Source: Escherichia coli (lineage in GTDB: Bacteria > Pseudomonadota > Gammaproteobacteria > Enterobacterales > Enterobacteriaceae). Taken from it: 64,000 nucleotides of DNA. How positions within the stretch are numbered: position 1 is the first letter of the stretch; each line of letters begins with the position of its first letter. Positions 1 to 64,000 of this stretch are shown one piece after another. Below the pieces are notes generated by a model. That model was given only the letters and a program-made list of their open reading frames with translations, had not been told where the DNA came from and did not search any database. The stretch lies in assembly GCF_009931435.1 (NCBI RefSeq), contig NZ_CP043414.1; one strand, written 5' to 3'. The translations under genes and the position numbers were made by a program.

Positions 1-674
1 GTCGAGAAGCCGCCAATAGCGATAGTCGCAAAGCTATGGCCGATGGCATCAAAGGCATCCATTCCGGCAAACCACAACGCCAGCGCACAGGCGACGGTCA
101 GCAAGACATAAATCAACCACAGGGTTTTCGCCGTTTCCGCAATTCGCGGGCGCATTTTGTTATCTTTCAGCGGGCCGGGCATTTCCGCGCGATAGAGCTG
201 CATCCCACCCACGCCGAGGATAGGCAGTATCGCAACCGCCAAAACGATGATCCCCATCCCGCCAAACCATTGCAGCATCTGGCGATAAAAGAGGATTGCG
301 TGAGGAAGTGTATCCAGTCCCACCAGCGTAGTGGCCCCCGTGGTAGTCAGACCGGAGAAAGATTCAAAAAACGCATCGGTAATCGTGAGGTTTGGGCTTT
401 CCGAAAAGATAAAAGGGAGCGCACCGACGCTACCCAACACGGTCCAGAACAGCACCACTATCAGAAACCCTTCACGGGATTTCAGTTCGCCCTTTTCTTT
501 ACGGTTCGGCCACCACAGCATAGAACCAATGGCAAGGGCGACAAAAAAGGTCTGGGTAAAAGCGCGGCCCGCTCCATCCCGGTAGATGAGTGCTACCAGC
601 CCAGGGATAATCATGGTCCCTGAAAATAAGATGACCAGTAGTCCAACGATTCGGGTAATGGCGCGAAAATGCAT
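1..674 (-). CDS. trkH: Potassium uptake protein TrkH, N-terminal part; gene runs off the window start
   Basis: Reverse strand from the ATG at ~674 encodes [10 protein letters not shown]..., recognised as the TrkH N-terminus; no stop in window; sits downstream of yigZ as in E. coli. Confidence 0.8.
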
Positions 675-712
675 CTCTGCCGCTTCCTTAGTTCTGCAAA
701 ACGAAGTGGGGA

Positions 713-1327
713 TTATTCTTCAATCGCTAACAATTGCAATGAACCACGGCTAAAATCCGCCAGCTTTGCGGAAAATTCAGCCACTTTCGCCGCCGGAAGC
801 GCCACCCGCAGCAGAACGAATGCCTGATAATCACTGTTGATAATTTTGCCGCCACACTGCCCCAGCAACGCTTCAATGCCGGTTAACTGACTATATTCAC
901 ATTGCAAAGTATATTCGGTTAATGGCGTCTTGCGTTGGGTCGTTAGCTGGCGCAGTGCCTGATTCACGCCGCCGCCATACGCTTTCACTAACCCACCGGT
1001 GCCCAGCAATATGCCGCCGTAGTAGCGCACCACCACGGCGGTAATTTCCCCGACGCCGCTGCCCATAAGTTGGGCGAGCATCGGTTTACCTGCCGTTCCC
1101 GCCGGTTCCCCGTCATCAGAGAAACCCAGTTGTTGAGAATCATCCGGTGCGCCAGCTACCCACGCCACGCAATGGTGGCGGGCATCAGGGTGTTCTGCCC
1201 GCACCGATTCAACAAACGCTTTCGCCGCCTCGACGCCATCGGTATGCGCCAACAGCGTAATGAAGCGGCTTTTTTTGATCTCTTCAACAACCGTGACCGG
1301 TGCCGCAGGAATTAACCAGCTTTCCAT
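713..1327 (-). CDS. yigZ: IMPACT-family protein YigZ
   Basis: Track ORF 713..1330 (-); translation [22 protein letters not shown]... matches remembered YigZ; start taken at the second Met. Confidence 0.9.
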
Positions 1328-2658
1328 CACGCCAGTTTCAGATCCCGGGTCATGTTTTCCACGTTGTTTTCGTGGATCACCACGTTGTCTTCGATACGAA
1401 TACCGCCGAACGGTTTCAGTGCTTCAATTTTCTGCCAGTTGAAGTGTTTGCTGAACTGCCCTTCACGCCACGGTGCCAGCAGCGATTCGATGAAGTAGAT
1501 ACCCGGTTCGATGGTTAAGACCATGCCCGGCTGGAGAATACGGGTGCAGCGCAGGTACGGATATTTTGCCGGTGCCGCGAGGTGCGTACCGCTATCATCC
1601 TGCATAAAACCGGCCACGTCATGCACCTGCAGGCCCAGCGGATGGCCGATACCGTGCGGCATAAACGGTCCGGTAAGATCATTTTCGACCATCGCCTCTT
1701 CACTCATATCGGTGATGATTTGATGTTTACGCAGCAGTTTGGCGATACGCTGATGGAACTGGATGTGGTAATCCACATAGCTGACGCCTGCTTTCATGGT
1801 GGCGATCAGCGCCAGTTGTTCATCATTTACGTCTTTCACCAGCTGTGCATAGTCGTTGTCGCTTTTTGCCGACCAGGTACGAGTCAGGTCAGCCGCATAG
1901 CCGTTATATTCGGCCCCGGCATCCAGCAGGAAGCTGCGCATCTCTTCCGGTGCCTGATGGTCGAGTTTGGTGTAATGCAGTACCGCAGCGTGTTCGTTGA
2001 GCGCCACAATGTTGCTGTAAGGCACGTCGGTATCACGATGACCGGTCGCGGTCAGATAGGCAATGTTGATATCGAACTCGCTCATGCCAGAACGGAACGC
2101 TTCTTCTGCCGCGCGATGACCGTTGACCGCCATTTTCTGCGCTTCTCGCATACAGGCCAGTTCGTACTCGGTTTTGAAGGAGCGGTAGTAATGCAGGTAG
2201 TCGATCACCCCTTTCGGGTTGATATTGCTGGCCTCAATACCCAGTTGCAGCGCACGTTCTGGCACCGGACCGATATAACCGATATTGCCGCGCGCAGCAG
2301 GCAACAGACTACCAATGCCATCGGCTTTCGGCAGCGCGATCACTTCTACATCTTCAGTCCAGAAGGAGTTCGGCAGCGGTTCGACGTTGTGCCAGTAATC
2401 AACCGGCAGATAGAACCACAGTTTCGGCTTATTCACGCCATCCACCAGCAGCCAGCAGTTTGGCACCTGAGTTACCGGCACCCACGCTTTGAATTGCGGG
2501 TTCACTTTAAACGGATAGGGATGATCGTCGAGAAAAACGTTGAACAGTTCGCCGGAGTGAATAAGTAACGCATCCAGCTTGAAGCGCGCCAACGCATCGC
2601 GAGTCCGTTCCTGTAAGGTAGCTATATGATTTTTATAGAGCGAGGCCAGTGATTCCAT
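1327..2658 (-). CDS. pepQ: Xaa-Pro dipeptidase (prolidase) PepQ
   Basis: 443-aa [26 protein letters not shown]...; length and sequence match PepQ; divergent from fadB. Confidence 0.95.
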
Positions 2659-2804
2659 TTTTTACCCTTCTGTTTTTTGACCTTAAGTCTCCGCATCTTA
2701 GCACAACGTTAATACAGAGCGTGATTTCTGCCGAGCGTGATCAGATTGGCATTTCTTTAATCTTTTATTTGCATATTTTTAACACAAAATACACACTTCG
2801 TCTC

Positions 2805-2821
2805 ATCTGGTACGACCAGAT
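2805..2821. promoter_or_regulatory. FadR operator of the fadBA promoter (palindrome ATCTGGTACGACCAGAT)
   Basis: Perfect 17-bp dyad ATCTGGTACGACCAGAT seen about 26 bp upstream of the fadB ATG; matches the known FadR operator consensus. Confidence 0.7.
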
Positions 2822-2846
2822 CACCTTGCGGATTCAGGAGACTGAC

Positions 2847-5036
2847 ATGCTTTACAAAGGCGACACCCTGTACCTTGACTGGCTGGAAGATGGCATTGCC
2901 GAACTGGTATTTGATGCCCCAGGTTCAGTTAATAAACTCGACACTGCGACCGTCGCCAGCCTCGGCGAGGCCATCGGCGTGCTGGAACAGCAATCAGATT
3001 TAAAAGGGCTGCTGCTGCGTTCGAATAAAGCAGCCTTTATCGTCGGTGCTGATATCACCGAATTCTTGTCCCTGTTCCTCGTTCCTGAAGAACAGTTAAG
3101 CCAGTGGCTGCATTTTGCCAATAGCGTGTTTAATCGCCTGGAAGATCTGCCGGTGCCGACCATTGCTGCCGTCAACGGCTATGCGCTGGGCGGTGGCTGC
3201 GAATGTGTGCTGGCGACCGATTATCGTCTGGCGACGCCAGATCTGCGCATCGGTCTGCCGGAAACCAAACTGGGCATTATGCCGGGCTTTGGCGGTTCTG
3301 TACGTATGCCACGTATGCTCGGTGCTGATAGTGCGCTGGAAATCATTGCCGCCGGTAAAGATGTCGGCGCGGATCAGGCGCTGAAAATCGGTCTGGTGGA
3401 TGGCGTAGTCAAAGCAGAAAAACTGGTTGAAGGCGCGAAGGCGATTTTACGTCAGGCTATTAACGGCGACCTCGACTGGAAAGCGAAACGTCAGCCGAAG
3501 CTGGAACCGCTAAAACTGAGCAAGATTGAAGCCACCATGAGCTTCACCATCGCTAAAGGAATGGTCGCACAAACAGCAGGGAAACATTACCCCGCACCCA
3601 TCACCGCAGTAAAAACCATTGAAGCGGCTGCCCGTTTTGGTCGTGAAGAAGCATTAAATCTGGAAAACAAAAGTTTTGTCCCGCTGGCGCATACCAACGA
3701 AGCTCGCGCACTGGTCGGCATTTTCCTTAACGATCAATATGTAAAAGGTAAAGCGAAGAAACTCACCAAAGATGTTGAAACCCCGAAACAGGCCGCTGTG
3801 CTGGGCGCAGGCATTATGGGCGGCGGCATCGCTTACCAGTCTGCGTGGAAAGGCGTGCCGGTTGTCATGAAAGATATCAACGACAAGTCGTTAACCCTCG
3901 GCATGACCGAAGCCGCGAAACTGCTGAACAAGCAGCTTGAGCGCGGCAAGATCGACGGTCTGAAACTGGCTGGCGTGATCTCCACGATTCATCCAACGCT
4001 CGACTACACCGGGTTTGATCGCGTGGACGTTGTGGTAGAAGCGGTTGTCGAAAACCCGAAAGTGAAAAAAGCCGTGCTGGCAGAAACCGAGCAGAAAGTA
4101 CGCCCGGATACCGTGCTGGCTTCCAATACTTCAACCATTCCTATCAGCGAACTGGCCAACGCGCTGGAACGCCCGGAAAACTTCTGCGGGATGCATTTCT
4201 TTAACCCAGTGCACCGGATGCCGTTGGTGGAAATTATTCGCGGTGAGAAAAGCTCCGACGAAACCATCGCGAAAGTTGTCGCATGGGCGAGCAAGATGGG
4301 TAAAACGCCAATTGTGGTTAATGACTGCCCCGGCTTCTTTGTTAACCGCGTGCTGTTCCCCTATTTCGCCGGTTTCAGCCAGCTGCTGCGCGACGGCGCG
4401 GATTTTCGCAAGATCGACAAAGTGATGGAAAAACAGTTCGGCTGGCCGATGGGTCCGGCATACTTGCTGGATGTCGTGGGCATTGATACCGCGCATCACG
4501 CCCAGGCAGTGATGGCAGCAGGTTTCCCGCAGCGGATGCAGAAAGATTATCGCGATGCCATCGACGCTCTGTTTGATGCCAACCGTTTTGGTCAGAAGAA
4601 CGGCCTTGGTTTCTGGCGTTATAAAGAAGACAGCAAAGGTAAGCCGAAGAAAGAAGAAGATGCCGCCGTTGACGACCTGCTGGCAGAAGTCAGCCAGCCG
4701 AAGCGAGATTTCAGCGAAGAAGAGATTATCGCCCGCATGATGATCCCGATGGTCAACGAAGTGGTGCGTTGTCTGGAGGAAGGCATTATCGCCACTCCGG
4801 CAGAAGTCGATATGGCACTGGTCTACGGCCTGGGCTTCCCTCCGTTCCACGGCGGCGCGTTCCGCTGGCTGGACACCCTCGGTAGCGCAAAATATCTCGA
4901 TATGGCACAACAATATCAGCACCTCGGCCCGCTGTATGAAGTGCCGGAAGGTCTGCGTAATAAAGCGCGTCATAATGAACCGTACTATCCCCCGGTTGAG
5001 CCAGCCCGTCCGGTTGGCGACCTGAAAACGGCTTAA
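2847..5036 (+). CDS. fadB: Fatty acid oxidation complex alpha subunit FadB (enoyl-CoA hydratase / 3-hydroxyacyl-CoA dehydrogenase)
   Basis: Track ORF 2649..5036 trimmed to the internal Met giving [32 protein letters not shown] (729 aa); AGGAG-like RBS upstream. Confidence 0.95.
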
Positions 5037-6209
<1,173 letters not shown>

Positions 6210-6213
6210 CCAC

Positions 6214-6320
6214 TTGCCGGATGCGGCGTGAATGCCTTATCCGGTCTACCGACCCGGCACTAATGTAGGCCTGATAAGACGCGCCAGCGTCGCATCAGGC
6301 ATCGATTGCCGGATGCGACA
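6214..6320. repeat. REP (repetitive extragenic palindromic) cluster
   Basis: Copies of the GCCGGATGCGGCG / CCTTATCCGG-type REP motifs between fadA and fre. Confidence 0.7.
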
Positions 6321-6354
6321 TAGATCTAAATGCCACTGTATAAAGTTTTAGTTG

Positions 6355-6388
6355 CCGTTCTTCCCGCCTGTCAGGGGCGGGTTTTTTA
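6355..6388 (+). terminator. Rho-independent terminator downstream of fadBA
   Basis: Hairpin CCCGCCTGTCAGGGGCGGG followed by TTTTTT on the + strand. Confidence 0.7.
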
Positions 6389-6392
6389 TATC

Positions 6393-7094
6393 TCAGATAA
6401 ACGCAAACGCATCGCCAAACAGGCGGTCTTCCCGCGCATTACGCTCACTGCAAAACAGGTCACGGGCGATTTTCGCCATCTCAAAACGCCCGGCAATGTA
6501 GATATCATGCTCTGCCAGCGTGCCGTGATCCTGCAATACCGCCGTTAACACGGTGCCAGTACGCCCACGCCAACCCGCTTCCGGTTGTTCAACCACCGGC
6601 ACCACTTGCAGACCAGGATGCTTCAGCGAAAGCGCCTCAAGCTCGCAGAGATCATAAAGATGCTGCTCTTCACGCCCCCCCCAGTAAATGGTGATATCAC
6701 GGTTTGGGTTACGCGCCAGCGCCGTCAGCAAAATCGAGCGCGCATAAGAGAACCCGGTGCCACCCGCAATCAAAATCATCGGACGTTCTTCATCATCGCG
6801 CAGCCACGCTTCTCCGTGGGGAATATCGACCACGATTTGATGATCTTTGAGGATACGGTCCATGACTGCTTTCGCGTAAAGGTTGATTTCAGAAGCGCCA
6901 ATATGCAGCTCGATAAACTCTTTTTCATCCGGCGTCGAAGCCATTGAGAATGGACGTTTATCGCGCTCATCCATCACCACCATCAAATACTGACCAGCAC
7001 GAAAAGAAAAGGCCGCGTCTGGCACGATTCGAACACGATATACGGTATCGGTGATAGCTTCTACCGAGGTCACTTTACAGCTTAAGGTTGTCAT
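6393..7094 (-). CDS. fre: NAD(P)H-flavin reductase Fre
   Basis: Track ORF 6393..7127 trimmed to [31 protein letters not shown]... (233 aa). Confidence 0.92.
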
Positions 7095-7139
7095 GCGCTT
7101 TCTCTGTCGGATCGATAAATAGGGCAAAACAAACGCGCA

Positions 7140-8633
7140 TCAGGCGCTTTTACCGTTGTTAAAGATGGCCAGTTCATCCCAGATGGCGTCAATATGCGCG
7201 ACAACATCCGGATCTTTTTTGATGGGACGTCCCCATTCACGCTGGGTTTCCCCTGGCCATTTATTCGTGGCATCCAGCCCCATTTTTGAACCCAGCCCGG
7301 AGACAGGCGAGGCAAAATCCAGATAATCAATAGGCGTATTTTCTACCAGAACAGTATCCCGCGCCGGGTCCATACGGGTGGTAATCGCCCAAATCACATC
7401 GTTCCAGTCGCGTGCGTTGACGTCATCATCGCAAACGATCACAAATTTAGTGTACATAAACTGGCGTAAGAACGACCAGACGCCCATCATGACGCGCTTC
7501 GCGTGTCCGGCGTACTGTTTTTTGATCGTCACTACCGCCAGGCGATAAGAGCAGCCTTCCGGCGGCAGGTAAAAATCGACAATTTCCGGGAACTGTTTTT
7601 GCAGAATCGGCACAAACACTTCGTTCAGTGCGACACCCAGCACAGCAGGTTCATCCGGCGGACGCCCGGTATAGGTGGAATGATAAATCGCATCTTCACG
7701 CTGGGTAATATGCGTCACAGTAAATACCGGGAAACTATCGACTTCGTTATAGTAACCGGTGTGGTCGCCATACGGCCCTTCCGGCGCCGTTTCACCTTGT
7801 TCGATATACCCTTCCAGCACAATCTCCGCACTGGCGGGCACTTCAAGGTCATTGGAGATACACTTCACCACTTCGGTCTTGGTGCCGCGCAGCAATCCGG
7901 CAAACGCATATTCTGAAAGTGTATCCGGAACGGGCGTTACCGCACCGAGAATCGTAGCGGGATCAGCACCCAGCGCCACAGAAACCGGGAAACGTTCGCC
8001 CGGATGCGCCGCGCACCACTCCTGATAATCCAGCGCGCCGCCGCGATGCGACAGCCAACGCATAATCAGTTTGTTTTTACCAATCAGCTGCTGGCGATAA
8101 ATACCCAGATTCTGCCGTTCTTTATTCGGGCCGCGCGTTACGGTCAGCCCCCAGGTAATCAGCGGCGCGGCATCTTCCGGCCAGCAGGTCATAATGGGAA
8201 TGCGGTTAAGATCGACGTCATCGCCAGAGACGATTTTTTGTTGGCAGGGCGCACCACGCAGTCGCTTTGTCGGCATGTTCAATACTTGTTTAAACTGCGG
8301 CAGTTTATCAAACAGGTCGCGGAAACCTTTTGGCGGCTCCGGCTCTTTCAGAAACGCCAATAATTTACCCACTTCACGCAGCGCCGAAACATCTTCCTGC
8401 CCCATGCCCATCGCCACGCGCTTTGGCGTACCGAACAGGTTGCACAGCACCGGCATTGAGTAGCCTTTAGGGTTTTCGAACAACAACGCAGGCCCACCGG
8501 CACGCAAAGTGCGGTCAGCAATTTCAGTGATTTCCAGATGCGGATCCACCGGGAGCGTGATACGTTTTAGCTCACCCTGCTGTTCAAGCAGCGTCAGGAA
8601 GTCGCGTAAATCGTTATATTTCATGGCATCCAT
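7140..8633 (-). CDS. ubiD: 3-octaprenyl-4-hydroxybenzoate decarboxylase UbiD
   Basis: 497-aa [44 protein letters not shown]...; matches UbiD. Confidence 0.95.
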
Positions 8634-8754
8634 TGTAGCCTCTTAATCTGCGCCCATTATACGGCGTTCATCTTTGCGATGCTGTAAATTTGTTAAATTA
8701 GCGTGAACTCTGACGGTATAACGCAAACCGGGGAATATAATTAACTTAGCGTAA

Positions 8755-10067
<1,313 letters not shown>

Positions 10068-10108
10068 CCTGTACTCCATATGACAACCGCCCTGACGGGC
10101 GGTTGAAT

Positions 10109-10885
10109 TTATTCTTCAGTTTTTTCGCTTTCTGCTTCAGCGTCGTTTTCCTCTTCCCGGTTTCGACCCTTACCAACGTAAAAGCGTGAGAAGAAGACAC
10201 CGATTTCAAACAGGCAGTACATCGGGATCGCCAGCAGCGTTTGCGAGAAGACATCCGGCGGCGTCAGCAGCATCCCGACAACAAATGCGCCAACCAGCAC
10301 ATACGGACGTTTTTTGCGTAAGTCTTCTGGCGAGGTAATTCCCATCCAGCACAGCAGCACAATTGCCACCGGCACTTCAAAGGAGACACCAAACGCCATA
10401 AACAGCGCCATAACGAAGCTTAAATAGCTGGCGATGTCGGTGGATACCTGTACCCCTTCCGGCGCGGTATTGGCAAGGAAGCCAAATGCCAGCGGAAAGA
10501 CCACAAAGTAGGCGAACGCCATGCCGATATAAAACAACAGAGAGCTGGAAACCAGCAGCGGCACCACCAGACGACGTTCATGCTTATACAGCGCTGGGGC
10601 GATAAACGCCCACACCTGATAGAGAATCACCGGCGCTGACAGAATCAGCGACACCATAAAGGTCAGCTTGATCGGCGTAAAGAACGGTGAGGCCACGTCG
10701 GTGGCGATCATCGTTGAACCTTGCGGCAACTGCTTGATCAATGGCGCGGATACCAGGTGATAGATGTCATTGGCGAAATAGACCAGACACAGGAATATCA
10801 CGATCACCGCGATAATGCAGTTCAGCAGACGCTTACGCAGCTCAATCAGATGCGTGATAAGCGGTTGAGTATCTTCTACAGACAT
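10109..10885 (-). CDS. tatC: Twin-arginine translocase subunit TatC
   Basis: 258-aa [30 protein letters not shown]...; polytopic membrane protein; matches TatC. Confidence 0.95.
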
Positions 10886-10887
10886 GT

Positions 10888-11403
10888 TTACGGTTTATCA
10901 CTCGACGAAGGGGAAGGTGCAGCGGTTTTCGGTTCAGCGTCCGCAGCAGGTTTTACCACCGGCTCTGGCGTGGTTTCTGGCTTCTGTTCCGGCGAACTGG
11001 CCTGCGTTTGTGCAGCGGCAGGCGTTACGCCTTCATGCGCAGCTTCATTATCTTTCACCACCGGATTATGGATGGTGTGCGCTTCATCGCTCGCCTTTTC
11101 AGGATCGTTTGCAACGTAGGAACGCTTCATCGACTCCGCGGCCTGGCGTAGTTCATCCATCGACGCTTTCAGTTCGGGCGTCAGGTTAGTGAGGCTCGCC
11201 TTTTCAACCTTTTTCAGGCTGTCCTGAAACTCCTGGAGTTTTAACTCCTGGGTCAGTTCGTTCTGCACCGTTGTCGCCAGTGAACGCAACGCGCGAATCC
11301 AGCCCGCTACCGTTTTTACCGCCACAGGCAGTCGTTGCGGCCCCAGAACGACGAGGCCGATGATGAACACCAATAGCAGTTCGCTAAAACCGATATCAAA
11401 CAC
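10888..11403 (-). CDS. tatB: Twin-arginine translocase subunit TatB
   Basis: 171-aa [43 protein letters not shown]...; matches TatB. Confidence 0.95.
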
Positions 11404-11406
11404 GGA

Positions 11407-11676
11407 TTACACCTGCTCTTTATCGTGGCGCTTCGCGTCTTCTGTTTTAGCCTGTTCCTGATTCGTATCCGCCTGCTTATCGGCGATAGTTTTCGCAGTA
11501 AAATCAGCATCCTGACTGGTTTTATCCTGCTTTGGTTCATCATCGCTCATTGCTTTTTTAAAGCCTTTGATCGACGCACCAAGATCGGAACCGATGGAGC
11601 CGAGCTTTTTGGTGCCAAAAAGCAGTACAACGATGACGGCAATAATCAATAACTGCCAAATACTGATACCACCCAT
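11407..11676 (-). CDS. tatA: Twin-arginine translocase subunit TatA
   Basis: Track ORF 11407..11718 trimmed to [33 protein letters not shown]... (89 aa). Confidence 0.92.
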
Positions 11677-11754
11677 ACATGTTCCTCTGTGGTAGATGAT
11701 GATTAAACAAGGCCGCATTATACGTTACACGGCCCGCCTTGAGCGATGAAAAAA

Positions 11755-13997
<2,243 letters not shown>

Positions 13998-14010
13998 TTC
14001 CGGTCTCCTG

Positions 14011-14766
14011 TCAGAACTTATAACCACGATGCAGCGCCACAACCCCTGCCGTCAGGTTGTAATAGTCGACACTTTCGAATCCAGCATCCTGCATCATAGC
14101 TTTCAGGGTGTCCTGATCGGGATGCATGCGGATAGATTCAGCAAGATAACGGTAGCTGTCAGCGTCGTTCGCGACCAGTGAGCCAATACGCGGCAGCACA
14201 TGGAAGGAGTAAGCGTCATAGGCCTTACTTAACGGCTCGATAATCGGCTTCGAGAACTCAAGCACCAGCAGTCGGCCGCCAGGTTTCAGAACGCGATACA
14301 TTGAACGCAGAGCTTTATCTTTGTCAGTGACGTTACGCAGACCAAACGAAATGGTGATGCAATCAAAGGTGTTATCCGGGAACGGCAGCGCCTCAGCGTT
14401 CGCCTGAACATACTCAACGTTGCCAATCACACCAATATTACGCAGCTTCTCGCGGCCCATTTTGAGCATGGATTCATTGATATCAGCAAGGACCACTTTG
14501 CCAGTTTCACCCACCAGGCGGGAGAATTTCGCTGTCAGGTCGCCAGTACCGCCTGCCAGATCCAGCACGGTCTGCCCGCGGCGTACGCCACTGCAATCAA
14601 TCGTGAAGCGTTTCCACAAACGATGTATGCCAAAAGACATCAAATCATTCATGACATCGTATTTCGATGCCACGGAATGGAAAACGTGGGCGACCATATC
14701 CGCTTTTTGTTCCTTCGCGACGGTCTGAAAACCAAAGTGCGTCGTTTCTTGTGACTTATCCACCAT
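14011..14766 (-). CDS. ubiE: Ubiquinone/menaquinone C-methyltransferase UbiE
   Basis: 251-aa [49 protein letters not shown]...; SAM-binding LDLAGGTGD motif. Confidence 0.95.
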
Positions 14767-14860
14767 CTCAATGCCTGCTCATCAAAAAATTGTTCCAGAA
14801 GTGTAACAGATTGGGCGTCGATGCCCTAGATTTCTACCCGGCTTAACTACCCCCAATGGG

Positions 14861-16288
14861 CTAGCGCGACTGCTGATTATATTCATCATCGCGTTGATAA
14901 GCTTCATCATTCGGCTGCTCCGGTACCGACCGCAGTCGATACTCTTCATCCTGGCTCACCGCTTGTTCAGCCAAATCCGGATTAATCTCGCGTTTAATTT
15001 CTACTCCTAAACCGCGAAACGCTTCTGCTTGCGCCAGCACATTTCCGCGACCTGAAGAGAGTTTTTTCATTGCCTGACGATAGTTGTCCTGTGCTTTGTC
15101 CAGACTTTGACCAATCGCGGACATATCATCGACAAACAAGCGCATTTTGTCGTACAACTTGCTGGCACGATCGGCTATTTTCTGAGCGTTGCGGCTTTGA
15201 TGCTCATAGCGCCAGAGGTTGGCGATAGTGCGCAGCGCCACCAGCAGCGTGGTCGGGCTAACCAGCATGATATTGTTTTTCAACGCTTCGGTGATCAGCT
15301 CCGGCTGGCGGTCAAGCGCCAGTAAAAAAGCGGGTTCAACGGGAATAAACATCAGCACGTAATCCAGGGTTCGCAGCCCCGGCAGCTGTTGATAATCTTT
15401 GCGTCCCAGCAAACGGATATGGTTACGCACCGACGCGATATGTTCCTGTAGCGCGCTTTCGCGGGTGTAGTCGTCTTCTGCGTTGAAATAGCGTTCATAG
15501 GCGACCAGTGTCATTTTTGCGTCGATCACCACATCTTTTCCCTGCGGCAACCGCACGATGACATCCGGCTGCATCCGCGAGCGGGCGTCATTTTCGATGC
15601 TGACCTGGGTTTCATATTCATACCCTTCACGCAGACCGGAAGCCTCCAGCACACGCGTCAATACTACCTCGCCCCAGTTGCCCTGGGTTTTATTGTCGCC
15701 TTTCAGCGCACGCGTCAGGTTGATCGCTTCCTGGGCCATTTGCGCGTTGAGCTGCTGGAGATTGCGTATTTCGTGAGTCAGGGTATGGCGTTCTTGTGCT
15801 TCTTTACCGAAACTGTCCTGAACCTGACGACGAAAACCGTCCAGTTGTTCACGTAGTGGCGACAACAGGCTGTTCAGACTCTGACGGTTTTGCTCATCAA
15901 CCCGGCGATTGCTGTGCTCGAAAATACGGTTGGCGAGGTTTTCAAACTGCTCACTGAGGCGCTGTTCGCTGTTGATCATTTGGCGAATTTTATCGTCAGC
16001 ATGTTGCTGTACGGCCTCCATTCGCGTGGTGACTTCACGCAGATCCGCCTCCAGCGAGGTGTTAATGCTTTGCAGACTGCGCACTTCATTATTGAGTAAC
16101 TCGCACTCAGCACGCCAATGTTCGCTTTGGGTAATTTGTTGTTTTGCCGCACTTAACTCCGCGACCATCTCTTCACGTTCAGCGAATTGCTCGGCTTTTT
16201 GCTGCGCATGCTGATAACTGGCAATCAGCCAGCCAATCGCCACGCTCACCAACGCAATAACTGCGTAAACCATGATTGAGATATCCAC
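14861..16288 (-). CDS. rmuC: DNA recombination protein RmuC
   Basis: Track ORF 14861..16381 trimmed to an in-frame GTG (encoding VDISIMVYAVIAL...) preceded by GGAGG; about 475 aa as remembered for RmuC. Confidence 0.88.
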   Translation of the reverse strand: MDISIMVYAVIALVSVAIGWLIASYQHAQQKAEQFAEREEMVAELSAAKQQITQSEHWRAECELLNNEVRSLQSINTSLEADLREVTTRMEAVQQHADDKIRQMINSEQRLSEQFENLANRIFEHSNRRVDEQNRQSLNSLLSPLREQLDGFRRQVQDSFGKEAQERHTLTHEIRNLQQLNAQMAQEAINLTRALKGDNKTQGNWGEVVLTRVLEASGLREGYEYETQVSIENDARSRMQPDVIVRLPQGKDVVIDAKMTLVAYERYFNAEDDYTRESALQEHIASVRNHIRLLGRKDYQQLPGLRTLDYVLMFIPVEPAFLLALDRQPELITEALKNNIMLVSPTTLLVALRTIANLWRYEHQSRNAQKIADRASKLYDKMRLFVDDMSAIGQSLDKAQDNYRQAMKKLSSGRGNVLAQAEAFRGLGVEIKREINPDLAEQAVSQDEEYRLRSVPEQPNDEAYQRDDEYNQQSR

Positions 16289-16404
16289 AACGCCTCCAGC
16301 CTCATTACTTACCCGCACAAAATAGAATTGTGCTGTACAAACGTCCAGTTTGAAAGAAGTTTCCTGCGAGGCGCTACGCAAAACGATCCTTAATTTTTAT
16401 TATT

Positions 16405-16444
16405 TTATCCCACAATATGAGACCTAGTTTATATTGTGGGATAA
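16405..16444. promoter_or_regulatory. Perfect 14-bp inverted repeat (TTATCCCACAATAT-N12-ATATTGTGGGATAA), candidate operator for the adjacent IclR-family regulator
   Basis: Read directly in the rmuC / IclR-gene divergent intergenic region, about 60 bp upstream of the regulator ATG. Confidence 0.5.
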
Positions 16445-16503
16445 ATCACCTTTTCCCCACGTCATTATGTGGAACACTTCAGCAATATCATCAGGAGAAA
16501 CGT

Positions 16504-17271
16504 ATGGCAGATACCTCTTCAACCACCGCTGGCGCACAAACGTTATTACGCGGGCTCGCGGTTCTTAATGCTGTTTATAACGGCTGCCATGACCTGAAAA
16601 GTATCGGCGAGTTCACCGGCACGACCCGGAGCACAACCCATCGTTTAGTCACCGTTCTGGTGGAACAACGCTACCTGCGCCACGTCCCAACGCAGGGCTA
16701 CCAACTGGGCGCCAAACTGATCGAATTCGGTGCCAGAGCGCTGGAAAGCACCTCGCTGTACGAAGTTGCGCTGCCCGTTTTGCAACGCCTTGCCCGTTAC
16801 ACCCTGGACACCGTGCATCTGGGGATCGTTGAAGGCGACGAAGTGCTGTATCTGGAGAAGATCAACAGCCAGCGCGGGCTGGAAATGCGCTCACGCCCAG
16901 GCCATCGCATGCCACTGGCAATCACCGGCATCGGCAAGGCATTGATCCTCAACCGAACAGAAGAAGAGTGGCGCACGCTGTTTAAGACCTGTGGTGATGA
17001 AACAAAACTGGGCGCATTTATTCAGAACATGCGTCGTTATGCCGCGAGTGGTTTTGCTTTTGATCTGGAAGAGAACGAGCCGACTATCCGTTGCGTTGCA
17101 GCGCCGGTTTACAACGCCCGGGATGAAATTGTGGCGGCTATTTCTGTCGCCAGTACCACTACGTATATGTCACTGGCGCGTCTGGAAGAACTGGCACCTT
17201 ACGTCAAATCCTGTGCAGAAGAGATATCCGCTGAACTGGGCTGGGGTAAGCACGTCCGCAAAAATAAATAA
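16504..17271 (+). CDS. IclR-family transcriptional regulator
   Basis: Track ORF 16417..17271 trimmed to MADTSSTTAGAQTLLRGLAVLNAV... after an AGGAG RBS; N-terminal HTH plus C-terminal effector domain typical of IclR proteins. Confidence 0.8.
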   Translation: MADTSSTTAGAQTLLRGLAVLNAVYNGCHDLKSIGEFTGTTRSTTHRLVTVLVEQRYLRHVPTQGYQLGAKLIEFGARALESTSLYEVALPVLQRLARYTLDTVHLGIVEGDEVLYLEKINSQRGLEMRSRPGHRMPLAITGIGKALILNRTEEEWRTLFKTCGDETKLGAFIQNMRRYAASGFAFDLEENEPTIRCVAAPVYNARDEIVAAISVASTTTYMSLARLEELAPYVKSCAEEISAELGWGKHVRKNK

Positions 17272-17294
17272 ACCATGACTAAAGGAAACGGCTA

Positions 17295-18299
17295 ATGTCG
17301 GGAAACACCTCATTTATTGCCCTGGACTGGGGAACGTCATCGCTTCGGGCATGGCGTTTTGGCGATTCACCAAATCCACAAGAAAAACGTGAATTCCCGT
17401 GGGGGATCATGAAATTACCCTCCCAGGCAGCAACACGTGAGGACGCTTTCCACGATACGTTTTTACGTGTCTGCGGCGACTGGCTGGCACAATCCCCATG
17501 CCCGGTTCTGGCTTGCGGCATGATCGGCAGTGCGCAAGGGTGGCAACCCGCAGCTTATTTACCTTGCCCGGTCACTCTCGAGGGTCTGGCAAAGCAGTTG
17601 ACGCCTGTTATCCACCAGCAGCAGACAATGCTGCATATTATTCCTGGCGTGATTAAAGAAGGTGAAATGCCCGAAGTAATGCGTGGTGAAGAGACACAAA
17701 TCTTCGGTGCTATCTCGATGGAACCGGCCCTGCAAAACGCGATCCGCCAGGGTATGCCTGTGCTGATTGGCTTACCTGGCACACATGCGAAATGGGCGGT
17801 AGTTGAAAACAACACCATTACCGATTTCCGAACCTTTATGACTGGCGAGTTATTTGATGTTTTATCCCGCCATTCGATTCTCGGTGCCACCATGCGTTCG
17901 GGAGATGAACCGCACTGGGATGCCTTCACCCATGGGCTGACAGCAGCACAAGAGCATCATCAGACCGGATTATTATCGACGCTGTTTTCGACCCGTTCGC
18001 GCCTGCTGACCAGTAATCTTACGCCGTCCTCACAGGGGGATTACCTTTCAGGATTACTGATAGGCCATGAATTATGCGGTCTGGCATCCAGTTTGCTACG
18101 TGATTTACCCGCCACAACACCGATCGCCTTAATCGGTAGCGCCACTCTGAACAGCCGCTATTCACAAGCATTCAGCCACGTTTTTCCCGACAGACAGCTA
18201 CACGCCATTCCTAATGCCACTGAACAGGGGTTATGGCGAATCGCCCACGTTGCCGGGCTACTCTCCACCAACGCCAGGGAATGTACCCATGCCATTTAA
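17295..18299 (+). CDS. 2-dehydro-3-deoxygalactonokinase-like sugar-acid kinase (DgoK family)
   Basis: 334-aa ORF MSGNTSFIALDWGTSSLRAWRF...; N-terminal DWGT(S/T) motif and overall resemblance to DgoK. Confidence 0.7.
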   Translation: MSGNTSFIALDWGTSSLRAWRFGDSPNPQEKREFPWGIMKLPSQAATREDAFHDTFLRVCGDWLAQSPCPVLACGMIGSAQGWQPAAYLPCPVTLEGLAKQLTPVIHQQQTMLHIIPGVIKEGEMPEVMRGEETQIFGAISMEPALQNAIRQGMPVLIGLPGTHAKWAVVENNTITDFRTFMTGELFDVLSRHSILGATMRSGDEPHWDAFTHGLTAAQEHHQTGLLSTLFSTRSRLLTSNLTPSSQGDYLSGLLIGHELCGLASSLLRDLPATTPIALIGSATLNSRYSQAFSHVFPDRQLHAIPNATEQGLWRIAHVAGLLSTNARECTHAI

Positions 18300-18918
18300 T
18301 ACGCTTTTGCAAAAAACCGGGTTAGTCGCCATTTTACGCGGCGTGAAACCGGATGAGATTGTCGCCATCGGTGAAAAGCTGTATGCCGCTGGATTTCGCC
18401 TGATTGAGATTCCCATGAACTCGCCGGAGCCGTTGCAAAGTATCAGTTTACTGCGCGACGCCCTGCCTAAGGACTGCCTGGTCGGAGCCGGAACGGTGCT
18501 TTCGGTGGAGCAAGTCGTCGCGGTTAAAGAGGCTGGAGGCCAGATTATCGTGATGCCGCATTGCGATACTGCGGTGATCCGTCGTGCCCGTGCGCTGGGT
18601 ATGTATTGTGCGCCTGGCGTCGCTACGCCCACCGAAGCTTTTGCTGCCATTGAACATGGCGCCAATGCCATCAAGCTGTTCCCGGCTGAACAAATTACGC
18701 CTGAAGTCACCAAAGCCTGGCGTGCGGTTATTCCACAATCCGTTCCGATGTTACCGGTTGGCGGTATCACTCCAGACACAATGGCGCGTTATCTGAGCCA
18801 CGGCGCAAACGGCTTTGGCCTCGGTTCTGCGCTATATCGCCCCGGCATGACGCCAGAGCAAGTCTATGAAAATGCAGTACTGTTTATGAACGCATGGAAC
18901 AATTTAAATAGCAAATAA
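18289..18918 (+). CDS. KDPG / KDPGal aldolase-family protein (DgoA/Eda-like)
   Basis: Track ORF 18214..18918 trimmed to MPFNTLLQKTGLVAILRGVKPDEIVAIGEKLYAAGF...; overlaps the kinase stop by 11 nt. Confidence 0.7.
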   Translation: MPFNTLLQKTGLVAILRGVKPDEIVAIGEKLYAAGFRLIEIPMNSPEPLQSISLLRDALPKDCLVGAGTVLSVEQVVAVKEAGGQIIVMPHCDTAVIRRARALGMYCAPGVATPTEAFAAIEHGANAIKLFPAEQITPEVTKAWRAVIPQSVPMLPVGGITPDTMARYLSHGANGFGLGSALYRPGMTPEQVYENAVLFMNAWNNLNSK

Positions 18919-18942
18919 CTGATAAATAAGGATATAAAAGCA

Positions 18943-19917
18943 ATGATAAAACATCTTACCTTACCGAAAAAAATGGCTGCAATGGTACTTCTTGCCGGCG
19001 CTGCCCTCAGCACTGCGCCTGTACAGGCGGCCTCCTGGCCAACCAAACAAATCGAGTTAGTCGTACCCTACGCGGCCGGAGGCGGTACGGACCTGGTTGC
19101 CCGAGCCTTTGCTGATGCCGCCAAAAACCATTTACCCGTCAGCATCGGGGTTATCAATAAACCTGGCGGTGGCGGCGCTATCGGCCTGAGTGAAATCGCC
19201 GCTGCCCGCCCTAACGGTTACAAAATGGGTTTAGGCACGGTTGAACTGACCACCCTTCCCAGCCTCGGAATGGTGCGTTTTAAAACCAGCGACTTTAAAC
19301 CCATTGCCCGTCTGAATGCGGATCCGGCGGCTATCACCGTCCGTGCCGATGCGCCGTGGAATAGCTATGAAGAATTTATGACTTACGCCAAAGCGAATCC
19401 CGGAAAAGTACGCATTGGTAACTCAGGCACCGGAGCAATCTGGCATCTGGCGGCAGCTGCACTGGAAGACAAAACGGGCGTGAAGTTTTCTCATGTCCCG
19501 TATGACGGCGCAGCCCCTGCCATTACAGGCCTGTTAGGCGGGCATATTGAAGCGGTTTCCGTAAGCCCAGGTGAAGTTATCAATCATGTGAAAGGCGGCA
19601 AGCTGAAGACACTGGTAGTGATGGCGGATGAACGTATGAAAACCATGCCTGACGTCCCGACGTTAAAAGAGAAAGGCGTTGATCTCTCCATCGGCACCTG
19701 GCGCGGCCTGATTGTGTCGCAAAAAACGCCGCAGGATGTGGTGGATGTGCTGGCAAAGGCAGCAAAAGAGACGGCTGAAGAGCCTGCATTCCAGGATGCA
19801 CTGCAAAAGTTGAATCTCAACTATGCATGGCTTGATGGTGCCAGCTTCCAGACCCAAATCAACGAGCAGGAAAAGTACTTTGACGAGCTTCTGACTCGCC
19901 TGGGCCTGAAAAAATAA
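18943..19917 (+). CDS. Tripartite tricarboxylate transporter periplasmic substrate-binding protein (TctC/Bug family)
   Basis: 324-aa ORF with signal peptide MIKHLTLPKKMAAMVLLAGAALSTAPVQAA; TctC-like sequence. Confidence 0.75.
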   Translation: MIKHLTLPKKMAAMVLLAGAALSTAPVQAASWPTKQIELVVPYAAGGGTDLVARAFADAAKNHLPVSIGVINKPGGGGAIGLSEIAAARPNGYKMGLGTVELTTLPSLGMVRFKTSDFKPIARLNADPAAITVRADAPWNSYEEFMTYAKANPGKVRIGNSGTGAIWHLAAAALEDKTGVKFSHVPYDGAAPAITGLLGGHIEAVSVSPGEVINHVKGGKLKTLVVMADERMKTMPDVPTLKEKGVDLSIGTWRGLIVSQKTPQDVVDVLAKAAKETAEEPAFQDALQKLNLNYAWLDGASFQTQINEQEKYFDELLTRLGLKK

Positions 19918-19933
19918 TCCCGAGGTACGGTCG

Positions 19934-20440
19934 ATGAACACAAAACAGTCTGTTGCTCAACTCGCCGTACCGCACCGCAAGCGCCTTTCATCCACTGTGG
20001 TGGTGGCGCTGTTACTTTGTGTGGTTGCTGGCGCGGTGATAATTAATGCCGCTGATTTTCCAGCAACTGCCATTGAAACGGATCCCGGTGCAAGTGCCTT
20101 CCCTACTTTCTATGCCTGCGCTCTGATTGTGCTCGCTGTCTTACTGGTGATACGCGATCTTTTGCTGGCAAAACCAGTCCCTTGCGCCAACGCACAGGAA
20201 AAACCGGCATTAAGGAAAACGGCAACAGGAATTGCGGCAACCGCGTTTTATATTGTGGCGATGAGCTACTGCGGTTATCTCGTTACTACTCCTGTTTTCC
20301 TCATCGTCATTATGACGTTGATGGGCTACAGGCGATGGGTACTCACTCCGGGTATTGCGCTGCTGTTAACGGCAATCCTCTGGTTGCTGTTTGTCGAAGC
20401 GTTACAGGTGCCATTGCCTGTCGGCACATTTTTCGAATAA
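19934..20440 (+). CDS. Tripartite tricarboxylate transporter small membrane subunit (TctB family)
   Basis: 168-aa hydrophobic ORF between the TctC- and TctA-like genes. Confidence 0.65.
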   Translation: MNTKQSVAQLAVPHRKRLSSTVVVALLLCVVAGAVIINAADFPATAIETDPGASAFPTFYACALIVLAVLLVIRDLLLAKPVPCANAQEKPALRKTATGIAATAFYIVAMSYCGYLVTTPVFLIVIMTLMGYRRWVLTPGIALLLTAILWLLFVEALQVPLPVGTFFE

Positions 20441-20452
20441 CAGGGGCCTGCA

Positions 20453-21943
20453 ATGTTTGAAAGTGAACTTTTAACTCAGGGGTTTTCGACATTACTCAGT
20501 AATCCTCAGGCGCTGCTGTTTGCCACGTTTGGAGTGATGCTGGGTATTATGATTGGCGCTCTGCCTGGCCTGACAGCGACCATGGGTGTGGCGATTTTGC
20601 TGCCTTTCACCTACGGCATGGAGCCTGTTTCTGGCTTGTTGATGATTTGCGGTGTCTTTTTTGGTGGTGTGTATGGTGGTTCTATCACCGCAATTTTGCT
20701 CAAAATTCCCGGTACACCTGCCGCCGCTGCCACCGCCATTGACGGTTATGAGTTAACGAAGCAGGGAAAAGCCGGGCTGGCATTAAGTGCCGCCACGTTC
20801 TCTTCTTTTAGCGGTGGAACGCTCAGCATTATCGTATTGATGTTTCTCTCTCCGGTCCTTGCTAGTTGGGCGTTGAAATTTAGTGCCTCGGAGTCCTTCG
20901 CCCTGGCAACCTTCGGACTGAGCATTATTGCCAGTATTTCCGGTGAGTCGCTGATTAAAGGGCTGATCGCCGGGATTGGCGGATTAATGATCGCAACGAT
21001 AGGCCTCGATCCGATGGGCGGTTTTCCACGCTTTACGGGCGGGTTTGTGGAACTGATGAATGTGCCATTTATCCCGGTGATGATTGGTCTGTTTGCTGCT
21101 TCAGAAGCGTTCCGTTCTATGGAACAAAATCAGCATATTCGTCAGAGCGCGAACGTGGCTATCGGCAGTCTGTTACTGCCCTGGCAAACGCTACGCCGCA
21201 TCGCATTAACCATTTTGCGCTCATCAGGATTAGGGGTTTTTATCGGCATGATCCCCGGTGCGGGGGCAGATATTGCAGCTTTTGTTGCCTATAACGAAAC
21301 TCGTCGTTTCAGTAAGACGCCTGAAAACTTTGGTAAGGGTGAGATTAAGGCGGTGGCCTCCTGTGAGGCAGGCGCGAATGGCTGCACCGGTGGCGCATTG
21401 TTACCTATGCTGACGTTGGGGATCCCAGGCGATGCGGTAACTGCCATCATGCTGGGCGCGTTAACGTTACAAGGGATGCAGCCAGGCCCACTGATGTTTA
21501 CCGACCACGGCGATATGGTTTATACGTTATTTGTCGGCATGATCTTCTGTTACTTCATGCTGCTAGTTCTTGGACTGCTCTCTTTGAAAGTCATCGGTAA
21601 CGTGGTGAAAATTCCCGGCAATATTCTCACACCGATGATCCTCGCACTTTGTGTGGTCGGGACTTATGCGTTGAACAATAGCCTGTTTGATGTTGGCATT
21701 ATGCTGATTGCAGGCGTGGTGGGCTATTTCATGCAAAAAGGGGGATATCCGGCATCACCCGTAGTGCTGGCATTGATTATGGGGCCAATGGCGGAAAGTA
21801 ATTTTCGCCGTGCGCTGTCGCTTTCAGGGGGGTCACTCGACTTCCTGTATACCCGACCGATAACCCTGGCATTGCTGACACTGGCAGCCTTTACGCTACT
21901 GACGCCAATAATACGCAAAATTATGCGCTTACGGCGTCAGTAA
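20453..21943 (+). CDS. Tripartite tricarboxylate transporter large permease (TctA family)
   Basis: 496-aa polytopic membrane ORF MFESELLTQGFSTLLSNPQALLFATFGVMLGIMIGALPGLTATMG...; TctA-like. Confidence 0.75.
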   Translation: MFESELLTQGFSTLLSNPQALLFATFGVMLGIMIGALPGLTATMGVAILLPFTYGMEPVSGLLMICGVFFGGVYGGSITAILLKIPGTPAAAATAIDGYELTKQGKAGLALSAATFSSFSGGTLSIIVLMFLSPVLASWALKFSASESFALATFGLSIIASISGESLIKGLIAGIGGLMIATIGLDPMGGFPRFTGGFVELMNVPFIPVMIGLFAASEAFRSMEQNQHIRQSANVAIGSLLLPWQTLRRIALTILRSSGLGVFIGMIPGAGADIAAFVAYNETRRFSKTPENFGKGEIKAVASCEAGANGCTGGALLPMLTLGIPGDAVTAIMLGALTLQGMQPGPLMFTDHGDMVYTLFVGMIFCYFMLLVLGLLSLKVIGNVVKIPGNILTPMILALCVVGTYALNNSLFDVGIMLIAGVVGYFMQKGGYPASPVVLALIMGPMAESNFRRALSLSGGSLDFLYTRPITLALLTLAAFTLLTPIIRKIMRLRRQ

Positions 21944-21997
21944 TTGATATCGCTCCCCGACGTTGGGGAGTATGAGACTGATGACAAACGCTAAATT

Positions 21998-22100
21998 GCC
22001 TGATGCGCTGCGCTTATCAGGCCTACCACAGAAATGCAATATATTGAATTTGCATGCTTTTGTAGGCCGGATAAGGCGATCACGCCGCATCCGGTATGAA
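21998..22100. repeat. REP element cluster
   Basis: GCCTGATGCGCTGCGCTTATCAGGCCTAC and TGTAGGCCGGATAAGGCG...CCGCATCCGG motifs downstream of the TctA-like gene. Confidence 0.7.
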
Positions 22101-22128
22101 CAAAGGACACGTTAACAACAATCGGAAT

Positions 22129-22157
22129 GCTCCCCTAAGCCAGGGAGCGTTTTTTAT
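22129..22157. terminator. Bidirectional rho-independent terminator between the TctA-like gene and udp
   Basis: Hairpin GCTCCCCTAAGCCAGGGAGC followed by TTTTTTATTT on the + strand; overlaps the udp stop. Confidence 0.65.
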
Positions 22158-22918
22158 TTCAGCAGACGACGCGCCGCTTCCACCACGATTTTCACCGCCT
22201 GGCTTTCGGTTTGTTTCATCGTCTCAGCATTCGGGATCTCTTGCTGGGTACGATTGACGATAACGCCCGCCACCATACCCGCACGCAGGCCCTGGCTTGC
22301 ACACATGGTCAGCAGGGTTGCAGATTCCATTTCATAGTTCATTACGCCCATCGCCTGCCACTCTTCCATAGAACCTTTAAAGTGACGGACTACACGACCA
22401 GAGTAAGTATCGTAACGTTCCTGACCCGGGTAGAAGGTATCAGAAGAAGCCGTCACACCAACGTGAGTGGTGGCACCAATTGACTTCGCCGCTTCAACCA
22501 GCGCGGTCGTACATTCGAAATCTGCGACAGCCGGGAACTCCAGCGGAGCGAAGTGCAGGCTCGCGCCATCCAGACGAACAGACGCCGTGGTCACCAGCAC
22601 ATCGCCGACATTGATATGCGGCTGGATAGCGCCCGTTGTACCGATACGCAGGAAGGTGCGAATGCCCAGCTGTGCCAGCTCTTCAACCGCAATAGAGGTA
22701 GACGGGCCGCCGATACCGGTAGAGCAGACGATAACAGGTTTACCATCCAGCTCTGCACGCCAGGTGGTGAATTCGCGGTGAGATGCCAGCTTAACCGGCT
22801 TATCCATCAGCGCGGCGATCTTTTCCACACGATCCGGGTCGCCAGGGACGATGGCAAGCGTAGCCCCTTGTAAATCGTTTTTAGTGAGGCCGAGATGAAA
22901 AACATCAGACTTGGACAT
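22154..22918 (-). CDS. udp: Uridine phosphorylase Udp
   Basis: Track ORF 22154..22924 trimmed to [31 protein letters not shown]... with AGGAG RBS. Confidence 0.93.
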
Positions 22919-23179
22919 ATACAACTCCTCTGTGAATCGGTTTAGTCAGAAGAAGCAAAAAGACACTTTACCGAAGGGTTTAACATTTTTTCGTGACACT
23001 CATCACCTTGATGCAAATGCGTTGCATAAATTTACCCAGCAAAAGTGATGCGAATCACATAAATCACTCTTCATTCTGCATGACTGCATAAAAGATGAGC
23101 CGATTCAGGCAATGTGATTTGTTGCATGCTGACTATAGTTAACATTGCGCAACATTTTTATAAGGGTACGGAGAATACC

Positions 23180-23989
23180 ATGGCAACAACACAACAATCT
23201 GGATTTGCACCTGCTGCATCACCTCTCGCTTCGACCATCGTTCAGACCCCGGATGACGCGATTGTAGCAGGCATCACCTCTATCCCTTCACAAGGGGATA
23301 ACATGCCTGCTTACCATGCCAGACCAAAGCAGAGCGATGGCCTACTACCAGTGGTCATTGTAGTGCAGGAAATTTTTGGCGTGCATGAACATATCCGCGA
23401 TATTTGTCGCCGTCTGGCGCTGGAGGGGTATCTGGCTATCGCACCTGAACTTTACTTCCGCGAAGGCGATCCGAATGATTTTGCCGATATCCCTACGCTG
23501 CTTAGCGGTCTGGTAGCAAAAGTGCCTGACTCGCAGGTGCTGGCCGATCTCGATCATGTCGCCAGTTGGGCGTCACGCAACGGCGGCGATGTTCATCGCT
23601 TAATGATCACCGGATTTTGCTGGGGTGGGCGCATCACCTGGCTGTATGCTGCGCATAATCCACAACTGAAAGCAGCGGTGGCATGGTACGGCAAATTAAC
23701 CGGCGATAAGACGCTGAATTCACCGAAACAACCTGTTGATATCGCAACCGATCTTAACGCTCCGGTTCTCGGCTTATATGGCGGCCAGGATAACAGCATT
23801 CCGCAGGAGAGCGTTGAAACCATGCGCCAGGCGCTGCGGGCTGCTAATGCGAAAGCAGAGATTATCGTCTACCCGGATGCCGGGCATGCATTCAACGCCG
23901 ATTATCGCCCGAGCTATCATGCCGAATCTGCGAAAGATGGCTGGCAGCGAATGCTGGAGTGGTTTAAGCAGTATGGTGTTAAAAAGTAA
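23180..23989 (+). CDS. dlhH: Dienelactone hydrolase-family protein DlhH (YsgA)
   Basis: Track ORF 23114..23989 trimmed to MATTQQSGFAPAASPLASTIVQTPDD...; matches remembered YsgA. Confidence 0.85.
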   Translation: MATTQQSGFAPAASPLASTIVQTPDDAIVAGITSIPSQGDNMPAYHARPKQSDGLLPVVIVVQEIFGVHEHIRDICRRLALEGYLAIAPELYFREGDPNDFADIPTLLSGLVAKVPDSQVLADLDHVASWASRNGGDVHRLMITGFCWGGRITWLYAAHNPQLKAAVAWYGKLTGDKTLNSPKQPVDIATDLNAPVLGLYGGQDNSIPQESVETMRQALRAANAKAEIIVYPDAGHAFNADYRPSYHAESAKDGWQRMLEWFKQYGVKK

Positions 23990-24055
23990 CGCCATAGCCG
24001 CTAAATCTGATGATTAAGCTCACACAATTTCAACGATTTTTTTAATCTCAAAACC

Positions 24056-24084
24056 ATACAGCATCAAAAAATTTGTTGCTGTAT
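24056..24084. promoter_or_regulatory. Dyad ATACAGCA-N13-TGCTGTAT with a degenerate second copy about 75 bp downstream, candidate regulator binding site upstream of the accessory operon
   Basis: Read directly in the 256-bp leader upstream of the isochorismatase-like gene; second copy GCAAAAATTTCGTTGCTGTGC near 24132..24152. Confidence 0.35.
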
Positions 24085-24245
24085 GCCACTCTTTGACTCC
24101 CTTCACATTCGTCATCACACCACCTGTTGAATGCAAAAATTTCGTTGCTGTGCGGCAAACTTTTTTCCTGTTTTATGCCGCTTTTCTCCTGAATACTCGC
24201 TCTCAGAACAACTGGATCGTTTAAACATCAGACAGGAGATTTACC

Positions 24246-24914
24246 ATGACGCAATCCATTTTTCAGGCTCAACCCTTTGAATTACCTTTTGATCCGCGCA
24301 CAACTGCACTGGTCATGATCGACATGCAGCGTGACTTTGTCGAAGCAGGGGGCTTCGGTGAGGCACTGGGCAATGATGTTTCACTGGTACGCACGGCTAT
24401 CGCACCATGTACAGAGGTGCTGGCAGCCGCACGTCAAAAAGGAATTATGGTTATTCATACTCGTGAAGGCCATCGTGCAGACTTAAGCGACTGCCCGCCA
24501 GCCAAACTGACGCGCGGCGGAAAAACCTTTATTGGTGAACCAGGACCGATGGGACGCATTCTGGTCAGAGGTGAAGCGGGTCATGACATCATTCCTGAAC
24601 TGTACCCAGTGACAGGCGAACCGGTGATTGATAAGCCCGGTAAAGGCGCTTTTTATCAAACCGACTTACATCTGATTTTGCAAAACCACGGTATCAAGAC
24701 GCTGATAGTTTGTGGTGTAACAACCGAAGTTTGCGTAACCACCACCGTGCGCGAAGCAAATGACCGTGGCTATGAATGCATTATCCCGGAAGATTGTGTC
24801 GGCTCATATTTCCCGGAATTCCAGAAATATGCCCTCGAGATGATCAAAGCACAAGGTGCCATTTTCGGTTGGGTGAGTGATTCCAAAGCCATTATTGCAG
24901 GTCTGGAAGGCTAA
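24246..24914 (+). CDS. Isochorismatase-family cysteine hydrolase (RutB / N-carbamoylsarcosine amidase-like)
   Basis: 222-aa ORF; family motifs ALVMIDMQRDF (Asp), conserved Lys and LIVCGVTTEVCV (catalytic Cys); GGAG RBS. Confidence 0.75.
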   Translation: MTQSIFQAQPFELPFDPRTTALVMIDMQRDFVEAGGFGEALGNDVSLVRTAIAPCTEVLAAARQKGIMVIHTREGHRADLSDCPPAKLTRGGKTFIGEPGPMGRILVRGEAGHDIIPELYPVTGEPVIDKPGKGAFYQTDLHLILQNHGIKTLIVCGVTTEVCVTTTVREANDRGYECIIPEDCVGSYFPEFQKYALEMIKAQGAIFGWVSDSKAIIAGLEG

Positions 24915-24919
24915 CGCCG

Positions 24920-25780
24920 ATGGTACAGGTGACGCTTTGCGCATCATCGTTGGGATATCTTTTCCCGCAAAATGAAACGCAAGATTTACGTCTGCATAGT
25001 GCTTTTAAACATGCGGTAAATCTGTATTCAGAAGCGGGAACATTCATCACTCTGTTGTGTGCGCAAACGTATCTGAATCTCCCTGATGCCGCCAGAGTCA
25101 ACCTGCCTGAGAATTGGGACTGGCGAAGAGAGATTGCCCATTCAGATCCCATTCAGTTAACCCCAGGCTTGTTACAAACACCTCGCTTTTGCGTGGTGCT
25201 TCATAACACAACACTTTGGCAACCGCCATTTGTGGGGGGAATGCTGACACTTGAGGCATTCCCTTTGGTTTTCCAGCACTACCCAACGATGGCATCGCAA
25301 CGGCTTTTATTTTGTCTGGAGCATAACGTTCAAAGCACATTGCACCTGCCGGATAGTCTCACGCACCAGGGATTAGCGATTATGGAACATCCAGATGCAC
25401 TGGAACGCCAGGTGCCACAACTGATCGGCTTTGGTAAAGGCTTAACGCCCGATGGAGATGACTATTTGTTGGGCTATCTGGCAGCGCTCTGGTTATGGCA
25501 ACTCCCTGCAACACTTGCCGATCATCAATACCGGTTGCAGCAGGCAATTGATCAACATGCGCACAACACCACGGATATCAGTCGTCATTATCTGGAGCGT
25601 GCGCTTCAGGGGCATTTTTCAGAACCGATTTGCCAGTTACTCGCACAACTGGTTGGGGGCGCATCGGAAATGACAATCGCATCCTGTGCAGAACAGGTCA
25701 TGCAATTTGGCGCAACGTCAGGAGTAGATTGCCTTGCAGGAATGCTGCATGGCTTTCGAACCCTGAACACCATGAATTGA
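24920..25780 (+). CDS. DUF2877-family protein (YlbF/YahE-like)
   Basis: 286-aa ORF starting 6 bp after the hydrolase stop; resemblance to YlbF/YahE proteins that accompany FdrA-like genes. Confidence 0.55.
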   Translation: MVQVTLCASSLGYLFPQNETQDLRLHSAFKHAVNLYSEAGTFITLLCAQTYLNLPDAARVNLPENWDWRREIAHSDPIQLTPGLLQTPRFCVVLHNTTLWQPPFVGGMLTLEAFPLVFQHYPTMASQRLLFCLEHNVQSTLHLPDSLTHQGLAIMEHPDALERQVPQLIGFGKGLTPDGDDYLLGYLAALWLWQLPATLADHQYRLQQAIDQHAHNTTDISRHYLERALQGHFSEPICQLLAQLVGGASEMTIASCAEQVMQFGATSGVDCLAGMLHGFRTLNTMN

Positions 25781-25874
25781 TTTCAACCTTTTCTCCCGTA
25801 GCCCATTTATGGCGCTACACGGGGATGCTTTGCCCGAATTTTGCTATCGGGCGGAATAAAACAGGCGTAACAGC

Positions 25875-27434
25875 ATGAAAGTTAAATATAAAGTTTTCAG
25901 CAATCTTTATCAGGACTCGGTTTCTCTGATGCAGATTTCCGCGCAAATCAGTAAGTTGCCCGGTATTCAACAGGCCTCGGTCGTCATGGGAACACCCAAT
26001 AATCTCGAACAATTGCGCGATGCGGGTCTGGGTAACGAAATCAACGCCAGTCCCAATGATTTAGTGATTGCAGTCATGGGTGAAGAAGATATTTGCAATG
26101 AAGCACTGATACTGGCCCAGCAACGTCTGACCAGCAAACCCGATGATGAAACGGATAGTGGCATTAAAACACCGGAAAATGTCAGCCTGGAAATGGCACT
26201 GGAAGCCGACACCGAAGCCAACCTGGCACTCATTTCTGTACCGGGAGACTACGCCGCCGCCGAAGCAATTAAAGCGTTAAACCTCGGAATGAACGTGATG
26301 ATGTTCAGCGATAACGTCAGTATCGGGCAGGAAAAATCCATCAAAACACTTGCCCGAGAACGTCAGCGCATCGTAATGGGACCTGATTGTGGAACCGCCA
26401 TTGTTAACGGCATTCCGTTAGGCTTCGCTAATGTGGTGAAACGCGGAGCAATTGGTGTTATTGGCGCGTCAGGCACCGGGCTACAGGAAGTGACTTGCCG
26501 AATCGACCAGCTCGGAGCGGGTATTTCTCAGGCGTTGGGAACAGGCGGGCATGATCTCAGTGAAGAGATTGGTGGAATATCGATGCTCTTCGCTTTAGAT
26601 GCGCTGGCGCAAGACGATGAAACTCGCGTGATTGTGCTTATTTCAAAACCGCCTTCACCGATCGTTGCCCGGGCTATTCTGGAGCGCGCCGAGGCTTGTG
26701 GAAAACCCGTGGTGGTGAATTTCCTCGGTGCGAATCCGCATGATCTGGCACGTCCCAATATCACCGCTGCCGCCACACTTGCCAGCGCCGCAAATATCGC
26801 CGTGGCAGTACTGAATGATCAGCCACTTCCGACTGTCGAGACCGAGATTTCCTGCGACGATCTCACAATGTTACAAAACGCCTGCCAGCGTCTGCCAGCC
26901 CATCGCCAGGCGATACGCGGTGTTTTCGCCGGAGGAACCTTCTGTTACGAAGCGCAACTTATCTGCCAGCAAAAGGGATTCAGCGCCGCCTCCAATACGC
27001 CAGTTGCGGGTAATCGTACTCTGGCAAATATCTGGCAAAGCAAAGGTCACACGCTGATCGATATGGGCGACGATGATTTCACCCGTGGCAAACCGCATCC
27101 AATGATCGACCCGACTCTGCGCAATCAACGTCTGCTCAACGAACTCAACGACTCACACACTGCCGTCGTGTTATTCGACCTGGTACTTGGTTATGGCGCT
27201 TCCGCTACGCCTGCCAGCGAATTACTGGACCAACTTTCACACATCGACATGAATAACGCACCGTTGCTGATTGCGCACGTTTGCGGAACGGAAGCTGATC
27301 CGCAAATACGCAGTCAGCAGATAAGCGCACTACAAAATGCGGGCATCATCATTGCCAGCAGCAATGCACAGGCGGCGCTATGGGCCAGCGCCGTTGCGCA
27401 GACTCAGTTGCAGAAAAAGGGGCTAAACGCATGA
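25875..27434 (+). CDS. FdrA-family protein (CoA-ligase-like; FdrA/YahF paralogue)
   Basis: 519-aa ORF MKVKYKVFSNLYQDSVSLMQISAQ...; conserved blocks NVMMFSDNV, MGPDCGT, GVIGASGTGLQE and GKPHPMIDPTLRNQ match remembered FdrA. Confidence 0.75.
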   Translation: MKVKYKVFSNLYQDSVSLMQISAQISKLPGIQQASVVMGTPNNLEQLRDAGLGNEINASPNDLVIAVMGEEDICNEALILAQQRLTSKPDDETDSGIKTPENVSLEMALEADTEANLALISVPGDYAAAEAIKALNLGMNVMMFSDNVSIGQEKSIKTLARERQRIVMGPDCGTAIVNGIPLGFANVVKRGAIGVIGASGTGLQEVTCRIDQLGAGISQALGTGGHDLSEEIGGISMLFALDALAQDDETRVIVLISKPPSPIVARAILERAEACGKPVVVNFLGANPHDLARPNITAAATLASAANIAVAVLNDQPLPTVETEISCDDLTMLQNACQRLPAHRQAIRGVFAGGTFCYEAQLICQQKGFSAASNTPVAGNRTLANIWQSKGHTLIDMGDDDFTRGKPHPMIDPTLRNQRLLNELNDSHTAVVLFDLVLGYGASATPASELLDQLSHIDMNNAPLLIAHVCGTEADPQIRSQQISALQNAGIIIASSNAQAALWASAVAQTQLQKKGLNA

Positions 27435-28855
27435 ATACCTTATTTAATCAGCCTTTGAAGGTCGTGAACGCGGGACTACACAGTTTTGCTGACAATATTC
27501 AACATGCCGGGGGAAGCGCAATTGCACTCAACTGGCAGCCACCAGCACAAGGCGATATTGACGCTGGATTGGATCTGGCATCGTTGCTACGTCATCCACT
27601 AGTAGAAAATGCCAATCAAATCGCCATGACACGTTATCTCGAAGCACAACCCGTGCTGGTGGATGTCATGCTCGCTAAAGAGGCCATTCCAGCAATGGCT
27701 GAACAAAAACGTATTTTGCACTCTGGTCCGCCGATTGCCTGGGAAGAGATGTGTGGTCCGGTAAAAGGGGCGATTATTGGTGCCATGCTGTACGAAGGTT
27801 GGGCCACCAGCCAGCAAGACGCTGAAAACCAGATAAACACAGGCGAAATCGACCTTGCCCCTTGTCATCATTATCACGCGGTTGGACCAATGGCAGGCAT
27901 CATCAGCCCGTCGATGCCGTTATGGGTGGTAGAAAACAAAACCAACGGCCACCGTACTTTTAGCAATTTCAATGAAGGTCTGGGTAAGGTTCTCCGTTTT
28001 GGTGCCAATAACGATGAAGTTCTCAATCGTCTGGCCTGGATGCGCGATGAACTGGCACCGGCAATGAAAGCAGCAATCGCACAACACGGCGAGCTGGAAC
28101 TCAAGCCATTAATGGCGCAGGCGCTGCATATGGGGGATGAAGTTCATAACCGCAATGCTGCCGCTACCGGTTTGCTGATTAAGCGCCTGCTCCCGGCATT
28201 GCTGGCCTGCTCTATTCCACAGGAACATATCCAGCGCGTCGTGGCATTTATCACCAGTAACGATCACTTCTTCCTCAATCTGTCGATGGCTGCCTGTAAA
28301 GCGATGATGGATGCCGCCGCCAATGTACCGTTCAGTTCAATGGTTACGGTGATGGCGCGTAACGGGGTGAATTTTGGTATTCGGCTTTCCGGTACTGGCG
28401 ATCGCTGGTTCCAGGCTCCTGCCAATGCAGTTGAAGGTCTGTTCTTCCCCGGATTTGGCGTCGACGATGCCGCTGCTGACCTGGGTGATAGCGCAATTAC
28501 CGAAACCGCAGGTGTGGGTGGCTTCGCGATGGCGTCATCTCCAGCGATCGTCAAATTTGTGGGAGGCACCCCTGCCGATGCCACCAATAACAGCCGTAGG
28601 ATGCAAGCAATCACCCTCGGTGGTAACCCCGCATTTACACTTCCTGCCCTCAATTTTGCCCCCACCGCAGCAGGGATTGATGCGCGTAAAGTGACCGATC
28701 GCGGCATTTTACCGGTCATCAATACGGGTATCGCCCACAAACAAGCGGGGGTCGGGCAAATTGGTGCCGGGATCACCACTGCGCCGATGGCCTGTTTTGT
28801 CGCCGCTGTACGTGCACTGTCTGAGATCGTCGCAAAGGAGAACCATCATGGTTAA
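27431..28855 (+). CDS. DUF1116-family protein (YlbE/YahG-like)
   Basis: Track ORF 27380..28855 trimmed to MNTLFNQPLKVVNAGLHSFADNIQ...; ATGA overlap with the FdrA-like stop. Confidence 0.65.
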   Translation: MNTLFNQPLKVVNAGLHSFADNIQHAGGSAIALNWQPPAQGDIDAGLDLASLLRHPLVENANQIAMTRYLEAQPVLVDVMLAKEAIPAMAEQKRILHSGPPIAWEEMCGPVKGAIIGAMLYEGWATSQQDAENQINTGEIDLAPCHHYHAVGPMAGIISPSMPLWVVENKTNGHRTFSNFNEGLGKVLRFGANNDEVLNRLAWMRDELAPAMKAAIAQHGELELKPLMAQALHMGDEVHNRNAAATGLLIKRLLPALLACSIPQEHIQRVVAFITSNDHFFLNLSMAACKAMMDAAANVPFSSMVTVMARNGVNFGIRLSGTGDRWFQAPANAVEGLFFPGFGVDDAAADLGDSAITETAGVGGFAMASSPAIVKFVGGTPADATNNSRRMQAITLGGNPAFTLPALNFAPTAAGIDARKVTDRGILPVINTGIAHKQAGVGQIGAGITTAPMACFVAAVRALSEIVAKENHHG

Positions 28856-29804
28856 GCCACTGGCTGTTGTCGCAGTTGGCGGCAATGCGCTCATTCAGGA
28901 CGAGCAACGCAATAGTATTCCCGATCAATATGTTGCAGTGATGGAAAGCGTGCAGCATATCGTTGATATGGTTGAAGCCGGATGGGACCTGGTGCTTACC
29001 CACGGTAATGGCCCGCAGGTGGGCTTTATTCTGCGCCGCTCTGAACTCGCCAGTAACGAAGTTTCTCCGGTTCCACTTGATTACGCCGTGGGTGATACAC
29101 AAGGTGCAATTGGCTACATGTTCCAGAAAGCGCTGCATAACGAATTGGCTCGCCGTGGCATAAACAAACCGGTAATTGCGCTGGTGACACAAACGCGAGT
29201 CTGCCCACATGACGATGCTTTCACCAGCCCCAGTAAACCGATTGGCGCGTTTCTCGATGAAGCAACGGCCCTACAACGCCAACAGCAACTCGGCTGGACG
29301 CTGATGGAGGACGCCGGGCGTGGTTGGCGGCGTACAGTTCCCTCTCCTGCGCCACTGGAAATTATTGAGCACGACACCATCGCTCACCTGGTGCGCCAGG
29401 GATATCTGGTTATTGCCTGCGGCGGTGGCGGTATTCCGGTGGTGCGAGACGGACAACAACTGAAAGGTGTGGAAGCCGTGATCGATAAAGATCTGGCCTC
29501 CGCGCTGCTCGCCAGTCAGTTAGGCGCAGATCTGCTGGTGATCCCCACCGGTGTAGAAAAAGTGGCGATTAACTTTGGTACACCACAACAACAGTGGCTC
29601 GACGCTATCAGCGTTGCCGAAGCGCAAACGCTGTTACGGGAAGGTCAGTTTGGTGTCGGCAGTATGCAGCCCAAAGTGGAAGCCATTGTTGATTTCATCA
29701 ATGCCAGCCAACAACAAGGCAAACAGGCCAGCGGCCTGATTACTTCACCGCAAACCATAAAAGCAGCCCTTTCGCATCAGAGCGGCACATGGATAACCCT
29801 TTAA
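28848..29804 (+). CDS. Carbamate kinase-family protein (ArcC/YahI-like)
   Basis: Track ORF 28761..29804 trimmed to MVKPLAVVAVGGNALIQDEQ... after AAGGAG RBS; amino-acid-kinase fold signatures (AVGGNAL, THGNGPQVG, VIACGGGGIPV); overlaps upstream gene by 8 nt. Confidence 0.75.
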   Translation: MVKPLAVVAVGGNALIQDEQRNSIPDQYVAVMESVQHIVDMVEAGWDLVLTHGNGPQVGFILRRSELASNEVSPVPLDYAVGDTQGAIGYMFQKALHNELARRGINKPVIALVTQTRVCPHDDAFTSPSKPIGAFLDEATALQRQQQLGWTLMEDAGRGWRRTVPSPAPLEIIEHDTIAHLVRQGYLVIACGGGGIPVVRDGQQLKGVEAVIDKDLASALLASQLGADLLVIPTGVEKVAINFGTPQQQWLDAISVAEAQTLLREGQFGVGSMQPKVEAIVDFINASQQQGKQASGLITSPQTIKAALSHQSGTWITL

Positions 29805-29820
29805 TTCTCTGGAGAACTCA

Positions 29821-30210
29821 ATGACTACAACACTTTTAGCCGTTAACGGAACGCTGATGCGTGGCCTGGAACTCAACCCAAATATGCAAAAAGCGGGCGG
29901 CATTTTTGTCCGTGAAGACCGAACTGACGCCCATTACAGGTTGTGGAGTATTAACGATCGTCATCCGGGAATGATTCGCGTGAATGAAGGAGGAACACAC
30001 GTCGACGTAGAAATTTGGCAATTACCACTGACCAGTTTTGCCGCTCTGTTAATGAGCGAACCCGCTGGGCTGGCAATTGGCAAAATCAAACTTGCCGATG
30101 GTAGCGAAGTGCTGGGCGTACTGGCAGAAAACTGGCTGACCGAAGGCCAACGGGAAATTACAGAACTGGGTAGCTGGCGCAAATACACCGGGCATTTTCA
30201 TACTGTGTAA
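29821..30210 (+). CDS. Small protein, possibly gamma-glutamylcyclotransferase / AIG2-like fold
   Basis: 129-aa ORF MTTTLLAVNGTLMRGLELNPNM...; the N-terminal [YV]G[ST]LM/K motif resembles GGCT-like proteins; weak assignment. Confidence 0.4.
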   Translation: MTTTLLAVNGTLMRGLELNPNMQKAGGIFVREDRTDAHYRLWSINDRHPGMIRVNEGGTHVDVEIWQLPLTSFAALLMSEPAGLAIGKIKLADGSEVLGVLAENWLTEGQREITELGSWRKYTGHFHTV

Positions 30211-30235
30211 CGCGCATTTTTAAAGGGAACATACT

Positions 30236-31459
30236 ATGCGTAAAAAAGAAGAGAATCTGAATACAGCATCAGGATTGCGTATTGCCATGATTTTACTGGG
30301 TATTGCCGTCACACCTGTGCTGTTGTCATCCTCAAGCCTCGGCAATCAACTTTCCAGCGGCAGTTTAATTAGCGTCGTATTGTTAGGCGGCGTCATTCTG
30401 ACCTTACTTTCAGCCATCACCATTAGCGTGGGAGAAAAAGCCCGCCTGCCAACGTATGGCATTGTGAAATATTCGTTTGGCGAAAAAGGGGCCATCGCCA
30501 TTAACATTTTGATGGCGATAAGTCTGTTCGGCTGGATTGCCGTTACCGCCAATATGTTTGGTCATTCGGTACATGACTTACTGGCTCAACATGGACTGGA
30601 AGTTCCACTAGCACTGTTAGTGGCTGCTGGCTGTGTCATTTTTGTCGCCTCTACAGCATTTGGTTTTGCCGTTCTGGGAAAAATTGCCCAGGTTGCCGTG
30701 CCGGTTATCGCGCTGGTGCTGTGTTACATCCTCTATGTGGCAACCCATACCGAAGTGGCAGCACCAGCGGTGATTGTGGAGATGAATACGGGTGTCGCTG
30801 TTTCCACCGTTGTTGGCACCATTATTGTGCTGGTTGCCACACTGCCTGATTTCGGTAGTTTTGTGCATAACCGCAAACATGCGCTGATTGCCGCAGGCGT
30901 GACGTTTCTGGTTGCCTACCCTCTGCTCTACTGGGCGGGAGCAACGCCGAGCGCCATTAGTGGTCAGGGATCTTTACTGGGTGCGATGGCGGTATTCGGT
31001 GCGGTTCTGCCCGCGGCGCTGTTGTTGATTTTCGCCTGCGTCACCGGTAACGCGGGCAATATGTTCCAGGGCACGCTGGTGGTTTCCACACTGCTTACCC
31101 ACTTTCCCAAATGGCAGATTACCGTGGCGCTGGGTATCCTTTCCGCCATCGTAGGCAGTCTGGATATTATGGCGTGGTTTATTCCGTTTCTGCTGTTCCT
31201 GGGTATCGCCACGCCACCCGTTGCCGGAATTTATATCGCTGACTTTTTCCTTTATCGCCGTAATGGCTATCAAGAGTCAGTGTTAGCCCAGGAGTCACAG
31301 ATCAAAGTGCTGACATTCGCAGCATGGATCATAGGTGCAGCGGTTGGCTTTATGACCGTAAAAGGCTTATTCACCCTGACGACAATCCCTTCGGTAGACT
31401 CGATTCTGGTGGCATGTATCGCGTATGCGATTCTCAGTCGGGCAAGTCAACGCCGCTAA
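30236..31459 (+). CDS. Polytopic membrane permease, possibly nucleobase-cation symporter (CodB/NCS1-like)
   Basis: 407-aa highly hydrophobic ORF with about 12 predicted TM stretches; family assignment tentative. Confidence 0.5.
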   Translation: MRKKEENLNTASGLRIAMILLGIAVTPVLLSSSSLGNQLSSGSLISVVLLGGVILTLLSAITISVGEKARLPTYGIVKYSFGEKGAIAINILMAISLFGWIAVTANMFGHSVHDLLAQHGLEVPLALLVAAGCVIFVASTAFGFAVLGKIAQVAVPVIALVLCYILYVATHTEVAAPAVIVEMNTGVAVSTVVGTIIVLVATLPDFGSFVHNRKHALIAAGVTFLVAYPLLYWAGATPSAISGQGSLLGAMAVFGAVLPAALLLIFACVTGNAGNMFQGTLVVSTLLTHFPKWQITVALGILSAIVGSLDIMAWFIPFLLFLGIATPPVAGIYIADFFLYRRNGYQESVLAQESQIKVLTFAAWIIGAAVGFMTVKGLFTLTTIPSVDSILVACIAYAILSRASQRR

Positions 31460-31536
31460 TTCCTGGGTATACTCAGGCAATGATTACGGCTGAATCTGGA
31501 GAGATTCAGCCACTTTACCACTGACCAGGGAGCCTT

Positions 31537-32433
31537 ATGTTCATCTCAGACGAAACGCTTCGTGTTATTCATCTGGTCGCCAGACACCAGAGCATTACCA
31601 CCGCAGCCGAACAGTTAAATAAAGTCCCTTCCGCCATCAGTTACACCATCAAGAAAGTGGAAGAGAGCCTGGGCGTTGAACTGTTCATTCGTAAGGGACG
31701 CTATATTGAATTATCTCCGGCGGGGAGTTACTTCATCGAACATAGCAAAACTATTCTGGGCGACCTGGAAGCATTAAAGCGCAACACAGTGCTGATTCAC
31801 GATGGTATTGAACGTGAACTGACAATTGCGGTGAACAATATTATTCCTGGTGATTTGCTGGTGGCATTTATTCGAGATTTTGAACGGCAATTCACATCAA
31901 CAACACTGACGGTAGATCTTGAGGTATACAACGGCTGCTGGGATGCGCTGTACAGTAAGCGTGCTGATCTGGTCTACGGTGCTCCTCATGCAGTGCCAAG
32001 CAGTGAAGGCATCATTAGCGAACCGGTCGGACAAATGGAATGGGATTTTGTCGTCAGCCCACTCCACCCACTGGCAGCGAAGCGGCATCCATTAGAAAAC
32101 AGTGAATTGCGTCATTATCCAGCGGTTTGTATCCGCGATACCTCCGTTAACTTCCCCCCGATGCAAGCCTGGCTGTTGGAAGGACAAAAACCGATTTTTG
32201 TTCCTGACTTCGCTACGGCAATCGCCTTAATAGAACAAAACGTCGGTATTGGTTATATTCCACATCATCTGGCATTGCCGTTATTGAACAGCGGTAAATT
32301 GCTTAAAAAGCCAATGCGCGAACATAAACACGCCACCAAGTTATTTCTTGCCGCTCGTTCCGATGGTATGGGCAAAGCCTGTCAGTGGTGCATAGAATAT
32401 TTAAGAAATCCGCAATTAATTTTCTGTTCCTGA
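31537..32433 (+). CDS. LysR-family transcriptional regulator
   Basis: 298-aa ORF with N-terminal LTTR helix-turn-helix SITTAAEQLNKVPSAISYTIKKVEESLGVELFIRKGR; GGGAG RBS. Confidence 0.75.
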   Translation: MFISDETLRVIHLVARHQSITTAAEQLNKVPSAISYTIKKVEESLGVELFIRKGRYIELSPAGSYFIEHSKTILGDLEALKRNTVLIHDGIERELTIAVNNIIPGDLLVAFIRDFERQFTSTTLTVDLEVYNGCWDALYSKRADLVYGAPHAVPSSEGIISEPVGQMEWDFVVSPLHPLAAKRHPLENSELRHYPAVCIRDTSVNFPPMQAWLLEGQKPIFVPDFATAIALIEQNVGIGYIPHHLALPLLNSGKLLKKPMREHKHATKLFLAARSDGMGKACQWCIEYLRNPQLIFCS

Positions 32434-32462
32434 AGATCCACATCATACCTGGCATACATAGC

Positions 32463-32495
32463 AAAATGGCTTCCGGTGTTGGAAGCCATTATTGT
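32463..32495. terminator. Bidirectional terminator between the LysR gene and metE (convergent)
   Basis: Perfect hairpin AATGGCTTCCGGTGTTGGAAGCCATT flanked by T-runs on both strands. Confidence 0.6.
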
Positions 32496-32526
32496 GCTGC
32501 AATTTACAATGACTCGTTAATACTCA

Positions 32527-34788
32527 TCATCCCCGACGCAAATTCTGCGCCGCCTGCACCATGTTCGCCAGTGCCGCGCGGGTTTCTGGCCAGCCGCGCG
32601 TTTTCAAACCACAGTCCGGGTTAACCCACAGACGCTCTGCCGGAATGCGTTTTGCCGCTTTCTTCAGCAGGGACTCAATCCATTCCACGCTCGGTACGTT
32701 TGGCGAGTGAATGTCATAGACGCCTGGACCAATTTCATTTGGATAATCAAACTCTTCAAACGACTCCAGCAACTCCATGTCGGAACGCGAGGTTTCGATT
32801 GTGATGACGTCAGCATCCAGCGCCGCAATCGAATCCATGATGTCGTTGAACTCGCAGTAACACATGTGAGTGTGGATTTGCGTGTCATCTTTCGCTACGG
32901 CAGCGTTGATACGGAAAGCCTCCACGCCCCACTGGAGATAGGCATCCCAGTCGCTGCGACGCAGTGGTAAACCTTCGCGCAATGCCGGTTCGTCAATCTG
33001 AATGATGCCAATTCCAGCGGCTTCCAGATCGGCCACTTCATCACGCAGCGCCAGCGCAATTTGTTTGGCGATGGTTTCACGGCTGACATCTTCACGCGGG
33101 AACGACCAGCAGAGAATGGTCACCGGGCCAGTCAGCATCCCTTTCACCGGTTTGTCGGTCAGCGATTGCGCATACTTTGCCCACTCCACGGTAATCGGTG
33201 CCGGGCGGCTAACGTCACCAATGACAATCGGCGGTTTCACGCAGCGGGAACCGTAGCTCTGTACCCAACCGTTTTGTGTAAAGACAAAACCGTCGAGGTG
33301 CTCACCAAAGTATTCCACCATGTCATTACGCTCGGCCTCACCATGCACCAGCACATCCAGACCCAGACGTTCCTGCTCAACAATGGCCTGCTTGATATGT
33401 TCTGCAATGCCCGTACGATAGTTGTTGGCGTCGAGATTACCCTTTTTGAAATCCAGACGCAGGGTACGGATTTCTGTGGTTTGCGGGAAAGAGCCAATCG
33501 TGGTGGTCGGCCACGCGGGCAGTTTAAAACGCGCACGCTGGGCTTCAGCACGCACTTCATAGACATTCGCACGCTGACTGTCCTGGGCGGTGATCGCCGC
33601 CAGACGCTTTTCTACTGCCGGATTATGTACACGAGTAGAGTGACGACGCGCCTGAATCGGTGCACTCCACTCTGCCAGAGCTGCCGTGTCACCACTGTTC
33701 AGCGCATCGCGCAGCAATGCCAGTTCATGGCATTTTTGCAGGGCGAAGGCAAACCAGCTTTTCACTTCTGCATCAAGACGCGTTTCCACGCTCAGGTCGA
33801 TAGGGCTGTGCAGCAATGAGCAGGAAGATGCCACCCACAAATCACGTTTGCCGACAATGTCCTTAATTTGCGCATATTTCTCGGTAAGATCGGCGCGCCA
33901 GACGTTACGACCATTGATAAGACCAGCAGATAGCAGCCAGTCAGAAGGCAGACGCTTGTGCAGTTCAGCAACGTCATCTTTACCATGTACGAGATCGACA
34001 TGCAGACCCTGAACAGGCAGCGCAGTAATGGTGTCGAGGTTTGGCGTTACGCCTTCAAAATAGGTAGTCAGCAGCAGTTTCACCTGGCCCTGGAGCGCGT
34101 CGTAAGCGGGTTTATAGGCGTCCAGCCACGCCTGCGGCAGTTCCAGCACCAGCGCGGGTTCGTCGATCTGTACCCACTCAATGCCACGTTTTGCCAGTTC
34201 TGCCAACACTTGCTGATAAACCGGCAGAATGTCGCTCAGCAGGCTCAGGCGATCAAACTGTTCACCTTTCACTTTACCCAGCCACAGGTAGGTAACCGGT
34301 CCCAGCAGCACGGGCTTGACCTTGTGGCCCAGCGCCAGCGCCTCGTCCACTTCCTCCAGCAGCTGCGTCCAGGTCAGTTTGAACTGTTGGCCTTTAACGA
34401 ACTCCGGCACCATGTAGTGATAGTTGGTGTTAAACCATTTGGTCATTTCCGCTGCCGCCGCAGGTTCGCCAGTCGGTGCACGTCCACGACCAATACGGAA
34501 CAGAGTGTCGATATCTACCGAACCATCTTTGTTCTGGTGACGCGCCGGAACGTTACCCAGCAGCAGACTGGTGGTCAGTACATGATCGTACCAGGCAAAA
34601 TCGCCCACCGGCAGCAGGTCGATACCCGCTTGCTTTTGTTGATCCCAGTGACGAGCACGCAGTTCACGCCCTACCGCCAGCAGTTCTTCACGCGTGGAGT
34701 TCCCCGCCCAATAACTCTCTTGCGCTTTTTTCAGCTCGCGACGCAGGCCAACGCGAGGGAAACCGAGGGTGTGATTCAATATTGTCAT
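32527..34788 (-). CDS. metE: Cobalamin-independent methionine synthase MetE
   Basis: 753-aa [33 protein letters not shown]...; matches MetE. Confidence 0.97.
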
Positions 34789-34922
34789 TTTTCTTCCTCT
34801 AATTATATGTAAATCCTATGGATTTTGAATTTAGGGAAGGCGGCAAGTTTATTCATCCCCGGGAGCTTACTGAAGTAAGTGACCGGGGTGAAGAAACGCA
34901 GCCAACGCACCATAAATTTAAA

Positions 34923-34960
34923 AGACGAAGGATTTTAGCCGTCCAGATGTTTACACATCC
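34923..34960. promoter_or_regulatory. Tandem MetJ 'met box'-like repeats in the metE-metR divergent control region
   Basis: Tandem 8-mers resembling AGACGTCT (AGACGAAG, AGCCGTCC, AGATGTTT, ACACATCC); MetJ repression of metE/metR is established. Confidence 0.45.
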
Positions 34961-35023
34961 ATAATTGGCGGTTACTGTATATTCCTCAAGCGCAAATTAT
35001 TCATGCCGAAGTGAAGGACTTTC

Positions 35024-35977
35024 ATGATCGAAGTAAAACACCTGAAAACGCTACAAGCGTTGCGGAACTGCGGCTCACTCGCAGCCGCTGCGGCGACGTT
35101 GCATCAAACGCAATCCGCCCTGTCTCACCAGTTTAGCGATCTGGAACAACGCCTTGGCTTCCGGCTATTTGTGCGTAAAAGCCAGCCGCTTCGGTTTACA
35201 CCGCAGGGAGAAATCCTGTTGCAACTGGCGAATCAGGTGCTGCCGCAAATCAGCCAGGCACTGCAAGCCTGCAATGAACCGCAGCAGACGCGCCTGCGCA
35301 TTGCCATTGAGTGCCATAGCTGTATTCAGTGGCTGACGCCCGCGTTAGAAAATTTCCATAAGAACTGGCCGCAGGTGGAGATGGATTTTAAATCGGGCGT
35401 GACGTTTGACCCGCAGCCCGCGTTGCAGCAGGGTGAGCTGGATCTGGTGATGACCTCCGATATTCTGCCACGCAGTGGCCTGCATTATTCGCCGATGTTC
35501 GATTATGAAGTGCGTCTGGTGTTGGCACCTGACCATCCACTGGCGACAAAAACGCGAATCACGCCGGAAGATCTCGCCAGCGAGACGCTGTTAATTTATC
35601 CGGTGCAGCGTAGCCGACTGGATGTCTGGCGGCATTTTCTTCAGCCCGCAGGCGTTAGCCCGTCACTGAAAAGCGTCGATAACACCTTGTTGTTGATTCA
35701 GATGGTTGCCGCACGGATGGGCATCGCTGCGCTACCGCACTGGGTGGTGGAGAGTTTTGAACGCCAGGGTCTGGTGGTCACCAAAACCCTGGGCGAAGGC
35801 TTGTGGAGCCGACTGTACGCCGCCGTGCGCGATGGCGAGCAGCGTCAGCCGATTACAGAAGCGTTTATTCGCTCAGCGCGCAATCACGCCTGCGATCATC
35901 TGCCGTTTGTGAAGAGCGCGGAGCGACCCACTTACGATGCACCCACAGTGAGGCCAGGATCACCAGCGCGCCTGTAA
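35024..35977 (+). CDS. metR: LysR-family activator MetR
   Basis: 317-aa [52 protein letters not shown]...; matches MetR. Confidence 0.95.
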
Positions 35978-36764
35978 TAAACGTTGGCCAGTGCGGCTGT
36001 TGGTGCCAGATAGCCAGGTTAACCAACAGCCCTGCCGGAACGTGCATATTATTCATAATGCCCAGCGTTCCGGCGTCCACCTGAGTCGCGCCGTAGTTCC
36101 ACATAAAGTAGCCAATCCCGGAGGCCACCACGCCAAGAAACACCAGAATGCCCCATTGCAGCGTGGTTTGCGGCATTTTCTGCGCATTTCCCAGCAAAAA
36201 CCATGCAATCACTGCCACCAGAAACGCGCCAAGATAGAACCACGCAAAGGCGTTATGCTGTGGCATCGGACGAGTTTCCATCAGGCGTTTGTAACCCACC
36301 ATGCCGATAGCAAAAGTGATATTGGAGAGTTGCACCAGCAGCAGGCCAGTCCAGAAGTGGTCGGTGACCTGATCATAGCGAATAATTCCGGCACCAATCA
36401 CCGCCAACAAGGCGCTAAAAGCATAGCCCCAGCGCAGACGGCGCTTACTCATGATGTCATAAATCAGCGTGATGTAGAGCGGCGTCAGTACGGTGAACAG
36501 CAACAGCTCGGAGACCGTCAGGTAGAGATAGGCGCGAAAACTCAGCATATACATCACGCCAAGCTGCATCGCGCCCACCAGCATATACAGACCGACCGTT
36601 TTCAGGCTATTGCCACGGGTACGCAGAAACGGCAGAAACACGAGTGCCGCCAGGCCAACGCGCACCAGCACTGCAAAATAGCTATCGACGTGCCCCGCAA
36701 GGTACTCGCCATAAAAGCTAAAGGAGAAGGCCCACAGAATCGTGGTGATGATAAGTAGCGCCAC
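35865..36764 (-). CDS. bioP: Biotin transporter BioP (YigM), EamA/DMT family
   Basis: Track ORF 35865..36839 trimmed to an in-frame GTG giving (M)[23 protein letters not shown]... (299 aa); 3' end overlaps metR convergently. Confidence 0.8.
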
Positions 36765-36839
36765 AATGGAAAACTCTTTGATTAACGAGTATCCATTGTA
36801 GCGAAGTATCAGGTTGACAACTGGCCAAATAAAGAACAA

Positions 36840-37640
36840 TTACGATAAATAGAGTTTACGCAGATAATGCGGCACCGCATCGTCGGCATTAGTACCAATC
36901 ACTTCCAGCTCCGGATGCAGATCTTTCAGACGCTGGTGCGCACTGCCCATAATGCAGCCTTTACCTGCCATCGACAGCATTTCGGCGTCGTTCATCCCGT
37001 CACCAAAGGCAATACAATCTTTCAGACTGTAGCCCAGTTTCTTCGCCACCGCTTCCAGGGCATGGCCTTTTGAAACGCCGCCCGCCATCACTTCCAGACA
37101 AGTTAGGGTAGAGAAGCTGACGTTGACGCGATCGCCCCAACGAGCGTTGATTGCCTGTTCCAGCGGCAGCAGTTGTTCATGAGAATCACAGGTGAAGAAC
37201 ACTTTGCTGACGCCTTCCGGATCCAGTAATCCTGGCTCATACAGCGCATATTTGAACACCGCTTCTTTAAAAAAGCGCATCTCTTCCGGGCGGTGGCGAT
37301 TCATAAACCATTCGTCGTCGCGATAAACGTTAGTAATGATGTCCGGGTTGTCGTTGACCACGCCAAACAGATCGCTGGCAATGTCGCGATCCAGGTTATG
37401 AGCAAAAATCAGATTGCCATCCAGATCATGAACGCGCGCGCCATTGGAGGTAATCATGTAAGACTTAATCTCCAGATTATCGCGAATTTGCCCCACATCA
37501 ACGTGGTGGCGACCGGTCGCAAACACAAAGTTAATGCCGCGCGCGGTGAGGAGCTTCAGAGTTTCTTTGGCGTAAGGGGATAACGTATGGTCGGGAGAAA
37601 GTAACGTGCCATCTAAATCAGACGCAACAACCTGGTACAT
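36840..37640 (-). CDS. yigL: HAD-family sugar/pyridoxal phosphatase YigL
   Basis: Track ORF 36840..37766 trimmed to MYQVVASDLDGTLLSPDHTLSPYAKETLK... (266 aa); DxDGT HAD motif. Confidence 0.9.
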   Translation of the reverse strand: MYQVVASDLDGTLLSPDHTLSPYAKETLKLLTARGINFVFATGRHHVDVGQIRDNLEIKSYMITSNGARVHDLDGNLIFAHNLDRDIASDLFGVVNDNPDIITNVYRDDEWFMNRHRPEEMRFFKEAVFKYALYEPGLLDPEGVSKVFFTCDSHEQLLPLEQAINARWGDRVNVSFSTLTCLEVMAGGVSKGHALEAVAKKLGYSLKDCIAFGDGMNDAEMLSMAGKGCIMGSAHQRLKDLHPELEVIGTNADDAVPHYLRKLYLS

Positions 37641-37647
37641 AAGAAAT

Positions 37648-38670
37648 TTAAACCTCTGTAGAGCGGTTTCCGCTGGGTGAGTTATGCCTGTTGAAAAAAT
37701 CAACAATGGCGTGGAGCGCGACTGAGCGCATTGCGTCCTTTTCAAAAAGGATCTCATGGTACGCACCTTTAATTACCAGCGGTCGTCCCCCTTCGACAGG
37801 ATGGCCCGCAGCGGTGCGGAGTTCACAAAAACGGTCGTGCATGCGGTTATCCACCACGCGTTCCTCTTCAGCCTGCAAGAGAAGCGTTGGCGTGGCGTCA
37901 TCACCCGCACCGGCTAACACCTGTTCGCCAGCCAGAATACTTTCGCGTACCCAATGGTAGGTCGGCCCACCGACGCGAATCGTTGGGTCATCAGCATAGA
38001 AGCGTAAGTTACGTCGATATCGCTGTCTGCTGTGGGTCAGTACGTTGATAGCAAACGGCAACGCGCGCCAGCGCCCGGTGCCTATTGCATAGCCATCACG
38101 GAAACGTGGATGTGCTTCGGCCCAGTTAAGGAGCTGCCGCGCCATAAATGACGGCATACGAATCACGATCCCAAACATTGGCGCAGTTAGCGCAATGGCG
38201 TCACATACACCTGGATGGCGTTGCAGAAATAACGTGGAGATCGCACCGCCCATCGAATGTGCCAGTATATAGCGCTTACGCCACGGACCGGGCTGGACCT
38301 CCTGTTGCCAGAATGCCGCCAGATCATCAACATAATCATTAAAGCGATTAACATGCCCAAGATGCGGATCGGCTAACAGGCGACCGGAACGTCCCTGCCC
38401 GCGATGGTCGATGATTAAGACATCAAACCCCAAATGGAACAGGTCGTAGGCCAGTTCCGCATATTTTACGTAGCTCTCAATACGCCCCGGGCAGATGACT
38501 ATCACCCGGTCATGGTGCTGTGCGCGAAAACGGACAAAGCGCACCGGAATGTCATCTACACCAGTAAACTCTGCTTCATCACGCTGACGCCAGAAATCAG
38601 TCAGCGGTCCCATGGTAAAAGCAGCAAACGCGTTTTCTCTTGTTTCCCAGTCTTTTTGCTGCTGAAACAT
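37648..38670 (-). CDS. pldB: Lysophospholipase L2 PldB
   Basis: 340-aa ORF MFQQQKDWETRENAFAAFTMGPLTDFWRQRDEAEF...; GHSMGG lipase motif. Confidence 0.93.
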   Translation of the reverse strand: MFQQQKDWETRENAFAAFTMGPLTDFWRQRDEAEFTGVDDIPVRFVRFRAQHHDRVIVICPGRIESYVKYAELAYDLFHLGFDVLIIDHRGQGRSGRLLADPHLGHVNRFNDYVDDLAAFWQQEVQPGPWRKRYILAHSMGGAISTLFLQRHPGVCDAIALTAPMFGIVIRMPSFMARQLLNWAEAHPRFRDGYAIGTGRWRALPFAINVLTHSRQRYRRNLRFYADDPTIRVGGPTYHWVRESILAGEQVLAGAGDDATPTLLLQAEEERVVDNRMHDRFCELRTAAGHPVEGGRPLVIKGAYHEILFEKDAMRSVALHAIVDFFNRHNSPSGNRSTEV

Positions 38671-38780
38671 CGGGTAATCTGCCTCTTAAACCACGTAAAA
38701 TCGTTTTTTTAAGCGTGTCTGACACAACGCTGCGACAGTAGCGTATTGTGGCACAAAAATAGACACACCGGGAGTTCATC

Positions 38781-39401
38781 ATGACCTTAGAATGGTGGTT
38801 TGCCTACCTGCTAACATCAATCATTTTAAGCCTGTCGCCAGGCTCTGGTGCAATCAACACCATGACCACCTCGCTCAACCACGGTTATCGTGGTGCGATG
38901 GCGTCTATTGCTGGGCTTCAGACCGGACTGGCGATTCATATTGTGCTGGTTGGTGTGGGGTTGGGTACGCTATTTTCCCGCTCAGTGATTGCGTTTGAAG
39001 TGTTGAAGTGGGCAGGAGCAGCTTATTTGATTTGGCTGGGTATCCAGCAGTGGCGTGCTGCTGGCGCAATTGATCTTAAATCGCTGGCCTCAACCCAATC
39101 GCGCCGACATTTGTTCCAACGCGCAGTGTTTGTGAATCTCACCAATCCCAAAAGTATTGTGTTTCTGGCAGCACTTTTTCCACAATTCATCATGCCGCAA
39201 CAGCCGCAAGTTATGCAGTATGTAGTGCTCGGCGTCACCACCATTGTGGTCGATATTATTGTGATGATCGGTTACGCCACCCTCGCCCAACGGATCGCGT
39301 TATGGATAAAAGGGCCGAAACAGATGAAGGCATTGAATAAGATTTTCGGCTCGTTGTTTATGCTGGTGGGAGCGCTGTTAGCATCGGCGAGACATGCGTG
39401 A
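38781..39401 (+). CDS. rhtB: Homoserine / homoserine-lactone efflux protein RhtB
   Basis: 206-aa [41 protein letters not shown]...; LysE-family exporter. Confidence 0.93.
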
Positions 39402-39404
39402 AAA

Positions 39405-39445
39405 ATAATGTCGGATGCGGCGTAAACGCCTTATCCGACTTACTC
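39405..39445. repeat. REP element between rhtB and rhtC
   Basis: GTCGGATGCGGCGTAAACGCCTTATCCGAC palindromic REP motif. Confidence 0.65.
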
Positions 39446-39462
39446 TGATGACGCGTCTGGCA

Positions 39463-40083
39463 TCAACGCGAAATAATCAAATGAATACCAAATCCGGCAA
39501 ATAACGCCCCGGCAAAACCATCAATCCACTTCGCCAGACGTTGATAACCACGGCGCATTTGCGGCAGGGCAAACAGGCTGGCAACGACGGTAAACCACGC
39601 CAGTGTTTCGATAATAATCAACGCGAAAATGCCCCAGCGCTCAGTAGTGCCGACGTTATCGCCGACAAACAGCGAGAATACCGAACCAAAGTAGATAATC
39701 GCTTTCGGATTGGCGAGATTGGTCAGTAAGCCTTTCAGGAAACTGCGCCCGCTTTTTGCCAGTTCTACCTGTGGCGCAGGCGCAGAAACGACCTCTTTTT
39801 TCAGTGCGCTACGCAGCATCTGATAACCCATCCAGCAGAGATACAGGCCACCGCCCACCATAATCAGCGTATGCAGCCAGGCCATTTTTTCGATAATCAA
39901 ATGCAGGCCAAGCAACGCGATCCCTGCCCAGACCATTACGCCGCAGGTAATGCCCAGCACGCCCATCATCGCTTCTTTGCGCGAACGGCTAACGGCAGTC
40001 TGGGAGACAAAAAAGAAATCGGGACCGGGGCTCATAAGCGCCACAATGTGCACCATGGCGACGGTGAGGAATAACATCAACAT
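39463..40083 (-). CDS. rhtC: Threonine efflux protein RhtC
   Basis: 206-aa ORF MLMLFLTVAMVHIVALMSPGPDFFFVSQTAVSRSRKEAMMGVLG...; LysE family. Confidence 0.93.
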   Translation of the reverse strand: MLMLFLTVAMVHIVALMSPGPDFFFVSQTAVSRSRKEAMMGVLGITCGVMVWAGIALLGLHLIIEKMAWLHTLIMVGGGLYLCWMGYQMLRSALKKEVVSAPAPQVELAKSGRSFLKGLLTNLANPKAIIYFGSVFSLFVGDNVGTTERWGIFALIIIETLAWFTVVASLFALPQMRRGYQRLAKWIDGFAGALFAGFGIHLIISR

Positions 40084-40146
40084 ACAATTGACTCGCGGGG
40101 AAATCGTTTACGGAGTCTTCATCCTGGCACTTTTTTATGCTGCTGA

Positions 40147-41976
40147 CTACTCTTCGTCATCGCCATCGACATGCGCACGAATCAGCGCCATAAACGGTTT
40201 GCCAAAGCGTTCCAGCTTGCGCATCCCAACGCCGTTAACGCTGAGCATTTCGCTGGCGGTGATTGGCATCTGTTCCGCCATCTCAATCAAGGTCGCGTCG
40301 TTAAACACCACGTACGGCGGGACATTGCTTTCATCGGCAATCGATTTACGCAGTTTGCGTAATTTGGCGAACAGTTTGCGATCGTAATTGCCACCGAACG
40401 ATTTCTGCATCGCTTTCGGTTTGAGCGCCACAATACGCGGCACGGCAAGTTGTAAAGAGGATTCGCCGCGCAACACCGGGCGTGCGGCTTCTGTCAGTTG
40501 TAATGCCGAATGCTGGGCGATGTTTTGCGTCACCAGACCGAGATGAATCAACTGGCGGATTACGCTCACCCAGTGCTCATGACTTTTATCGCGGCCCATG
40601 CCGTAGACTTTCAGTTTGTCATGACCATAGTCGCGGATTCGCTGGTTATTCGCACCGCGAATCACTTCCACTACATAGCCCATACCAAAACGCTGATTCA
40701 CACGACCAATGGTGGAAAGCGCAATCTGCGCATCGGTTGAACCATCGTACTGTTTTGGCGGATCGAGACAGATATCGCAGTTCCCGCACGGCTCCTGCCG
40801 CCCTTCGCCAAAGTAATTCAGCAGCACCAGACGACGACAGGTTTGCGCCTCAGCAAACGCGCCCATCGCATTGAGTTTATGACGTTCGATATCCTGCAAC
40901 TGCCCCTGCGGTTTTTCTTCCAGGCAACGGCGCAGCCACGCCATATCGGCCGGATCGTAAAACAGCATCGCTTCCGCGGGCAGGCCATCACGCCCGGCGC
41001 GACCGGTTTCCTGATAATAGGATTCGATATTGCGTGGAATATCAAAGTGAACCACGAAGCGGACGTTAGGCTTGTTGATGCCCATGCCGAACGCTACCGT
41101 CGCCACCACAATTTGCAGGTCATCGCGCTGGAATTTTTCCTGCACGTCCGCACGGACATCGTTTTCAAGCCCGGCGTGATAAGCCGCTGCGCTGATACCC
41201 TTGCTTTGCAGACGCGCGGCGGTGTCTTCTACTTTCGCACGACTATTACAGTAAATAATCCCCGACTTACCGCGTTGTTCCTGCACGTAGCGCATCAGCT
41301 GATCGAGAGGTTTGAACTTCTCCATCAGCATGTAGCGAATATTCGGACGGTCAAAACTGCTGATTTGAATCAGCGGATCGTTCAGCCCCAGCAGGCGCAC
41401 GATATCCTGCCGCGTGGTGTCGTCGGCGGTGGCAGTCAGCGCCATAAACGGCAGCGTCGGAAAACGCTGACGCAGCTGACCGAGGGCAGCGTATTCCGGG
41501 CGGAAATCGTGGCCCCATTGGGAGATACAGTGCGCTTCATCAACGGCTAATAACACCGGATTCCAGTGCGCCAGATGCTCAAGGAAGTTATCCAGCATCA
41601 GGCGTTCCGGCGCGATATACAGCAGGCGGATTTGCCCGGTGCGGCAGCCTGTCATTACTTCAAGCTGCTGCTCGCGGGTTTGCGTCGAGTTAAGGCACGC
41701 CGCCGCCACGCCGTTGGCCTGTAGCTGATCCACCTGATCTTTCATCAACGAAATCAGTGGTGAAACAACCACGGTAAGACCGTTTAGCAGTAAGGCAGGA
41801 ATTTGATAGCAAAGGGATTTTCCGCCACCAGTGGGCATGACGACCAGGCAATCGCGACCGGAAAGTACGGTGTCGATAATCTCTTCCTGGCCGGGGCGAA
41901 ACTGTTGGTAGCCAAAGGTTTCTTGTAAAACCTGTTTAGCCCCGGACTCCAGATTCAACACTTCCGCCTGCGCCAC
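40147..41976 (-). CDS. recQ: ATP-dependent DNA helicase RecQ
   Basis: 609-aa [37 protein letters not shown]...; Walker [16 protein letters not shown] box; matches RecQ. Confidence 0.97.
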
Positions 41977-42107
41977 ATTAACCCCGATTGCCTGAAATAA
42001 AAACAGGCGCTATTTTCAGCGCCTGCGCGAGAAACTGCAATGCTTTTAGTCTCTGAGAGGGTAATCCTGGATGCTGGATTCCAGTTTTGCCTTTCAATCA
42101 ACTCACA

Positions 42108-42977
42108 TTAGAACAAGTCGTTCAGCATAACCCCCACACCCACACGGGTCTGGTTAAAGTTATAGTCGATGAGCGATTCGCCATAACCGCTGTAAACCTG
42201 GGTATAAAGGCGCACATGCCTGGTGATCGGGTAACTTAAGCCTAACTCCGCACCACCGTAACCGGTGTTCCAGTTGTACTGTCCTTTCGCACTCAGCACC
42301 GCATCACCCAGGTGATAGCCGATTTTAAGCTGGTAGTAACCCATATATTTGGTGATATCTGGGTTATCGTCAGTATTCCCCACCACATACCACGGCTTCA
42401 CCTCTACCAGCCAGTTACCGTTTTCTGCCATCAGACGGGTATAAAGGCGGTTCCAGCTGCGGGAAGTCGGGTCTGAACGCCCGTTAGAGTCGTGGTTATA
42501 ACCCATCTCCACATCGCGCAGCGTCCAGCCAGCAAAGCGGTAATCTGTGGCAAAACCAAGGAACAATTGCGGTTCGTAGTTGGTTTCACGAAACGGTGAA
42601 GACTCTTCGCTATTGGACAGTTGCCACCAGGATTTTTGCGTGTAAGAAGCCCCCAACACCGAATTTGGCCCCAAGATTCCGCGCCACAGCGGAAATGCCA
42701 GGCTCAACTGGAATTTCACTTCATCCTTACGCGCGTTTTCCGCCCAGTCATAACTGGCAATCGCTTCTTTATTCAGATCGCTGGTTTGGGTGTAGATGAG
42801 GTAGTTGGTGTCATAAGGATAGAGCGTGAAAGGATTGTCATGCTCCTGCAGCATATTCGCAATAATACTGCCACGCACCGCAGGCGCGTCATGCACCTCT
42901 TTTACCGTTGCCTCTTGCGCATACACTGCCATTGGCAACATAAACACCGGCAACAACCAGCCCTGCAGAGTCCGCAT
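42108..42977 (-). CDS. pldA: Outer-membrane phospholipase A PldA
   Basis: 289-aa ORF MRTLQGWLLPVFMLPMAVYAQEATVKEVHDAPAVRG...; signal peptide; matches PldA. Confidence 0.95.
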   Translation of the reverse strand: MRTLQGWLLPVFMLPMAVYAQEATVKEVHDAPAVRGSIIANMLQEHDNPFTLYPYDTNYLIYTQTSDLNKEAIASYDWAENARKDEVKFQLSLAFPLWRGILGPNSVLGASYTQKSWWQLSNSEESSPFRETNYEPQLFLGFATDYRFAGWTLRDVEMGYNHDSNGRSDPTSRSWNRLYTRLMAENGNWLVEVKPWYVVGNTDDNPDITKYMGYYQLKIGYHLGDAVLSAKGQYNWNTGYGGAELGLSYPITRHVRLYTQVYSGYGESLIDYNFNQTRVGVGVMLNDLF

Positions 42978-43141
42978 CGGTCGTGTTCTCCGTAACGAAT
43001 TATTGATTAGATGAATATTTTTCTGCGGGCTATTTTACATACTTAACTCCTTTGCCGTTAGTTATCCCTTCCTAAAGTAGAAACCAACAAAAAAGAAGCA
43101 TAAAATCAACATTTCATTAACTAATGAAGTGTAAGGATGAT

Positions 43142-43609
43142 ATGTCTGCCGTACTGACCGCTGAACAAGCCCTGAAATTAGTGGGTGAGATGTTTGTTTA
43201 TCACATGCCATTTAACCGCGCATTGGGGATGGAACTGGAGCGTTACGAAAAAGAGTTCGCACAGCTGGCCTTTAAAAATCAGCCAATGATGGTGGGTAAC
43301 TGGGCGCAAAGCATTTTGCACGGCGGGGTCATTGCGTCGGCGCTGGATGTCGCCGCCGGTCTGGTGTGCGTGGGAAGTACCTTAACCCGCCACGAAACCA
43401 TCAGTGAAGATGAACTACGCCAGCGGCTATCGCGAATGGGGACCATTGATCTTCGCGTCGATTATCTGCGCCCAGGCAGGGGTGAGCGTTTTACTGCTAC
43501 CAGTAGTCTGTTGCGTGCGGGCAATAAAGTCGCCGTCGCCCGCGTTGAATTACACAATGAAGAACAGCTTTATATAGCCAGTGCCACCGCCACCTATATG
43601 GTAGGTTGA
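43142..43609 (+). CDS. yigI: Hotdog-fold acyl-CoA thioesterase YigI
   Basis: Track ORF 43124..43609 trimmed to [29 protein letters not shown]... (155 aa). Confidence 0.88.
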
Positions 43610-43660
43610 TAACGTAAAAGCAGGTAAACTGCTTTTACCCATAAAAAATGAGTTTTGCCA

Positions 43661-44551
43661 ATGGACACCAAACAAACGCGGCAGGGCGTATTACTCGCTC
43701 TTGCCGCTTATTTTATTTGGGGTATTGCGCCAGCGTACTTCAAGCTGATTTACTACGTGCCCGCCGATGAGATCCTGACGCATCGCGTGATCTGGTCGTT
43801 TTTCTTTATGGTGGTGCTGATGAGCATTTGCCGCCAGTGGTCCTATTTAAAAACGCTGATTCAGACACCAAAGAAAATCTTCATGCTGGCCGTCTCTGCC
43901 GTGCTGATTGGTGGCAACTGGCTACTGTTTATCTGGGCGGTGAACAATCACCATATGCTGGAAGCGAGCCTTGGTTACTTTATTAACCCGCTGGTGAACA
44001 TTGTGCTGGGGATGATTTTCCTCGGCGAGCGATTCCGCCGGATGCAATGGCTGGCGGTGATTCTGGCGATATGTGGTGTATTGGTCCAGCTCTGGACTTT
44101 TGGTTCGCTGCCAATCATCGCGCTGGGGCTGGCGTTTAGTTTTGCCTTCTACGGCCTGGTACGCAAGAAAATTGCCGTTGAAGCGCAAACCGGCATGTTA
44201 ATCGAAACCATGTGGCTGCTGCCCGTGGCGGCGATTTACCTGTTTGCTATTGCCGACAGCTCAACCAGCCATATGGGGCAAAACCCGATGTCGCTGAATT
44301 TACTGCTGATCGCCGCCGGTATTGTCACCACCGTGCCACTGTTATGTTTTACCGCAGCAGCTACACGCTTACGACTCTCAACATTAGGCTTTTTCCAGTA
44401 CATTGGGCCGACGCTAATGTTCCTGTTGGCAGTGACGTTTTATGGTGAAAAACCGGGAGCCGATAAGATGGTGACTTTCGCCTTTATTTGGGTAGCGCTG
44501 GCAATTTTTGTGATGGATGCGATTTATACGCAGCGTAGAACGTCCAAATAA
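43661..44551 (+). CDS. rarD: EamA-family transporter RarD
   Basis: Track ORF 43655..44551 trimmed to MDTKQTRQGVLLALAAYFIWGIAPAYFKLIYYVPADEIL... Confidence 0.92.
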   Translation: MDTKQTRQGVLLALAAYFIWGIAPAYFKLIYYVPADEILTHRVIWSFFFMVVLMSICRQWSYLKTLIQTPKKIFMLAVSAVLIGGNWLLFIWAVNNHHMLEASLGYFINPLVNIVLGMIFLGERFRRMQWLAVILAICGVLVQLWTFGSLPIIALGLAFSFAFYGLVRKKIAVEAQTGMLIETMWLLPVAAIYLFAIADSSTSHMGQNPMSLNLLLIAAGIVTTVPLLCFTAAATRLRLSTLGFFQYIGPTLMFLLAVTFYGEKPGADKMVTFAFIWVALAIFVMDAIYTQRRTSK

Positions 44552-44854
44552 ATATATTCTGAAAAAATATGCCTGCTCTTGCATGAGAGTGGGCATATTG
44601 TCATGCTGACAGGATACTCACATAAGGAAAGGCAGAATTTCCAGACGTCGTTGTATATTTTCATTTGCTTTAATAAATTCCATTTTTGGTAAATTCAGCA
44701 TTATGTTATTAGCGATGAGCAAGACCAATCATTAACCAAGTTCTCTTCAGAATGTAATGAAAAATGTGAAGTGCATTTCTTTTTTAAAAATTTTTTACCC
44801 TATTATTTCTTATCAAATTAACATTGCCCTTAATTATAAGAAAGGAGAATATAA

Positions 44855-45703
44855 ATGAACAACATATTAGGCTCATCAATTAATATGCCCTGTACACTTT
44901 TCGAAACTATTACTTTATTCGATGATTTCTCTGCTGATGATATGCAGTATGGGGATATGGAAGAACAAGATTTTCTCTCACTCGGCTTAAGCGACATCTC
45001 TGCAAAAGTTGATCCTTACCGCCTCATTAAATACCATTTTCCTGGGCCGAATTCTACTTATGGTGCTTTTAGTATTCCAACTTCTGGAACAAAAATATCA
45101 CAAAGTGAATGTATTGATATTTTATTTGCAGAAATGAAAGATCTGGCAAAAATGTTTTCCTTTTTTGGACAATACAAAACACTCATCCAGGATCTGATTG
45201 ATCATTTTAGATATGGAAATGGCAACAGTTTCCATAGCCAGGAATTGAACTTATCTTTTCATGAACGAATAAACAAATATGATTATAATAGCCCAATACG
45301 TGTAATCAAAGAATGTATCGAAAATGATATTTCTTCAACACCTACGATAGGATACCGGCCTCTTCTCCTACAAAAGATTAAGACCGAATTACTTTCATCA
45401 AGACTAAATAAATTCAATGATTTTAAAGATAATTTTAATGGCCTGGGAATCAGCATTCATGATATCTCAGCTCAAAAAATATCTCTTTTAAATTTTCAAA
45501 AATATCCTATGGGCTGGAGCGCTACCATTCATTTCATAGCACAAGACCACTTTGGTTTGGATGTGACTGATATAAAAAACAAGATTTACAACAAGTATAG
45601 ATTTTTTCGCATATGGTTCTTTTTACAACGGCATAAAGACTTTGCTTTCAAACCTTTTTTTACCAATTTTAACACTATCGAAAGAATCGAAAATTATCTA
45701 TGA
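44855..45703 (+). CDS. Hypothetical protein, AT-rich accessory cassette gene A (282 aa, no recognisable domain)
   Basis: ORF MNNILGSSINMPCTLFETITLFDDFSADDMQYGDMEEQDF... preceded by strong RBS AAAGGAG; AT-rich codon usage; no signal peptide, no Walker motif. Confidence 0.6.
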   Translation: MNNILGSSINMPCTLFETITLFDDFSADDMQYGDMEEQDFLSLGLSDISAKVDPYRLIKYHFPGPNSTYGAFSIPTSGTKISQSECIDILFAEMKDLAKMFSFFGQYKTLIQDLIDHFRYGNGNSFHSQELNLSFHERINKYDYNSPIRVIKECIENDISSTPTIGYRPLLLQKIKTELLSSRLNKFNDFKDNFNGLGISIHDISAQKISLLNFQKYPMGWSATIHFIAQDHFGLDVTDIKNKIYNKYRFFRIWFFLQRHKDFAFKPFFTNFNTIERIENYL

Positions 45704-46197
45704 AAAGCAAACTCCAGAAAATTATATTATATTTATTTCTTCTATGCTGCATCTATAATTTATGGACATTGCGTCCTGTACAGATTTTGTATACATACTC
45801 TGATGCTGGCAATTCAGTCTTTCTGGTCGTTGATCATCTGCCATGGACTGATAGCGATAAAATAAATTGGTATCTGAAGCATCAGGATGAAATTAAAAGT
45901 CAAAATCCCCTACCAGAAGGTAGTTGGCATACCTGGTATGTTATTGATATCGGTAATGGCTTCACTGACTATAAAAAATATATCGAAGGGCCGTATGAAG
46001 ATCTCTACTGTTTCCCGACGATTAAGAGCAATGATAATTGCATCGTAAAAAACTATTTAATGGTTATTAATGAATATCCTTACCGTAATACTCATTTTTT
46101 TATTGCTGATAACAATGAGTATCAACTAACCCAGGAAAATAAGATAGAGCGAGTGTTCAACCCGCATGACTTTGAAAAAGACAATTTTCAGCAATAA
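45700..46197 (+). CDS. Hypothetical membrane-anchored/secreted protein, cassette gene B (165 aa)
   Basis: ORF MKSKLQKIILYLFLLCCIYNLWTLRPVQ... with N-terminal hydrophobic anchor; start overlaps gene A stop (ATGA); AT-rich. Confidence 0.6.
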   Translation: MKSKLQKIILYLFLLCCIYNLWTLRPVQILYTYSDAGNSVFLVVDHLPWTDSDKINWYLKHQDEIKSQNPLPEGSWHTWYVIDIGNGFTDYKKYIEGPYEDLYCFPTIKSNDNCIVKNYLMVINEYPYRNTHFFIADNNEYQLTQENKIERVFNPHDFEKDNFQQ

Positions 46198-46232
46198 GCC
46201 GGATAAAGAACAATCTTTACCCGGCATTTATA

Positions 46233-47183
46233 TTACAACCAGTTCTTCCGCTTAAAGTACAGATACGGTGCCAGGCCCGCGAGGATCATAAAGATAATCG
46301 CGCCTGGGTAGCCGAAGCTCCACTTCAGTTCCGGCATAAACTCAAAGTTCATCCCGTAGCTGGAAGCGACCAGCGTCGGTGGCAGGAACACCACGGATAC
46401 CACCGAGAAGATTTTGATGATGCGGTTCTGCTCGATATTGATAAAGCCCATCGCCGCCTGCATCAGGAAGTTCACCTTCTGGAACAGGGATTCGTTATGC
46501 GGCAGCAGGGATTCGATATCTCGCAGGATTTCACGCGCCTGTTCCAGTTGTCCACCCGGTAAACGCGCTTTACGCACCAGGAAATTGAGCGCACGCTGGG
46601 TATCCATAAGACACAGGCGAACTTTCCAGCCGATATCTTCCAGCTCCGCCAGTGTGGAGAGTGCTTCGTCGTACTCATCGCCCTGATGCCCTTCCATAAT
46701 TACCCGGCTCAACTGCTCCAGGTCGCTGTAGATATTTTCAATTTCATCTGCCAACTGTTCGATTTTGGTTTCGAACAGATCCAGCAGCAGCTCGTAGGCG
46801 TTACCGTCCACCATTGACTGGCTACGGGCACGCATACGATACAGACGAAAAGCGGGTAGCTCGCGCTCACGCAGGGTAAACAGGCGACCGTCGCGGATGG
46901 TAAATGCCACAGTGGAGTTACCGGCGTGATCTTCCGCATCTTCAAAGAAGAAGAAGGAGTGAATATGCAGGCCGTCATCGTCTTCAAAGAAACGCGCCGA
47001 TGCTTCGATGTCTTCCAGTTCTGGGCGTGTTGCCAGGCTCTGCCCAAGTTCAGATTGTACGCGCAGTCGCTCGTCGTCATCCGGTTCGACAAGATCAATC
47101 CATACTGCATTTACAAGGGGTTGTGACTCTTCGACTTCCAGCCGGGTCAGTCGGTTATTTTCCAGTTGAAATGCGCTCAGCAT
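46233..47183 (-). CDS. corA: Magnesium/cobalt transport protein CorA
   Basis: Track ORF 46233..47198 trimmed to [31 protein letters not shown]... (316 aa); C-terminal YGMNF motif. Confidence 0.95.
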
Positions 47184-47552
47184 GACCGGGACTCCCAATG
47201 CTTAAAATATCGGACAGTTCGGTGGGCACACAGAAACAAATTGGGTTTCAGACCATTAAACAGCCTGACTCAGCGCGACGGGAAAAATTGAGGTCGCTGA
47301 CAACCGCTAAGGCTATCAGCAAAAAGGGATAGCCTTAGGAGTTGATCCTGGATGACAGGATAATGAGCCAGTATCTACTGGGTGTGTCCAAGGCGAATGT
47401 CCTCTTAGAGTGATCGTGCGCGCATGTTACGCCAGCAAAATTTTGCCGTCAACACGCAACAGAACACCACAGAACAATAGTTGAACTTCGCGCTTTTTGG
47501 TACTCGTCAAGGTCGCTAACAGGATAAAAAAATCCCACATCCAGGACCTATA

Positions 47553-48317
47553 ATGGCGCATCGGCTACTCATTGGTAAAGGAATGATCACCTTGAATCTC
47601 AAACGGATTTTTCTCGCCCTCACCTTACTTCCCTTGTTTGCTGTTGCCGCTGATGATTGCGCATTATCAGATCCGACACTGACCGTACAGGCGTATACCG
47701 TTAATCCTCAAACAGAGCGGGTGAAAATGTACTGGCAAAAAGCCAATGGCGAAGCGTGGGAAACGTTACATGCGCTGCTGACGGATATTAATAGTCAGGG
47801 TCAGGTGCAAATGGCGATGAACGGCAGCATATATGATGAAAGCTATGCGCCGCTCGGTTTGTACATCGAAAACGGTCAGCAGAAGGTGGCGTTAAATCTC
47901 GCTTCAGGTGAAGGGAATTTCTTTATCCGTCCTGGCGGTGTGTTTTATGTCGCGGGAGATAAAGTCGGCATCGTTCGTCTGGATGCCTTTAAAACCAGTA
48001 AAGAGATTCAGTTCGCGGTGCAGTCAGGGCCAATGTTGATGGAAAACGGCGTCATTAATCCGCGTATTCATCCCAACGTCGCCTCACGCAAAATTCGTAA
48101 CGGTGTTGGGATTAATAAACAAGGGAACGCCGTGTTTTTGTTGAGCCAGCAGGTGACAAATTTTTATGATTTTGCCTGTTATGCCAAAACGAAACTGAAC
48201 GTTGAGCAACTGCTTTATCTTGATGGCACGATTTCACATATGTATGTGAAAGGCGGGGCAATCCCGTGGCAACGCTATCCTTTTGTTACCATGATTTCCG
48301 TCGAGCAGAAAAGTTAA
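47553..48317 (+). CDS. yigE: Uncharacterised secreted protein YigE (DUF2233)
   Basis: 254-aa ORF with signal peptide ...RIFLALTLLPLFAVAADD...; matches remembered YigE. Confidence 0.85.
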   Translation: MAHRLLIGKGMITLNLKRIFLALTLLPLFAVAADDCALSDPTLTVQAYTVNPQTERVKMYWQKANGEAWETLHALLTDINSQGQVQMAMNGSIYDESYAPLGLYIENGQQKVALNLASGEGNFFIRPGGVFYVAGDKVGIVRLDAFKTSKEIQFAVQSGPMLMENGVINPRIHPNVASRKIRNGVGINKQGNAVFLLSQQVTNFYDFACYAKTKLNVEQLLYLDGTISHMYVKGGAIPWQRYPFVTMISVEQKS

Positions 48318-48349
48318 AACAACCGTTTTGTGTCACTGAATATGGTGCA

Positions 48350-48465
48350 GATGCCGGATGCGGCGCAAACGCCTTACCCGGCCTACATGACATTGCAATT
48401 TATTGAATCTACATGATTTTGTAGGCCGGATAAGGTGCGCAGCACCGCATCCGGCAACGTTATAC
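48350..48465. repeat. REP element cluster between yigE and uvrD
   Basis: GATGCCGGATGCGGCGCAAACGCCTTACCCGGCCTACA and TGTAGGCCGGATAAGGTGCGCAGCACCGCATCCGGCA motifs. Confidence 0.7.
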
Positions 48466-50622
48466 CGTCTCCAGCCGGGCGTAAGCCGCCACCAGCCATT
48501 TAATACCCTGGCCCTGAAATGCCACCTGCAAACGACTATGTTCGCCGCTGCCTTCCATATTGACGATGGTGCCTTCACCAAACTTGGCGTGGCGTACGCG
48601 CTGGCCGAGCTTGTAGCCGCTGTCGTTCTCGACCATCGGCGTACCCATCCGTTGATGGCTGACCGGGCGGCTTACCGTAGCGCGTAAACGCACCTCTTCC
48701 ACACACTCTTCCGGCAACTCGCCAATAAAACGCGACGGGCGATGGTAAACCTCTTTGCCATACAGACGCCGGGTTTCCGCGTAGGTCAGCGTCAGTTTCT
48801 GCATCGCGCGGGTTACGCCAACGTAGGCCAGACGGCGTTCTTCTTCCAGACGCCCGCCTTCATCCAGCGACATCTGGCTTGGGAACATCCCCTCTTCCAT
48901 ACCGACAATAAACACCTGCGGGAACTCCAGACCTTTCGCCGAGTGCAGCGTCATCAACTGCACCGCGTCCTGCCAGGTGTCCGCCTGTCCTTCACCCGCT
49001 TCCAGCGCGGCATGAGACAGAAACGCCTGTAACGGCATTAAATCTTCGTCTTCTTCGTTGTACGCAAACTGGCGCGTCGCCGTCACCAGTTCGTCTAAGT
49101 TTTCGATTCGCGTCTGGCCTTTTTCGCCCTTCTCTTGCTCGTACATGGTGCGCAGGCCGGAGTCTTTAATTACCCGATCAGTCTGTACATGCAGCGGCAT
49201 ATCGGCAGTTTCTTGCGCTAAGGCGTCGATCAGTTCCATAAACCGTTGCAAAGCGCTGGCAGCACGCCCGGCGAGCGCTTTTTCCTGCAATAATTCGCGG
49301 CACGCCTGCCAGAGTGTTAACTGGCGATCGCGCGATGTCTGACGTACCACGTCCAGCGTCCGGTCACCAATACCCCGCGTTGGCGTATTCACCACGCGCT
49401 CAAAGGCCGCGTCGTCGTTACGGTTGGCAATCAGGCGCAGATACGAGAGCGCATCTTTGATTTCCTGGCGTTCGAAGAAGCGCATCCCGCCATAAATACG
49501 GTACGGCATACTGGCTTGTAATAACGCCTCTTCCAGTACACGCGACTGGGCATTGCTACGATAGAGAATGGCGCACTCGGCGAGCGCCCCGCCGTTGTCC
49601 TGCCAGGTCTTGATGCGGTTAACCACAAAACGCGCTTCGTCGAGTTCGTTAAAAGCGCAATAGAGGGAAATCGGCTCACCGTCCGCGCCATCGGTCCACA
49701 ACTTTTTACCCAAACGCCCGTTGTTGTTTTCAATCAGGGCGTTCGCGGCGCTCAGGATATTGCTGGTAGAGCGGTAGTTCTGCTCCAGACGGATAGTTTC
49801 GGCACCGGGAAAATCATTGAGGAAACGCTGAATGTTCTCGACCTGCGCCCCGCGCCAGCCGTAGATTGACTGGTCGTCATCGCCAACGATCATCACTTTG
49901 CCAGTATCGCCTGCCAGCAGTCGTATCCACGCGTACTGAATGTTGTTGGTATCCTGGAATTCGTCCACCAGGATATTGGTAAAACGTTCGCGGTAGTGTT
50001 GCAGAATATGCGGCTTGTTAAGCCACAACTCGTGAGCGCGCAGCAGCAGCTCGGCGAAGTCCACCAGGCCCGCGCGGTCACACGCTTCCTGATACGCCTG
50101 ATACACCTTCTGCCAGGTCTGCTCCACCGGGTTACCGTAGCTTTGAATATGATGCGGACGCAGCCCTTCATCTTTCTGGCTGTTGATGTACCACATTGCC
50201 TGGCGCGGTGGCCACTGCTTCTCGTCGAGGTTCATAGCTTTGATCAGACGCTTAAGCAGGCGCAGCTGGTCTTCGCTGTCGAGGATCTGGAAATCCTGCG
50301 GCAGGTTGGCGTCCATATGGTGCGCACGCAGCAGACGGTGTGCCAGCCCGTGGAAAGTGCCGACCCACATACCGCCCTGGCTGGTGCCCATCAGTTGCCC
50401 GATACGATGACGCATTTCCGCCGCCGCTTTGTTGGTAAACGTCACCGCCATAATCGAGTACGGCGAGCAGTTTTCCACACTCATCAGCCAGGCGATACGA
50501 TGCACCAGTACGCGCGTCTTACCACTGCCCGCGCCCGCCAGCACCAGAAGGTTGCTGCGTGGCGCGGCCACCGCTTCGCGCTGTTTGTCATTAAGGCTGT
50601 CGAGCAGGTAAGAAACGTCCAT
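48460..50622 (-). CDS. uvrD: DNA helicase II UvrD
   Basis: Track ORF 48460..50808 trimmed to MDVSYLLDSLNDKQREAVAAPRSNLLVLAGAGSGKTRVLVHRIAWL... (720 aa). Confidence 0.95.
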   Translation of the reverse strand: MDVSYLLDSLNDKQREAVAAPRSNLLVLAGAGSGKTRVLVHRIAWLMSVENCSPYSIMAVTFTNKAAAEMRHRIGQLMGTSQGGMWVGTFHGLAHRLLRAHHMDANLPQDFQILDSEDQLRLLKRLIKAMNLDEKQWPPRQAMWYINSQKDEGLRPHHIQSYGNPVEQTWQKVYQAYQEACDRAGLVDFAELLLRAHELWLNKPHILQHYRERFTNILVDEFQDTNNIQYAWIRLLAGDTGKVMIVGDDDQSIYGWRGAQVENIQRFLNDFPGAETIRLEQNYRSTSNILSAANALIENNNGRLGKKLWTDGADGEPISLYCAFNELDEARFVVNRIKTWQDNGGALAECAILYRSNAQSRVLEEALLQASMPYRIYGGMRFFERQEIKDALSYLRLIANRNDDAAFERVVNTPTRGIGDRTLDVVRQTSRDRQLTLWQACRELLQEKALAGRAASALQRFMELIDALAQETADMPLHVQTDRVIKDSGLRTMYEQEKGEKGQTRIENLDELVTATRQFAYNEEDEDLMPLQAFLSHAALEAGEGQADTWQDAVQLMTLHSAKGLEFPQVFIVGMEEGMFPSQMSLDEGGRLEEERRLAYVGVTRAMQKLTLTYAETRRLYGKEVYHRPSRFIGELPEECVEEVRLRATVSRPVSHQRMGTPMVENDSGYKLGQRVRHAKFGEGTIVNMEGSGEHSRLQVAFQGQGIKWLVAAYARLETV

Positions 50623-50680
50623 TGGCACCGCCGCGTAAAAATAGGTTGGGCGGAGAAGCGCAACGCCCTCCGCCAAAAAG

Positions 50681-50696
50681 CTGGGTATATATACAG
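50681..50696 (-). promoter_or_regulatory. LexA (SOS) box of the uvrD promoter
   Basis: Reverse complement reads ATCTGTATATATACCCAGCT, fitting CTGT-N8-ACAG; about 60 bp upstream of the uvrD start. Confidence 0.75.
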
Positions 50697-50705
50697 ATTT
50701 GCTGA

Positions 50706-51422
50706 TTATATCAGCGAGGTCAGAGATGCCAACCGGGAAATTTCCAGATGCGGCAGTAAACGGCTGTCCCAGGTTTGCATCAGATCGCCATTTTCCGGTC
50801 TGATCCAACAGGCCTGCATTCCGCTGCGAATTGCCCCACCCACGTCAGTGGTGAGATCGTCCCCGACATGTAAGATCTCGCCGATCGGCACGTTGAGTTT
50901 TTCCGCCGCCAGGAAGTACATATCGCTGAACGGTTTTGAGCGCCCGTGCGGGCCAGCGCGCAACACAAACTCAAAATAATCCCCCAAACCAAACAGCTCC
51001 GGCTGGGCGTTACCGTTGGTGATCGCCACCAGCGGCCATTTCTTCGCCAGCTGTTTTAAGGTGTCGTGCGTTTGCTGCGGAACGTCGATCCGGCTACGCC
51101 ATTTGGCAAAGTTGATCATTGCCGCGTGTGCGCCTGCACTGGCTTCTTCTGCGCTCAGCCCGGCGTCGAGCATCGCTTGTTCTATTGAGCGAAAACGCCA
51201 GCGCGTCACATCATGATAAATCTCGGGTTCCGCTTCCCGTACCGCCTGACGCAGACGTTGCAGATCTTCATTCTGGAAGCTGCGCAGCGCCGGATGGTAA
51301 TTTTGCACAAAGGTAAGCGCCTCCTGCTCAGTGCGCAAAATCACCGGACGGTTATCGTAAAGGGTATCATCCAGGTCAAAGGTGAGCGCCGAGATGCGCC
51401 CCAAAGGCCGGTAAAAACGCAT
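50706..51422 (-). CDS. yigB: HAD-family phosphatase YigB (riboflavin-pathway phosphatase)
   Basis: 238-aa [39 protein letters not shown]...; DxDDT HAD motif. Confidence 0.9.
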
Positions 51423-52318
51423 TATTTCCCCCGTTTGGCGCGTGGATGCGCCGCATCGTACACCGAGGCAAGGTGTTGAAAATCAAGATGAGTATAGATT
51501 TGCGTGGTAGAGAGATTGGCATGACCCAGCAGCTCCTGCACACCACGAAGATCACCGCTCGACTCCAGCATATGCGTAGCGAACGAGTGACGTAATTTAT
51601 GCGGGTGAACGTGATTATTCAGCCCTTGTTTTATGCCCCATTCGGCAAAGCGTTTCTGCACATTACGCGCGGAGATACGCTTGCCCAGTTTCGACAGAAA
51701 AAGCGCGTCGTCTTCGCTGCCAAACAGGTCGCGCAAATCAAGCCAGTGCTCAATCCACGCTACAGCGTTGCGACCAATCGGCAGGCGACGCTCTTTGCTG
51801 CCTTTCCCCATCACCCACACTTCACCGGACTCCAGGTCGAGGTGTTTGATATCGAGCCCCACCAGTTCGGAAAGACGCAGACCCGCGCCGTACATCACTT
51901 CCAGCATTGCCCGATCGCGCACGGCAAGGGGATCGTTGATATCAATATCCAGCAGCCGATTTATATCATCGACGTCGATATTTTTCGGCAGATGACGCGG
52001 CGCTTTCGGTGCCGAAACACCTTTCGCCGGGTTGGCTTTAAGTTCGTTCTGGCTGACCAACCAGTCAAAAAAGCTACGTAGCGCAGAGAGGCGTAATGCG
52101 AGGCTTGCCGCGCCCAGCCCTTTACGGCGACTGCGTACAGCGAAATTGCGCACCATCGCCGCATCACATTGCTGCCAGCTTTGCAGGCCGTTTTCGCTGG
52201 CAAAATTGATGATCGCCTCAAGTTGGCGCTGGTAGTTAAGCAGGGTTATCGGGCTAAGCTGACGCTCCACGCTCAGATAACGTAGGTAGCGTTCTACATC
52301 GGTGTGTAAATCGGTCAT
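51422..52318 (-). CDS. xerC: Tyrosine site-specific recombinase XerC
   Basis: 298-aa [39 protein letters not shown]...; C-terminal HxxR...Y catalytic signature ([11 protein letters not shown]...IYTH). Confidence 0.95.
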
Positions 52319-53022
52319 ACGCGTTCAATCCAACGCTCCAGAAGCTCCGGCAACATCAGCGCAATTTCATGAAGTAACTCCGTTCCCTGCCCTTGTTGAT
52401 AGTGACTGGCATCGCGGCTGGTGAACAGCACGACACCCAAATCAGCATCGCTTCCCAGCATCGACATCGCCACCGATCCCACCGCTTTCGCTTCCGGTAG
52501 CACCACCAGCAGCTCCGGTCCGTTAAGCGGCCCAAGATAGTGCTGTTCCTGCCCCAGACGCTGAATACGCAGCGGTTCGAAAGACTGACGGCTTAATGCG
52601 AGATGAGTGTGGTTCGACGGCGCACCTAAGCGCCAGCGATCCGGAAACAGGCGCAGACTCGCACCTGCCAGACCGAGATCGCGCGCCCAGCGGTGAAAAC
52701 GCATCAGCATATCGTCGAGACTGCTGGCGGCGGTGAGACTACGCTGCAGGTAAAGTAAGCGATAGAACAAGCCTTCGTTGGCGATAGCCTGTTCCATCAA
52801 CAGCGCCATGTTCTCTTCCAGAACATGAATATGATGACGTGCGCGGGCCATGTGCCACTCGACCAACGAAACGGTGCCGCGTACCGGATGCGGCACACGT
52901 ATCGCTTCTACTGCGCGCGCATTGCGGATAAAAAACTCAGGATTTTTAATCAGATAATCGACAACCGCCCGGTCATCTAGCTCCGTGAGTGTTTCCTGTA
53001 GTTCTTCCCCTGGTTGCTTCAT
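52315..53022 (-). CDS. yigA: DUF484-family protein YigA
   Basis: 235-aa [42 protein letters not shown]...; operonic with dapF and xerC. Confidence 0.88.
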
Positions 53023-53843
53023 AGATGAATAAATCCGTCGTAGACATGTACCGCCGGCCCCGTCATATATAAGGGGTGACCCGGACCTTTCCAGGCGATA
53101 TCAAGACGACCGCCGGGGAGTTCCACGCGTACTTCTTCGGCCAGCAAACCTTGCTGAATCCCTACCGCCACCGCCGCACACGCGCCGCTGCCGCAGGCCT
53201 GGGTTTCTCCTGCCCCACGCTCATAAACGCGTAAACGAATATGCTCGCGCTTAACCACTTGCATAAAACCGATATTAGCGCGCTCCGGAAAACGTTCGTG
53301 GCTTTCCAGAACAGGACCAAGCGTTTCTACCGCTGCAGTATCGACATCATCAACCTGAATCACGCAGTGCGGATTTCCCATCGACACCACGCCGCATAAG
53401 ATTGTCTGCTCGGCGGCGCGCATAATATAGGTCTTTTCCGCTTTGTTAGCGCGAAATGGCACGGCAGAAGGTTCGAAGTTGGGTTCGCCCATATTGACGC
53501 GCACCAGATCGTCATCGGTGACGGTCAGAACCATCCGCCCGTTGGCAGTACTGACGCGGATATCGCGCTTATTGGTCAGCCCTTTCAGACGCACAAAACG
53601 GGCAAAGCAGCGTGCGCCGTTGCCGCACTGCGCCACTTCACTGCCATCAGCATTGAAAATGCGATAGTGAAAATCCAGTTCCGGATCATACGGTGGCTCA
53701 ACCACCAGCAGTTGGTCAAACCCTATCCCCAGGTGCCGATCCGCCAGGCGACGAATCAGTTCTGGTGAAAAAAAGACATTCTGCGTTACCGCGTCGACGA
53801 CCATAAAATCGTTGCCAAGGCCATGCATTTTCGAGAACTGCAT
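53019..53843 (-). CDS. dapF: Diaminopimelate epimerase DapF
   Basis: Track ORF 53019..53846 trimmed to [32 protein letters not shown]... (274 aa). Confidence 0.95.
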
Positions 53844-53879
53844 CATTTACTCCAATCACGCGGGTACAGAAACTGACTT

Positions 53880-54083
53880 TTAGTAATTCACCTGGGATGG
53901 GCCATCGCCAGTGGCGCGGTCGTTTTTATCCGGCACCGTGGATTGCGTTTGCGTCTCTACCGGTTTGGTCGGTGGCGGTGCGTTTTTATCTGCAGGCGGG
54001 AAATAGAGCGGACCTTTCAGACCGCAGCCCGTCAGGCTGAAGAGAGTAAGTAATACAGTGAGTGCCTTAAACACGTTTTTCAT
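53880..54083 (-). CDS. yifL: Small lipoprotein YifL
   Basis: 67-aa ORF MKNVFKALTVLLTLFSLTGCGLKGPLYFPP... with lipobox LTGC. Confidence 0.88.
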   Translation of the reverse strand: MKNVFKALTVLLTLFSLTGCGLKGPLYFPPADKNAPPPTKPVETQTQSTVPDKNDRATGDGPSQVNY

Positions 54084-54271
54084 TATGGATTGCCTGTAAA
54101 GTTCATCGCTTTCTGCTTTCTATCATCGCAGGAGAAGACGTAAAAGCAAGCGTTTAGCGACTCTTTATGAAGTCTGAAAAATGAGGAATTGCTGCGAGTA
54201 TAACGCTTACACGTGGGGATTTATGTTTTGCTGATAGTTTCGTGATCGGCACCTCGCGCCAGGATGGCTTT

Positions 54272-56299
54272 ATGCACTATCGCAATGTGGTTTGTTTGTT
54301 GTCTTTTTTAGTTCCGTCAGCGTGGGGATGCTCGCTCGGTGAACCTGATCATAATATTTACCAGAAACAGGGAAAAGGCGTGGTATACCTGCGCCCTAAT
54401 GAAGAGACAAATCTTTCGTTACCGGAAGTAAATTACCAGCGACTGCGTCGTTTACCTGATTTATTCATTGTTCCTGACACCCAGGACGATGGGGAAAAAG
54501 AACCGCCGTTAAACGACCTTACCACCGATTATATTGATCAGGGCGCATGGGCCTGGTATCCAAATTATGCTTACTTTAGCGATGGCCGTTTTGTTATTTA
54601 TGCGGGCAAGATTGTACAAAATCCATCTGGTTATCCACCGGTCGATGTAGCCTCGTTCCATTCATGGGGCGATTTTGCCGTCGATAAAAACAGCATTTAT
54701 TACAAAGGCCAACGGACAGATGAAAATGGCGGCAAGCAACGCGTCGATGAAAAAACGCTGCGCAAAGTAGGATTAGGTAGCCGTTGGATGCCTGATCGGC
54801 TGGGATTGGTGCTACGTGACGCGCATTTTCTTTATATCGATGGGCACCGTTTTGATAACCCAGAGAGTTTTTCCGTGATCGCGCAAAAATCCTGGGGTCA
54901 ACAAGGGAAATTCGCTTCAACGTTTTTTCCCTGCATTGCCTACCCCTTTGGCCCGTGGGATATGCTTACCCGCACACGAACAAAGTTGCTGATCAATGGA
55001 GAGCAACTGGATGCAGATCCGGACAATTTTTCTGTCGTTCGCTGGATGCCCGGCACCCTGTTTAGCTGGCGTGATAAACACGGCGAGCATCGTAAAGTCA
55101 TTGATCAGGTTCGTTTGGCAAGGAATGAAGATATATCCCGGCAATGTGACAACTTTACGCTGTTAGAAAAAAAGGTGTTCTGGCGCAAGGGGCCAGATTG
55201 TGAGCAGGAAGAATTACCCAGTCTCGACCCGGAGCAGTTTCACCCGATCAGTGACATCGTGGCGCAGTATCAGGACAAGTTGTATGCAATCAGTAAGACC
55301 CCCTTCGGTGAAAATCAGTTGGAGATCATCACCCTGGATAACCCGAATCTGATCATCAATAAACGTTTTAATGCCGGAAGGCATCATGGCTATTTAATCA
55401 CCCGATCAACAAATTGGGACGGACATGAGAAAGACGGTTTACAGGTGTTTGAATCCGTTGGCCCACTGATACTGCTGGACTACCGTGTGCCGAATGAAGC
55501 AGATGCACACCGTGGCAATAACCCGCATTACAAAAAATGGTTTGCTCGCGACGATCGTTACGTTTATGCATTCGATGGTGCGCAGCTTTGGCGTTACCCT
55601 ACGCAATATCCCAAAGCGGCACGTATCAAAGCCGCTAAAGACGACTGGCTGAACGTCAGCCTTAGCCAATTGGACGGTGAGATAATGAAAGATGGCTCAT
55701 TTACTCCCACTGGCATCAAGCACACATCCTCTTTAAAACCCGCCAAGGCATACGAAGATGGGGACAATGAATCTTCATTTATCGTAAATAAATCGGGAGT
55801 AGGCTGGCGAAAAGCGCTTTCACCCGACCTGCAATGGAGTGAGTGGCATTACCTGGAAGGCATTTATCCAAAAAAGTTACATCTGATTACCGAACGTATT
55901 GCACAGTACAAAAACCAACTCTACGTCGTCAGGCGCTCGCATTTTGGAGAAGATCGGCTAGAAATCATAGAGTTGGAGTCATCTTTGCCCATCAAAAATA
56001 AACCGATAAATACGGGCAAGGAGCGTCATTACTTTCTGCAAAGTACCCGACAAAAACAGGATGTGCAGGTATTCACCAGCAGCGGTGCGCTGATAGCAAC
56101 GGAGCGCTTTGCTTATGACGATAGCTATGTCTACACCTGGATTGACGATCAGCTTTATCGCACACCCTCCCCCTGCCCAGCGAAAACATACGTCAGAGAA
56201 AAGAATGTCCGTGAAATTCATAACAGCGACATTATTATTCCGGTGACGGAGGAATCGTGCCGGAACGCAGCAGCAGACGGGCAAACTTTGAAGCCCTGA
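54272..56299 (+). CDS. Large secreted/lipoprotein-like repeat protein with DKNYY-like motifs, accessory insertion
   Basis: Track ORF 54242..56299; likely start at the Met giving MHYRNVVCLLSFLVPSAWGC (signal peptide with Cys); repeated D-K-N-x-x-Y-Y-like motifs and an internal tandem duplication. Confidence 0.6.
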   Translation: MHYRNVVCLLSFLVPSAWGCSLGEPDHNIYQKQGKGVVYLRPNEETNLSLPEVNYQRLRRLPDLFIVPDTQDDGEKEPPLNDLTTDYIDQGAWAWYPNYAYFSDGRFVIYAGKIVQNPSGYPPVDVASFHSWGDFAVDKNSIYYKGQRTDENGGKQRVDEKTLRKVGLGSRWMPDRLGLVLRDAHFLYIDGHRFDNPESFSVIAQKSWGQQGKFASTFFPCIAYPFGPWDMLTRTRTKLLINGEQLDADPDNFSVVRWMPGTLFSWRDKHGEHRKVIDQVRLARNEDISRQCDNFTLLEKKVFWRKGPDCEQEELPSLDPEQFHPISDIVAQYQDKLYAISKTPFGENQLEIITLDNPNLIINKRFNAGRHHGYLITRSTNWDGHEKDGLQVFESVGPLILLDYRVPNEADAHRGNNPHYKKWFARDDRYVYAFDGAQLWRYPTQYPKAARIKAAKDDWLNVSLSQLDGEIMKDGSFTPTGIKHTSSLKPAKAYEDGDNESSFIVNKSGVGWRKALSPDLQWSEWHYLEGIYPKKLHLITERIAQYKNQLYVVRRSHFGEDRLEIIELESSLPIKNKPINTGKERHYFLQSTRQKQDVQVFTSSGALIATERFAYDDSYVYTWIDDQLYRTPSPCPAKTYVREKNVREIHNSDIIIPVTEESCRNAAADGQTLKP

Positions 56300-56346
56300 C
56301 ACCATGCCGCTATACTGCCGCCATCACCTAAAAACAGGAAACAACA

Positions 56347-56667
56347 ATGAACGACAGTGAATTTCATCGCCTGGCCGATACCCTGTGGCTGACCATTGAA
56401 GAACGTCTGGACGACTGGGATGGCGACAGCGATATCGACTGCGAAATCAACGGCGGTGTGCTGACCATTACCTTTGAAAATGGCAGCAAAATCATTATCA
56501 ACCGTCAGGAACCGCTGCACCAGGTGTGGCTGGCAACCAAACAGGGTGGCTACCATTTTGACCTGAAAGGCGACGAATGGATTTGCGACCGTAGCGGCGA
56601 AACCTTCTGGGATTTGCTGGAACAGGCGGCAACGCAGCAAGCGGGTGAAACAGTCAGTTTCCGCTAA
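56347..56667 (+). CDS. cyaY: Frataxin homologue CyaY
   Basis: 106-aa [59 protein letters not shown]... Confidence 0.95.
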
Positions 56668-56706
56668 GATTGCATGCCGGATAAGCCTCGCTTTCCGGCA
56701 CGTTCA

Positions 56707-59253
56707 TCACGAAAAATACTGCTGTAATAGCGGCGTGTCGTGATCCTGATTGGCAGGCGGCATGTTGCCGATAGATTTGGTGCGGAACGGAATCACCTGT
56801 TCACGACCATCAACCTTCACAATCTGATAGAACTGCGGCAGGTTGAAGTTGATGAAGCTTGAGCCGTAGGTAAAACGGTCGTGCGATGACGAGTAGAAGC
56901 GACTGACGTCACGCACCAGCTCCTCTTTGCTGCCTTCGCAGTGGTGATACACCTCAACCCGGTTGCTTTCGTCGAGAATGTAGATATTAAAGCCATTCTC
57001 GTCTTGCGTTTCTTCGAAGAAGAACTGGATGATCCCTTCGCTGGCAAAGCCGTCCACCACCGCCGGTAATTTGACGTGATTGGTTTCAACCTGCACTGAC
57101 AGGCCGTGCAGTTTGTTATGCGAAATAGCGCCATAAAACTCAATGGCATTTTCCAGTTTCTGTACCGATACATTCAGCCGTTCGAAGAACAACCCCCAGG
57201 TTTGACCAGAAACGCGCAGCGCCTTGAAGCGCCCTGTTTCCTGACGGGTGCTGGACAGACGCAGTTCAATACACTCAGAAACCAGTTGCTGCACGCGAGT
57301 ACGGATTAAGCCGCGCAGATGCTGGCTGTAGCAGAAGACTTCCACGCTATCTGGCGGTGCGGCGTCCTGATGCATTTTACCGAGAATAGTTTTCAGGGCT
57401 TCGATCATCGACTGCTCGCCGTTGAAGTGCAGCGTACGCACTTCGTTCCACGAGTTGCGGTACAGCAGGTCCACGCTACCTACCAGGCAATTTTGGTTTT
57501 CGCCAAAGCTGAAGACGTCCAGCTTACGGAAATCAAAATGCACCACCTGATTGCGGAACGCAGCTGTCGGGTCATATTCCAGGTTAACGATAATCGCCAG
57601 ATGGCGAATTTCACACGGGCTGTAGAGCGCTTTTGGCGTCGGTGCAGGCAGGCGCAGCGGGAAATGGTGCGACACATCGGCGACCATCTCCTGCAACTTA
57701 GGCAAATCGACAATGCCGTTGCCTTTAATATACAAGCGGGTGCGCGAGGTCAGCAGGCCGTTAAACCATGCCCACGCCACCAGTTTATTCAGGTAACGGT
57801 TATATTCCAGCGGCTGATGGCTGATGATCGACTCAATATTTGGCGCGCGGTTATACAGATACCAACCTGAACGGTTAGCCCGGCCCGGCGGCACATAAAT
57901 AAAGGTCAGATTCGGTTCCGAGAGATCGGGCGAAATCTGCGGGTTTACCAGCGTCACTTTACCTGGCAATGCTTCAAACGCGGCGTACAGTTTACGCGTC
58001 AGAACACCGATATCCTGTGGGCTGGCGGAGACGCTAAGGTTATTGCGACGCGCAAAGCGGATCAGATTACGGTAGCTCTGCATCATTGCATCGAGCAGCT
58101 CGTTGTGCGCCTCACGCACCTGATCAATCTTCCAGTTAGCGCGGTTATCGAGCATTGCAAGACGACCATCGTCCCATTCCCACTCTTTCACTAACTGGGT
58201 TAGCACTTCACGACGCCAGCCTACACAGGCGCGTTCACGGCTGAGTTTTTCGCACACTTTTAAATAGAAGCAGCGACGCACTAAATCCAGACGGGTGAAA
58301 TCTTCAATCGCCGTCAGGTATTCAGTAACACGCTCCAGCATCATGCAGTACGGATCGAGACCAAACGATACAATCTCGCCATCGTGCAAACGCTGTTTGA
58401 TATCTTTCGCCAGCAGACGTGGGTTCGGGTATTCCCAGGAATAGGCTTCCAGCAGCAGTGTTTTCAGCACCGCTTTGTATGGGGAATCGATACTCTTATA
58501 GAGCTGCCAAAGGCTGGCACCAAAGTACTCTTCGGCAGAAAGTGAGCTTAAGCCGCCGAGATCCAGCCATTCATTAGGAGTAAGCACGCCCTGCGCGTAA
58601 AGCGTCATCACATAGTCGTCGTAATGCTCTTCTTCGTCACACGGCACCATATTCCACAGAATACGCTTACCCGCGAGACGCACGGCAGTGCGATAAAATT
58701 CGTCAAGCAGCAGTATATGCTGGGTGGAGCCACAATCTTCGCCCCCCAGGCTGCCGCTTTCATTATGACGGAAGCGATTTTCATCAATCAGGAAGAAGCT
58801 AACTTCCACGCCCAGCGAGGCGGCCCAGCTTTCCAGCAGGCTGCATTTACGTTGTAGTAACTGGCGCTCTTCGCTATCAAGCCAGGATTGATGACAGACC
58901 CAGATATCCAGGTCAGAGGAACAACTTTGCCCTACGGACGAGGTGCTGCCCATGGTGTATACACCAGTAATTGGAAGCTCACCTTTCGGCGGATCCTGTA
59001 CTGACATTCCACGATACAGTTCAAGCTCGTTCAGGTAGTGGCGTTGAGTTTCATCAGGCGTGTAAAGGCAAATGCCTTTGGGAACGTTACCATCAAGGTA
59101 ACCCGGCATTAGCGGATGGTGATAGTGCAACAATGTCGGCAGTAGACTGTAGACCTGTTGGAATGCAGGCCCCATAGCAGCAAGCGCGCGATCCACACGC
59201 AATTGATTTATGGCATCCAGTCTCTGTTTCAGAGTCTCAATATAGAGGTACAA
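56707..59253 (-). CDS. cyaA: Adenylate cyclase CyaA
   Basis: 848-aa [38 protein letters not shown]...; initiation codon is TTG, as established for E. coli cyaA. Confidence 0.95.
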
Positions 59254-59404
59254 GACGTATCGCCTGATTTGCTACCCGTCATGACTGTGATTCCGCCAAC
59301 ATCAACGGTAACACGCGGCATTCGGGATATTTCGTATGTCAAAGGTAACCGTTACCACTTTTCGCGCCTGGTTTTTTTAGTTTCACGACGAAAAAATGGT
59401 CTAA

Positions 59405-59424
59405 AACGTGATCAATTTAACACC
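59405..59424. promoter_or_regulatory. Candidate CRP site in the cyaA-hemC divergent control region
   Basis: AACGTGATCAATTTAACACC, a partial match to TGTGA-N6-TCACA; cAMP-CRP repression of cyaA is established but this site is assigned by eye only. Confidence 0.3.
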
Positions 59425-59639
59425 TTGCTGATTGACCGTAAAGAAAGATGCGCTACATACAAGTGTAGCACCGTTTATTCTCTGTAAATTCCTTATTACG
59501 ACGGCGTGAAACGCCTGTCAGGATCCACTGCCAGACCTCATTTTACGGTTTGCGCAGGCGTCTACGTTTCACCACAACACTGACATCGCTCTGGCAAGGA
59601 TGTTAGGATGGACCACGGATGATAATGACGGTAACAAGC

Positions 59640-60581
59640 ATGTTAGACAATGTTTTAAGAATTGCCACACGCCAAAGCCCACTTGCACTCTGGCAGGCAC
59701 ACTATGTCAAAGACAAGTTGATGGCGAGCCATCCGGGCCTGGTCGTTGAACTGGTACCGATGGTGACGCGCGGCGATGTGATTCTTGATACGCCGCTGGC
59801 GAAAGTAGGCGGAAAAGGCTTATTTGTAAAAGAGCTGGAAGTCGCGCTCCTCGAAAATCGCGCCGATATCGCCGTACATTCAATGAAAGATGTGCCGGTT
59901 GAATTCCCGCAAGGTCTGGGGCTGGTCACCATTTGCGAGCGTGAAGATCCTCGCGATGCCTTTGTGTCCAATAACTATGACAGTCTGGATGCGTTACCTG
60001 CAGGCAGTATCGTCGGGACGTCCAGTTTACGTCGCCAGTGCCAACTGGCTGAACGCCGCCCGGATCTGATTATCCGCTCCCTGCGCGGCAACGTCGGCAC
60101 TCGCCTGAGCAAACTGGATAACGGCGAATACGATGCCATCATTCTTGCCGTAGCCGGACTAAAACGTTTAGGTCTGGAGTCACGCATTCGCGCCGCGTTG
60201 CCACCCGAGATTTCTCTTCCGGCGGTAGGACAAGGTGCGGTCGGTATTGAATGCCGCCTTAATGATACTCGCACTCGCGAGCTGCTTGCCGCGCTGAATC
60301 ACCACGAAACTGCACTGCGTGTTACCGCAGAACGCGCCATGAATACCCGTCTCGAAGGCGGATGTCAGGTGCCAATTGGTAGCTACGCCGAGCTTATTGA
60401 TGGCGAAATCTGGCTGCGTGCGCTGGTCGGCGCGCCGGACGGTTCGCAGATTATTCGCGGTGAACGCCGCGGTGCGCCGCAAGATGCCGAACAAATGGGG
60501 ATTTCGCTGGCAGAAGAGCTACTGAATAACGGCGCGCGCGAGATCCTTGCTGAAGTCTATAACGGAGACGCCCCGGCATGA
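59640..60581 (+). CDS. hemC: Porphobilinogen deaminase (hydroxymethylbilane synthase) HemC
   Basis: Track ORF 59619..60581 trimmed to [34 protein letters not shown]... (313 aa). Confidence 0.95.
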
Positions 60582-61318
60582 GTATCTTGGTCACCCGCCC
60601 GTCTCCCGCTGGAGAAGAGTTAGTGAGCCGTCTGCGCACACTGGGGCAGGTGGCCTGGCATTTTCCGCTGATTGAGTTTTCTCCGGGTCGACAATTACCG
60701 CAACTTGCTGATCAACTGGCAGCGCTGGGGGAGAGGGATCTGTTGTTTGCCCTCTCGCAACACGCGGTTGCTTTTGCCCAATCACAGCTGCATCAGCAAG
60801 ATCGTAAATGGCCCCGACTACCTGATTATTTTGCCATTGGACGGACCACCGCACTGGCGCTACATACCGTAAGCGGACAGAAGATTCTCTACCCGCAGGA
60901 TCGGGAAATCAGCGAAGTCTTGCTACAATTACCTGAATTACAAAATATTGCGGGCAAACGTGCGCTGATATTACGTGGCAATGGCGGTCGTGAGCTAATT
61001 GGGGATACCCTGACGGCGCGCGGTGCTGAGGTCACTTTTTGTGAATGTTATCAACGATGCGCAATCCATTACGATGGCGCAGAAGAAGCGATGCGCTGGC
61101 AATCCCGCGAGGTGACGACGGTCGTTGTTACCAGCGGTGAAATGTTGCAGCAACTCTGGTCGCTGATCCCACAATGGTATCGTGAGCACTGGTTACTACG
61201 CTGTCGACTATTGGTCGTCAGTGAGCGTTTGGCGAAACTCGCCCGGGAACTGGGCTGGCAAGACATTAAGGTCGCCGATAACGCTGACAACGATGCGCTT
61301 TTACGGGCATTACAATAA
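60578..61318 (+). CDS. hemD: Uroporphyrinogen-III synthase HemD
   Basis: 246-aa [37 protein letters not shown]...; ATGA overlap with hemC. Confidence 0.95.
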
Positions 61319-61339
61319 CTCTCATAACAGGAAGCCATA

Positions 61340-62545
61340 ATGACGGAACAAGAAAAAACCTCCGCCGTGGTTGAAGAGACCAGGGAGGCCGTGGACACCA
61401 CGTCACAACCTGTCGCAACAGAAAAAAAGAGCAAGAACAACACCGCATTGATTCTCAGCGCGGTGGCTATCGCTATTGCTCTGGCGGCGGGCGTCGGTTT
61501 GTATGGCTGGGGTAAACAACAGGCCGTCAATCAGACTGCCACCAGCGATGCCCTGGCTAACCAACTTACGGCACTGCAAAAAGCCCAGGAGAGCCAAAAA
61601 GCCGAGCTGGAAGGCATTATCAAGCAACAAGCTGTACAGCTTGAGCAAGCGAATCGTCAGCAAGAAACGCTGGCAAAACAGCTGGATGAAGTCCAACAAA
61701 AGGTCGCGACTATTTCCGGCAGCGATGCTAAAACCTGGCTGCTGGCTCAGGCTGATTTCCTGGTGAAACTCGCCGGAAGGAAGCTGTGGAGCGATCAGGA
61801 CGTCACGACCGCTGCAGCGTTGCTGAAAAGTGCAGATGCCAGCCTGGCGGATATGAATGACCCGAGTCTGATTACCGTTCGTCGGGCAATTACCGATGAT
61901 ATCGCCAGCCTTTCTGCGGTATCGCAGGTGGATTATGACGGCATCATCCTTAAGCTGAACCAGCTTTCTAATCAGGTAGATAACCTGCGTCTGGCCGATA
62001 ATGACAGCGATGGTTCACCGATGGATTCCGACGGTGAAGAGCTTTCCAGTTCCCTCAGCGAATGGCGTATCAATCTACAAAAAAGCTGGCAGAACTTTAT
62101 GGACAACTTCATTACGATTCGCCGTCGTGATGACACCGCCGTACCACTGTTAGCACCGAATCAGGATATCTATCTGCGCGAAAATATTCGCTCCCGCCTG
62201 CTGGTCGCGGCACAAGCCGTACCGCGTCATCAGGAAGAGACTTACCGCCAGGCGCTGGAGAACGTCTCCACCTGGGTTCGTGCTTATTACGATACTGATG
62301 ATGCCACCACCAAAGCGTTCCTCGACGAGGTGGATCAGCTAAGTCAGCAAAATATCTCGATGGATCTCCCGGAAACCCTGCAAAGCCAGGCGATGCTGGA
62401 AAAACTGATGCAGACTCGCGTGCGTAACCTGCTGGCACAACCGGCAGCGGGGACAACGGAAGCTAAACCTGCACCTGCACCTGCACCTGCACCTGCACCT
62501 GCACCGCAAGCTGATACTCCGGCAGCCGCGCCGCAAGGAGAATAA
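61340..62545 (+). CDS. hemX: HemX (putative uroporphyrinogen-III C-methyltransferase-like membrane protein)
   Basis: 401-aa [54 protein letters not shown]...; coiled-coil middle region and Pro-Ala repeat tail. Confidence 0.92.
62468..62497 (+). repeat. Tandem hexanucleotide repeat (CCTGCA)x5 encoding (PA)n near the hemX C-terminus
   Basis: Five perfect tandem CCTGCA units read directly; encodes [10 protein letters not shown]. Confidence 0.85.
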
Positions 62546-62547
62546 CC

Positions 62548-63744
62548 ATGCTAAAAGTGTTGTTGCTCTTTGTTTTGCTGATTGCGGGGATAGTGGTTGG
62601 CCCGATGATTGCCGGTCATCAGGGTTACGTATTGATTCAGACCGACAACTACAATATCGAAACCAGCGTCACTGGCCTGGCGATTATTTTGATTCTGGCG
62701 ATGGTAGTGCTGTTTGCCATTGAGTGGCTACTGCGGCGGATCTTCCGCACAGGCGCACACACCCGTGGGTGGTTTGTCGGACGTAAGCGTCGCCGTGCCC
62801 GTAAGCAGACCGAACAGGCGCTGCTGAAACTAGCGGAAGGCGATTATCAGCAAGTTGAAAAGCTGATGGCGAAAAATGCCGATCACGCTGAACAACCGGT
62901 GGTGAACTATCTGCTGGCTGCCGAAGCCGCGCAACAACGCGGTGATGAAGCACGCGCCAACCAACATCTGGAACGCGCAGCGGAGCTGGCCGGCAACGAC
63001 ACAATTCCGGTAGAAATCACCCGTGTACGTCTGCAACTGGCCCGTAATGAAAACCATGCAGCACGTCACGGCGTTGATAAGCTGCTGGAAGTTACGCCAC
63101 GCCATCCGGAAGTATTACGTCTGGCGGAACAGGCGTATATCCGCACTGGTGCATGGAGTTCGCTGCTGGATATCATCCCATCAATGGCAAAAGCCCACGT
63201 TGGCGATGAAGAGCATCGTGCAATGCTGGAACAACAGGCATGGATTGGCCTGATGGATCAGGCGCGTGCCGATAACGGTAGCGAAGGTTTGCGTAACTGG
63301 TGGAAAAACCAAAGCCGGAAAACGCGTCATCAGGTGGCGTTACAGGTGGCAATGGCGGAACATCTTATTGAATGTGACGATCATGATACTGCCCAGCAAA
63401 TTATCATCGACGGCCTGAAACGCCAGTATGACGATCGCCTGCTGCTGCCGATCCCGCGTCTGAAAACCAATAACCCGGAACAGCTGGAAAAAGTGCTGCG
63501 CCAACAGATCAAAAACGTGGGCGATCGCCCGTTGTTGTGGAGCACACTGGGTCAGTCGCTGATGAAGCACGGCGAATGGCAGGAAGCATCGCTCGCCTTC
63601 CGCGCGGCGCTGAAACAACGTCCGGACGCCTACGATTACGCATGGCTTGCCGACGCGCTGGACAGACTGCACAAGCCGGAAGAAGCCGCAGCGATGCGTC
63701 GCGATGGCTTGATGCTAACGTTGCAGAACAACCCGCCACAGTAG
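62548..63744 (+). CDS. hemY: HemY (TPR-containing inner-membrane protein of the hem operon)
   Basis: 398-aa ORF MLKVLLLFVLLIAGIVVGPMIAGHQGYVLIQTDNYNIETSVTGLAIILIL... Confidence 0.95.
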   Translation: MLKVLLLFVLLIAGIVVGPMIAGHQGYVLIQTDNYNIETSVTGLAIILILAMVVLFAIEWLLRRIFRTGAHTRGWFVGRKRRRARKQTEQALLKLAEGDYQQVEKLMAKNADHAEQPVVNYLLAAEAAQQRGDEARANQHLERAAELAGNDTIPVEITRVRLQLARNENHAARHGVDKLLEVTPRHPEVLRLAEQAYIRTGAWSSLLDIIPSMAKAHVGDEEHRAMLEQQAWIGLMDQARADNGSEGLRNWWKNQSRKTRHQVALQVAMAEHLIECDDHDTAQQIIIDGLKRQYDDRLLLPIPRLKTNNPEQLEKVLRQQIKNVGDRPLLWSTLGQSLMKHGEWQEASLAFRAALKQRPDAYDYAWLADALDRLHKPEEAAAMRRDGLMLTLQNNPPQ

Positions 63745-63755
63745 CTCTTTCTCAC

Positions 63756-63790
63756 CCGGAGGCAAGCACCTCCGGGGCCTTTCTGATATA
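63756..63790 (+). terminator. hemCDXY operon terminator
   Basis: Hairpin CCGGAGGCAAGCACCTCCGG followed by a T-rich tract directly after the hemY stop. Confidence 0.55.
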
Positions 63791-63791
63791 T

Positions 63792-63998
63792 AAAAAAACG
63801 CCTGCTCTTATTACGGAGCAGGCGTTAAAACAGGTCTGTATGACAACAAGTGGGTGCTTCACTCAACGTTGTGTCCATGGTGTCTGATGAGGCATAAGCG
63901 ACATCTGTCAGTGGACGATAAGCACCGTAAACGGCTCTGCGTCATTCCGGAGTTTATGAGGCACTAAGGCGAACATAAGAGATGGAATGAGCATCTAC
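63792..63998 (-). ncRNA. glmZ: Small regulatory RNA GlmZ (SraJ)
   Basis: Reverse strand reads GTAGATGCTCATTCCATCTCTTATGTTCGCCTTAGTGCC...ACAGACCTGTTTTAACGCCTGCTCCGTAATAAGAGCAGGCGTTTTTTT, matching remembered GlmZ with its terminator hairpin and U-tract; position downstream of hemY agrees. Confidence 0.8.
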
Positions 63999-64000
63999 TC

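Follow-up and report, generated by a model that had tools for sequence, protein, structure and literature searches.

ERIC, short for enterobacterial repetitive intergenic consensus, is a non-autonomous mobile repeat (MITE) of enteric bacteria that forms an imperfect palindrome over its full length. This MITE-like repeat, also named IRU or RU-1 (Sharples & Lloyd, 1990; Hulton, Higgins & Sharp, 1991; Wilson & Sharp, 2006), was described in 1990-91 and has been reviewed since (PMC2229807, PMC3184786). According to these reviews and to a third one (PMC10969869), ERIC transcripts form long stem-loops, and the ERIC copies of Yersinia operons (De Gregorio et al., 2005, as reported in the reviews) alter mRNA stability by exposing an RNase E site, an effect that depends on the orientation of the copy. 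These Yersinia copies are located between cistrons or at the 3' side, where they destabilise the upstream cistron. A second described system is that of the Correia/NEMIS elements of Neisseria, which are MITEs transcribed in 5' untranslated regions (UTRs) as long hairpins and are RNase substrates that alter expression (PMC10969869).

The element considered here is located in the metE-metR intergenic region of a 64,000-nucleotide stretch of an Escherichia coli genome (hereafter, the window), for which a first-pass annotation had reported an extended hairpin. Our analyses indicate that this hairpin is very probably the conserved central stem-loop of a 127-bp ERIC/IRU/RU-1 element located in the metE leader, and that this is the best explanation of the observations. 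The coordinates of the features discussed below are collected in Table 1.

Table 1. Features of the metE-metR intergenic region and its flanking genes, in coordinates of the window.
Feature	Position	Strand	Basis
metE	32527-34788	-	NCBIfam equivalog
metE 5' untranslated leader, ~167 nt	34789-34955	-	transcription start inferred
metE Shine-Dalgarno GAGGAAG (ERIC-bearing allele)	34793-34799	-	sequence; ERIC-free alleles have AAGGGG
Whole ERIC/IRU (RU-1) element, 127 nt, "type A" variant	34810-34936	-	consensus alignment, fold, dispersed copies
Outer arm of the ERIC palindrome, metE-proximal, contains CUUCCCUAA	34811-34836	.	inverted-repeat pair; covariation in helices 1-2
Central inverted repeat (core) of ERIC = reported hairpin	34857-34888	-	metE mRNA reads CCCCGGUCACUUACUUCAGUAAGCUCCCGGGG
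Outer arm of the ERIC palindrome, metE-distal, directly abutting the met boxes	34910-34935	.	inverted-repeat pair; covariation
MetJ operator common to metE and metR: three tandem met-box-like octamers AGCCGTCC AGATGTTT ACACATCC	34937-34960	.	sequence
MetR sites IR2 (34990-35004) and IR1 (35011-35025, containing TGAAGGACTTTCA)	34990-35025	.	PMC5002191
metR	35024-35977	+	NCBIfam equivalog

The first-pass annotation had placed the hairpin between the met boxes and the metE start, about 70 nt from the gene, and both its existence and its geometry are borne out. The sequence CCCCGGGAGCTTACTGAAGTAAGTGACCGGGG (32 nt) occurs once in the window, where none is expected by chance even when 3 mismatches are allowed, and its metE-side end is 69 nt upstream of the metE ATG. 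Complementarity between the two arms (34857-34871 and 34874-34888) extends to 12 of 15 positions (80%), the pairs being CCCCGG/CCGGGG and CTTACT/AGTAAG, which gives 12 bp with a 3x3 internal mismatch between them. The 46-nt stretch around the hairpin, read as metE-sense RNA, folds at -19.6 kcal/mol against -8.6 +/- 2.1 kcal/mol for dinucleotide shuffles (z -5.2), and none of 200 shuffles folds as well. What the annotation had overlooked is that this hairpin is merely the inner third of a 127-nt palindrome.

Two hints pointed to a bigger element: the larger inverted repeat, whose outer arms are 77% complementary, and the end-to-end, although sub-threshold, alignment of the Rfam model V_AS5 over 34814-34932. 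Taken alone, the 127-nt element folds in the metE sense as a single long imperfect hairpin (-41.1 kcal/mol, z -6.2), and the antisense (+) strand reaches -55.2 kcal/mol (z -8.1). The E. coli ERIC consensus (the 127-nt sequence of Wilson & Sharp, as quoted in PMC2759123) matches the metE-sense strand with 80 ungapped identities over 108 positions (consensus positions 6-113, corresponding to 34931-34824). The register of this alignment sets the bounds of the element at exactly 127 nt, with ends that are fuzzy by a few bases, as the similarity to the Salmonella copy SeRU-1 (92/117 ungapped identities) extends to 34804. The sites of the ERIC-PCR primers, the sequences of which were checked against PMC6196677, overlap the hairpin: 34851-34872 matches ERIC1R at 16 of 22 positions and 34873-34894 matches ERIC2 at 18 of 22. 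Using a 138-bp query (E <= 1e-3), we found 44,512 places in 5417 of the 5426 complete E. coli genomes compared, with a median of 9 and a maximum of 16 per genome; none of the other E. coli copies is more than 90% identical to the metE copy, and no second ERIC copy was found within the 64-kb window. The consensus match, the primer sites, the dispersed copies and the single 127-nt hairpin together identify the element as ERIC, which is an already known kind of element. The ERIC copies of K-12 have already been catalogued, and we expect the metE copy to figure in the published lists. In the literature searched, the pairing of metE with ERIC returned nothing relevant, and no experimental work on the metE copy was found.

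In its length of 127 nt, its full-length imperfect palindrome, its central inverted repeat corresponding to the ERIC-PCR sites, its multi-copy dispersal, its transcribed non-coding location and its presence/absence polymorphism at a fixed site, the metE copy agrees with the ERIC/IRU/RU-1 elements (Sharples & Lloyd, 1990; Hulton, Higgins & Sharp, 1991; Wilson & Sharp, 2006). It departs from the family in three respects. The outer arms of this variant, which we call type A, have diverged from the consensus, though they are still mutually complementary: the metE-proximal arm matches it at ~14 of 27 positions, versus 20 of 27 for the type-B copies found at the same site in Salmonella and Klebsiella (both counted by eye). 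The termini AAAUCC...GGAUUU are inverted repeats flanked by TA (C-TA-AAATCC ... GGATT-TA-C), but the terminal TA/target duplication is not cleanly recognisable, and the comparison of filled and empty sites gives no clean duplication, their flanks having diverged. Finally, the metE copy shows an unusual degree of conservation across genera, both in its position and in its sequence. Like the Yersinia operon copies (De Gregorio et al., 2005), it would be co-transcribed with its neighbour gene as a long RNA hairpin, and orientation effects are expected; unlike them, it is located in the 5' UTR of a monocistronic gene. The Correia/NEMIS elements share with it the leader position and the long hairpin, but they are an unrelated sequence family of another host, undergo RNase III processing and in some copies bring promoters or IHF sites.

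No Rfam family scores above threshold over the element. The best alignment, to RF02818 V_AS5 (129 positions, one long hairpin), covers 34814-34932 and has the GUGACUGGGGUG core motif in common, but at 28.7 bits against a gathering threshold of 96 (E-value 3e-4 to 7e-4) the element is not a member of this family; the same holds for RF02766 Ysr49 (Yersinia sRNA 49), with 18.0 bits against 95. Both hits (34814-34932 and 34865-34983) are on the + strand, antisense to metE. Judging by these sub-threshold hits, V_AS5 and Ysr49 are probably families of ERIC-like repeats that were captured in small RNA screens.

The first-pass annotation had left open whether the hairpin is a DNA site or an mRNA-leader structure, and the positions of the known regulatory sites speak for the latter. 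Relative to the point at which metE transcription starts in E. coli, the MetR sites IR1 and IR2 are centred at -63 and -41 (PMC5002191). In the window these sites are ATGAAAGTCCTTCAC, centred at 35018, and ATGAATAATTTGCGC, centred at 34997, so that the published spacing, a secondary source for the start, places it at 34955-34956. The minus-strand hexamers TTGAGG-17-AATTAT (plus-strand positions 34984-34989 and 34961-34966) fit a start at ~34955. The element would thus stand between this start and the metE ATG at 34788, in a non-coding, transcribed position: within the inferred 167-nt leader, ERIC spans ~+20 to +146, with the reported hairpin at +68 to +99. Therefore, the hairpin is transcribed if the start is where the MetR-site spacing implies, and the leader alternative of the annotation is the one that is retained.

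The regulatory sites that the annotation had listed around the hairpin are also present. The tandem met-box-like repeats are the octamers of Table 1, and the met boxes are common to metE and metR (PMC3228920). The TGAA-N5-TTCA motif reported directly before the metR ATG is TGAAGGACTTTCA at 35012-35024, abutting the ATG, and corresponds to the core of the conserved MetR site IR1 (PMC5002191). The promoter, the two MetR sites and the met boxes all fall within an 86-bp segment (34938-35023) upstream of ERIC, and this segment is unchanged in ERIC-free alleles. The octamers are kept in all the short and long alleles examined, and IR1 and IR2 are conserved in all 86 loci examined. ERIC is not involved in recognition by MetR or MetJ. 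The view of the hairpin as a feature of metE-metR control is supported in part: the hairpin is real, intergenic and likely part of the transcribed leader, but it belongs, as the core, to a dispersed ERIC/IRU repeat and is not a met-specific control element.

Two further observations concern the surroundings of the leader. A promoter-like sequence, TTCAAA-16-TATAAT (10 of 12 positions), is found on the minus strand at 34802-34829, within the ERIC arm nearest to metE; transcription from it would begin in the metE Shine-Dalgarno and give an almost leaderless mRNA. On the other side, the 3' end of metR overlaps by ~113 nt (35865-35977) the 3' end of the convergent downstream gene of the EamA family (35865-36839, minus strand), and the overlap has the same length in the Klebsiella, Cronobacter, Buttiauxella, Rahnella, Dickeya and Yersinia gene calls (L084-L089, 2042-2154).

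Among the 5,426 complete E. coli genomes, the metE leader exists in two alleles. The whole 235-236-bp ERIC-bearing intergenic region is found in 2,099 genomes, while the remainder match just the 90 bp beside metR. A short-allele probe retrieves 3,321 genomes, ~3,150 with a 117-bp and ~165 with a 122-bp intergenic region, so that both alleles together account for 5,420 of the 5,426. K-12, O157:H7 and 042 carry the long allele, and the comparison with the K-12 leader that the annotation had proposed shows the ERIC-bearing form; the short one is that of UTI89 and of an O114:H49 strain. When K-12 is aligned with a 100%-identical strain and with one short genome, 34789-34938 (~150 bp, with the hairpin) is replaced in the short form by ~35 unrelated bases (compared with L001, 569-605, and L090), a net difference of ~113 bp. 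The leaders would be ~167 nt (long) and ~48 nt (short), and the alleles also differ in the ribosome-binding sequence (GAGGAAG versus AAGGGG) and in the first few synonymous metE codons. The hairpin is thus absent from 61% of the complete E. coli genomes; non-conservation among related strains had been named as an observation that would speak against a control element, and an essential control role is refuted. The metE promoter of UTI89 shows a strong induction of the methionine type, 25-fold in urine, and metE is needed for fitness (PMC5404293); since this strain has the short allele, ERIC is not needed for regulated metE expression.

The same dimorphism is observed across the family. In a survey of one genome per species, 39 of the 80 Enterobacteriaceae loci are short (115-123 bp intergenic) and 41 have ERIC sequence at the identical junction, 40 of them with 228-262 bp and one (L034) with 186 bp. 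The outgroups Rahnella, Dickeya and Yersinia kristensenii have ERIC-free regions of 104-105 bp, and from these three sampled genera outside Enterobacteriaceae the short ERIC-free state is taken here as ancestral. As Rahnella, Dickeya and Yersinia have just short ERIC-free leaders, the idea that the short allele is a deletion derivative of the long one is disfavoured. Type-A copies, with diverged AU-rich outer arms, are those of the window, K-12, many Citrobacter, Kluyvera and Phytobacter, and type-B copies, nearer to the consensus, those of Salmonella, Klebsiella, Kosakonia and others; graded intermediates connect both variants. All long alleles have a GAGGAAG-type ribosome-binding region, in contrast to the AAGGGG of the short alleles. 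When the short and long states are mapped on a neighbour-joining tree built from 1.8 kb of the adjoining coding sequence, a minimum of 11 changes is required, versus an average of 27 (minimum 18) for random short/long labels. As every filled site shows one junction and the linked ribosome-binding variant, allele replacement by recombination accounts for this pattern better than repeated insertion or excision, and we infer that homologous recombination, acting through the conserved genes on either side, has passed the allele classes from one lineage to another.

Several individual loci deserve mention. In L034 (UBA5654) the central hairpin is lost and the outer arms are kept, which gives its 186-bp intergenic region; L063 (Huaxiibacter, 262 bp) shows a 14-nt tandem duplication next to the core, and L085 (Cronobacter sakazakii, 324 bp) an extra ~77-bp insertion with its own small hairpin between ERIC and metE. 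The locus titled "Chryseobacterium sp. 18061" (L059) is an Enterobacteriaceae-type metR-metE locus, whose MetR protein is 91% identical to that of the window; it branches beside the locus of Citrobacter sp. 18056 (L058), and assembly contamination or mislabelling is likely. The 3' part of the short leader (GGCTAAATACTAAAAATTCCACAAGGGGCATATAAT) resembles the type-A metE-proximal arm and its flank (CCCTAAATTCAAAATCCATAGGATTTACATATAAT) at ~26 of 35 positions, counted by eye (for example, L004 1384-1431 compared with window 34804-34842). It was this likeness that had suggested a deletion origin for the short allele. The resemblance exceeds the match of the type-A arm to the ERIC consensus, and could reflect recombination between the allele classes, co-evolution of the arm or chance.

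Where it is present, the element has changed far less than the synonymous sites beside it. The type-A copies of other genera are 88-99% identical to the window, versus 57-70% at the third codon positions of metR and metE, and the type-B copies 87-97%, versus 56-65%; the element is about as conserved as the adjoining operator region, and some Citrobacter copies are 99% identical to that of E. coli. Applied to the 41 orthologous leaders, RNAalifold predicts a single hairpin, in which compensatory changes are seen in 10 of the 28 pairs. A standard pair is formed in 97.4% of the cells, against 89.1% in shuffles, and 91 cells show a double change, against 28, a value that none of 500 shuffles reaches; in a control with the 3' partners shifted by 1-3 alignment columns, 30-55% of the cells were paired. 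In the hairpin, a stem pair (CCCCaG/CuGGGG versus CCCCgG/CcGGGG) is A-U in 16 orthologues, G-C in 15 and C-G in 2.

The strand to which this signal belongs must be interpreted cautiously. The consensus fold of the alignment is -19.6 for the metE sense and -33.5 for the antisense (+) strand, which also shows more covarying pairs across the 41 orthologues. The antisense folds better because several pairs that are G.U on the + strand become A.C mismatches when read in the mRNA. Therefore, the pairing signal is not creditable specifically to the metE transcript, and the G.U versus A.C asymmetry was rejected as proof of selection on the mRNA strand, as it points the opposite way; an asymmetry inherited from the repeat family or palindrome-templated mutation may be alternative sources of the pairing signal. 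Compensatory changes in a palindrome can arise without selection, through template switching between the arms. The changes took place at a single orthologous site, and conversion from other ERIC copies does not explain them, since no other E. coli copy exceeds 90% identity. As judged from these comparisons, the ERIC element is probably under constraint where present, and it may have an effect on metE.

These observations have to be weighed against the idea that the element is a functionless passenger, that is, an old ERIC insertion tolerated in the leader, a reading that we consider somewhat unlikely. The conservation and the paired changes would then result from template switching, from hitch-hiking with the operator or from a recent spread by horizontal transfer, and the 99% identity between the E. 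coli copy and some Citrobacter copies does resemble a transfer. The lack of the element in 61% of E. coli genomes and in roughly one half of the Enterobacteriaceae species sampled, met regulation being unaffected, the natural variants in which the core is lost (L034) or altered by the duplication (L063), and the asymmetry favouring the non-mRNA strand agree with it as well. Nevertheless, a conservation of 87-99% over ~130 nt, versus 56-70% at third positions, in many genera and in both types, speaks against a passenger; genus-specific substitutions point to vertical descent, and conversion would erase the type-A arms specific to this locus. At the level of DNA, a palindrome that extrudes as a cruciform or binds a nucleoid protein could affect the divergent metE/metR promoters or supercoiling, and the conservation of compensatory pairing, which is strand-symmetric, and the contact with the operator would fit such a role. 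ERIC has, though, no reported DNA motif beyond its terminal repeats (PMC2229807), the imperfect AT-rich outer arms with their many mismatches are poor cruciform formers and no supporting data were found, which makes this reading highly improbable. We regard as equally improbable a small antisense RNA of the + strand directed against the metE leader, like Vibrio AS5: the + strand hairpin is more stable and covaries better, and the sub-threshold V_AS5 and Ysr49 hits are on this strand, but there is no promoter-like site on it in 34700-35100, scores so far under gathering are consistent with shared ERIC ancestry only, and the strand asymmetry may come from the repeat family.

That the hairpin is a dedicated cis element of the met regulon, either a DNA site bound by MetR, MetJ or some other protein, or an attenuator or riboswitch sensing methionine, SAM or B12, is extremely improbable. 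In its favour, the metE leaders of other bacterial groups carry riboswitches. Yet the sequence is a dispersed repeat present at many unrelated loci, and most E. coli lack it, as do Yersinia, Rahnella and Dickeya, all of which keep the MetR/MetJ sites. Neither the MetR motif (ATGAA-N5-TTCAT) nor tandem MetJ boxes (AGACGTCT) occur in the hairpin sequence, which is unlike both consensuses. A terminator or attenuator was rejected because a scan retrieved no terminator-like site and the stem is followed by no U-run on either strand. A riboswitch or another known cis-regulatory RNA was likewise rejected: no such Rfam family matches up to an E-value of 10, and the sub-threshold hits are just to the two small RNA families, apparent ERIC relatives. 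A leader peptide was also considered, as a 36-codon open reading frame (MVRWLRFF...) runs on the minus strand from 34913 to 34803 and ends 14 nt before the metE ATG. This frame starts inside a stem. It is intact in most of the 31 type-A loci, but around a dozen of them (including L018, L042, L043, L053, L081, L082 and L083) have it interrupted or truncated or lack it, and the type-B loci have frames in other registers. As it has no Shine-Dalgarno, it is probably incidental, and it was rejected as a conserved gene; incidental open frames have been described in ERIC elements (PMC2759123).

Returning to an ERIC element with an effect on metE, its copy immediately downstream of the MetJ boxes would be transcribed into the metE 5' UTR and would fold as a long imperfect hairpin. 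Where retained, it would act after initiation, as a structured leader module that tunes the stability or the translation of the metE mRNA. A candidate route is a competition in which the full hairpin is opposed by pairing of the Shine-Dalgarno with the arm that contains CUUCC. The full hairpin of the type-A leader (-46.4 kcal/mol) and an alternative fold (-46.7 kcal/mol), seen in minimum-energy folds, in which the CUUCCCUAA segment of the metE-proximal arm pairs with the metE Shine-Dalgarno region, are predicted to be isoenergetic, and thermodynamics therefore does not tell which of them forms. The predicted accessibility of the ribosome site is low (~0.2), which, together with the alternative fold, suggests a possible translational effect but proves nothing. 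An RNA thermometer was discarded, as the predicted Shine-Dalgarno accessibility is the same between 25 and 45 C. A two-state leader can be envisaged, in which the full hairpin would leave the ribosome-binding site free and the alternative fold would pair the CUUCC arm with it. More speculatively, and in our opinion improbably, the metE-leader ERIC would have been domesticated as such a cis-acting post-transcriptional module, perhaps two-state, and both leaders would be ancient functional alleles kept side by side, shuffled between genera by recombination and setting different MetE regimes.

Once the ERIC element is recognised, this hairpin need no longer be taken for an operator, attenuator or riboswitch specific to methionine. 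The comparison also reveals a natural experiment, in which MetE, a highly expressed and fitness-relevant protein, is placed behind a 48-nt or a 167-nt leader in near-identical E. coli backgrounds. The allele dimorphism, the constraint across genera and the compensatory changes in situ are worth noting as a testable case of co-option, even though the chances of its being one seem to us rather low. If ERIC does tune the stability or translation of the metE mRNA, it would be among the few documented bacterial MITEs co-opted in a 5' UTR, and the results on metE expression obtained in K-12 would not be directly transferable to the majority of E. coli strains.

Follow-up and report, generated by a model that had tools for sequence, protein, structure and literature searches.

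Most convergent gene overlaps amount to a few bases, and one of 113 bp is long for the class. A survey of convergent overlaps in Escherichia coli counted 58 of them, with a predicted intrinsic terminator in only 20% of the genes involved (Lillo and Krakauer 2007; PMC2174442). For neighbours with overlapping transcription, ExcludonFinder includes the gene pair bioP–metR in a set of 165 convergent excludons that were each called in half or more of 58 RNA-seq samples from MG1655 (NAR 2025; PMC12288877). Rho-dependent transcripts have been found to carry stable 3' ends just after stem-loops that lack a U-tract and block exonucleases (Dar and Sorek 2018; PMC6061677). The overlap of metR, which encodes a methionine regulator, with the biotin transporter gene bioP (also named yigM) is itself already known, being annotated in RefSeq and published: Cote et al. 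(2016) remarked upon it, and used it to explain why a metR deletion strain behaves like a yigM mutant, phenocopying the latter in its synthetic lethality with bioA and in its sensitivity to the BioA inhibitor MAC13772. Deletion of metR also disables biotin uptake (Cote et al. 2016), a phenotype that could come from truncation of BioP, from loss of the hairpin described below, or from interference by the resistance cassette.

The overlap considered here lies within a 64,000-nt stretch of E. coli contig NZ_CP043414.1 (assembly GCF_009931435.1), the whole of which is referred to as the window. It is correctly called, ordinary in kind and already documented. What is new is its gap-free conservation across an order, the clean partition of constraint between two tails that are predicted to be disordered, and a conserved, previously unremarked stem-loop of the bioP transcript that is encoded inside metR.

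The locus and the spread of its overlap

The two genes, which have metE, yigL and pldB as neighbours, occupy the following positions in the window.

35024..35977, + strand: metR CDS, 317 aa and a TAA stop, in the ORF list and RefSeq; structures PDB 5fo5 (residues 1-92) and 4ab5 (87-296)
36764..35865, - strand: bioP (yigM) CDS, GTG start at 36764, 299 aa and a TAA stop, in the ORF list and RefSeq
35865..35977, both strands: convergent coding overlap, 113 bp, phase (123:132)

The coordinates and the length of 113 bp given in the original prediction agree with the ORF ends and with the RefSeq annotation. An identical overlap has been annotated by RefSeq/PGAP in the three E. coli genomes that were inspected, including K-12 MG1655 (bioP 4011076..4011975 (+), metR 4011863..4012816 (-)), and the 2-kb region was found in 5425 of 5426 complete E. 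coli genomes at 95-99% identity. The shared DNA encodes MetR residues 281-317 and BioP residues 263-299, each with its stop codon, and is phased so that the first codon positions of the two genes face each other while metR position 2 faces bioP position 3 and metR position 3 faces bioP position 2. MetR carries the Pfam domains HTH_1 (residues 5-63) and LysR_substrate (86-288), and BioP is a ten-helix EamA/DMT transporter whose Pfam domain ends at residue 275. Both ORFs are real genes, as indicated by these matches, the solved MetR domains, the published function of BioP, and its homologues (4289 at E<=0.001, with a length of 299 aa in 104 among the 120 matches listed).

A search with a BioP profile gave 80 loci, one genome per species, across the Enterobacterales, and for each of them both stops were derived by walking the frames from the aligned starts. 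The overlap was readable at both gene ends in 74 of the fetched loci, and 62 of these 74 overlap by 86-122 bp, distributed as follows.

113 bp: 38 loci, Enterobacteriaceae and Yersinia
116 bp: 11 loci, several Enterobacteriaceae, and Rouxiella, Providencia, Morganella and Moellerella
95 bp: 7 loci, Rahnella and Pectobacteriaceae
122 bp: 2 loci, Edwardsiella
86 bp: 2 loci, Proteus
104 bp: 1 locus, a Providencia MAG
89 bp: 1 locus, Hafnia

In 57 of the fetched species the bioP and metR starts lie exactly 1741 bp apart, and neither gene contains an indel. These species belong to the Enterobacteriaceae, Yersiniaceae, Pectobacteriaceae, Morganellaceae and Hafniaceae and overlap by 86-122 bp, so that conservation in related genomes, which had been proposed as a check on the overlap, extends over five families. 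The persistence of the overlap is beyond chance.

Other members of the order have the genes apart. In Budvicia the overlap is absent and a 3-bp spacer lies between a BioP of 291 aa and a MetR of 298 aa, an arrangement that may be ancestral or derived. Spacers of 4 bp and 36 bp occur in two species of Serratia, and 2.7-2.8 kb lie between bioP and metR in S. silvae and in Edaphovirga, a genus filed by NCBI under Enterobacteriaceae. In the Erwiniaceae the genes are 508-1074 bp apart, with a gene for a 159-aa DUF1456 protein inserted. BioP homologues from outside the group, at about 50% identity, have no adjoining LysR gene. Given this taxon survey and the non-adjacent outside homologues, the adjacency of metR and bioP appears to be confined to the Enterobacterales, and the overlap appears to be older than the split of the five families, assuming the family branching order of Adeolu et al. 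2016.

Which protein constrains which bases

In the phase of this overlap, a silent change in one gene nearly always alters an amino acid of the partner, so the pattern of variation shows which of the two proteins is under selection at a given site. Column entropies (in bits) over the 57 gap-free species gave the following means for the three classes of facing codon positions.

bioP-only DNA: bioP position 3/metR position 2, 1.21; bioP position 2/metR position 3, 0.14; position 1/position 1, 0.32
Overlap, 35940-35977: bioP position 3/metR position 2, 1.32; bioP position 2/metR position 3, 0.30; position 1/position 1, 0.57
Overlap, 35865-35887: bioP position 3/metR position 2, 0.31; bioP position 2/metR position 3, 0.98; position 1/position 1, 0.53
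metR-only DNA: bioP position 3/metR position 2, 0.14; bioP position 2/metR position 3, 1.14; position 1/position 1, 0.29

Variation between 35936 and 35977 sits at the wobble positions of bioP, which leaves the MetR tail free, and between 35865 and about 35917 at those of metR, which leaves the BioP tail free. The switch between the two, and the parts of the two proteins that lie on either side of it, are listed here.

35918..35935, both strands: hand-over zone, where a sliding window switches from metR-type substitutions (left) to bioP-type substitutions (right)
35927..35974, + strand: MetR C-terminal tail, codons 302-317, variable and predicted to be disordered; antisense to BioP TM10 (residues ~263-279)
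35868..35918, - strand: BioP C-terminal tail, codons 283-299, predicted to be disordered; antisense to the last helix and strand of MetR (residues ~282-298)

Within the hand-over zone, which is about 18 nt long, both wobble classes are at intermediate entropy. The original prediction held that the overlap constrains the evolution of both C-termini: joint constraint could operate in these 18 nt at most, and elsewhere each site answers to one protein. Nor is the shared DNA more conserved than its flanks, the summed entropy per codon being 1.97 bits in the overlap compared to 1.67 in bioP-only and 1.57 in metR-only DNA.

In AlphaFold2 models built on the species alignments, both proteins cease to be confidently folded at the hand-over zone. 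The models are confident to about residue 301 of MetR and 282 of BioP, pLDDT is below 50 for MetR 302-317 and BioP 283-299, and the folded parts of the two models meet at about 35919-35926. Homology to the solved MetR regulatory domain (4ab5) stops at residue 296, and the entropies of MetR residues 308-317 are 1.2-3.1 bits, except for S313 at 0.7. Apparent conservation of tail residues reflects the partner, as with MetR P307, which is complementary to BioP W274 plus the opening base of V275.

In Budvicia, Serratia, Erwiniaceae, Rahnella, Pectobacteriaceae and Proteus, the tail of one or other protein is missing, truncated or replaced. Budvicia has no MetR tail, while Erwiniaceae and Rahnella have a shorter or different one, and the BioP tail is lost in Serratia, Erwiniaceae and Proteus. 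Tail-less BioP alleles, 284-285 aa long, fall into a cluster of 42 sequences and another of 66, the latter being named Salmonella enterica. Where the genes have separated, both tails are short, differ in length and show no relation in sequence: BioP stops 1-12 residues beyond ...HRRW(V/I), and MetR adds 5-20 mostly Pro/Ser/Gly/Ala-rich residues after ...LPFVRDA (none in Budvicia). The models and these natural losses suggest that MetR 302-317 and BioP 283-299 are disordered and dispensable. Nucleotide homology in the separated lineages breaks at positions 828-848 of the block, which correspond to the hand-over zone. Duplication of the overlap during separation was considered and rejected, as only these approximately 20 bp are common to both sides; the break must then have fallen in the hand-over zone, with the distal tails being replaced and not duplicated.

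The length of the overlap is no more than expected by chance. Stops in the same antisense phase arise at a rate of 0.061 per codon for the metR frame over bioP and 0.031 per codon for the bioP frame over metR, so that open runs of the observed lengths (16-29 and 17-24 codons) have probabilities of 0.16-0.59, and the tail lengths are those of simple read-through. The stops themselves are embedded in conserved codons of the partner.

35865..35867, - strand: bioP stop TAA, complement of TT|A in MetR Phe281 (TTT) and the first base of codon 282 (ATT or ACT)
35975..35980, + strand: metR tandem stops TAA TAA, complements of TT|A in BioP Ile263-Thr264 and Phe262-Ile263

The bioP stop is the same TAA in 54 of the 57 species. 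The metR stop is TAA or TGA across species, and is the complement of BioP codon 263 (Ile or Leu; ATT, ATC, CTT or CTC) together with the A that opens codon 264 (Thr, Ile or Met); the second stop, from Phe262-Ile263, is the one used by the lineages with an overlap of 116 bp. Because each stop is complementary to a TT|A within conserved Phe-Ile(-Thr) codons of the other gene, the overlap is pinned at 113 or 116 bp. A few lineages have acquired earlier stops, giving overlaps of 95, 86 and 104 bp and showing that the distal tails can be lost. The real constraints imposed by the overlap are thus those on length and stop position, the former because overlapping lineages share a gap-free frame whereas the tails vary in length once the genes have separated. 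The locus provides a worked example of a long antisense overlap kept through a whole bacterial order at almost no cost, and any recoding or refactoring of the 3' end of metR or bioP will alter the partner gene.

Transcript ends and a stem-loop of bioP inside metR

There is no intergenic DNA between the two genes, so each mRNA must end inside the partner gene. A consensus scan for intrinsic terminators (a G+C-rich stem-loop followed by a U-tract) found none near either stop; its single match, at 35578-35590 (+), lies inside metR and is within the number expected from shuffled sequences. Rfam gave no match within the overlap, the sole hit being a sub-threshold V_AS5 at 34814-34932, outside it. 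Two structures downstream of the stops were compared.

35809..35852, - strand: conserved stem-loop in bioP-sense RNA, 14 pairs with one bulge and a 15-nt loop; MG1655 4011988..4012031 (+)
35995..36031, + strand: metR-sense hairpin, 18 nt past the metR stop, with a 10-bp stem complementary to BioP Leu-Leu-Val and His/Gln-Gln-Gln codons

On the metR side, E. coli has two well-folding hairpins, at 35995-36031 and 36033-36075 (z-score of -2.67 for the 151 nt after the stop), and the consensus is weak, at -7.5 kcal/mol order-wide and -11.8 within the Enterobacteriaceae. The first of these hairpins pairs at 7.97 of 10 positions as against 7.22 in a codon-shuffle null, barely above the latter because Leu CTG pairs with Gln CAG. 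A conserved, selected 3' hairpin for metR was rejected on these grounds, and the structure at 35995-36031 is probably a by-product of the BioP peptide.

The bioP stem-loop begins 13 nt past the bioP stop, antisense within metR codons 262-276 and just outside the overlap, and is followed by CUCCACAAGCC, without a U-tract. When both strands of the 1741-bp block were scanned from end to end with RNAalifold (57 species, 70-nt windows), it was the single outlier at -21.5 kcal/mol, the next best value being -7.1 and the mean -1.3 (sd 2.5); the metR strand scored -6.0 at the same site. No other RNA structure in the block is strongly conserved, and the original prediction, whose coordinates stop just short of this one, overlooked it. 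The 151 nt after the bioP stop have a folding z-score of -3.35, and the 44-nt element in the window has an MFE of -25.3 kcal/mol.

With respect to its function, Adams et al. (2021) reported a bicyclomycin-sensitive region of Rho termination on the bioP strand at MG1655 4011704 (Rho score 5.07, 800-nt windows), across which coverage fell from 98 to 21 in untreated cells and went from 300 to 326 in treated cells. At a resolution of about 800 nt, this corresponds to approximately 36136 in the window, inside bioP and 271 nt before its stop, and it was the sole entry to name either gene among the 3'-end and dsRNA lists searched. The 100 nt after the stem-loop are C-rich and rut-like (C/G 1.73-1.78); the composition is identical in taxa with and without the overlap and so derives from the MetR peptide, and a selected rut site was rejected. 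The text of the Term-seq supplement, which is possibly incomplete, contained no entry at MG1655 40118xx-40121xx, and the supplements of a SMRT-Cappable-seq study (Yan et al. 2018), in text that may likewise be incomplete, named neither metR nor bioP. Most likely, the stem-loop marks and protects the 3' end of a bioP mRNA that would be terminated by Rho somewhere beyond it.

It could instead be that the stem-loop positions head-on collisions of RNA polymerases, or that, rather than shielding against exonucleases, it terminates transcription of the convergent pair without a U-tract. A stem-loop in the nascent RNA has been reported to be required for converging polymerases to collide at defined positions between convergent genes (Wang et al. 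2022), and that of bioP is strand-specific and tied to the overlap. However, described bidirectional terminators act on both strands, and here a well-conserved structure is found on one strand only, the metR-side hairpin being explained by the BioP peptide. Both genes are also probably weakly expressed, which would make collisions rare. A role in collision or termination retains some plausibility but is unlikely.

An improbable alternative is that the stem-loop is a coincidence of a conserved MetR peptide and codon bias, inherited by descent and not selected. Across 29 species, 96.1% of the stem cells are paired and 10 of the 14 pairs vary, mostly by changes that are G-U compatible on the bioP strand only; one pair has gone from CG to UA in 7 of the 29, both changes being silent in MetR (CTG to TTG at L264, CAG to CAA at Q275). 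In favour of coincidence, four pairs are invariant and eight vary on one side only, shuffles that keep column composition still give 94.9% pairing, and the species sampled are related. Taxa that share the same MetR peptide compare as follows.

Genes overlapping, 48 species: 13.46 of 14 pairs, mean MFE -25.1 kcal/mol
Genes separated, 10 species: 11.10 of 14 pairs, mean MFE -15.7 kcal/mol
Null, synonymous codons resampled with each species' own usage: 10.91 of 14 pairs

Resampling reached 14 of 14 pairs in 1.2% of draws and its cross-species mean never exceeded 11.35, and the separated lineages sit at the null value with the same peptide. The difference between the two groups is significant by a Mann-Whitney test (p ~1e-6), a value that is uncorrected for shared ancestry and rests on only two or three independent separations. 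Wobble sites in the stretch vary at a normal rate (1.0-1.3 bits), and the opposite strand scores far worse, both of which also speak against coincidence. The stem is weak in some overlapping taxa (10 of 14 pairs in Hafnia and 10-11 in Edwardsiella), where the peptide differs too. Judged from the alignments, the comparison of overlapping with separated taxa supports selection on the stem-loop, acting through synonymous sites of metR. The 'silent' sites in metR codons 262-276 are then probably not silent, as they carry the 3' structure of a neighbour's mRNA, a case that bears on the reading of synonymous variation and on genome design.

The account that we favour, and consider on the whole probable, is that two unrelated genes have become fixed in an ancient, frozen tail-to-tail overlap, which would be tolerated because, in the shared DNA, the final folded element of each protein faces nothing more than a dispensable, disordered tail of its partner. 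MetR 302-317 would be read from the antisense of BioP transmembrane helix 10, and BioP 283-299 from that of the final helix and strand of MetR, leaving each nucleotide outside the 18-nt zone under the constraint of a single protein. The Phe-Ile(-Thr) codons of each partner would lock the stops and hence the overlap length, while selection on the synonymous sites of metR would maintain the 14-bp stem-loop, which most likely defines and protects the 3' end of a bioP transcript terminated by Rho.

Regulatory readings and comparison with known systems

That the two mRNAs overlap in antisense, as had also been predicted, follows necessarily from the coding overlap, and is borne out by the place of bioP–metR in the list of convergent excludons (PMC12288877). 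On a rival reading the overlap was selected as an excludon, in which convergent transcription and mRNA complementarity over at least 113 nt would serve mutual antagonism, by polymerase interference or RNase III cleavage, coupling methionine/SAM status to biotin uptake. The pair belongs to the core set of 165 and was called in half or more of the MG1655 samples, the arrangement is conserved in five families, and a link is conceivable in that biotin synthesis consumes SAM. Against this, listing is automatic for genes with overlapping coding regions, at least two lineages (Serratia and Erwiniaceae) have split the genes and retained both, and the conservation of the overlap is no greater than one protein per site explains. 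In addition, no entry naming metR, yigM or bioP was found in the searched supplements of Huang et al. (2020), which cover p19-captured RNase III dsRNA. Low expression could explain the absence of these genes from the p19 entries. A regulatory role of this kind is possible but unsupported, and we regard it as quite improbable.

A related proposal, about equally doubtful, is that the overlap is a selected post-transcriptional module, in which the stem-loop embedded in metR sets the stability of the bioP mRNA and pairing over at least 169 nt (35809-35977) makes the expression of the methionine/SAM regulator and the biotin importer reciprocally dependent. If true, it would hard-wire the supply of SAM to the decision whether to import biotin or to make it at the expense of SAM. 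Finally, long convergent overlaps in prokaryote annotations are frequently mispredictions, but it is extremely improbable that one of these ORFs ends earlier and that the coding overlap is an annotation artefact, a reading that was rejected on the directly read stops (neither frame has an in-frame stop before 35977 for metR or 35865 for bioP) and by the conservation of the ORF ends across 57 species, while a miscalled start codon has no effect on a 3'-3' overlap and both genes are experimentally characterised, with full-length family matches.

The frozen overlap that we favour can be set beside four described systems. With convergent overlapping genes in phase (123:132) (Lillo and Krakauer 2007; PMC2174442) it shares opposite-strand ORFs with common 3' ends and terminators inside the partner CDS, and differs in being kept order-wide in a gap-free frame. 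The extension of C-termini by stop loss and read-through (overprinting) is comparable in that the tails run to the next chance stop, are variable and are predicted to be disordered, and Budvicia has short forms of both proteins on either side of a 3-bp spacer, although at metR–bioP the direction of change is not established. Excludons (PMC12288877) have in common with this locus the overlapping transcription of neighbours, and explicitly include bioP–metR in the convergent list for MG1655; classical examples involve UTR overlap and reciprocal expression, whereas here it is the coding regions themselves that overlap. The stem-loops of Rho-dependent transcripts (Dar and Sorek 2018; PMC6061677) resemble that of bioP in several respects: a stable, U-less stem-loop soon after the stop, C-rich RNA after it, and a bicyclomycin-sensitive termination region reported, in 800-nt windows, on the bioP strand. 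The bioP element is set apart from them by its position inside the coding sequence of another gene, through whose synonymous sites it appears to have been kept.

The bioP stop and a stem-loop beyond it

A conserved structure past the bioP stop lies outside the overlap (35865-35977):

35809-35852, minus strand: stem-loop with a 14-bp stem, 13 nt past the bioP stop and within metR codons 262-276

Its conservation is order-wide and confined to one strand, and in lineages without the bioP/metR overlap the pairing falls to the codon-shuffle expectation. The bioP stop itself is nearly always TAA, because the codon for MetR Phe281 (35864-35866) is TTT in 54 of the 57 species of the gap-free set; TTC at this position is the alternative that also yields a bioP stop, TGA. 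The near-fixation of TAA may reflect selection on the bioP stop codon, exerted via the metR wobble site.

Natural BioP alleles with shorter ends also occur, in two clusters of homologues:

P0076: BioP of 285 aa, 66 member sequences, named Salmonella enterica serovar Gaminara
P0075: BioP of 284 aa, 42 members

These proteins end in ...WVAPRSA or ...WVAPHS and are missing the final 14-15 residues, and ends of this type would cut the overlap with metR to about 70 bp.

The locus among E. coli genomes

Across 34900-36900 the sequence is 98.9% identical to strain 2013C-4282 vs about 96.3-96.8% to most other E. coli, a pattern pointing to a recombinant segment or to a lineage that has diverged. The locus appears to be interrupted in E. 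coli Z135-6 (NZ_CP159632.1, match H12 of the complete-genome search), since only 43% of the query was matched, in two pieces, and the annotation on the metR side reads 'hypothetical protein | LysR family transcriptional regulator'.

Upstream, the metE-metR intergenic region carries a sub-threshold Rfam match (34814-34932, plus strand) to V_AS5, a Vibrio antisense RNA. At 28.7 bits (E = 0.0024) it falls short of the gathering score, 96, and is probably due to chance.

Lineages with separated genes

In Erwiniaceae the long bioP/metR overlap is broken by insertion of a DUF1456 gene, which in Pantoea overlaps the end of bioP, at its stop, by the usual 4 bp. In Budvicia (loci L080 and L082) the two genes are separated by 3 bp, within a small palindrome that contains both of their stop codons:

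L058, 4819-5298, and L050, 4358-4837, minus strand: DUF1456 gene of 159 aa between bioP and metR, Erwiniaceae
L080, about 4368-4386, and the same place in L082: palindrome GCCTGA-nTA-TCAGGC, Budvicia

The palindrome makes a shared hairpin that the bioP and metR transcripts could both use, and the 3-bp arrangement may represent the condition that preceded the origin of the overlap.

In Edaphovirga cremea (L064), whose genus is placed in Enterobacteriaceae by NCBI, bioP and metR lie 2.7 kb apart, and both this separation and the tails of its MetR and BioP are Serratia-like.

Follow-up and report, generated by a model that had tools for sequence, protein, structure and literature searches.

As reported for Yersinia, a PAAR-DUF3289 protein sent to the periplasm is toxic to E. 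coli, whose cells round up; the DUF943 protein paired with it neutralises the toxicity (PMC11148199). DUF3289/DUF943 pairs linked with type VI secretion systems (T6SS) have also been described in Klebsiella (PMC12469244), and in Aeromonas jandaei DSM 7311 an orphan DUF3289 protein (WP_042032936.1) is found in the T6SS-dependent secretome and by experiment behaves as part of a true effector-immunity pair (PMC12135965). A T6SS effector-immunity complex that includes a DUF3289 family member has been solved for BtpeA (CTD) - BtpiA of Bacteroides fragilis (PDB 9JDI; also 9JG8 and 9JG9). BtpeA, of 608 aa, has an N-terminal part for delivery, and its gene lies in a T6SS locus, of a type for which an effector-encoded PAAR tip is described (PMC13402684). 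A second group of systems used for comparison comprises colicin M/Cmi and the ColM-like bacteriocins PaeM, syringacin M and pectocins M1 and M2. According to the literature, the ColM type and the DUF3289 relatives of gene A's product resemble each other in their periplasmic site of action and in the cell-wall defect that results.

Assignment of the rarD-corA cassette to the DUF3289/DUF943 family

The window, that is the whole 64-kb stretch of E. coli DNA that was analysed, has two co-directional open reading frames between rarD and corA, here called genes A and B. The features of this block are as follows.

44552..44687, + strand: rarD-proximal intergenic DNA common to K-12, not cassette-specific, marking the left boundary
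44688..44854, + strand: cassette-specific AT-rich leader with the Shine-Dalgarno sequence AAAGGAG (44841-44847), from the sequence
44855..45703, + strand: gene A, a 282-aa stand-alone putative toxin of the DUF3289/YPO3983 family without signal peptide, from family HMMs
45545..45571, + strand: codons of D231-H-F-G-L-D236-V-T-D239, candidate active site and the family's best-conserved motif, from 67 homologues
45700..46197, + strand: gene B, its start sharing ATGA with the stop of A; putative immunity protein of 165 aa (DUF943), from a family HMM
45721..45771, + strand: predicted N-terminal membrane anchor of B (residues ~8-24), following the basic MKSKLQK, from hydropathy and AF2
46009..46041, + strand: codons of the B residues Cys104 and Cys114, which do not vary among 40 DUF943 sequences
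46198..46225, no strand assigned: terminator-like GC-rich hairpin of 12 pairs separating the B stop codon from that of corA, which is convergent, from a terminator scan

The layout given in a preliminary description of this DNA was confirmed, including the orientation of the two genes, their ATGA overlap and a strong ribosome binding site, which lies 7 nt upstream of the ATG of A; the acidic N-terminus of A and the hydrophobic N-terminus of B are likewise as quoted there. The same description saw no recognisable motif in A, which is true only by eye, and implied that the pair was novel, which it is not, as A and B each fall into a named family whose role has been published. Gene A matches PF11692 (DUF3289) in Pfam with an E-value of 8.3e-83 over model positions 2-270 of 272, and the NCBIfam model TIGR03034 ("YPO3983 family") with 396.3 bits over positions 1-274 of 274 against a cutoff of 156.45 bits, and is hence a full-length family match above threshold. 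Gene B matches PF06092 (DUF943) with an E-value of 3e-27 over positions 2-150 of 151. A DUF943 gene lies directly 3' of the DUF3289 gene in the window, in Salmonella and, twice in tandem, in Enterobacter.

Structural comparison agrees with the family assignment. The models of A and B match the two chains of a single solved complex, BtpeA-BtpiA, and the predicted fold of A is that of this solved family member, although the host belongs to another phylum and identity is just 21% for A and 11% for B. The core residues of the family, DHFGLDxxD, FRxWFxLQ and HD, are all present in gene A, and the DHFGLDxxD and W..LQ motifs are common to A and BtpeA. Among the 67 homologues, F233 and D239 are invariant, D231, H232, G234, L235 and D236 are kept in at least 90%, and W254, L257, Q258, H202 and D203 are each either invariant or at least 90% conserved.

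Among 32 homologues longer than A itself, PAAR is present in 10, Hcp in 2 and DUF4280 in 1, and others have Peptidase_M23 (3), PG_binding_1 (2), LysM, SH3_3 or a glycoside-hydrolase-like domain. PAAR-fused homologues align with residues 8-275 of A at ~35-38% identity, and the region equal to the N-terminus of A sits internally in the fused proteins, after PAAR. In the model of A, these N-terminal ~60-80 residues are well folded (pLDDT 95-98), with a strand at 13-17.

A close match in organisation is T6EC1-T6IC1 of Yersinia pseudotuberculosis IP32881, which has the same Pfam pair in the same gene order, and whose T6IC1 is predicted, like B, to have a single N-terminal transmembrane helix (N-in/C-out) and to be largely periplasmic (PMC11148199). 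T6EC1 toxicity was demonstrated in BL21, and as the BL21-derived Rosetta2(DE3) has a native copy of the present cassette, it would follow that either immunity is specific or the native copy is silent. [quoted passage not shown] The model places C104 and C114 on neighbouring strands (102-104 and 114-116), where they likely form a periplasmic disulfide. Cmi also has an N-terminal helix anchor and faces the periplasm, as predicted for B; a Cmi-like fold was not found for B.

The proposal of the preliminary description that the block is an orphan toxin/immunity pair with the toxin first is thus upheld by the DUF3289/DUF943 assignment, the match to both chains of one complex and the published toxicity and rescue for this domain pair (PMC11148199). 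We consider an orphan antibacterial effector-immunity pair of this family, acting by the mechanism proposed below, the probable identity of the block. With the family, the immunity partner and a crystal structure on record already, the discovery is incremental. Our literature searches turned up no paper testing the stand-alone A protein of E. coli.

Composition, distribution and exchange of the cassette

The impression that the block is far more AT-rich than rarD and corA was borne out by its GC content, which is 33.0% for 44552-46232 as compared to 50.6% for rarD, 53.0% for corA and 51.9% for the entire window. By part, the leader (44552-44854) has 30.4% GC, A 32.9% and B 34.1-34.3%, and GC3 is 0.29 for A and 0.36 for B against 0.63 for the flanking genes. 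No other 1.7-kb stretch of the 64 kb is as low in GC (z = -9.1 relative to the remaining 1681-bp windows), and 500-bp windows below 40% GC occur within the 64 kb solely at the cassette. Its left boundary requires correction, however; K-12 homology extends over 44552-44628 and 44637-44688, and the two E. coli cassette alleles are homologous from 44688 onward, so that cassette-specific DNA begins at ~44688 rather than at 44552.

Among 5,426 complete E. coli genomes, 2,621 have the pair, in the form of one of two diverged alleles, with 85% identity for A and 94% for B. The window and CFT073 share one allele, while O157:H7, E24377A and BL21 have the other. Carriers include CFT073, Nissle 1917, ATCC 25922, O157:H7 and the BL21-derived Rosetta2(DE3). 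Across E. coli the cassette alternates with yigG/yigF, and annotation confirms that K-12 holds these two genes in the slot and that the locus is variable, as had been stated. A and B have no similarity to YigF and YigG of K-12 by BLASTP, and homology between the two gene pairs was rejected. In Salmonella the pair occupies the same rarD-corA slot, and Enterobacter has two tandem pairs. The preliminary description had counted conserved orthologues at this position with a housekeeping role as evidence against its proposal; an orthologous pair does exist there in Salmonella, but no housekeeping role is known for it.

Horizontal acquisition, suggested earlier from composition, is supported by a GC content 9 standard deviations below the rest of the window and by the low synonymous divergence from CFT073 (0.012 for A and 0 for B) relative to the flanking genes (0.12-0.20). 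Values of dN/dS are 0.12-0.17 for A and 0.09-0.16 for B, indicating that both genes are under purifying selection.

Proposed mechanism, delivery and alternative readings

We propose that A is a 32-kDa toxin without export signal that would be made in the cytoplasm, where it would be harmless, and would most likely be loaded non-covalently on the T6SS spike of the producer. Injection into Gram-negative neighbours would bring it to their periplasm, where it would attack cell-wall synthesis, the probable mechanism being a metal-dependent hydrolase site of D231, H232, D236 and D239 with H202 and D203. Translational coupling of A and B would favour production of immunity along with the toxin. B, anchored in the inner membrane by its one N-terminal helix and exposing a putatively disulfide-stabilised beta domain, would bind and block toxin from sister cells in the periplasm. 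The AT-rich leader may be subject to H-NS-type silencing.

Like colicin M, A may act on lipid-linked precursors of peptidoglycan. The catalytic motif of colicin M, DxYDx5HR, comprises D226, Y228, D229, H235 and R236. A regular expression search did not find this motif in A, which has D231-H-F-G-L-D236-x-x-D239 instead. A profile of the 67 DUF3289 sequences retrieved no ColM-family chain from the PDB at E <= 10, and hhalign of DUF3289 with ColM gave a probability of 0.2%, leading us to reject a sequence-level link between A and colicin M; a weak fold signal remains in the Foldseek match of the A model to colicin M (E 0.13-0.76). A colicin-M-like chemistry for A is unproven. A local H[YF]xxGNG motif is common to A (117-123) and ColM (135-141), which we record as a lead only.

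As regards delivery, annotation of the equivalent 64-kb region has no T6SS genes near the pair, all neighbours being housekeeping genes, and the Salmonella and Enterobacter loci likewise have none. Whereas T6EC1 carries its PAAR domain in the same polypeptide and its gene is part of a T6SS operon, A has neither a PAAR domain nor a T6SS neighbour, and unlike the 608-aa BtpeA it is a bare 282-aa domain in a housekeeping neighbourhood. Pfam identifies only DUF3289 in A, with no PAAR, VgrG, Hcp or Rhs domain (MIX, FIX, PIX and WHIX were not specifically searched). T6SS delivery is still the most likely route for the stand-alone protein, though unproven. The orphan DUF3289 gene of A. jandaei is, like gene A, followed by a small membrane-protein gene (PMC12135965). 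In favour of T6SS delivery, a T6SS cluster at metV is present in CFT073, whose A protein is 99.6% identical, though tssF of this cluster is annotated as frameshifted.

It is conceivable, though rather unlikely, that stand-alone YPO3983-type proteins form a distinct functional subclass, set apart by a new delivery route or by a chemistry unlike that of colicin M. In the former case, having no covalent carrier or known loading domain, they may dock to the T6SS spike in a new way, possibly through their conserved N-terminal 80 residues (TLFET...DDMxxGDM...VDPYRL), or they may leave the cell by a T6SS-independent route. The latter option arises because the DHFGLDxxD/HD cluster replaces the ColM catalytic motif.

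We regard as distinctly unlikely the reading in which protection is the main reason for keeping the pair, with DUF943 providing immunity against the DUF3289 toxins of competitors while the strain's own toxin is silent or undeployed, for example for want of an active T6SS. The orphan status of the pair is consistent with this reading, as is a leader (44688..44854, + strand) in which a promoter scan found no promoter-like site at >=9/12. So is the presence of the cassette in Rosetta2(DE3) and in CFT073 with its frameshifted tssF annotation, and so are remnants with DUF943 alone, as in H70, and partial DUF943 genes in Shigella. Against a role as a shield, A is constrained to a similar degree as B, and a full-length A is found in Salmonella, in Enterobacter and in the two E. 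coli alleles alike, which would be unexpected for a dispensable toxin gene.

That A is instead a bacteriocin of the colicin M type, released from the producer, not dependent on cell contact and entering targets through an outer-membrane receptor and TonB with B in the place of Cmi, appears highly improbable. The two toxins are similar in size (282 and 271 aa) and have the H[YF]xxGNG motif in common, and residues 17-21 of A (ETITL) resemble the TonB boxes ETLTV and DTITV. We rejected these residues as a TonB box, however, because the last position varies among homologues (R, L, S, C or P) and the segment is a confidently folded strand that follows PAAR in the fusions; indeed the whole N-terminal 80 residues of A are part of the folded domain, and unlike ColM the protein has no receptor-binding or TonB-dependent translocation module. 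The profile searches against colicin M were negative, as noted above. Differences extend to the genes, those for A and B being co-directional, overlapping and chromosomal in comparison to colicin M/Cmi. No LexA box was found in 44552-44854, and SOS regulation of the colicin type was rejected on that ground.

The suggestion of a two-gene anti-phage defence or abortive-infection module is scarcely credible. Only the layout speaks for it, in that the cassette is small, AT-rich and accessory, includes a membrane protein and lies in a slot that varies. Neither A nor B matches any PADLOC-DB 2.0 model even at E <= 1, both are homologous to an interbacterial effector-immunity complex, and what has been published for the domain pair is toxicity in the periplasm that the partner neutralises (PMC11148199).

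Implications for E. coli

The cassette is a horizontally exchanged pair of an already described family used to kill neighbours and not a new type of system. About half of complete E. coli genomes carry the pair, and the others have the unrelated yigG/yigF in that slot. If the toxin is deployed, the slot would be a common determinant of the coexistence or displacement of E. coli strains in the gut, with a bearing on competition between probiotic and pathogenic strains. The cassette also lends itself, as a genetically easy system, to work on DUF3289 chemistry and on how a toxin lacking a carrier domain is loaded. It is conceivable, though again rather unlikely, that the two E. coli alleles do not cross-protect; the species would then be split into competing 'kill groups' at a chromosomal slot that is fixed and common to Salmonella.

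Locus composition and family assignment

Two genes of like orientation, here termed A and B, occupy the rarD-corA interval, with the following features in the ORF list:

43655..44551, + strand, rarD
44855..45703, + strand, gene A, 282 aa
45700..46197, + strand (same direction as A), gene B, 165 aa
46233..47198, - strand, corA

The stop codon of A and the start codon of B overlap in ATGA, and AAAGGAG is found 7 nt 5' of the ATG of A. GC content is 33.0% in 44552-46232 versus 51.9% in the window, 50.6% in rarD and 53.0% in corA; no other 1681-bp window in the 64 kb is as GC-poor (9.1 sd below the rest), and 500-bp windows under 40% GC occur nowhere except in this block. GC3 follows the same pattern (0.29 for A and 0.36 for B, flanks 0.63). 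The AT-rich two-ORF block is thus a genuine feature, well outside chance expectation, and the preliminary description of its gene order, ATGA overlap, AAAGGAG motif and AT-richness relative to rarD and corA agrees with the ORF list, sequence and GC scan. Its proposed limits of 44552-46232 require correction on the left; the cassette proper (both genes and their AT-rich leader) begins at ~44688, and sequence comparison shows 44552-44628 and 44637-44688 to be common to the window and K-12. A scan of the + strand of the leader identified no promoter-like site at ≥9/12 and no LexA box was present in it; we infer that the leader may be silenced by H-NS.

The product of gene A belongs over its full length to Pfam family DUF3289 (E = 8e-83) and scores 396 bits against the NCBIfam subfamily TIGR03034 'YPO3983 family' (cutoff 156), while gene B belongs to DUF943 (E = 3e-27); RefSeq names them 'YPO3983 family protein' and 'DUF943 family protein' in both CFT073 and the closest genome. 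The block had been suggested to be either a defence module or an orphan toxin/immunity pair. PADLOC defence models matched neither protein, leaving the first suggestion unsupported, and the second is supported by the family assignments and by the match of both predicted structures to one effector-immunity complex.

Predicted structures and the colicin M question

The AlphaFold2 model of gene A (67 homologues; mean pLDDT 89.8, pTM 0.86) has as its top PDB match 9jdi_A, the C-terminal domain of BtpeA, from the entry 'type VI secretion system effector-immunity complex BtpeA CTD-BtpiA from Bacteroides fragilis'. Gene B is modelled (40 homologues; pLDDT 89.2) as a helix at residues 2-24 followed by a beta-rich domain. 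The two independent models match both partners of this solved complex, which is the strongest evidence obtained in our analysis that A and B would act as a toxin-immunity pair. No signal peptide or hydrophobic segment was detected in A (maximum hydropathy 1.17). The B protein starts with a basic MKSKLQK and a hydrophobic helix at residues ~8-24; within the ~140 residues that follow, two cysteines, C104 and C114, are invariant and lie on neighbouring strands. This pattern fits a predicted N-in/C-out anchor leading into a periplasmic domain held by a disulfide, a topology also predicted for T6IC1, the published DUF943 partner of a Yersinia pseudotuberculosis PAAR-DUF3289 protein (PMC11148199).

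DUF3289 has been proposed to be a homologue of colicin M (PMC11148199). Foldseek comparison of A with the colicin M fold gave weak E values (0.13-0.76), profile searches detected no sequence relationship between DUF3289 and colicin M, and B does not resemble Cmi, the colicin M immunity protein. The colicin M catalytic motif DxYDx5HR (sequence confirmed against PDB) is absent from A, which has in its place an invariant DHFGLDxxD cluster together with H202 and D203. The two proteins have a local motif in common, HYLWGNG in colicin M (135-141, the start of its catalytic domain) and HFRYGNG in A (117-123; window 45203-45223). A is only weakly linked to colicin M, and family membership is not established. 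A colicin M-like mode of action, that is, periplasmic attack on cell-wall synthesis, is plausible, and cleavage of lipid-linked peptidoglycan precursors is a tentative possibility that we rate slightly below even.

Distribution and exchange of the cassette

The cassette (≥80% coverage) is present in 2,621 of the 5,426 complete E. coli genomes, in every case in the chromosome. By identity to it the copies form two main classes, one at ≥95% (~930 genomes, among them CFT073, Nissle 1917 and ATCC 25922) and one at 80-90% (~88.7% in the matches listed; ~1,600 genomes, among them O157:H7, E24377A and Rosetta2(DE3)), and a further 114 genomes have 90-95%. The slot holds yigG/yigF, also AT-rich (34.7% GC) and unrelated to A and B, in 2,962 genomes; this count and the 2,621 for the cassette together exceed 5,426, so some genomes must carry both. 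In 1,431 E24377A-type genomes the cassette follows an AT-rich block of 970 bp and a duplicated 137-bp segment from the corA 3'-end (E24377A locus 1359-2500), an arrangement that looks like a recombination scar. At least three states of the slot thus occur in E. coli: yigG/yigF, the cassette directly after the rarD terminator region (as in the window), and block, duplicate and cassette. Cassette decay is seen in some lineages as IS1 insertion, a remnant of the DUF943 3'-end only, or partial DUF943 genes (e.g. KE51, TUM1881 and Shigella sonnei), the partial genes occurring in Shigella.

A and B evolve faster than their neighbours (dN/dS 0.09-0.17 versus 0-0.055 for rarD and corA), at values indicating that both are functional. 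Synonymous divergence between the window and CFT073 is 0.012 for A and 0 for B versus 0.118 for corA and 0.196 for rarD; the cassette was therefore exchanged recently between lineages and in this comparison is far younger than the DNA on either side. Such rarD and corA values are high for a comparison within E. coli, and region 43655-47198 has a 99.6% match in only one complete genome, 2020CK-00188, so the window may derive from a divergent Escherichia lineage. Salmonella enterica (including houtenae, arizonae and salamae records) has the pair in the same slot at ~63% amino-acid identity. In Enterobacter two pairs stand in tandem at a different genomic site and look like an effector-immunity array arising from duplication or serial acquisition; in one record (Logan SRR11948719, locus 6499-9319) they lie between FadH-like oxidoreductase and FGGY kinase genes, the first pair having a shorter toxin, of 225 aa, and a non-overlapping immunity gene.

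Elsewhere in the window, a 685-aa ORF (54242-56299, +) separates cyaY from lptM, which adjoin in the Salmonella locus compared, with no gene between. Its product begins like a lipoprotein (…SAWGCS), contains repeats (e.g. DKNSIYY), matches no NCBIfam model and is hypothetical in the annotation of the closest genome. An apparent accessory block in the udp-rmuC interval (~25000-30400, mapped from closest-genome locus 1812-7251) encodes in that genome a TctABC-like tripartite tricarboxylate transporter, 2-dehydro-3-deoxygalactonokinase, an aldolase and an IclR regulator. The yigE-uvrD interval contains an extra gene, annotated as SAM hydrolase/SAM-dependent halogenase family, in CFT073 (locus 7008-7910) and AGR4587, absent from the window (48318-48459) and K-12.

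Delivery and relation to described effectors

An exhaustive search with A recovered 476 cluster representatives (E ≤ 1e-3). Close relatives are stand-alone proteins of ~280 aa from Escherichia, Salmonella, Enterobacter, Trabulsiella and Lelliottia. A set of 32 longer relatives includes fusions to PAAR (10/32), Hcp (2/32) and DUF4280 (1/32), which point to type VI secretion system (T6SS) delivery, and to Peptidase_M23 (3), PG_binding_1 (2), LysM, SH3_3, Peptidase_M14 and glycoside-hydrolase-like domains, which point to a peptidoglycan-related target. Because the alignment of PAAR-fused relatives with A spans residues 8-275, the conserved N-terminal 80 residues of A belong to the toxin domain and not to a separate import module. 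No T6SS gene lies in the 64 kb of the closest genome that corresponds to the window; in CFT073 a T6SS cluster is located at metV, and its tssF carries a frameshift annotation.

Directed to the periplasm of E. coli BL21, the PAAR-DUF3289 protein of Y. pseudotuberculosis is toxic and rounds the cells (PMC11148199, 2024), and its DUF943 partner neutralises it (PMC11148199). Since Rosetta2(DE3) (NZ_CP083274.1), a BL21-derived strain, carries the O157:H7-type allele, the native DUF943 protein would be either non-cross-protecting or unexpressed in that assay. The T6SS-dependent secretome of Aeromonas jandaei includes an orphan DUF3289 protein (PMC12135965, 2025) with a T6SS-dependent effector-immunity phenotype (PMC12135965), DUF3289/DUF943 pairs are linked to T6SS in Klebsiella (PMC12469244), and a vgrG-adjacent gene fusing DUF3289 to an M23 peptidase domain and a C-terminal DUF3289 toxin following a PIX delivery domain have been described (PMC10763514 and a bioRxiv preprint). 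Our literature search found no paper testing the stand-alone E. coli DUF3289 protein.

The two genes thus constitute an orphan effector-immunity pair of the DUF3289/DUF943 type; we regard its role as a toxin-immunity pair of this family as very probable, and delivery of the A toxin by a T6SS as fairly likely. Effector-immunity pairs of this kind have already been described, and the stand-alone E. coli pair is a new member with a putative function, of interest because it is so frequent, exists as two diverged alleles and lacks any known loading domain.

Follow-up and report, generated by a model that had tools for sequence, protein, structure and literature searches.

What does the DNA between the divergent corA and yigE genes of Escherichia coli do? 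CorA is the main Mg2+ entry route of enterobacteria, and an initial annotation of this locus, made without database searches, described the interval as a long untranslated region upstream of corA that contains short inverted repeats and might allow post-initiation control. We analyzed it in its surroundings, a 64,000-nucleotide stretch of E. coli DNA (contig NZ_CP043414.1) that we call the window and whose positions are used throughout. The two flanking genes are placed as follows.

46233 to 47183, minus strand: corA, 316-aa Mg2+/Co2+ transporter, the regulated gene (open reading frame list and RefSeq annotation of a 100%-identical genome).
47553 to 48317, plus strand: yigE, phosphodiester glycosidase family, the divergent neighbor, outside the regulatory element (open reading frame list and RefSeq).

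The corA ATG is at 47183 on the minus strand (RefSeq placement 46233 to 47183) and that of yigE at 47553 on the plus strand, which confirms the divergent arrangement and the spacing of about 370 bp given at first; the exact gap is 369 bp (47184-47552). A 321-aa, TTG-started version of corA in the open reading frame list is a mechanical upstream extension. The segment 47100-47650 is matched in 5425 of 5426 complete E. coli genomes, nearly all at 99% identity or more, and the intergenic region is identical to that of K-12 BW25113 at 374 of 375 bases. The sole difference is a SNP at 47363 (leader position 55, C to U), which changes codon 10 of the upstream open reading frame corL (below) from Thr to Ile and lies in the variable half of that peptide and in an unpaired linker of the RNA. 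Since the intergenic region differs from that of K-12 by this one base, experiments performed with K-12 apply directly to the window.

We conclude with high confidence that the minus strand of window positions 47184-47417 encodes the leader of the corA mRNA, which starts from a sigma-70 promoter and acts as a Rho-dependent attenuator of transcription coupled to translation. This is no new element but the published corA leader of Salmonella and E. coli K-12; the view that no specific element could be recognized here has therefore given way to a named and published one, the corA leader with corL. A described promoter, a described 234-nt leader and an annotated upstream open reading frame together explain the 369-bp gap fully. 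This leader is among the best-dissected Rho-dependent attenuators controlled by an upstream open reading frame and its significance is already in the literature, so that our analysis adds modest confirmatory points on its conservation, its evolutionary rate and the lack of an Rfam model for it.

The published work on which this identification draws was done in both species. In Salmonella, following earlier work on this leader by Kriner & Groisman (2015, as cited in PMC5314796), Kriner & Groisman (2017) found the RNA to form either stem-loops A+B, of which B leaves a rut site open and thereby favors termination by Rho, or stem-loops C+D, which hide the rut site so that transcription reads through; efficient translation of corL favors B, and a hairpin E and pause sites at U192 and U240 (the latter inside the start codon) tune the site at which Rho acts (PMC5314796). 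In E. coli K-12, corA expression drops between 20 and 50 uM Mg2+ (Vezina Bedard 2024, PMC11552253), and this regulation requires the corA 5' upstream region and not the promoter. The same study gives corA a Rho termination score of 3.3 by ChIP and describes in vitro termination of the K-12 leader by Rho/NusG at U211 and G216-U220, structure mutants locked ON or OFF that change corA expression as the two-state model predicts, and a rise in corA expression when the corL UUG is changed to AGG and a fall when it is changed to AUG (PMC11552253). Thus, the suggestion of a long structured leader with post-initiation control is supported by experiments on a sequence that is 374/375 identical. The published effects are modest and incomplete, and neither Rho nor corL accounts for the whole of the regulation. 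Regulation is confined to the entry into stationary phase, the Rho R66S substitution weakens Mg2+ repression no further than from about 3.3-fold to 2.4-fold, a 1.3-fold Mg2+ response persists without the corL start codon, and the authors call the Mg2+-sensing step uncharacterized (PMC11552253). A 2025 review tabulates corA among the Rho-dependent attenuators (PMC12360218).

The start of the transcript defines the extent of the leader, and we located the promoter and the leader as follows.

47424 to 47452, minus strand: corA sigma-70 promoter, -35 TTGACG at 47452-47447, 17-bp spacer, -10 TAACAT at 47429-47424 (consensus scan).
47184 to 47417, minus strand: corA 5' leader, about 234 nt, in which leader position p is window position 47418 - p (published base numbering and fold z).

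Published base numbering places the predicted transcription start within 1 nt, at 47416/47417: the Salmonella mutation names G24/C25/C26, G84/G85/C86, T97/C99 and G121/G123 fit only if position 1 is 47417 (an A), and the E. coli termination sites U211, G216 and U220 (PMC11552253) agree with a position 1 at 47416. Such a start lies 7-8 nt downstream of the TTGACG-17-TAACAT promoter. Salmonella leader numbering is offset from that of the window by +2 nt from stem D/E on and by +4 nt at the start codon. The idea that corA transcription might begin close to its start codon, proposed at the outset as evidence against a long leader, is not borne out, because the Salmonella corA start codon contains U240, which gives a leader of 238 nt there (PMC5314796), and the same numbering gives one of about 234 nt here. 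Oligonucleotide oFM4 of the Ptet fusion does not fix the start to the nucleotide, as 'CAC' occurs both at the promoter end and in the native sequence. Of the 369-bp gap, about 234 nt (47417 to 47184) are transcribed leader, and the remaining 135 bp are promoter and upstream DNA.

A GC-rich discriminator, GCGCGC, follows the corA -10 hexamer. The promoter block TAACATGCGC[G/C]CA is found in 79 of the 79 orthologous loci with enough upstream sequence, and in a 16-nt core-promoter block, GCGTAACATGCGC[G/C]CA, which runs from three bases 5' of the -10 hexamer through the discriminator to +1, 15 of the 16 positions do not vary.

The leader is not devoid of coding sequence, as had been thought, since it carries the following 18-codon open reading frame and ribosome binding site.

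47335 to 47391, minus strand: corL (= ysgD), UUG start, 18 codons plus UAA, peptide MDTPSRYWLIILSSRINS, leader 27-83 (translation and RefSeq).
47401 to 47406, minus strand: corL Shine-Dalgarno AAGAGG, leader 12-17, the 5' strand of outer stem A (sequence).

Its UUG, at 47391, lies 8 nt past the AAGAGG, and its stop codon, UAA at 47337-47335 (leader 81-83), lies within CUAAGG. RefSeq labels these coordinates ysgD, 'YsgD/CorL family protein'; the frame was missing from the first open reading frame listing because it is shorter than the 20-aa threshold of that list. Translation of ysgD was found by ribosome profiling of stalled initiation complexes with detection of a tagged protein (bioRxiv 10.1101/511675) and confirmed by reporter-transposon mapping (PMC12350097), and the UUG start and regulatory role of corL were shown by experiment (PMC11552253). 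Hence the term "long untranslated region" was half right: the leader is indeed long, but corL, its key part, is translated, and only about 234 nt of the interval are leader.

Retrieval by means of CorA yielded 80 loci in 80 species, which belong to the Enterobacteriaceae, Erwiniaceae, Pectobacteriaceae, Yersiniaceae and Hafniaceae, and structure tests were made on the 77 distinct leaders among them, with slid models and shuffles as controls. A UUG-started corL is present in all 80 loci, with an N-terminus of the form MD(T/A)PS(R/K/T)(Y/C)WL in every one and a length of 17-19 codons (one exception has 25); the sequence of its C-terminal half varies freely. Across the 77 species of five Enterobacterales families the GAGGA of the Shine-Dalgarno sequence is invariant, and corL codons 1, 2, 4, 5, 8 and 9 do not vary at any of their three positions. 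Because these codons are invariant at synonymous sites, constraint on corL acts at the nucleotide level too, and it does so, besides the peptide, through helices A and A1 and a pairing of leader 47-54 with 146-153. Seven of the eight pairs of this last helix are kept in 76 or 77 of the 77 species, and its terminal A54-U146 pair in 62; the pairing (C47-A54 with U146-G153) was already noted by Kriner & Groisman (PMC5314796).

The corL 5' half and the core promoter with its GC-rich discriminator are more strictly conserved than the published model needs them to be. We think it improbable that corA initiation is under conserved stringent (ppGpp/DksA-type) control through the discriminator, or that the nascent MDTPSR(Y/C)WL peptide and its mRNA are jointly the Mg2+ sensor, acting through sequence-specific, Mg2+-dependent destabilization or arrest of the ribosome; a literature search for corA with ppGpp and discriminator found nothing relevant, and stringent control, if true, would add a growth-rate input to a promoter described as constitutive. 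A second candidate reading frame, the AUC-started, 32-codon overlapping CDS177 of PIRT-seq, was rejected as a part of the element: its AUC start is not conserved, and its frame is open in most Enterobacteriaceae (an open frame of such length is unremarkable) and is cut by a UGA in the corL Shine-Dalgarno region in Yersinia, Serratia, Rahnella, Hafnia and Edwardsiella.

The 236-nt RNA of corA sense folds with -76.5 kcal/mol, against -58.7 +/- 4.5 for dinucleotide shuffles (z = -3.94; none of 200 shuffles as good), and the 135 nt upstream (47418-47552) have no excess structure on either strand (z = -1.67 and -0.02). Folding energy alone cannot assign the strand, because the opposite strand of the leader folds almost equally well (z = -3.38); the assignment rests on gene orientation, the upstream open reading frame and the literature. 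The inverted repeats noticed at first are real: the string at 47327-47363 singled out in the initial annotation comprises hairpin A2, the strand common to stems A and C and the last corL codons, and contains a perfect 6-bp hairpin, ATCCTG/CAGGAT (47345-47350 with 47356-47361), and one arm of a 17-nt inverted repeat that is 88% complementary (47301-47317 with 47328-47344). The predicted helices, in leader numbering, are these.

47322 to 47406, minus strand: stem A three-way junction (OFF), 12-17/91-96 plus 24-30/80-86 (MFE of leader 1-100 and 1-126, and RNAalifold).
47381 to 47368, minus strand: hairpin A1, 37-41/46-50, enclosed by stem A.
47361 to 47345, minus strand: hairpin A2, 57-62/68-73, enclosed by stem A; four pairs with compensatory changes.
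47295 to 47321, minus strand: stem-loop B (OFF), 97-107/113-123 (12-pair hairpin of the consensus scan, and RNAalifold).
47301 to 47344, minus strand: stem-loop C (ON), 74-78/113-117 plus 80-90/101-111 (inverted repeat and covariation).
47275 to 47297, minus strand: stem-loop D (ON), 121-125/139-143, GCGAC/GUCGC (covariation).
47249 to 47267, minus strand: stem-loop E, 151-156/164-169 (RNAalifold).

In the predicted OFF fold, stem A sequesters the Shine-Dalgarno sequence, start codon and stop codon of corL, and stem B leaves the C-rich putative rut segments on its flanks single-stranded. Stem C excludes both A and B and holds the corL stop codon inside its 5' arm, and stem D, which has G121-G123 in common with stem B, sequesters the downstream putative rut segment. 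The two folds compete for nucleotides 80-90, 101-117 and 121-123 and differ little in energy, with -46.1 kcal/mol for OFF and -44.7 kcal/mol for ON.

Both sets of helices are conserved. RNAalifold on the 77 leaders recovers A, A1, A2, B, a D-like stem and E, and all of the published helices are recovered from these Enterobacterales sequences. For the OFF model (A, A1, A2, B, E), 91.8% of cells are paired, against 24-49% in slid controls, with 10 compensatory pairs against 5.8 +/- 1.1 in shuffles; for the ON model (A1, A2, C, D, E) the figures are 95.5% against 21-40%, and 14 against 4.9 +/- 1.4. In neither case did any of 500 shuffles reach the observed count. Since pairing and compensatory changes exceed those of slid controls and shuffles, we conclude that two mutually exclusive folds are both kept by selection. 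Thus, the folding and covariation analysis proposed in the initial annotation supports a structured leader, with a fold z of -3.94 and with compensatory pairs in each alternative fold.

Individual helices differ in what they contribute. The inner helix of stem A is paired in 99.1% of cells, yet is invariant, so that it and the likewise invariant hairpin A1 give no covariation evidence either way. Stem B is paired in 98.9% of cells across the 77 species and agrees with the Salmonella M5/M7 compensatory mutations (PMC5314796). Extended stem C is a 16-bp helix, paired in 96.7% of cells and with four compensatory pairs. Stem D is paired in 100% of cells, with three compensatory pairs, and corresponds, after correction for the +2 nt offset, to the Salmonella pairing of G121/G123 with C145/C143 (PMC5314796); this correction also removes the apparent clash between this register and the published mutation names. 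A different register for stem D, 119-123/143-147, was rejected, as it is paired in 79.9% of cells against 100% for 121-125/139-143. Stem E, paired in 93.8% of cells and with three compensatory pairs, is the equivalent of the Salmonella hairpin 152-172 that controls the location of Rho termination (PMC5314796). We also rejected the long-range helices of the full-length MFE structure (3-11/223-234, 16-24/197-206, 28-36/187-195 and 37-54/146-165), whose covariation is at the level of shuffles: 85.5% of cells are paired, in a structure that came from one of the aligned sequences, with 10 compensatory pairs against 8.4 and 110 of 500 shuffles as high.

Conservation is uneven along the leader. Positions 12-125 have a median identity to E. 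coli of 88% across species, against 62% for corA third-codon positions, and evolution in the 5' half of the leader is far slower than at synonymous sites of corA. In the 3' half, identity falls to about 50% outside Enterobacteriaceae, and conservation is confined to that family. The full architecture (UUG-started corL, stems A-E and core promoter) is kept in all of the approximately 80 species sampled.

Features relevant to Rho action lie at the following positions.

47322 to 47367, minus strand: upstream part of the putative rut site, leader about 51-96, C-rich and G-poor, 5' of stem B (composition).
47280 to 47294, minus strand: second part of the putative rut site, leader 124-138.
47227 to 47237, minus strand: conserved block GUUUCUGUGUG, leader 181-191, with a G-10 Y-1 G+1 pause consensus (near-invariant columns).
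47197 to 47206, minus strand: Rho termination sites U211 and G216-U220, from E. coli in vitro work (PMC11552253), with coordinates assigned by base identities.

The 30-nt window at leader 51-80 has a C:G ratio of 11:3 and nine YC dinucleotides, and this composition upstream of stem B fits the rut site that has been described as flanking B (PMC11552253), making it a putative site of Rho binding. U190 in the GUUUCUGUGUG block probably corresponds, through the +2 offset, to the major Salmonella pause U192. The mapped Rho termination sites are just 5' of the corA Shine-Dalgarno sequence GGGAG (47192-47196).

These elements suggest the following mechanism. The leader is transcribed from the sigma-70 promoter about 234 nt upstream of corA. 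At high cytoplasmic Mg2+, efficient translation would bring a ribosome to the corL stop codon; because that codon sits within the 5' arm of stem C, stem C could not form, and stem-loop B would form in its place. The C-rich rut segments that flank B would then be single-stranded, and Rho would load and terminate paused polymerases near leader 211-220 and at the corA start codon. At low Mg2+, corL translation would be inefficient or would stall early, formation of stem-loops C and D would make the rut segments inaccessible, and RNA polymerase would enter corA; stem-loop E would further influence where Rho acts. The calculated folds behave in this way: in equilibrium (not kinetic) calculations, blocking pairing at 66-95, as by a ribosome at the corL stop codon, gives stem B, and blocking it at 24-53, as by an early stall, gives stems C and D, so that the modeled folds reproduce the published logic. 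Published experiment provides the dependence on the leader, the involvement of Rho and the effects of structure mutants and of corL start-codon changes, and our analysis provides the sequence identity, the upstream open reading frame and the two alternative folds, which are close in energy and show both conservation and covariation. We infer the exact ribosome positions that choose each fold and the manner in which Mg2+ is sensed.

The leader might instead be a direct Mg2+-sensing riboswitch, in which Mg2+ binding to the RNA, and not corL translation, shifts the balance of A+B against C+D. Such a riboswitch was first proposed for the mgtA leader. The near-equal energies of the A+B and C+D folds and the constraint on the RNA besides the peptide, seen at invariant synonymous positions of corL in the 77 species, would suit it, as would the residual 1.3-fold Mg2+ response of the corL-AGG mutant, whose authors allow a direct structural role of Mg2+ (PMC11552253). 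However, changing the corL start codon alone shifts corA expression strongly in both directions (PMC11552253), and the leader resembles neither the Mg sensor nor the M-box family when compared with their covariance models. We consider direct sensing unlikely as the main mechanism; it could complement corL-coupled attenuation rather than replace it.

A second alternative concerns mRNA stability. If the long duplexes were mainly RNase III substrates, corA would be controlled chiefly by the stability of its mRNA and not by termination. The abundance of corA mRNA depends on RNase III (Lim et al. 2012, as cited in PMC4067347 and PMC11552253), extended stem C is a helix of 16 bp, and ribonucleases have been suggested by the authors of the K-12 study as an explanation of the Rho-independent residue (PMC11552253). 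Against this, ChIP and in vitro transcription gave direct evidence of termination by Rho (PMC11552253), and no single helix of the leader reaches the roughly 22 bp quoted as a minimum for RNase III (PMC4067347), so that we judge control mainly through RNase III to be distinctly unlikely.

It is very unlikely that corL/YsgD is primarily a trans-acting small protein and that the surrounding conservation reflects coding function. Chromosomally tagged YsgD does accumulate to detectable levels (bioRxiv 10.1101/511675), reporter-transposon data confirm its translation (PMC12350097) and the N-terminal nonapeptide is kept in 80 of 80 loci; but the sequence of the C-terminal half is unconstrained, the conserved half is invariant at synonymous sites and coincides with helices A, A1 and 47-54/146-153, and cis effects explain all of the genetic data (PMC11552253). 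Finally, we give almost no credence to a classical Rho-independent attenuator with stem-loop B and a U-run as its intrinsic terminator, since, although the consensus scan flagged a 12-pair hairpin (47322 to 47294) followed by CCTCAATTTT, the U-run is interrupted and lies 6 nt past stem B, the scan found 2 sites against 1.1 +/- 1.0 by chance, the tail after stem B is not conserved across genera, and the published gels show products at 211-220 only, about 90 nt downstream and stimulated by Rho/NusG (PMC11552253). None of the caveats on the reading as a corL-coupled, Rho-dependent attenuator points to another identity for the element.

Compared with the published corA leader/corL attenuator, the window has the same upstream open reading frame, stems A-E, C-rich flanks of stem B, pause block and promoter, and, judged from its bases, every defining feature that can be looked for in this way is present. 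Rfam holds no model for the corA leader: a cmscan search of 46900-47900 on both strands at E <= 10 gave no family for it, and its only three matches, mir-76, tracrRNA and AaHKsRNA54, were at chance level and all far below the gathering score. The same search gave no match at E <= 10 to Mg_sensor (the mgtA leader, RF01056) or to M-box/ykoK (RF00380). M-box RNAs, which precede the genes of Mg2+ transporters in Firmicutes and Mycobacterium, have a defined conserved architecture and bind Mg2+ directly. Like the corA leader they act in cis and lower expression of a Mg2+ transporter at high Mg2+; unlike them, the corA leader acts through translation of an upstream open reading frame and Rho.

In its mode of action the element resembles the mgtA/mgtL leader, which also lies upstream of a Mg2+ importer gene, carries a short upstream open reading frame in a 5' three-way junction, forms alternative stem-loops A+B or C, and couples translation of that frame inversely to expression of the downstream gene; Rho-dependent termination has been shown for it in Salmonella (PMC11552253). 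The two differ in that mgtA is under PhoP/PhoQ promoter control and the corA promoter is blind to Mg2+, and in that no involvement of Rho was found for E. coli mgtA (PMC11552253). The peptides differ as well, mgtL having many Pro and acidic residues and corL just one Pro. In tnaC-tnaA, as in corA, translation of a short upstream open reading frame decides the access of Rho to a rut site in the leader (PMC12360218); in tna, however, a ligand-stalled ribosome at the stop codon of that frame physically shields the rut site, whereas in corA the position of the ribosome picks the RNA fold, and efficient translation of the upstream frame promotes termination.

Two stretches of the corA promoter, in the corA-yigE intergenic region, are of note, its core and a short palindrome in its spacer:

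47417-47432, minus strand, corA promoter core GCGTAACATGCGC[G/C]CA, which opens three bases before the -10 hexamer, spans a GC-rich discriminator and ends at +1
47435-47446, perfect 12-nt palindrome GCAAAATTTTGC in the corA promoter spacer

Fifteen of the 16 positions of the core block are invariant across 79 species in five families, and this conservation exceeds what the -10 hexamer alone would need. Promoters under stringent control typically have a GC-rich discriminator. Mg2+ insensitivity is the sole property of the corA promoter given in published work (PMC11552253). The palindrome is flanked by -35 and -10 regions that are partly complementary to each other; Escherichia and some Citrobacter carry it, and its conservation does not extend to other genera.

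Only one position in the whole intergenic region, window 47363, differs from K-12 BW25113; it is a C to U change at position 55 of the corA leader that replaces Thr with Ile at codon 10 of corL, the short upstream ORF, and the affected residue belongs to the variable half of the corL peptide. In the RNA, the changed base sits in the unpaired linker that joins leader hairpins A1 and A2. A second ORF overlapping corL, in the +1 frame relative to it, was taken from a PIRT-seq study (PMC12350097):

47316-47414, minus strand, CDS177, a 32-codon ORF

CDS177 starts with AUC at leader positions 4-6 and ends with UGA within leader stem B. Its frame is open in most Enterobacteriaceae. Yersiniaceae and Hafniaceae have a UGA within the SD region of corL that breaks the frame, and as an ORF CDS177 is therefore not conserved.

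In families other than Enterobacteriaceae, lineage-specific insertions occur in the 3' half of the corA leader, between stem E and the downstream pause block (loci L051-L076 from Yersiniaceae, Pectobacteriaceae and Hafniaceae, and L067, L069, L078 and L081 from Pantoea), and these leaders keep an unchanged 5' half, including corL and stems A-D. One such insertion is about 25 nt long with hairpin-like ends (GGTGA...TCACC), those in Pantoea are 30-45 nt, and the leader of Serratia sp. Ag1 (L072) reaches 323 nt.

On the other side of the intergenic region, translation of yigE from its annotated start at 47553 gives the N-terminus MAHRLLIGKG followed by a typical signal peptide (MITLNLKRIFLALTLLPLFAVAA; window 47553-47585). 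The first codon of this signal peptide is an internal ATG at 47583, which may be the true yigE start; if so, the corA-yigE gap would be 399 bp.

Just downstream of corA, two genes stand where other strains have yigF and yigG:

44855-46197, plus strand, two AT-rich genes

One encodes a 282-aa YPO3983-family protein (TIGR03034, E = 7e-119). The product of the other has 165 aa and is assigned to the DUF943 family in the annotation of other E. coli genomes. This version, with at least 80% of its length covered, is present in about 2600 of 5426 complete E. coli genomes, and the locus is therefore polymorphic within the species.

Follow-up and report, generated by a model that had tools for sequence, protein, structure and literature searches.

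The adenylate cyclase gene cyaA in the stretch of Escherichia coli DNA that we analyzed (64,000 nucleotides, hereafter the window) very probably starts at a TTG on the minus strand, a weak codon that, together with a weak Shine-Dalgarno (SD) element, would limit the synthesis of CyaA and would have been kept weak by selection. The TTG start of cyaA is confirmed here and was already known, and nothing about the observation is new; it has little significance beyond correct annotation, and biologically it is one more illustration that adenylate cyclase translation is held low in enteric bacteria and their relatives by means of a UUG start plus a weak SD. Two small additions can be made, namely the count of TTG starts, 88 of 88 informative class-I loci once the Pseudomonas type is set aside, and the measurement that the SD energy is no better than background. 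The gene also serves as a clean worked example of how a non-ATG start can be located by comparative sequence, given that three signals agree on its position: the onset of conservation, the onset of synonymous substitution, and upstream indels that ignore the reading frame.

The open reading frame (ORF) concerned is assigned to cyaA on the basis of profile matches and gene order. Its predicted product scored 2047.4 bits against the NCBIfam equivalog model for class I adenylate cyclase, NF006977, above the cut-off of 1761, and the alignment is full-length (residues 1-848 on profile positions 1-848); both class-I domains of Pfam were recovered, PF12633 (Adenyl_cycl_N) at residues 5-200 (E = 1e-82) and PF01295 (Adenylate_cycl) at residues 228-825 (E = 2e-258); and the neighborhood shows hemC-cyaA-cyaY synteny. 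The order in the corresponding region of the BLR(DE3) RefSeq record is hemY-hemX-hemD-hemC, cyaA, cyaY, with hemC divergent from cyaA and cyaY convergent, and hemC, which encodes porphobilinogen deaminase, is also the upstream neighbor of cyaA in the Photobacterium, Vibrio-like, and Aeromonas loci described below. The CyaA of the window differs from the BLR(DE3) RefSeq protein at a single position, residue 363 (58165..58167, minus strand), which is Gly here and Ala there. A search by sequence of a copy of the Protein Data Bank returned no chain matching the 848-residue CyaA (56710..59253, minus strand) at E ≤ 0.001, and the class I adenylate cyclase family appears to be without a solved structure. 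Of 5425 complete E. coli genomes, 5412 matched the 741 nt that span the cyaA start at an identity of at least 99%. One of 5426 complete genomes had no match to the start region and is presumably without cya, and at least one E. coli genome carried two copies of the region, one of them on a record labeled plasmid.

The sequence, the ORF list, and the translation all place the cyaA start at the TTG, the plus strand reading CAA at the same three bases; the first-pass annotation had given these coordinates correctly and had left the minus strand unstated. Around the start, the minus strand reads GGG TAG CAA ATC AGG CGA TAC GTC TTG TAC CTC TAT ATT GAG ACT CTG AAA CAG, and the translation opens with (L/M)YLYIETLKQ. 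That annotation had also stated that the 848-residue frame opens with TTG and has no in-frame ATG upstream within the ORF, and both statements hold: the ORF list gives TTG as the start of an 848-residue frame, and the six codons from CAA to GTC that separate the TAG from the TTG include no ATG, GTG, or TTG. An in-frame ATG farther 5' that has its own ribosome-binding site, which it had named as contrary evidence, was looked for and none was present. The alignment to annotated cyaA that it had proposed places the RefSeq/PGAP CDS start of the BLR(DE3) record at 59253 of the window, on the same base as the TTG, and the E. coli matches listed were all annotated as cyaA across the start site. The position of the codon, the lack of another canonical start, and the match to the annotation are thus direct observations, as is the conservation that follows. 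Coordinates of the features are collected in the table below.

Features of the cyaA start region, with positions in the window
Feature	Position	Strand	Evidence
cyaA CDS, class I adenylate cyclase, 848 codons + stop	56707..59253	-	ORF, NF006977, PF12633, PF01295
First in-frame ATG of the cyaA ORF, codon 27; pick of an ATG-only gene finder, not the start	59173..59175	-	codons 2-26 conserved as protein; family profiles align from residue 1 (NCBIfam) / 5 (Pfam)
Translation initiation region, -15 to +20, AATCAGGCGATAYGTC TTG TAC CTC TAT ATT GAG AC	59234..59268	-	near-invariant in Enterobacteriaceae
TTG initiation codon, cyaA	59251..59253	-	sequence, ORF list, translation, RefSeq CDS start, TTG in 79/79 Enterobacteriaceae + 9/9 distant class-I loci
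AGG, only Shine-Dalgarno-like element, -12 to -10	59263..59265	-	sequence; pairing energy
In-frame TAG closing the frame, seven codons 5' of TTG	59272..59274	-	sequence; position not conserved across species
Conserved upstream block, putative cyaA promoter region	59395..59500	-	90-100% column identity vs ~10-30% in leader 59270..59390

For an ORF to have TTG as its first start-type codon is trivial by itself, and what carries this one beyond chance is that it has been kept in every Enterobacteriaceae locus and every distant class-I locus compared, though UUG is rare and ATG and GTG are each one substitution away. Within E. coli, the 60 nt centered on the TTG were identical in 5418 of 5425 complete genomes, and no ATG or GTG version of this 60-mer was found by a search for exact matches, which a version with an extra mismatch would escape. 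Across Enterobacteriaceae, for which 79 loci were sampled, each from a different species, the codon aligned to CyaA residue 1 was invariably TTG. A more distant set was assembled through a protein search and contig look-ups that yielded ten loci with DNA, comprising one Pseudomonas-type locus and nine class-I relatives (five Enterobacterales-like contigs, Photobacterium, a Vibrio-like contig, Aeromonas, and a Pasteurellaceae-like contig). All nine relatives, whose identity ranges from 47 to 87%, have TTG at the homologous position; they are phylogenetically non-independent, and several are metagenomic contigs. The sequences flanking the TTG are entirely different in the Photobacterium, Vibrio-like, Aeromonas, and Pasteurellaceae-like loci. 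The three lines of comparison agree, and together they identify the TTG as what we take to be the real start; no evidence against this start site came to light. Published work gives UUG as the start of cyaA in many Enterobacterales and other gammaproteobacteria (PMC5499595) and as the start of only ~3% of E. coli genes (bioRxiv 10.1101/063800).

The SD of cyaA is weak, and the sequence alone would not single out the TTG, because the energy of the SD is indistinguishable from background: the AGG, which sits in a conserved ATCAGGCGA block, pairs with the 3' end of the 16S rRNA at -2.9 kcal/mol, an energy reached at 38% of the positions within the ORF. The initiation region as a whole is strongly constrained, its synonymous sites being frozen in codons 2-6, with a mean third-position entropy (H3) of 0.28 bits over codons 2-12 versus 0.96 bits over codons 41-300, rank 2 among 288 windows of codons. 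A control on hemC from the same loci showed a similar dip in H3 (0.50 versus 1.32 bits, rank 1 of 288), and its -15 to -1 positions were similarly conserved. We therefore rejected the -15 to +20 block as a regulatory site specific to cyaA and regard its invariance as a general property of initiation regions, a 5' constraint on enterobacterial genes of the kind that Eyre-Walker and Bulmer 1993 reportedly described. Since the entire initiation region is invariant in Enterobacteriaceae, and that of hemC likewise, the invariance of the TTG inside this family is partly uninformative, and the informative cases are the nine distant loci.

In the mechanism that we favor, the UUG of cyaA would be decoded as fMet by initiator tRNA, with whose anticodon it pairs imperfectly, and in combination with the weak AGG this would make the formation of the 30S initiation complex inefficient, such that little adenylate cyclase would be produced per mRNA. 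The weak SD fits a start site tuned to low output. That the codon lowers expression is taken from the literature, in which cyclase synthesis from UUG, GUG, and AUG in the native context stood at 1:2:6 (Reddy et al. 1985, as quoted in PMC5499595). As for fitness, we infer that excess cyclase would lead to excess cAMP and so be harmful, and that selection would hence keep the codon weak. In addition, ppGpp, cold, and ribosome competition reportedly affect UUG-initiated mRNAs comparatively little (PMC5499595), which would mean that translation of cyaA is relatively favored in nutritional stress. We consider it improbable that the UUG has been kept for this further purpose, as a condition-dependent element favoring cyaA translation in nutritional stress, over and above low output. 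In a weaker variant of this proposal, the -15 to +20 block may be a candidate binding site for a trans-acting regulator; the main hint for this variant is gone, given the result of the hemC control.

A different account accepts the TTG as the start and takes its weakness to be unselected, a neutral accident frozen by constraint on the initiation region, the level of CyaA being set by the promoter, CRP feedback, and PTS control of activity. It finds some backing in the invariance of the entire -15 to +20 region within Enterobacteriaceae and the equal 5' constraint of hemC, by which the start codon is not singled out, and also in the ATG start of the Pseudomonas-type homolog and in P. putida, which is reported to keep CyaA low via a poor SD (PMC11139211), showing that TTG is not obligatory for the family. 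However, the TTG persists in the Photobacterium, Aeromonas, Vibrio-like, and Pasteurellaceae-like loci, where every neighboring nucleotide has turned over, even though the ATG and GTG codons that make up ~97% of E. coli starts (10.1101/063800) are one accessible substitution away. Moreover, mutagenesis of the codon brought a 2- to 6-fold gain, according to a quotation in PMC5499595, so that such a change would not be phenotypically silent. We accordingly give neutrality only a slim chance and retain the reading of a weak start maintained by selection.

Where the coding sequence begins is marked by a sharp change in the pattern of evolution. In the intergenic alignment of Enterobacteriaceae, column identity in the leader (59270..59390) is ~10-30%, and a near-invariant island begins sharply at 59268 (-15) and runs into the cyaA ORF. 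Upstream of approximately -15, indels of 1 nt are found in E. albertii (locus L003) and in two other loci (L037 and L085), the distance between the TTG and the nearest in-frame stop varies between 6 and 97 codons across the 79 species, and in-frame ATG, GTG, or TTG codons appear and vanish from species to species. The low identity, the frame-breaking indels, and the shifting stop indicate that the sequence 5' of about -15 is non-coding. Downstream, by contrast, the protein sequence of codons 1-45 is invariant in the 79 species, a second residue being seen only at codons 21 and 44, and many of these positions are written with two to five synonymous codons. The Enterobacterales-like loci show mostly synonymous changes at codons 2-6 (TAC/TAT, CTC/CTT, TAT/TAC, ATT/ATC, and GAG/GAA), with one non-synonymous change, Leu to Phe at codon 3. 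An unconserved, indel-ridden upstream region set against nearly exclusively synonymous change in codons 2-26 argues that translation starts at the TTG, which is the only canonical start that fits the conserved N-terminus.

The same pattern bears on the ATG of codon 27, from which an 822-residue protein would be made, with the TTG and the next 25 codons serving as an untranslated leader. This codon is the sole ATG among codons 1-48, and its SD, at -3.1 kcal/mol, is on a par with that of the TTG. As a start, it is effectively refuted by the coding signature of codons 2-26, in which the 79 species depart from synonymous change only in the second residue at codon 21; residues 2-26 are still recognizable in Vibrionaceae and Aeromonas, the NCBIfam profile and the N-terminal Pfam domain both take in residues ahead of codon 27, and mutation of the UUG alters cyclase output (PMC5499595). 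We see virtually no chance that translation begins there. Initiation at a near-cognate codon, either the ATC at -5 (59268..59266) or the ATT at codon 5 (59241..59239), has a probability close to nil and is rejected on frame and conservation. In their favor, E. coli has both codons in frame, AUU is established as a rare start codon of infC and pcnB (10.1101/063800), and the SD score of the ATC is slightly better, at -3.8 kcal/mol. Against them, 1-nt deletions put the ATC out of frame in L037 and L085, codon 5 reads ACT in L088 (Vibrio-like) and GAA in L090, the amino acids at residues 2-4 are kept through synonymous changes, and near-cognates initiate at just 1-2% of AUG (10.1101/063800).

Candidate RNA elements at the start were also evaluated. 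An RNA structure sequestering the start was rejected, as the fold of -32 to +49 did not exceed shuffled sequence in stability (z = -0.73), and so was a 5-bp hairpin at codons 7-11 (CUCUG-AAA-CAGAG), which is broken by the variants ACA/ACG/ACC and CTT/CTA and has a compensating change in a single genome. No Rfam family was found near cyaA or in its leader at the gathering threshold; gathering-level matches in the window included GlmZ (63792..63998, minus strand, 218 bits) and the 'Erse' small RNA family (13392..13643, minus strand, 309 bits). A literature search for post-transcriptional regulators of the E. coli cyaA mRNA returned nothing relevant.

Farther upstream, the conserved block listed in the table is presumably the cyaA promoter region, and a scan for the sigma-70 consensus found no cyaA promoter at the threshold used. 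The cyaA P2 promoter is repressed by cAMP-CRP, and inside the block lies a CRP-like palindrome (59407..59422, TGTTA-AATTGA-TCACG) that matches 8 of 10 consensus positions. Matches to the CRP consensus with two mismatches, as in this palindrome, numbered 24 in the window, where 27 would be expected, and the palindrome is near-invariant in ~76 Enterobacteriaceae sequences; it is conservation, and not the consensus match, that speaks for this candidate site. The hemC-cyaA intergenic region also contains, 5' of the putative cyaA promoter, a conserved inverted repeat with a perfect stem (59450..59471, GCTACA-CTTGTA-TGTAGC) followed by a T-rich run, which was flagged as terminator-like on both strands. 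On the hemC side, candidate starts fall within 59619..59642 of the plus strand, the longest ORF opening at the ATG at 59619 (320 aa) and the RefSeq CDS at 59640 (313 aa). Across 72 species, conservation is at least 90% over the 59640 ATG and the preceding 13 nt and fades further upstream, a pattern that favors the annotated 313-residue start.

Database records illustrate how a non-ATG start of this kind can be mishandled. A metagenomic call (P0019, locus L084, 218..250) extends cyaA to an upstream GTG, giving MLNTGTIRRNV-L-YLYIE, and three database proteins (P0055, P0084, and P0107) open with a literal 'L', not 'M', at the TTG. The caution about gene finders voiced in the first-pass annotation is thereby borne out.

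The closest known system is cyaA of E. coli K-12, which is the same gene with the same hemC-cyaA-cyaY neighborhood and the same annotated start base, and from which nothing of substance differs here. Its UUG start goes back to reports by Roy et al. 1983 and Reddy et al. 1985. A weak start with a different role is that of infC, whose AUU is the sensor of a demonstrated autoregulatory loop of IF3. To our knowledge, no comparable feedback through the UUG of cyaA has been reported, and in the region analyzed there was no Rfam element, supported structure, or covariation indicative of one. Other conserved non-AUG starts are the AUU of infC, the GUG of tufA/fus and hupB, and the UUG of spoT (PMC5499595), and these resemble cyaA in that a weak start has been kept across lineages and is read as setting or regulating output (PMC5499595). 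The Pseudomonas-type class I cyaA (NCBIfam PRK09450.2 group, ~950 aa) encodes a homologous enzyme, and in our sample it is represented by L091 (gene from position 601; 43% identity), which starts with ATG, has a non-homologous N-terminus that is ~15 residues longer, and is preceded by a DUF5669 gene, not by hemC. CyaA of P. putida is reported to be poorly translated as well, which has been attributed to a poor SD and not to the start codon (PMC11139211), and this suggests that P. putida and the enteric bacteria have taken different routes to the same low output of adenylate cyclase.

Follow-up and report, generated by a model that had tools for sequence, protein, structure and literature searches.

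The in-frame CCTGCA repeat at the 3' end of Escherichia coli hemX and its correspondence to the typing loci CVN014 and EHC-1

The hemX array and two described typing loci

The described loci closest to the repeat considered here are two markers used in E. coli strain typing. CVN014 belongs to the generic E. coli MLVA, GECM-7/GECM-10 (Lindstedt et al., 2007; Løbersli et al., 2012; as cited in PMC8143711, PMC5217547 and PMC3407997), and EHC-1 to the Japanese MLVA of EHEC O157, O26 and O111 (Izumiya et al., 2010; primers in S5 Table of PMC10062581). In Swedish ESBL E. coli, no other locus varied as much as CVN014, for which 2-12 repeats were recorded (PMC5217547, Table 3), and in ST131 its alleles vary widely (PMC3407997, Table 2). 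As regards EHC-1, 3-14 repeats were observed within single O157 clades (PMC10062581, S3 Table).

The window, i.e. the whole 64-kb stretch of E. coli DNA that was analysed, contains a perfect tandem array of six CCTGCA units followed by a partial CC, as counted with a regular expression. Tandem Repeats Finder delimited the same array at 62467-62505, with a period of 6, 6.5 copies and 100% matches. In a random sequence of 64 kb, about 5.6 × 10^-14 perfect six-copy hexamer arrays are expected, so that the array is far beyond chance; it is also the sole perfect repeat of the window with at least 4 copies and a period larger than 3. The array and the gene that contains it are located as follows.

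62468 to 62503, plus strand: VNTR (CCTGCA)x6, in frame 0 of hemX (regular expression and Tandem Repeats Finder)
61340 to 62545, plus strand: hemX coding sequence, 401 aa (PF04375, NF008173; RefSeq annotation of homologous loci)

The array is read in frame 0 of the 401-aa open reading frame and encodes (Pro-Ala)6, corresponding to HemX residues 377-388, which are preceded by K and separated from the stop codon by 13 residues. The preliminary description of this DNA had correctly recognised an in-frame Pro-Ala tract close to the HemX C-terminus, and the start at 62468 and the perfection of the array were also borne out. It had counted five units ending at 62497, whereas six are present, up to 62503.

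The product of the open reading frame matches Pfam family PF04375 over residues 130-363 (E = 3.5 × 10^-108) and the NCBIfam equivalog NF008173 (E = 10^-216, 719 bits with respect to a cut-off of 313). The gene row is hemC (59619-60581), hemD (60578-61318), hemX (61340-62545) and hemY (62548-63744), and homologous loci are annotated alike. As judged from the sequence, the reading frame 61340-62545 is hemX, a member of the HemX family in the hemCDXY cluster. The RefSeq homologues of the window gene all carry the product name uroporphyrinogen-III C-methyltransferase. Pfam analysis of HemX revealed no methyltransferase domain, its matches being limited to the HemX family and to weak hits on membrane segments; for this reason the name looks historical, and we take it to be, probably, a legacy misnomer.

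The known loci were recognised solely by placing published primers on the window, where the following sites are unique and show 0 mismatches.

62444 to 62463, plus strand: CVN014 reverse primer site, GCAGCRGGGACAACGGAAGC (primer from PMC8143711, Table 1)
62567 to 62590, minus strand: CVN014 forward primer site, TCCCCGCAATCAGCAAMACAAAGA, within the start of hemY (primer from PMC8143711, Table 1)
62420 to 62439, plus strand: EHC-1 forward primer site, GTGCGTAACCTGCTGGCACA (PMC10062581, S5 Table)
62513 to 62530, minus strand: EHC-1 reverse primer site, CGCGGCTGCCGGAGTATC (PMC10062581, S5 Table)

Both primer pairs bracket the CCTGCA array and, since they do so without mismatch, this result indicates that CVN014 and EHC-1 are a single locus with two names. 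CVN014 has the same location and the same 6-bp unit as the window array, with no difference at the level of the locus, and EHC-1 refers to the same array, differing from CVN014 solely in primer positions and name. The CVN014 amplicon spans 62444-62590 (147 bp), for which the published formula, (PS-111)/6, gives 6. The same formula returned the true unit count in every fetched allele with matching CVN014 primer sites. On the basis of these primer matches, the hemX array is the long-known MLVA marker CVN014/EHC-1, an ordinary VNTR, of which the window carries allele 6.

The loci O157-3 to O157-37, Vhec and TR were considered by their names and unit sizes only, and the primer match was found for EHC-1. 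A link between CVN014 and hemX was not found in the open-access papers that the searches retrieved, where hemX combined with MLVA gave only an unrelated Salmonella paper (an SNP table), and the search for the hexamer unit as a VNTR, in all its twelve rotations and complements, found nothing relevant.

As a side observation on primer performance, some E. coli lineages (L003 and L011) differ by an SNP at the site of the CVN014 reverse primer (GCAGCAGGGGCAACGGAAGC in place of ...GGGACAACGG...), outside the degenerate base of the primer. For E. coli NCTC11023 an off-scale CVN014 allele is predicted, the reverse primer site also having an SNP, together with a null EHC-1 result, the EHC-1 reverse primer site being partly deleted.

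Copy-number variation among E. coli genomes

A 361-bp query around the array was run against 5,426 complete RefSeq E. coli genomes, and the hemX repeat locus was matched in 5,425 of them. The window itself is only 98.4-98.8% identical to its best match in this set (over positions 1-24000, 56000-62400 and 62300-62660). Its lineage seems to have no close representative in the set and might, as a speculation, be a Shigella or a rare Escherichia lineage other than E. whittamii. From the ranked list of the 5,425 matching genomes we then drew 60 evenly spaced records. In this sample the matched spans were 310-403 bp long; without the 310-bp record they covered 337-403 bp, in increments of exactly 6 bp. 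The 310-bp record was a two-piece match, which was later shown to correspond to the strain without the array. The resulting distribution comprises 13 alleles (0 and 2-13 units), with a Simpson D of 0.91.

Units and number of genomes (60-genome sample)
0 units: 1 genome
2 units: 9 genomes
3 units: 3 genomes
4 units: 5 genomes
5 units: 9 genomes
6 units: 10 genomes
7 units: 6 genomes
8 units: 3 genomes
9 units: 4 genomes
10 units: 4 genomes
11 units: 2 genomes
12 units: 3 genomes
13 units: 1 genome

The units were counted directly in 14 fetched loci, which include at least one locus for each sampled allele (0 and 2-13, with the four-unit allele taken twice), and were deduced from the match spans for the other 46 sampled genomes. 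In the fetched loci the flanks align and all length differences are confined to the array, whose units are perfect with the exception of one CCTGTA variant (L002). HemX length ranges from 384 to 415 aa in this set. Two O157:H7 strains, F7349 and SS TX 313-1, contain 5 and 8 units, respectively, and the published O157 range of EHC-1 (3-14) overlaps these values. E. coli NCTC11023 (L013) contains no array, and yet its HemX is intact, with 384 aa. In this strain the deletion, at about positions 300-345 of the locus, removed the whole array and the codons that follow it, 27 bp relative to the two-unit allele.

We consider it very probable that hemX carries near its 3' end, within the coding sequence, a hexanucleotide VNTR of the microsatellite type, the CVN014/EHC-1 locus itself, which changes by slippage and represents a largely neutral length polymorphism with no on/off switch. 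Slipped-strand mispairing of the perfect CCTGCA units during replication would change their number, and each 6-bp unit gained or lost would add or remove one Pro-Ala dipeptide without ever shifting the frame. The low-complexity Pro/Ala tail past the HemX domain would tolerate any unit number, from none up to 13 at least, and length changes would build up fast enough to separate strains within a clone. Slippage is suggested by the perfection of the array, by the exact 6-bp, whole-unit steps and by the differences within clones. Slipped-strand expansion and contraction had been put forward as the cause in the preliminary description, with which the last two observations agree. That description had also regarded the repeat as a hotspot of length variation among strains rather than a new gene, as confirmed by the 0-13 units in 6-bp steps, and had proposed to count units across Escherichia. 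The 13 alleles in 60 genomes clearly refute invariance.

The single-stranded array is predicted to fold as a hairpin with 4-bp TGCA stems, which is more stable than the folds of shuffled sequences (z = -3.3 for 6 units and -5.2 for 12 units). According to this folding model, the TGCA-stem hairpin could stabilise slipped intermediates.

A perfect simple sequence repeat in a coding region resembles the classical contingency loci, and changes in repeat number might accordingly be thought to toggle hemX on and off, making it a phase-variable locus. This explanation appears extremely unlikely. In fact, the 6-bp unit keeps the frame, and hemX is an intact annotated coding sequence, ending in ...APQGE, in all 14 fetched loci (0-13 units). 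Because of its unit length the array cannot act as a switch of the frameshift type, and phase variation of this kind is ruled out.

Tail length of HemX and the hemY junction

HemX consists of a single N-terminal hydrophobic segment (approximately residues 36-57), the Pfam domain (130-363) and a Pro/Ala-rich tail (364-401), so that (Pro-Ala)6 lies outside the domain, on its C-terminal side. The sequence KKSK precedes the hydrophobic segment. Since this segment is the only one, and on the basis of the positive-inside rule, the bulk of HemX, including the tail, is probably periplasmic; the Pro/Ala tail is also probably unstructured.

Just downstream of the array, the coding sequence of hemY begins 2 nt past the hemX stop codon.

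62548 to 63744, plus strand: hemY coding sequence (open reading frame; annotation of homologous loci)
62535 to 62540, plus strand: AAGGAG, resembling a Shine-Dalgarno sequence of hemY, within the Q-G-E codons that close hemX (direct reading)

The AAGGAG sequence is found 32 bp 3' of the array and 7 nt before the hemY ATG at 62548, a position suggesting that it is the ribosome-binding site of hemY. The array, which precedes the hemY start codon by 45-80 nt and is close to the hemX stop/hemY start (62543-62550), might alter the structure of the mRNA depending on its length, and hence the translational coupling between hemX and hemY. In agreement with this possibility, the array RNA self-pairs and its predicted minimum free energy falls as the number of units rises. 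However, in partition-function folds with 0-20 units the unpaired probability of the hemY Shine-Dalgarno sequence (about 0.00-0.01) and that of the AUG (0.55) were constant, and ribosomes translating hemX would be expected to unwind the array region anyway. We therefore regard a regulatory role of this kind as highly unlikely, and an effect of copy number on hemY initiation was rejected, given that the predicted accessibility of the Shine-Dalgarno sequence and AUG is the same from 0 to 20 units.

The same site of hemX was compared in other taxa. The HemX tail of Escherichia, Citrobacter and Salmonella begins and closes with conserved sequence (RNLLAQP... and ...APQGE), between which length and composition are variable. 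Escherichia whittamii Sa2BVA5 contains (CCTGCA)6 at the same place of hemX (L018, positions 652-687), so that the array also occurs outside E. coli; its hemX-hemY DNA is 92.4% identical to that of the window over the aligned 1.9 kb. The exact pattern ACGGAAGCTAAACCTGCA, searched in species-representative genomes, was found in E. whittamii and in five unrelated matches that were taken as chance, the flank being too variable for an exact pattern. In Citrobacter the arrays were located in the last ~130 bp of hemX. Citrobacter gillenii (L015) has (GCACCT)5 at the homologous site, which is the same hexamer as CCTGCA, and the C. sedlakii-type genes (L016, L017) contain a 9-bp unit, GCACCTGCC, present one to three times across protein clusters (394, 397 and 400 aa). 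No PA run was found in the HemX tail of Salmonella. Judging from these comparisons, the propensity of the hemX site for repeats extends to taxa other than E. coli, and a wide range of tail lengths is tolerated.

Two further observations concern Citrobacter. The 9-bp array of C. sedlakii may be a separate VNTR and a possible typing marker there. Moreover, the tail of protein P0098 (435 aa, JGI metagenome), a Citrobacter-like HemX, is frameshifted and carries about 60 unrelated additional residues; this may be an artefact of sequencing or a genuine frameshift within the P/A-rich segment.

The conserved ends of the tail and the recurrence of tandem arrays at this position in E. whittamii, C. gillenii and C. 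sedlakii would also be expected if the (Pro-Ala)n tract were a semi-rigid spacer of selected length, with slippage providing a heritable and reversible tuning of HemX. The length would then determine, for example, how far the conserved APQGE terminus extends, either through the periplasm or in the direction of a partner protein. HemX does have conserved envelope partners: its two-hybrid interaction with YhcB/ZapG is conserved in three species, and the protein co-purifies with YciS/LapA (PMC8163987). On the other hand, allele lengths are spread broadly from 0 to 13 in the 60-genome sample, with no preferred value across E. coli, one E. coli strain is devoid of the array and Salmonella of the PA run. 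The final QGE codons may be conserved on account of the hemY Shine-Dalgarno sequence that they contain, and in the literature covered no phenotype is tied to copy number. Adaptive tuning is for these reasons quite improbable. The more specific proposal that (Pro-Ala)n is a slippage-driven molecular ruler for the periplasmic reach of the HemX C-terminal end, which would modulate envelope function, we judge decidedly improbable. If it were true, the independent Citrobacter arrays would be convergent evidence of selection on length variability itself. As a separate observation, the ...APQGE end, which is invariant among the HemX proteins of Escherichia, Citrobacter and Salmonella, may be due to the overlap with the hemY Shine-Dalgarno sequence rather than to the function of the protein.

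The tolerance of many tail lengths across taxa favours neutrality, with selection for variability as a less likely alternative, and the length variation of the array is best seen as presumably neutral for the most part. Slippage at a neutral VNTR would account for strain-to-strain differences in HemX length (384-415 aa), which are explained by the CCTGCA copy number without functional implication. The hemX deletion mutant of the Keio collection is viable and shows a lower gentamicin sensitivity (PMC12282077). Because of this altered sensitivity, and because YhcB/ZapG is a conserved partner of HemX, tail length may affect HemX function. Only if it does would a new biological question arise.

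Comparison with other repeat loci and Pro-Ala linkers

The hemX locus is among the most discriminating markers of two E. coli MLVA schemes. What is added here is that CVN014 and EHC-1 coincide in the hemX tail and that the same site is repeat-bearing in E. whittamii and Citrobacter. In practical terms, short-read assemblies and alignments may miscount the units of the array.

With respect to other typing loci, O157-9, O157-17 and O157-25 of E. coli O157 and STTR5 of Salmonella Typhimurium are likewise short, perfect hexamer arrays in coding sequences, which change stepwise within clones and are used in outbreak typing. They differ from the hemX array in genomic site and gene. A number of the O157 loci are limited to certain serotypes or give null alleles, whereas the locus of the hemX array is present in 5,425 of the 5,426 complete E. 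coli genomes.

At the protein level, Pro-Ala/Ala-Pro or Pro-rich linkers include the OmpA hinge, the linkers of the lipoyl domains of pyruvate dehydrogenase E2 and the Pro-rich spacer of TonB. By analogy, the HemX tract would share with them the alternation of Pro and Ala and the expected character of an extended, flexible-to-stiff spacer. Unlike these linkers, the tract, a putative linker, is found near the extreme C-terminus, where it is followed by only 13 residues without a known domain; its length, again unlike theirs, is hypervariable within the species.

Follow-up and report, generated by a model that had tools for sequence, protein, structure and literature searches.

The glmZ small RNA gene convergent with hemY at the end of a 64-kb Escherichia coli window

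GlmZ, whose gene was earlier named sraJ or ryiA, is a well-studied small RNA (sRNA) of E. coli that turns on GlmS, a cell wall precursor enzyme. The gene is located between aslA and hemY, the RNA occurs as a primary species of 207 nt and a processed species of about 151 nt, and it acts by unmasking the Shine-Dalgarno (SD) sequence (PMC4152352). Processing depends on RapZ and RNase E and responds to GlcN6P, as documented for GlmZ of E. coli K-12, which is identical to the RNA described here (PMC4152352, PMC4737144). RapZ binds to the central stem-loop SL2, which is decisive for cleavage by RNase E; mutation of G132, G137, and G139 blocks this RapZ/RNase E cleavage, and U134 of GlmZ corresponds to C131 in GlmY (PMC4737144). 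The single-stranded region of 26 nt is the main binding site of Hfq and contains the RNase E processing site at about nt 151, the oligo(U) tail contributes to Hfq binding, and the third stem-loop, SL3, mediates termination of GlmZ (PMC4737144).

The second sRNA of this kind, GlmY (Tke1/SroF, RF00128), has homologous stem-loops SL1 and SL2, binds RapZ as well, and has conserved sequence blocks in common with GlmZ. However, its single-stranded region is 12 nt long and lacks complementarity to glmS, it is not cut by RNase E, and it is encoded at a different site, purL-glrK, with sigma-54/sigma-70 promoters (PMC4737144, PMC4152352). Salmonella and Yersinia have a glmZ of the same sRNA family with the same linkage to hemCDXY, but there transcription starts from sigma-54 promoters activated by GlrR, alone or together with an overlapping sigma-70 promoter, whereas glmZ of Escherichia has a single constitutive sigma-70 promoter. 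In E. coli, this promoter was mapped experimentally within −40 to +1; its −35 element has three matches to the consensus, and the sequence upstream of −40 is dispensable (PMC3045617).

Identity of the segment downstream of hemY

The first-pass annotation of the window, by which we mean the entire stretch of 64,000 nt analyzed here, had recognized GlmZ on the reverse strand of the last ~210 bp and had proposed an Rfam search for GlmZ_SraJ on that strand as a check. The search bore the identification out. The covariance model RF00083 (GlmZ_SraJ) matched the minus strand from 63998 down to 63792 with 218.4 bits compared to a gathering score of 60 (E = 2.1e-57), which is 3.6 times the gathering score and far above chance, and the match was not truncated but covered model positions 1 to 214 of 214. 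GlmZ_SraJ was the sole strong match in a permissive cmscan of positions 60000-64000 against all 4227 Rfam families, and it was recovered again when the whole window was scanned at gathering thresholds. Two weak matches were set aside as chance: ncr1175 (23.7 bits versus a gathering score of 60), which stems from the terminator hairpin of GlmZ on the opposite strand, and isrG (15.1 bits versus 100). On the minus strand, the matched segment starts with GUAGAUGCUCAUUCC and ends with GCAGGCGUUUUUUU; the read-out from 63998 down to 63792 is GUAGAUGCUCAUUCCAUCUC...AACGCCUGCUCCGUAAUAAGAGCAGGCGUUUUUUU. The coordinates of the gene, its modules, and its neighbors are compiled in Table 1, and nucleotide n of GlmZ corresponds to window position 63999 − n.

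Table 1. Features of glmZ and its surroundings (window coordinates)
Feature	Position	Strand	Basis
glmZ gene, full-length 207-nt primary GlmZ sRNA	63792..63998	−	Rfam, K-12 identity, E. coli genomes
SL1, GlmZ nt 1-65	63934..63998	−	Rfam consensus-structure line, module map of PMC4737144
SL2, GlmZ nt 73-146, central stem-loop	63853..63926	−	Rfam structure line, PMC4737144
Single-stranded region, GlmZ nt 147-172, CACUUGUUGUCAUACAGACCUGUUUU, 26 nt	63827..63852	−	Length and sequence check
SL3 intrinsic terminator, GlmZ nt 173-202, plus U-tail to nt 207	63792..63826	−	Terminator scan, fold
Last 2 nt of the glmZ promoter region (GA; −2, −1)	63999..64000	−	Alignment with K-12 and 2013C-4282
Second hairpin, CCCGGAGG-CAAGCA-CCUCCGGG, 8-bp GC-rich	63755..63776	+	Fold, alignment
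hemY CDS, 398 aa, last gene of hemCDXY	62548..63744	+	ORF list; annotated hemY in NZ_CP027579.1 and K-12
hemX	61340-62545	+	ORF list
hemD	60578-61318	+	ORF list
hemC	59619-60581	+	ORF list
cyaA	56707-59253	−	ORF list

Alignment with glmZ of E. coli K-12 MG1655 (b4456) revealed identity at 207 of 207 positions, and all 207 are invariant across the window, K-12 MG1655, and strain 2013C-4282. The K-12 gene thus has the same 207 nt, the same position relative to hemCDXY, and the same SL1, SL2, 26-nt single-stranded region, and SL3 with U7, with no difference within the RNA. Differences from K-12 begin 3′ of the U-tract (A instead of G at window positions 63789 and 63782), and further ones fall in the 3′ end of hemY.

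Since SL1 and SL2 are common to GlmZ and GlmY, the segment could in principle encode the paralogous decoy of the same Rfam clan (CL00011), an RNA that sequesters RapZ instead of pairing with glmS. Indeed, one overlapping, lower-scoring match to the same clan was obtained, and blocks of SL1 and SL2 are conserved in an alignment with K-12 GlmY. However, the top clan member is GlmZ_SraJ with 218 bits, and clan competition in Rfam picks GlmZ. While K-12 glmZ is 100% identical, the alignment with K-12 glmY is broken up by numerous mismatches and gaps, and no similarity is left from the start of the single-stranded region on. Furthermore, the glmS-complementary region of 26 nt is present here, as opposed to the 12 nt without complementarity in GlmY (PMC4737144), and the neighboring gene is hemY and not purL-glrK. 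None of the features that distinguish GlmY (the 12-nt region, the lack of glmS complementarity, the purL-glrK site) is found in this sequence. The probability of a GlmY gene at this position is therefore practically nil, and we regard GlmY as excluded by the perfect match to K-12 glmZ and the divergent alignment with K-12 glmY.

The degree of conservation also speaks for GlmZ. When the 207-nt sequence was compared to 5426 complete E. coli genomes, it was at least 99% identical in 5424 of them and had no match in the other 2. The number of matching places was 5427; one of them lies on a plasmid record, and two copies are present in at least one genome. A 301-nt query comprising GlmZ, the intergenic spacer, and the end of hemY dropped to 95 to 99% identity in most genomes, and large chunks of the window were only 98.5 to 98.8% identical to the best of the 5426 genomes. 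Hence, GlmZ is far more conserved than its flanks, as expected of a functional sRNA.

In sum, the minus strand from 63998 to 63792 is almost certainly glmZ of an E. coli-type chromosome, located at the canonical hemY-aslA intergenic site and presumably working by the same mechanism as in K-12, and no sequence evidence against the identification was found. The element is fully known already, and its identification is correct yet ordinary. Its value is one of annotation, in that the sequence following hemY need no longer count as unexplained; it contains a complete copy of a regulatory RNA of cell envelope precursor homeostasis that has been characterized in depth. Automatic annotation often misses this gene. 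Most E. coli records in RefSeq that were annotated with PGAP have no feature under glmZ ("none"), and in the K-12 RefSeq record, glmZ is annotated over 172 of the 207 nt only (NC_000913.3, 3986432-3986603), an interval that stops just before the terminator hairpin. As a consequence, genome scans based on ORF tracks keep flagging the terminator of glmZ as unaccounted for.

Modules of the RNA and pairing with glmS

The module boundaries of the RNA follow the structure line of the RF00083 alignment, in which no noncanonical pairs were flagged. The core of the SL1 stem reappeared in the minimum free energy (MFE) as well as in the centroid fold, and the single-sequence MFE fold recovered the SL1 core, the apical part of SL2, and SL3; the base of SL2 was not reproduced exactly. 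The lateral-bulge residues of SL2, namely, G132, U134, G137, and G139, were checked by position and are all present. The length of the single-stranded region (26 nt) equals the published value for GlmZ, and the RNase E site at about nt 151 is predicted to map near window position 63848.

SL3 has a stem of 11 bp (AACGCCTGCTC/GAGCAGGCGTT, 63826..63797) with an 8-nt loop, CGUAAUAA. It is followed on the minus strand by seven T's at 63798..63792, the first two of which close the stem, and the hairpin folds with −19.8 kcal/mol (z = −6.3). The terminator hairpin and U-tract that had been pointed out at first reading are both there, and the hairpin string GCCTGCTCCGTAATAAGAGCAGGC is found exactly at 63823..63800.

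With regard to the target, nt 150 to 169 of GlmZ (63849..63830) are predicted to pair with positions −40 to −22 of K-12 glmS (UACAGGUUGACCGACAACGAU) in two helices with −19.2 kcal/mol. The glmS untranslated region (UTR) used for this duplex is that of K-12, and of GlmZ, only the single-stranded region was used. Pairing of GlmZ with glmS is known to open a hairpin that masks the SD sequence, and the experimentally described interaction region matches the predicted −40 to −22 (PMC4152352). In a shuffle control, 54 of 1,000 shuffled versions of the single-stranded region paired with the glmS UTR at least equally well. Thermodynamic complementarity to glmS is therefore only modestly better than chance; it is consistent with pairing but is no independent proof of it, and the claim of pairing rests on the published experiments with the identical RNA. 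A duplex prediction with full-length GlmZ (RNAduplex against the glmS UTR) was discarded; it ignores intramolecular structure and returned a meaningless end-to-end duplex of −62 kcal/mol.

The K-12 RNA is identical and its mechanism is established; from sequence identity, we infer the same for the copy described here. In this model, a constitutive sigma-70 promoter just past the end of the window would give rise to the 207-nt RNA with its three stem-loops. Hfq would bind both the U-tail and the single-stranded stretch of 26 nt, and nt ~150 to 169 would pair with the 5′ UTR of glmS (−40 to −22). This anti-antisense pairing would unmask the SD sequence, and as a result, translation would be turned on, the glmS mRNA would be stabilized, and the level of glucosamine-6-phosphate synthase would rise. 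If GlcN6P is ample, the adaptor RapZ would bind to SL2 and hand GlmZ over to RNase E, and a cut in the single-stranded region (at about nt 151) would remove the pairing site and leave an inactive species of ~151 nt. If GlcN6P is scarce, the homologous decoy GlmY would sequester RapZ, and full-length GlmZ would build up. Of the partners in this circuit, glmS, glmY, rapZ, hfq, and rne are all encoded outside the 64-kb window (in K-12, glmS is located ~73 kb past the position equivalent to the window end). Since the promoter lies outside as well, we infer expression and the complete circuit.

Promoter and hairpins on either side of the gene

The window had been described as stopping 2 nt upstream of the 5′ end of the sRNA, with the promoter outside. 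This is indeed the case: GA (64000-63999) is all that precedes the +1 G at 63998, and these two positions (−2 and −1) match K-12. In K-12 and 2013C-4282, the alignment continues upstream as ...ATGTTATTTCCCG(A/G)TTCTCTGTGGCATAATAAACGA before the initiating G, and the promoter there reads ATGTTA-N18-(TGG)CATAAT-AAACGA-G(+1), i.e., ATGTTA-N18-TGGCATAAT-N6-G. This sequence agrees with the published description of the −35 element (PMC3045617). A simple sigma-70 scan of a relative missed this experimentally mapped promoter, whose −35 element matches at 3 of 6 positions, and negatives of this scanner are therefore uninformative.

With the promoter beyond the window, and with a best identity of 98.5 to 98.8% that makes the strain somewhat unusual among the 5426 genomes, one might imagine that the locus is an inactive remnant, kept but unexpressed, as would be the case if this strain had a disrupted promoter. 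Against this stand the perfect conservation of the RNA itself, the agreement with K-12 at the 2 nt upstream of +1, and the region from −60 to +20, which keeps an identity of at least 95% in 5420 of 5426 E. coli genomes. Because of the perfect conservation, a silent remnant is very unlikely.

On its other side, glmZ is flanked by the heme genes. The ORF assigned to hemY aligned with hemY as annotated in E. coli records of 99.7% identity, and the order cyaA, hemC-hemD-hemX-hemY, glmZ is the same in K-12 and other strains; in these, aslA and aslB then follow. The aslA side is beyond the window and known from relatives only. As for the sRNA being immediately downstream of hemY, the position was given correctly in the first-pass annotation, but the orientation needs to be amended: glmZ is on the opposite strand, convergent with hemY, and 47 nt separate the hemY stop codon (63744) from the 3′ end of GlmZ (63792). 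An additional ORF at 63537..63887 (plus strand, 116 aa, GTG start) was treated as spurious; it overlaps hemY out of frame and extends into glmZ. The length of hemX is polymorphic, with 401 aa here and in 2013C-4282, 393 aa in K-12, and 392 aa in N96.

GlmZ had also been put forward as the explanation of the terminator-like structure after hemY. Of the two hairpins located there, GlmZ accounts for the one with the U-tract; the other, at 63755-63776, had been overlooked. It begins 11 nt past the hemY stop codon, folds with −17.4 kcal/mol (z = −3.5), and is identical in K-12 and 2013C-4282. Its 3′ flank is GCCUUUCU on the plus strand and UGAGAAAG on the minus strand. The hairpin failed a simple terminator scan, as the T-run is too short. 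Nevertheless, because GCCUUUCU follows on the plus strand, this hemY-oriented hairpin with its weak U-tract is probably the terminator of hemY (hemCDXY) and a likelier one than the GlmZ hairpin.

The weakness of this terminator (UUUCU) and its failure in the scan make read-through to the next hairpin plausible, and the hairpin at 63792-63826 might then be mainly a bidirectional terminator for hemCDXY and belong to hemY as much as to glmZ. It has an A7 on its 5′ side on the plus strand, and the plus-strand fold is even better than that of the minus strand (−21.6 kcal/mol, z = −7.8). However, the sequence after the hairpin on the plus strand is UUAAAACA, which has no U-run and makes it a poor intrinsic terminator in that direction, and the scan reported the hairpin on the minus strand only. 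Furthermore, the hairpin is modeled within GlmZ by Rfam and is described as SL3 of GlmZ (PMC4737144). A mainly bidirectional role is therefore unlikely and would in any case add to the assignment of the hairpin to GlmZ rather than replace it. Since only 47 nt separate the two genes and the U-tract of the hemY hairpin is weak, it is imaginable that read-through from hemCDXY runs antisense over the GlmZ terminator and the glmS-pairing region and thereby couples transcription of the heme operon to the synthesis or stability of GlmZ. We regard this as a long shot; if true, the coupling of hemCDXY and GlmZ would come about through either transcriptional interference or the formation of an antisense duplex.

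Remainder of the window

That no tRNA gene is visible in the rest of the window, as stated in the first-pass annotation, was confirmed with ARAGORN, which found 0 tRNA and tmRNA genes over the entire 64 kb. In K-12, the rrnA operon is ~49 kb away from glmZ, and the present window begins inside trkH. Interspersed accessory genes that K-12 lacks add ~14 kb and thereby push rrnA and its tRNAs just outside the window.

The accessory genes were found at several sites. Between rmuC and udp (16417-21943, plus strand), a cluster encodes an IclR regulator, a 2-dehydro-3-deoxygalactonokinase-like protein, a KDPGal-aldolase-like protein, and a tripartite tricarboxylate transporter (TctC/TctB/TctA); these names come from the annotation of strain R32_14_1F. 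A catabolic cluster that is not present in K-12 is located between ysgA and metE (24246-32433, plus strand). It encodes a cysteine hydrolase (BiuH/RutB-like, below the cutoff), an AllH/DUF2877 protein, an FdrA-like acyl-CoA synthetase, a DUF1116 protein, carbamate kinase, an NCS1 (cytosine-permease-like) transporter, and a LysR regulator, and at least 80% of the cluster is present in ~1495 of the 5426 E. coli genomes. An insert between rarD and corA (44855-46197, plus strand) encodes a YPO3983-family protein (TIGR03034, 396 bits) and a DUF943 membrane protein, neither of which had a match in PADLOC.

Between lptM (yifL) and cyaY, we found an orphan ORF of 685 aa (54242-56299, plus strand) that K-12 does not have at this site. 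The ORF gave no match in Pfam, NCBIfam, or PADLOC and is listed as a "hypothetical protein" (WP_024211977.1) in strain N96. Its product has an N-terminal lipobox-like sequence (...PSAWGC) and repeated D(K/D)xxxYY-like motifs. The GC content of 45 to 50%, compared to 53 to 57% in the flanks, suggests horizontal acquisition.

A second Rfam family was matched at 13392-13643 on the minus strand, where RF02757 ("Erse") scored 308.6 bits over its full length compared to a gathering score of 138. This match falls within the 3′ portion of the ubiJ (yigP) ORF (13392..14042, minus strand) and corresponds to EsrE, the sRNA of the yigP locus (PMC5581919).

The best partner genome of the window differs along its length: it is the goat strain R32_14_1F for positions 1-39500, and different strains take its place for positions 39001-64000. 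Together with the best identity of 98.5 to 98.8%, this suggests that the DNA derives from an E. coli lineage that is mosaic or has been sampled sparsely.
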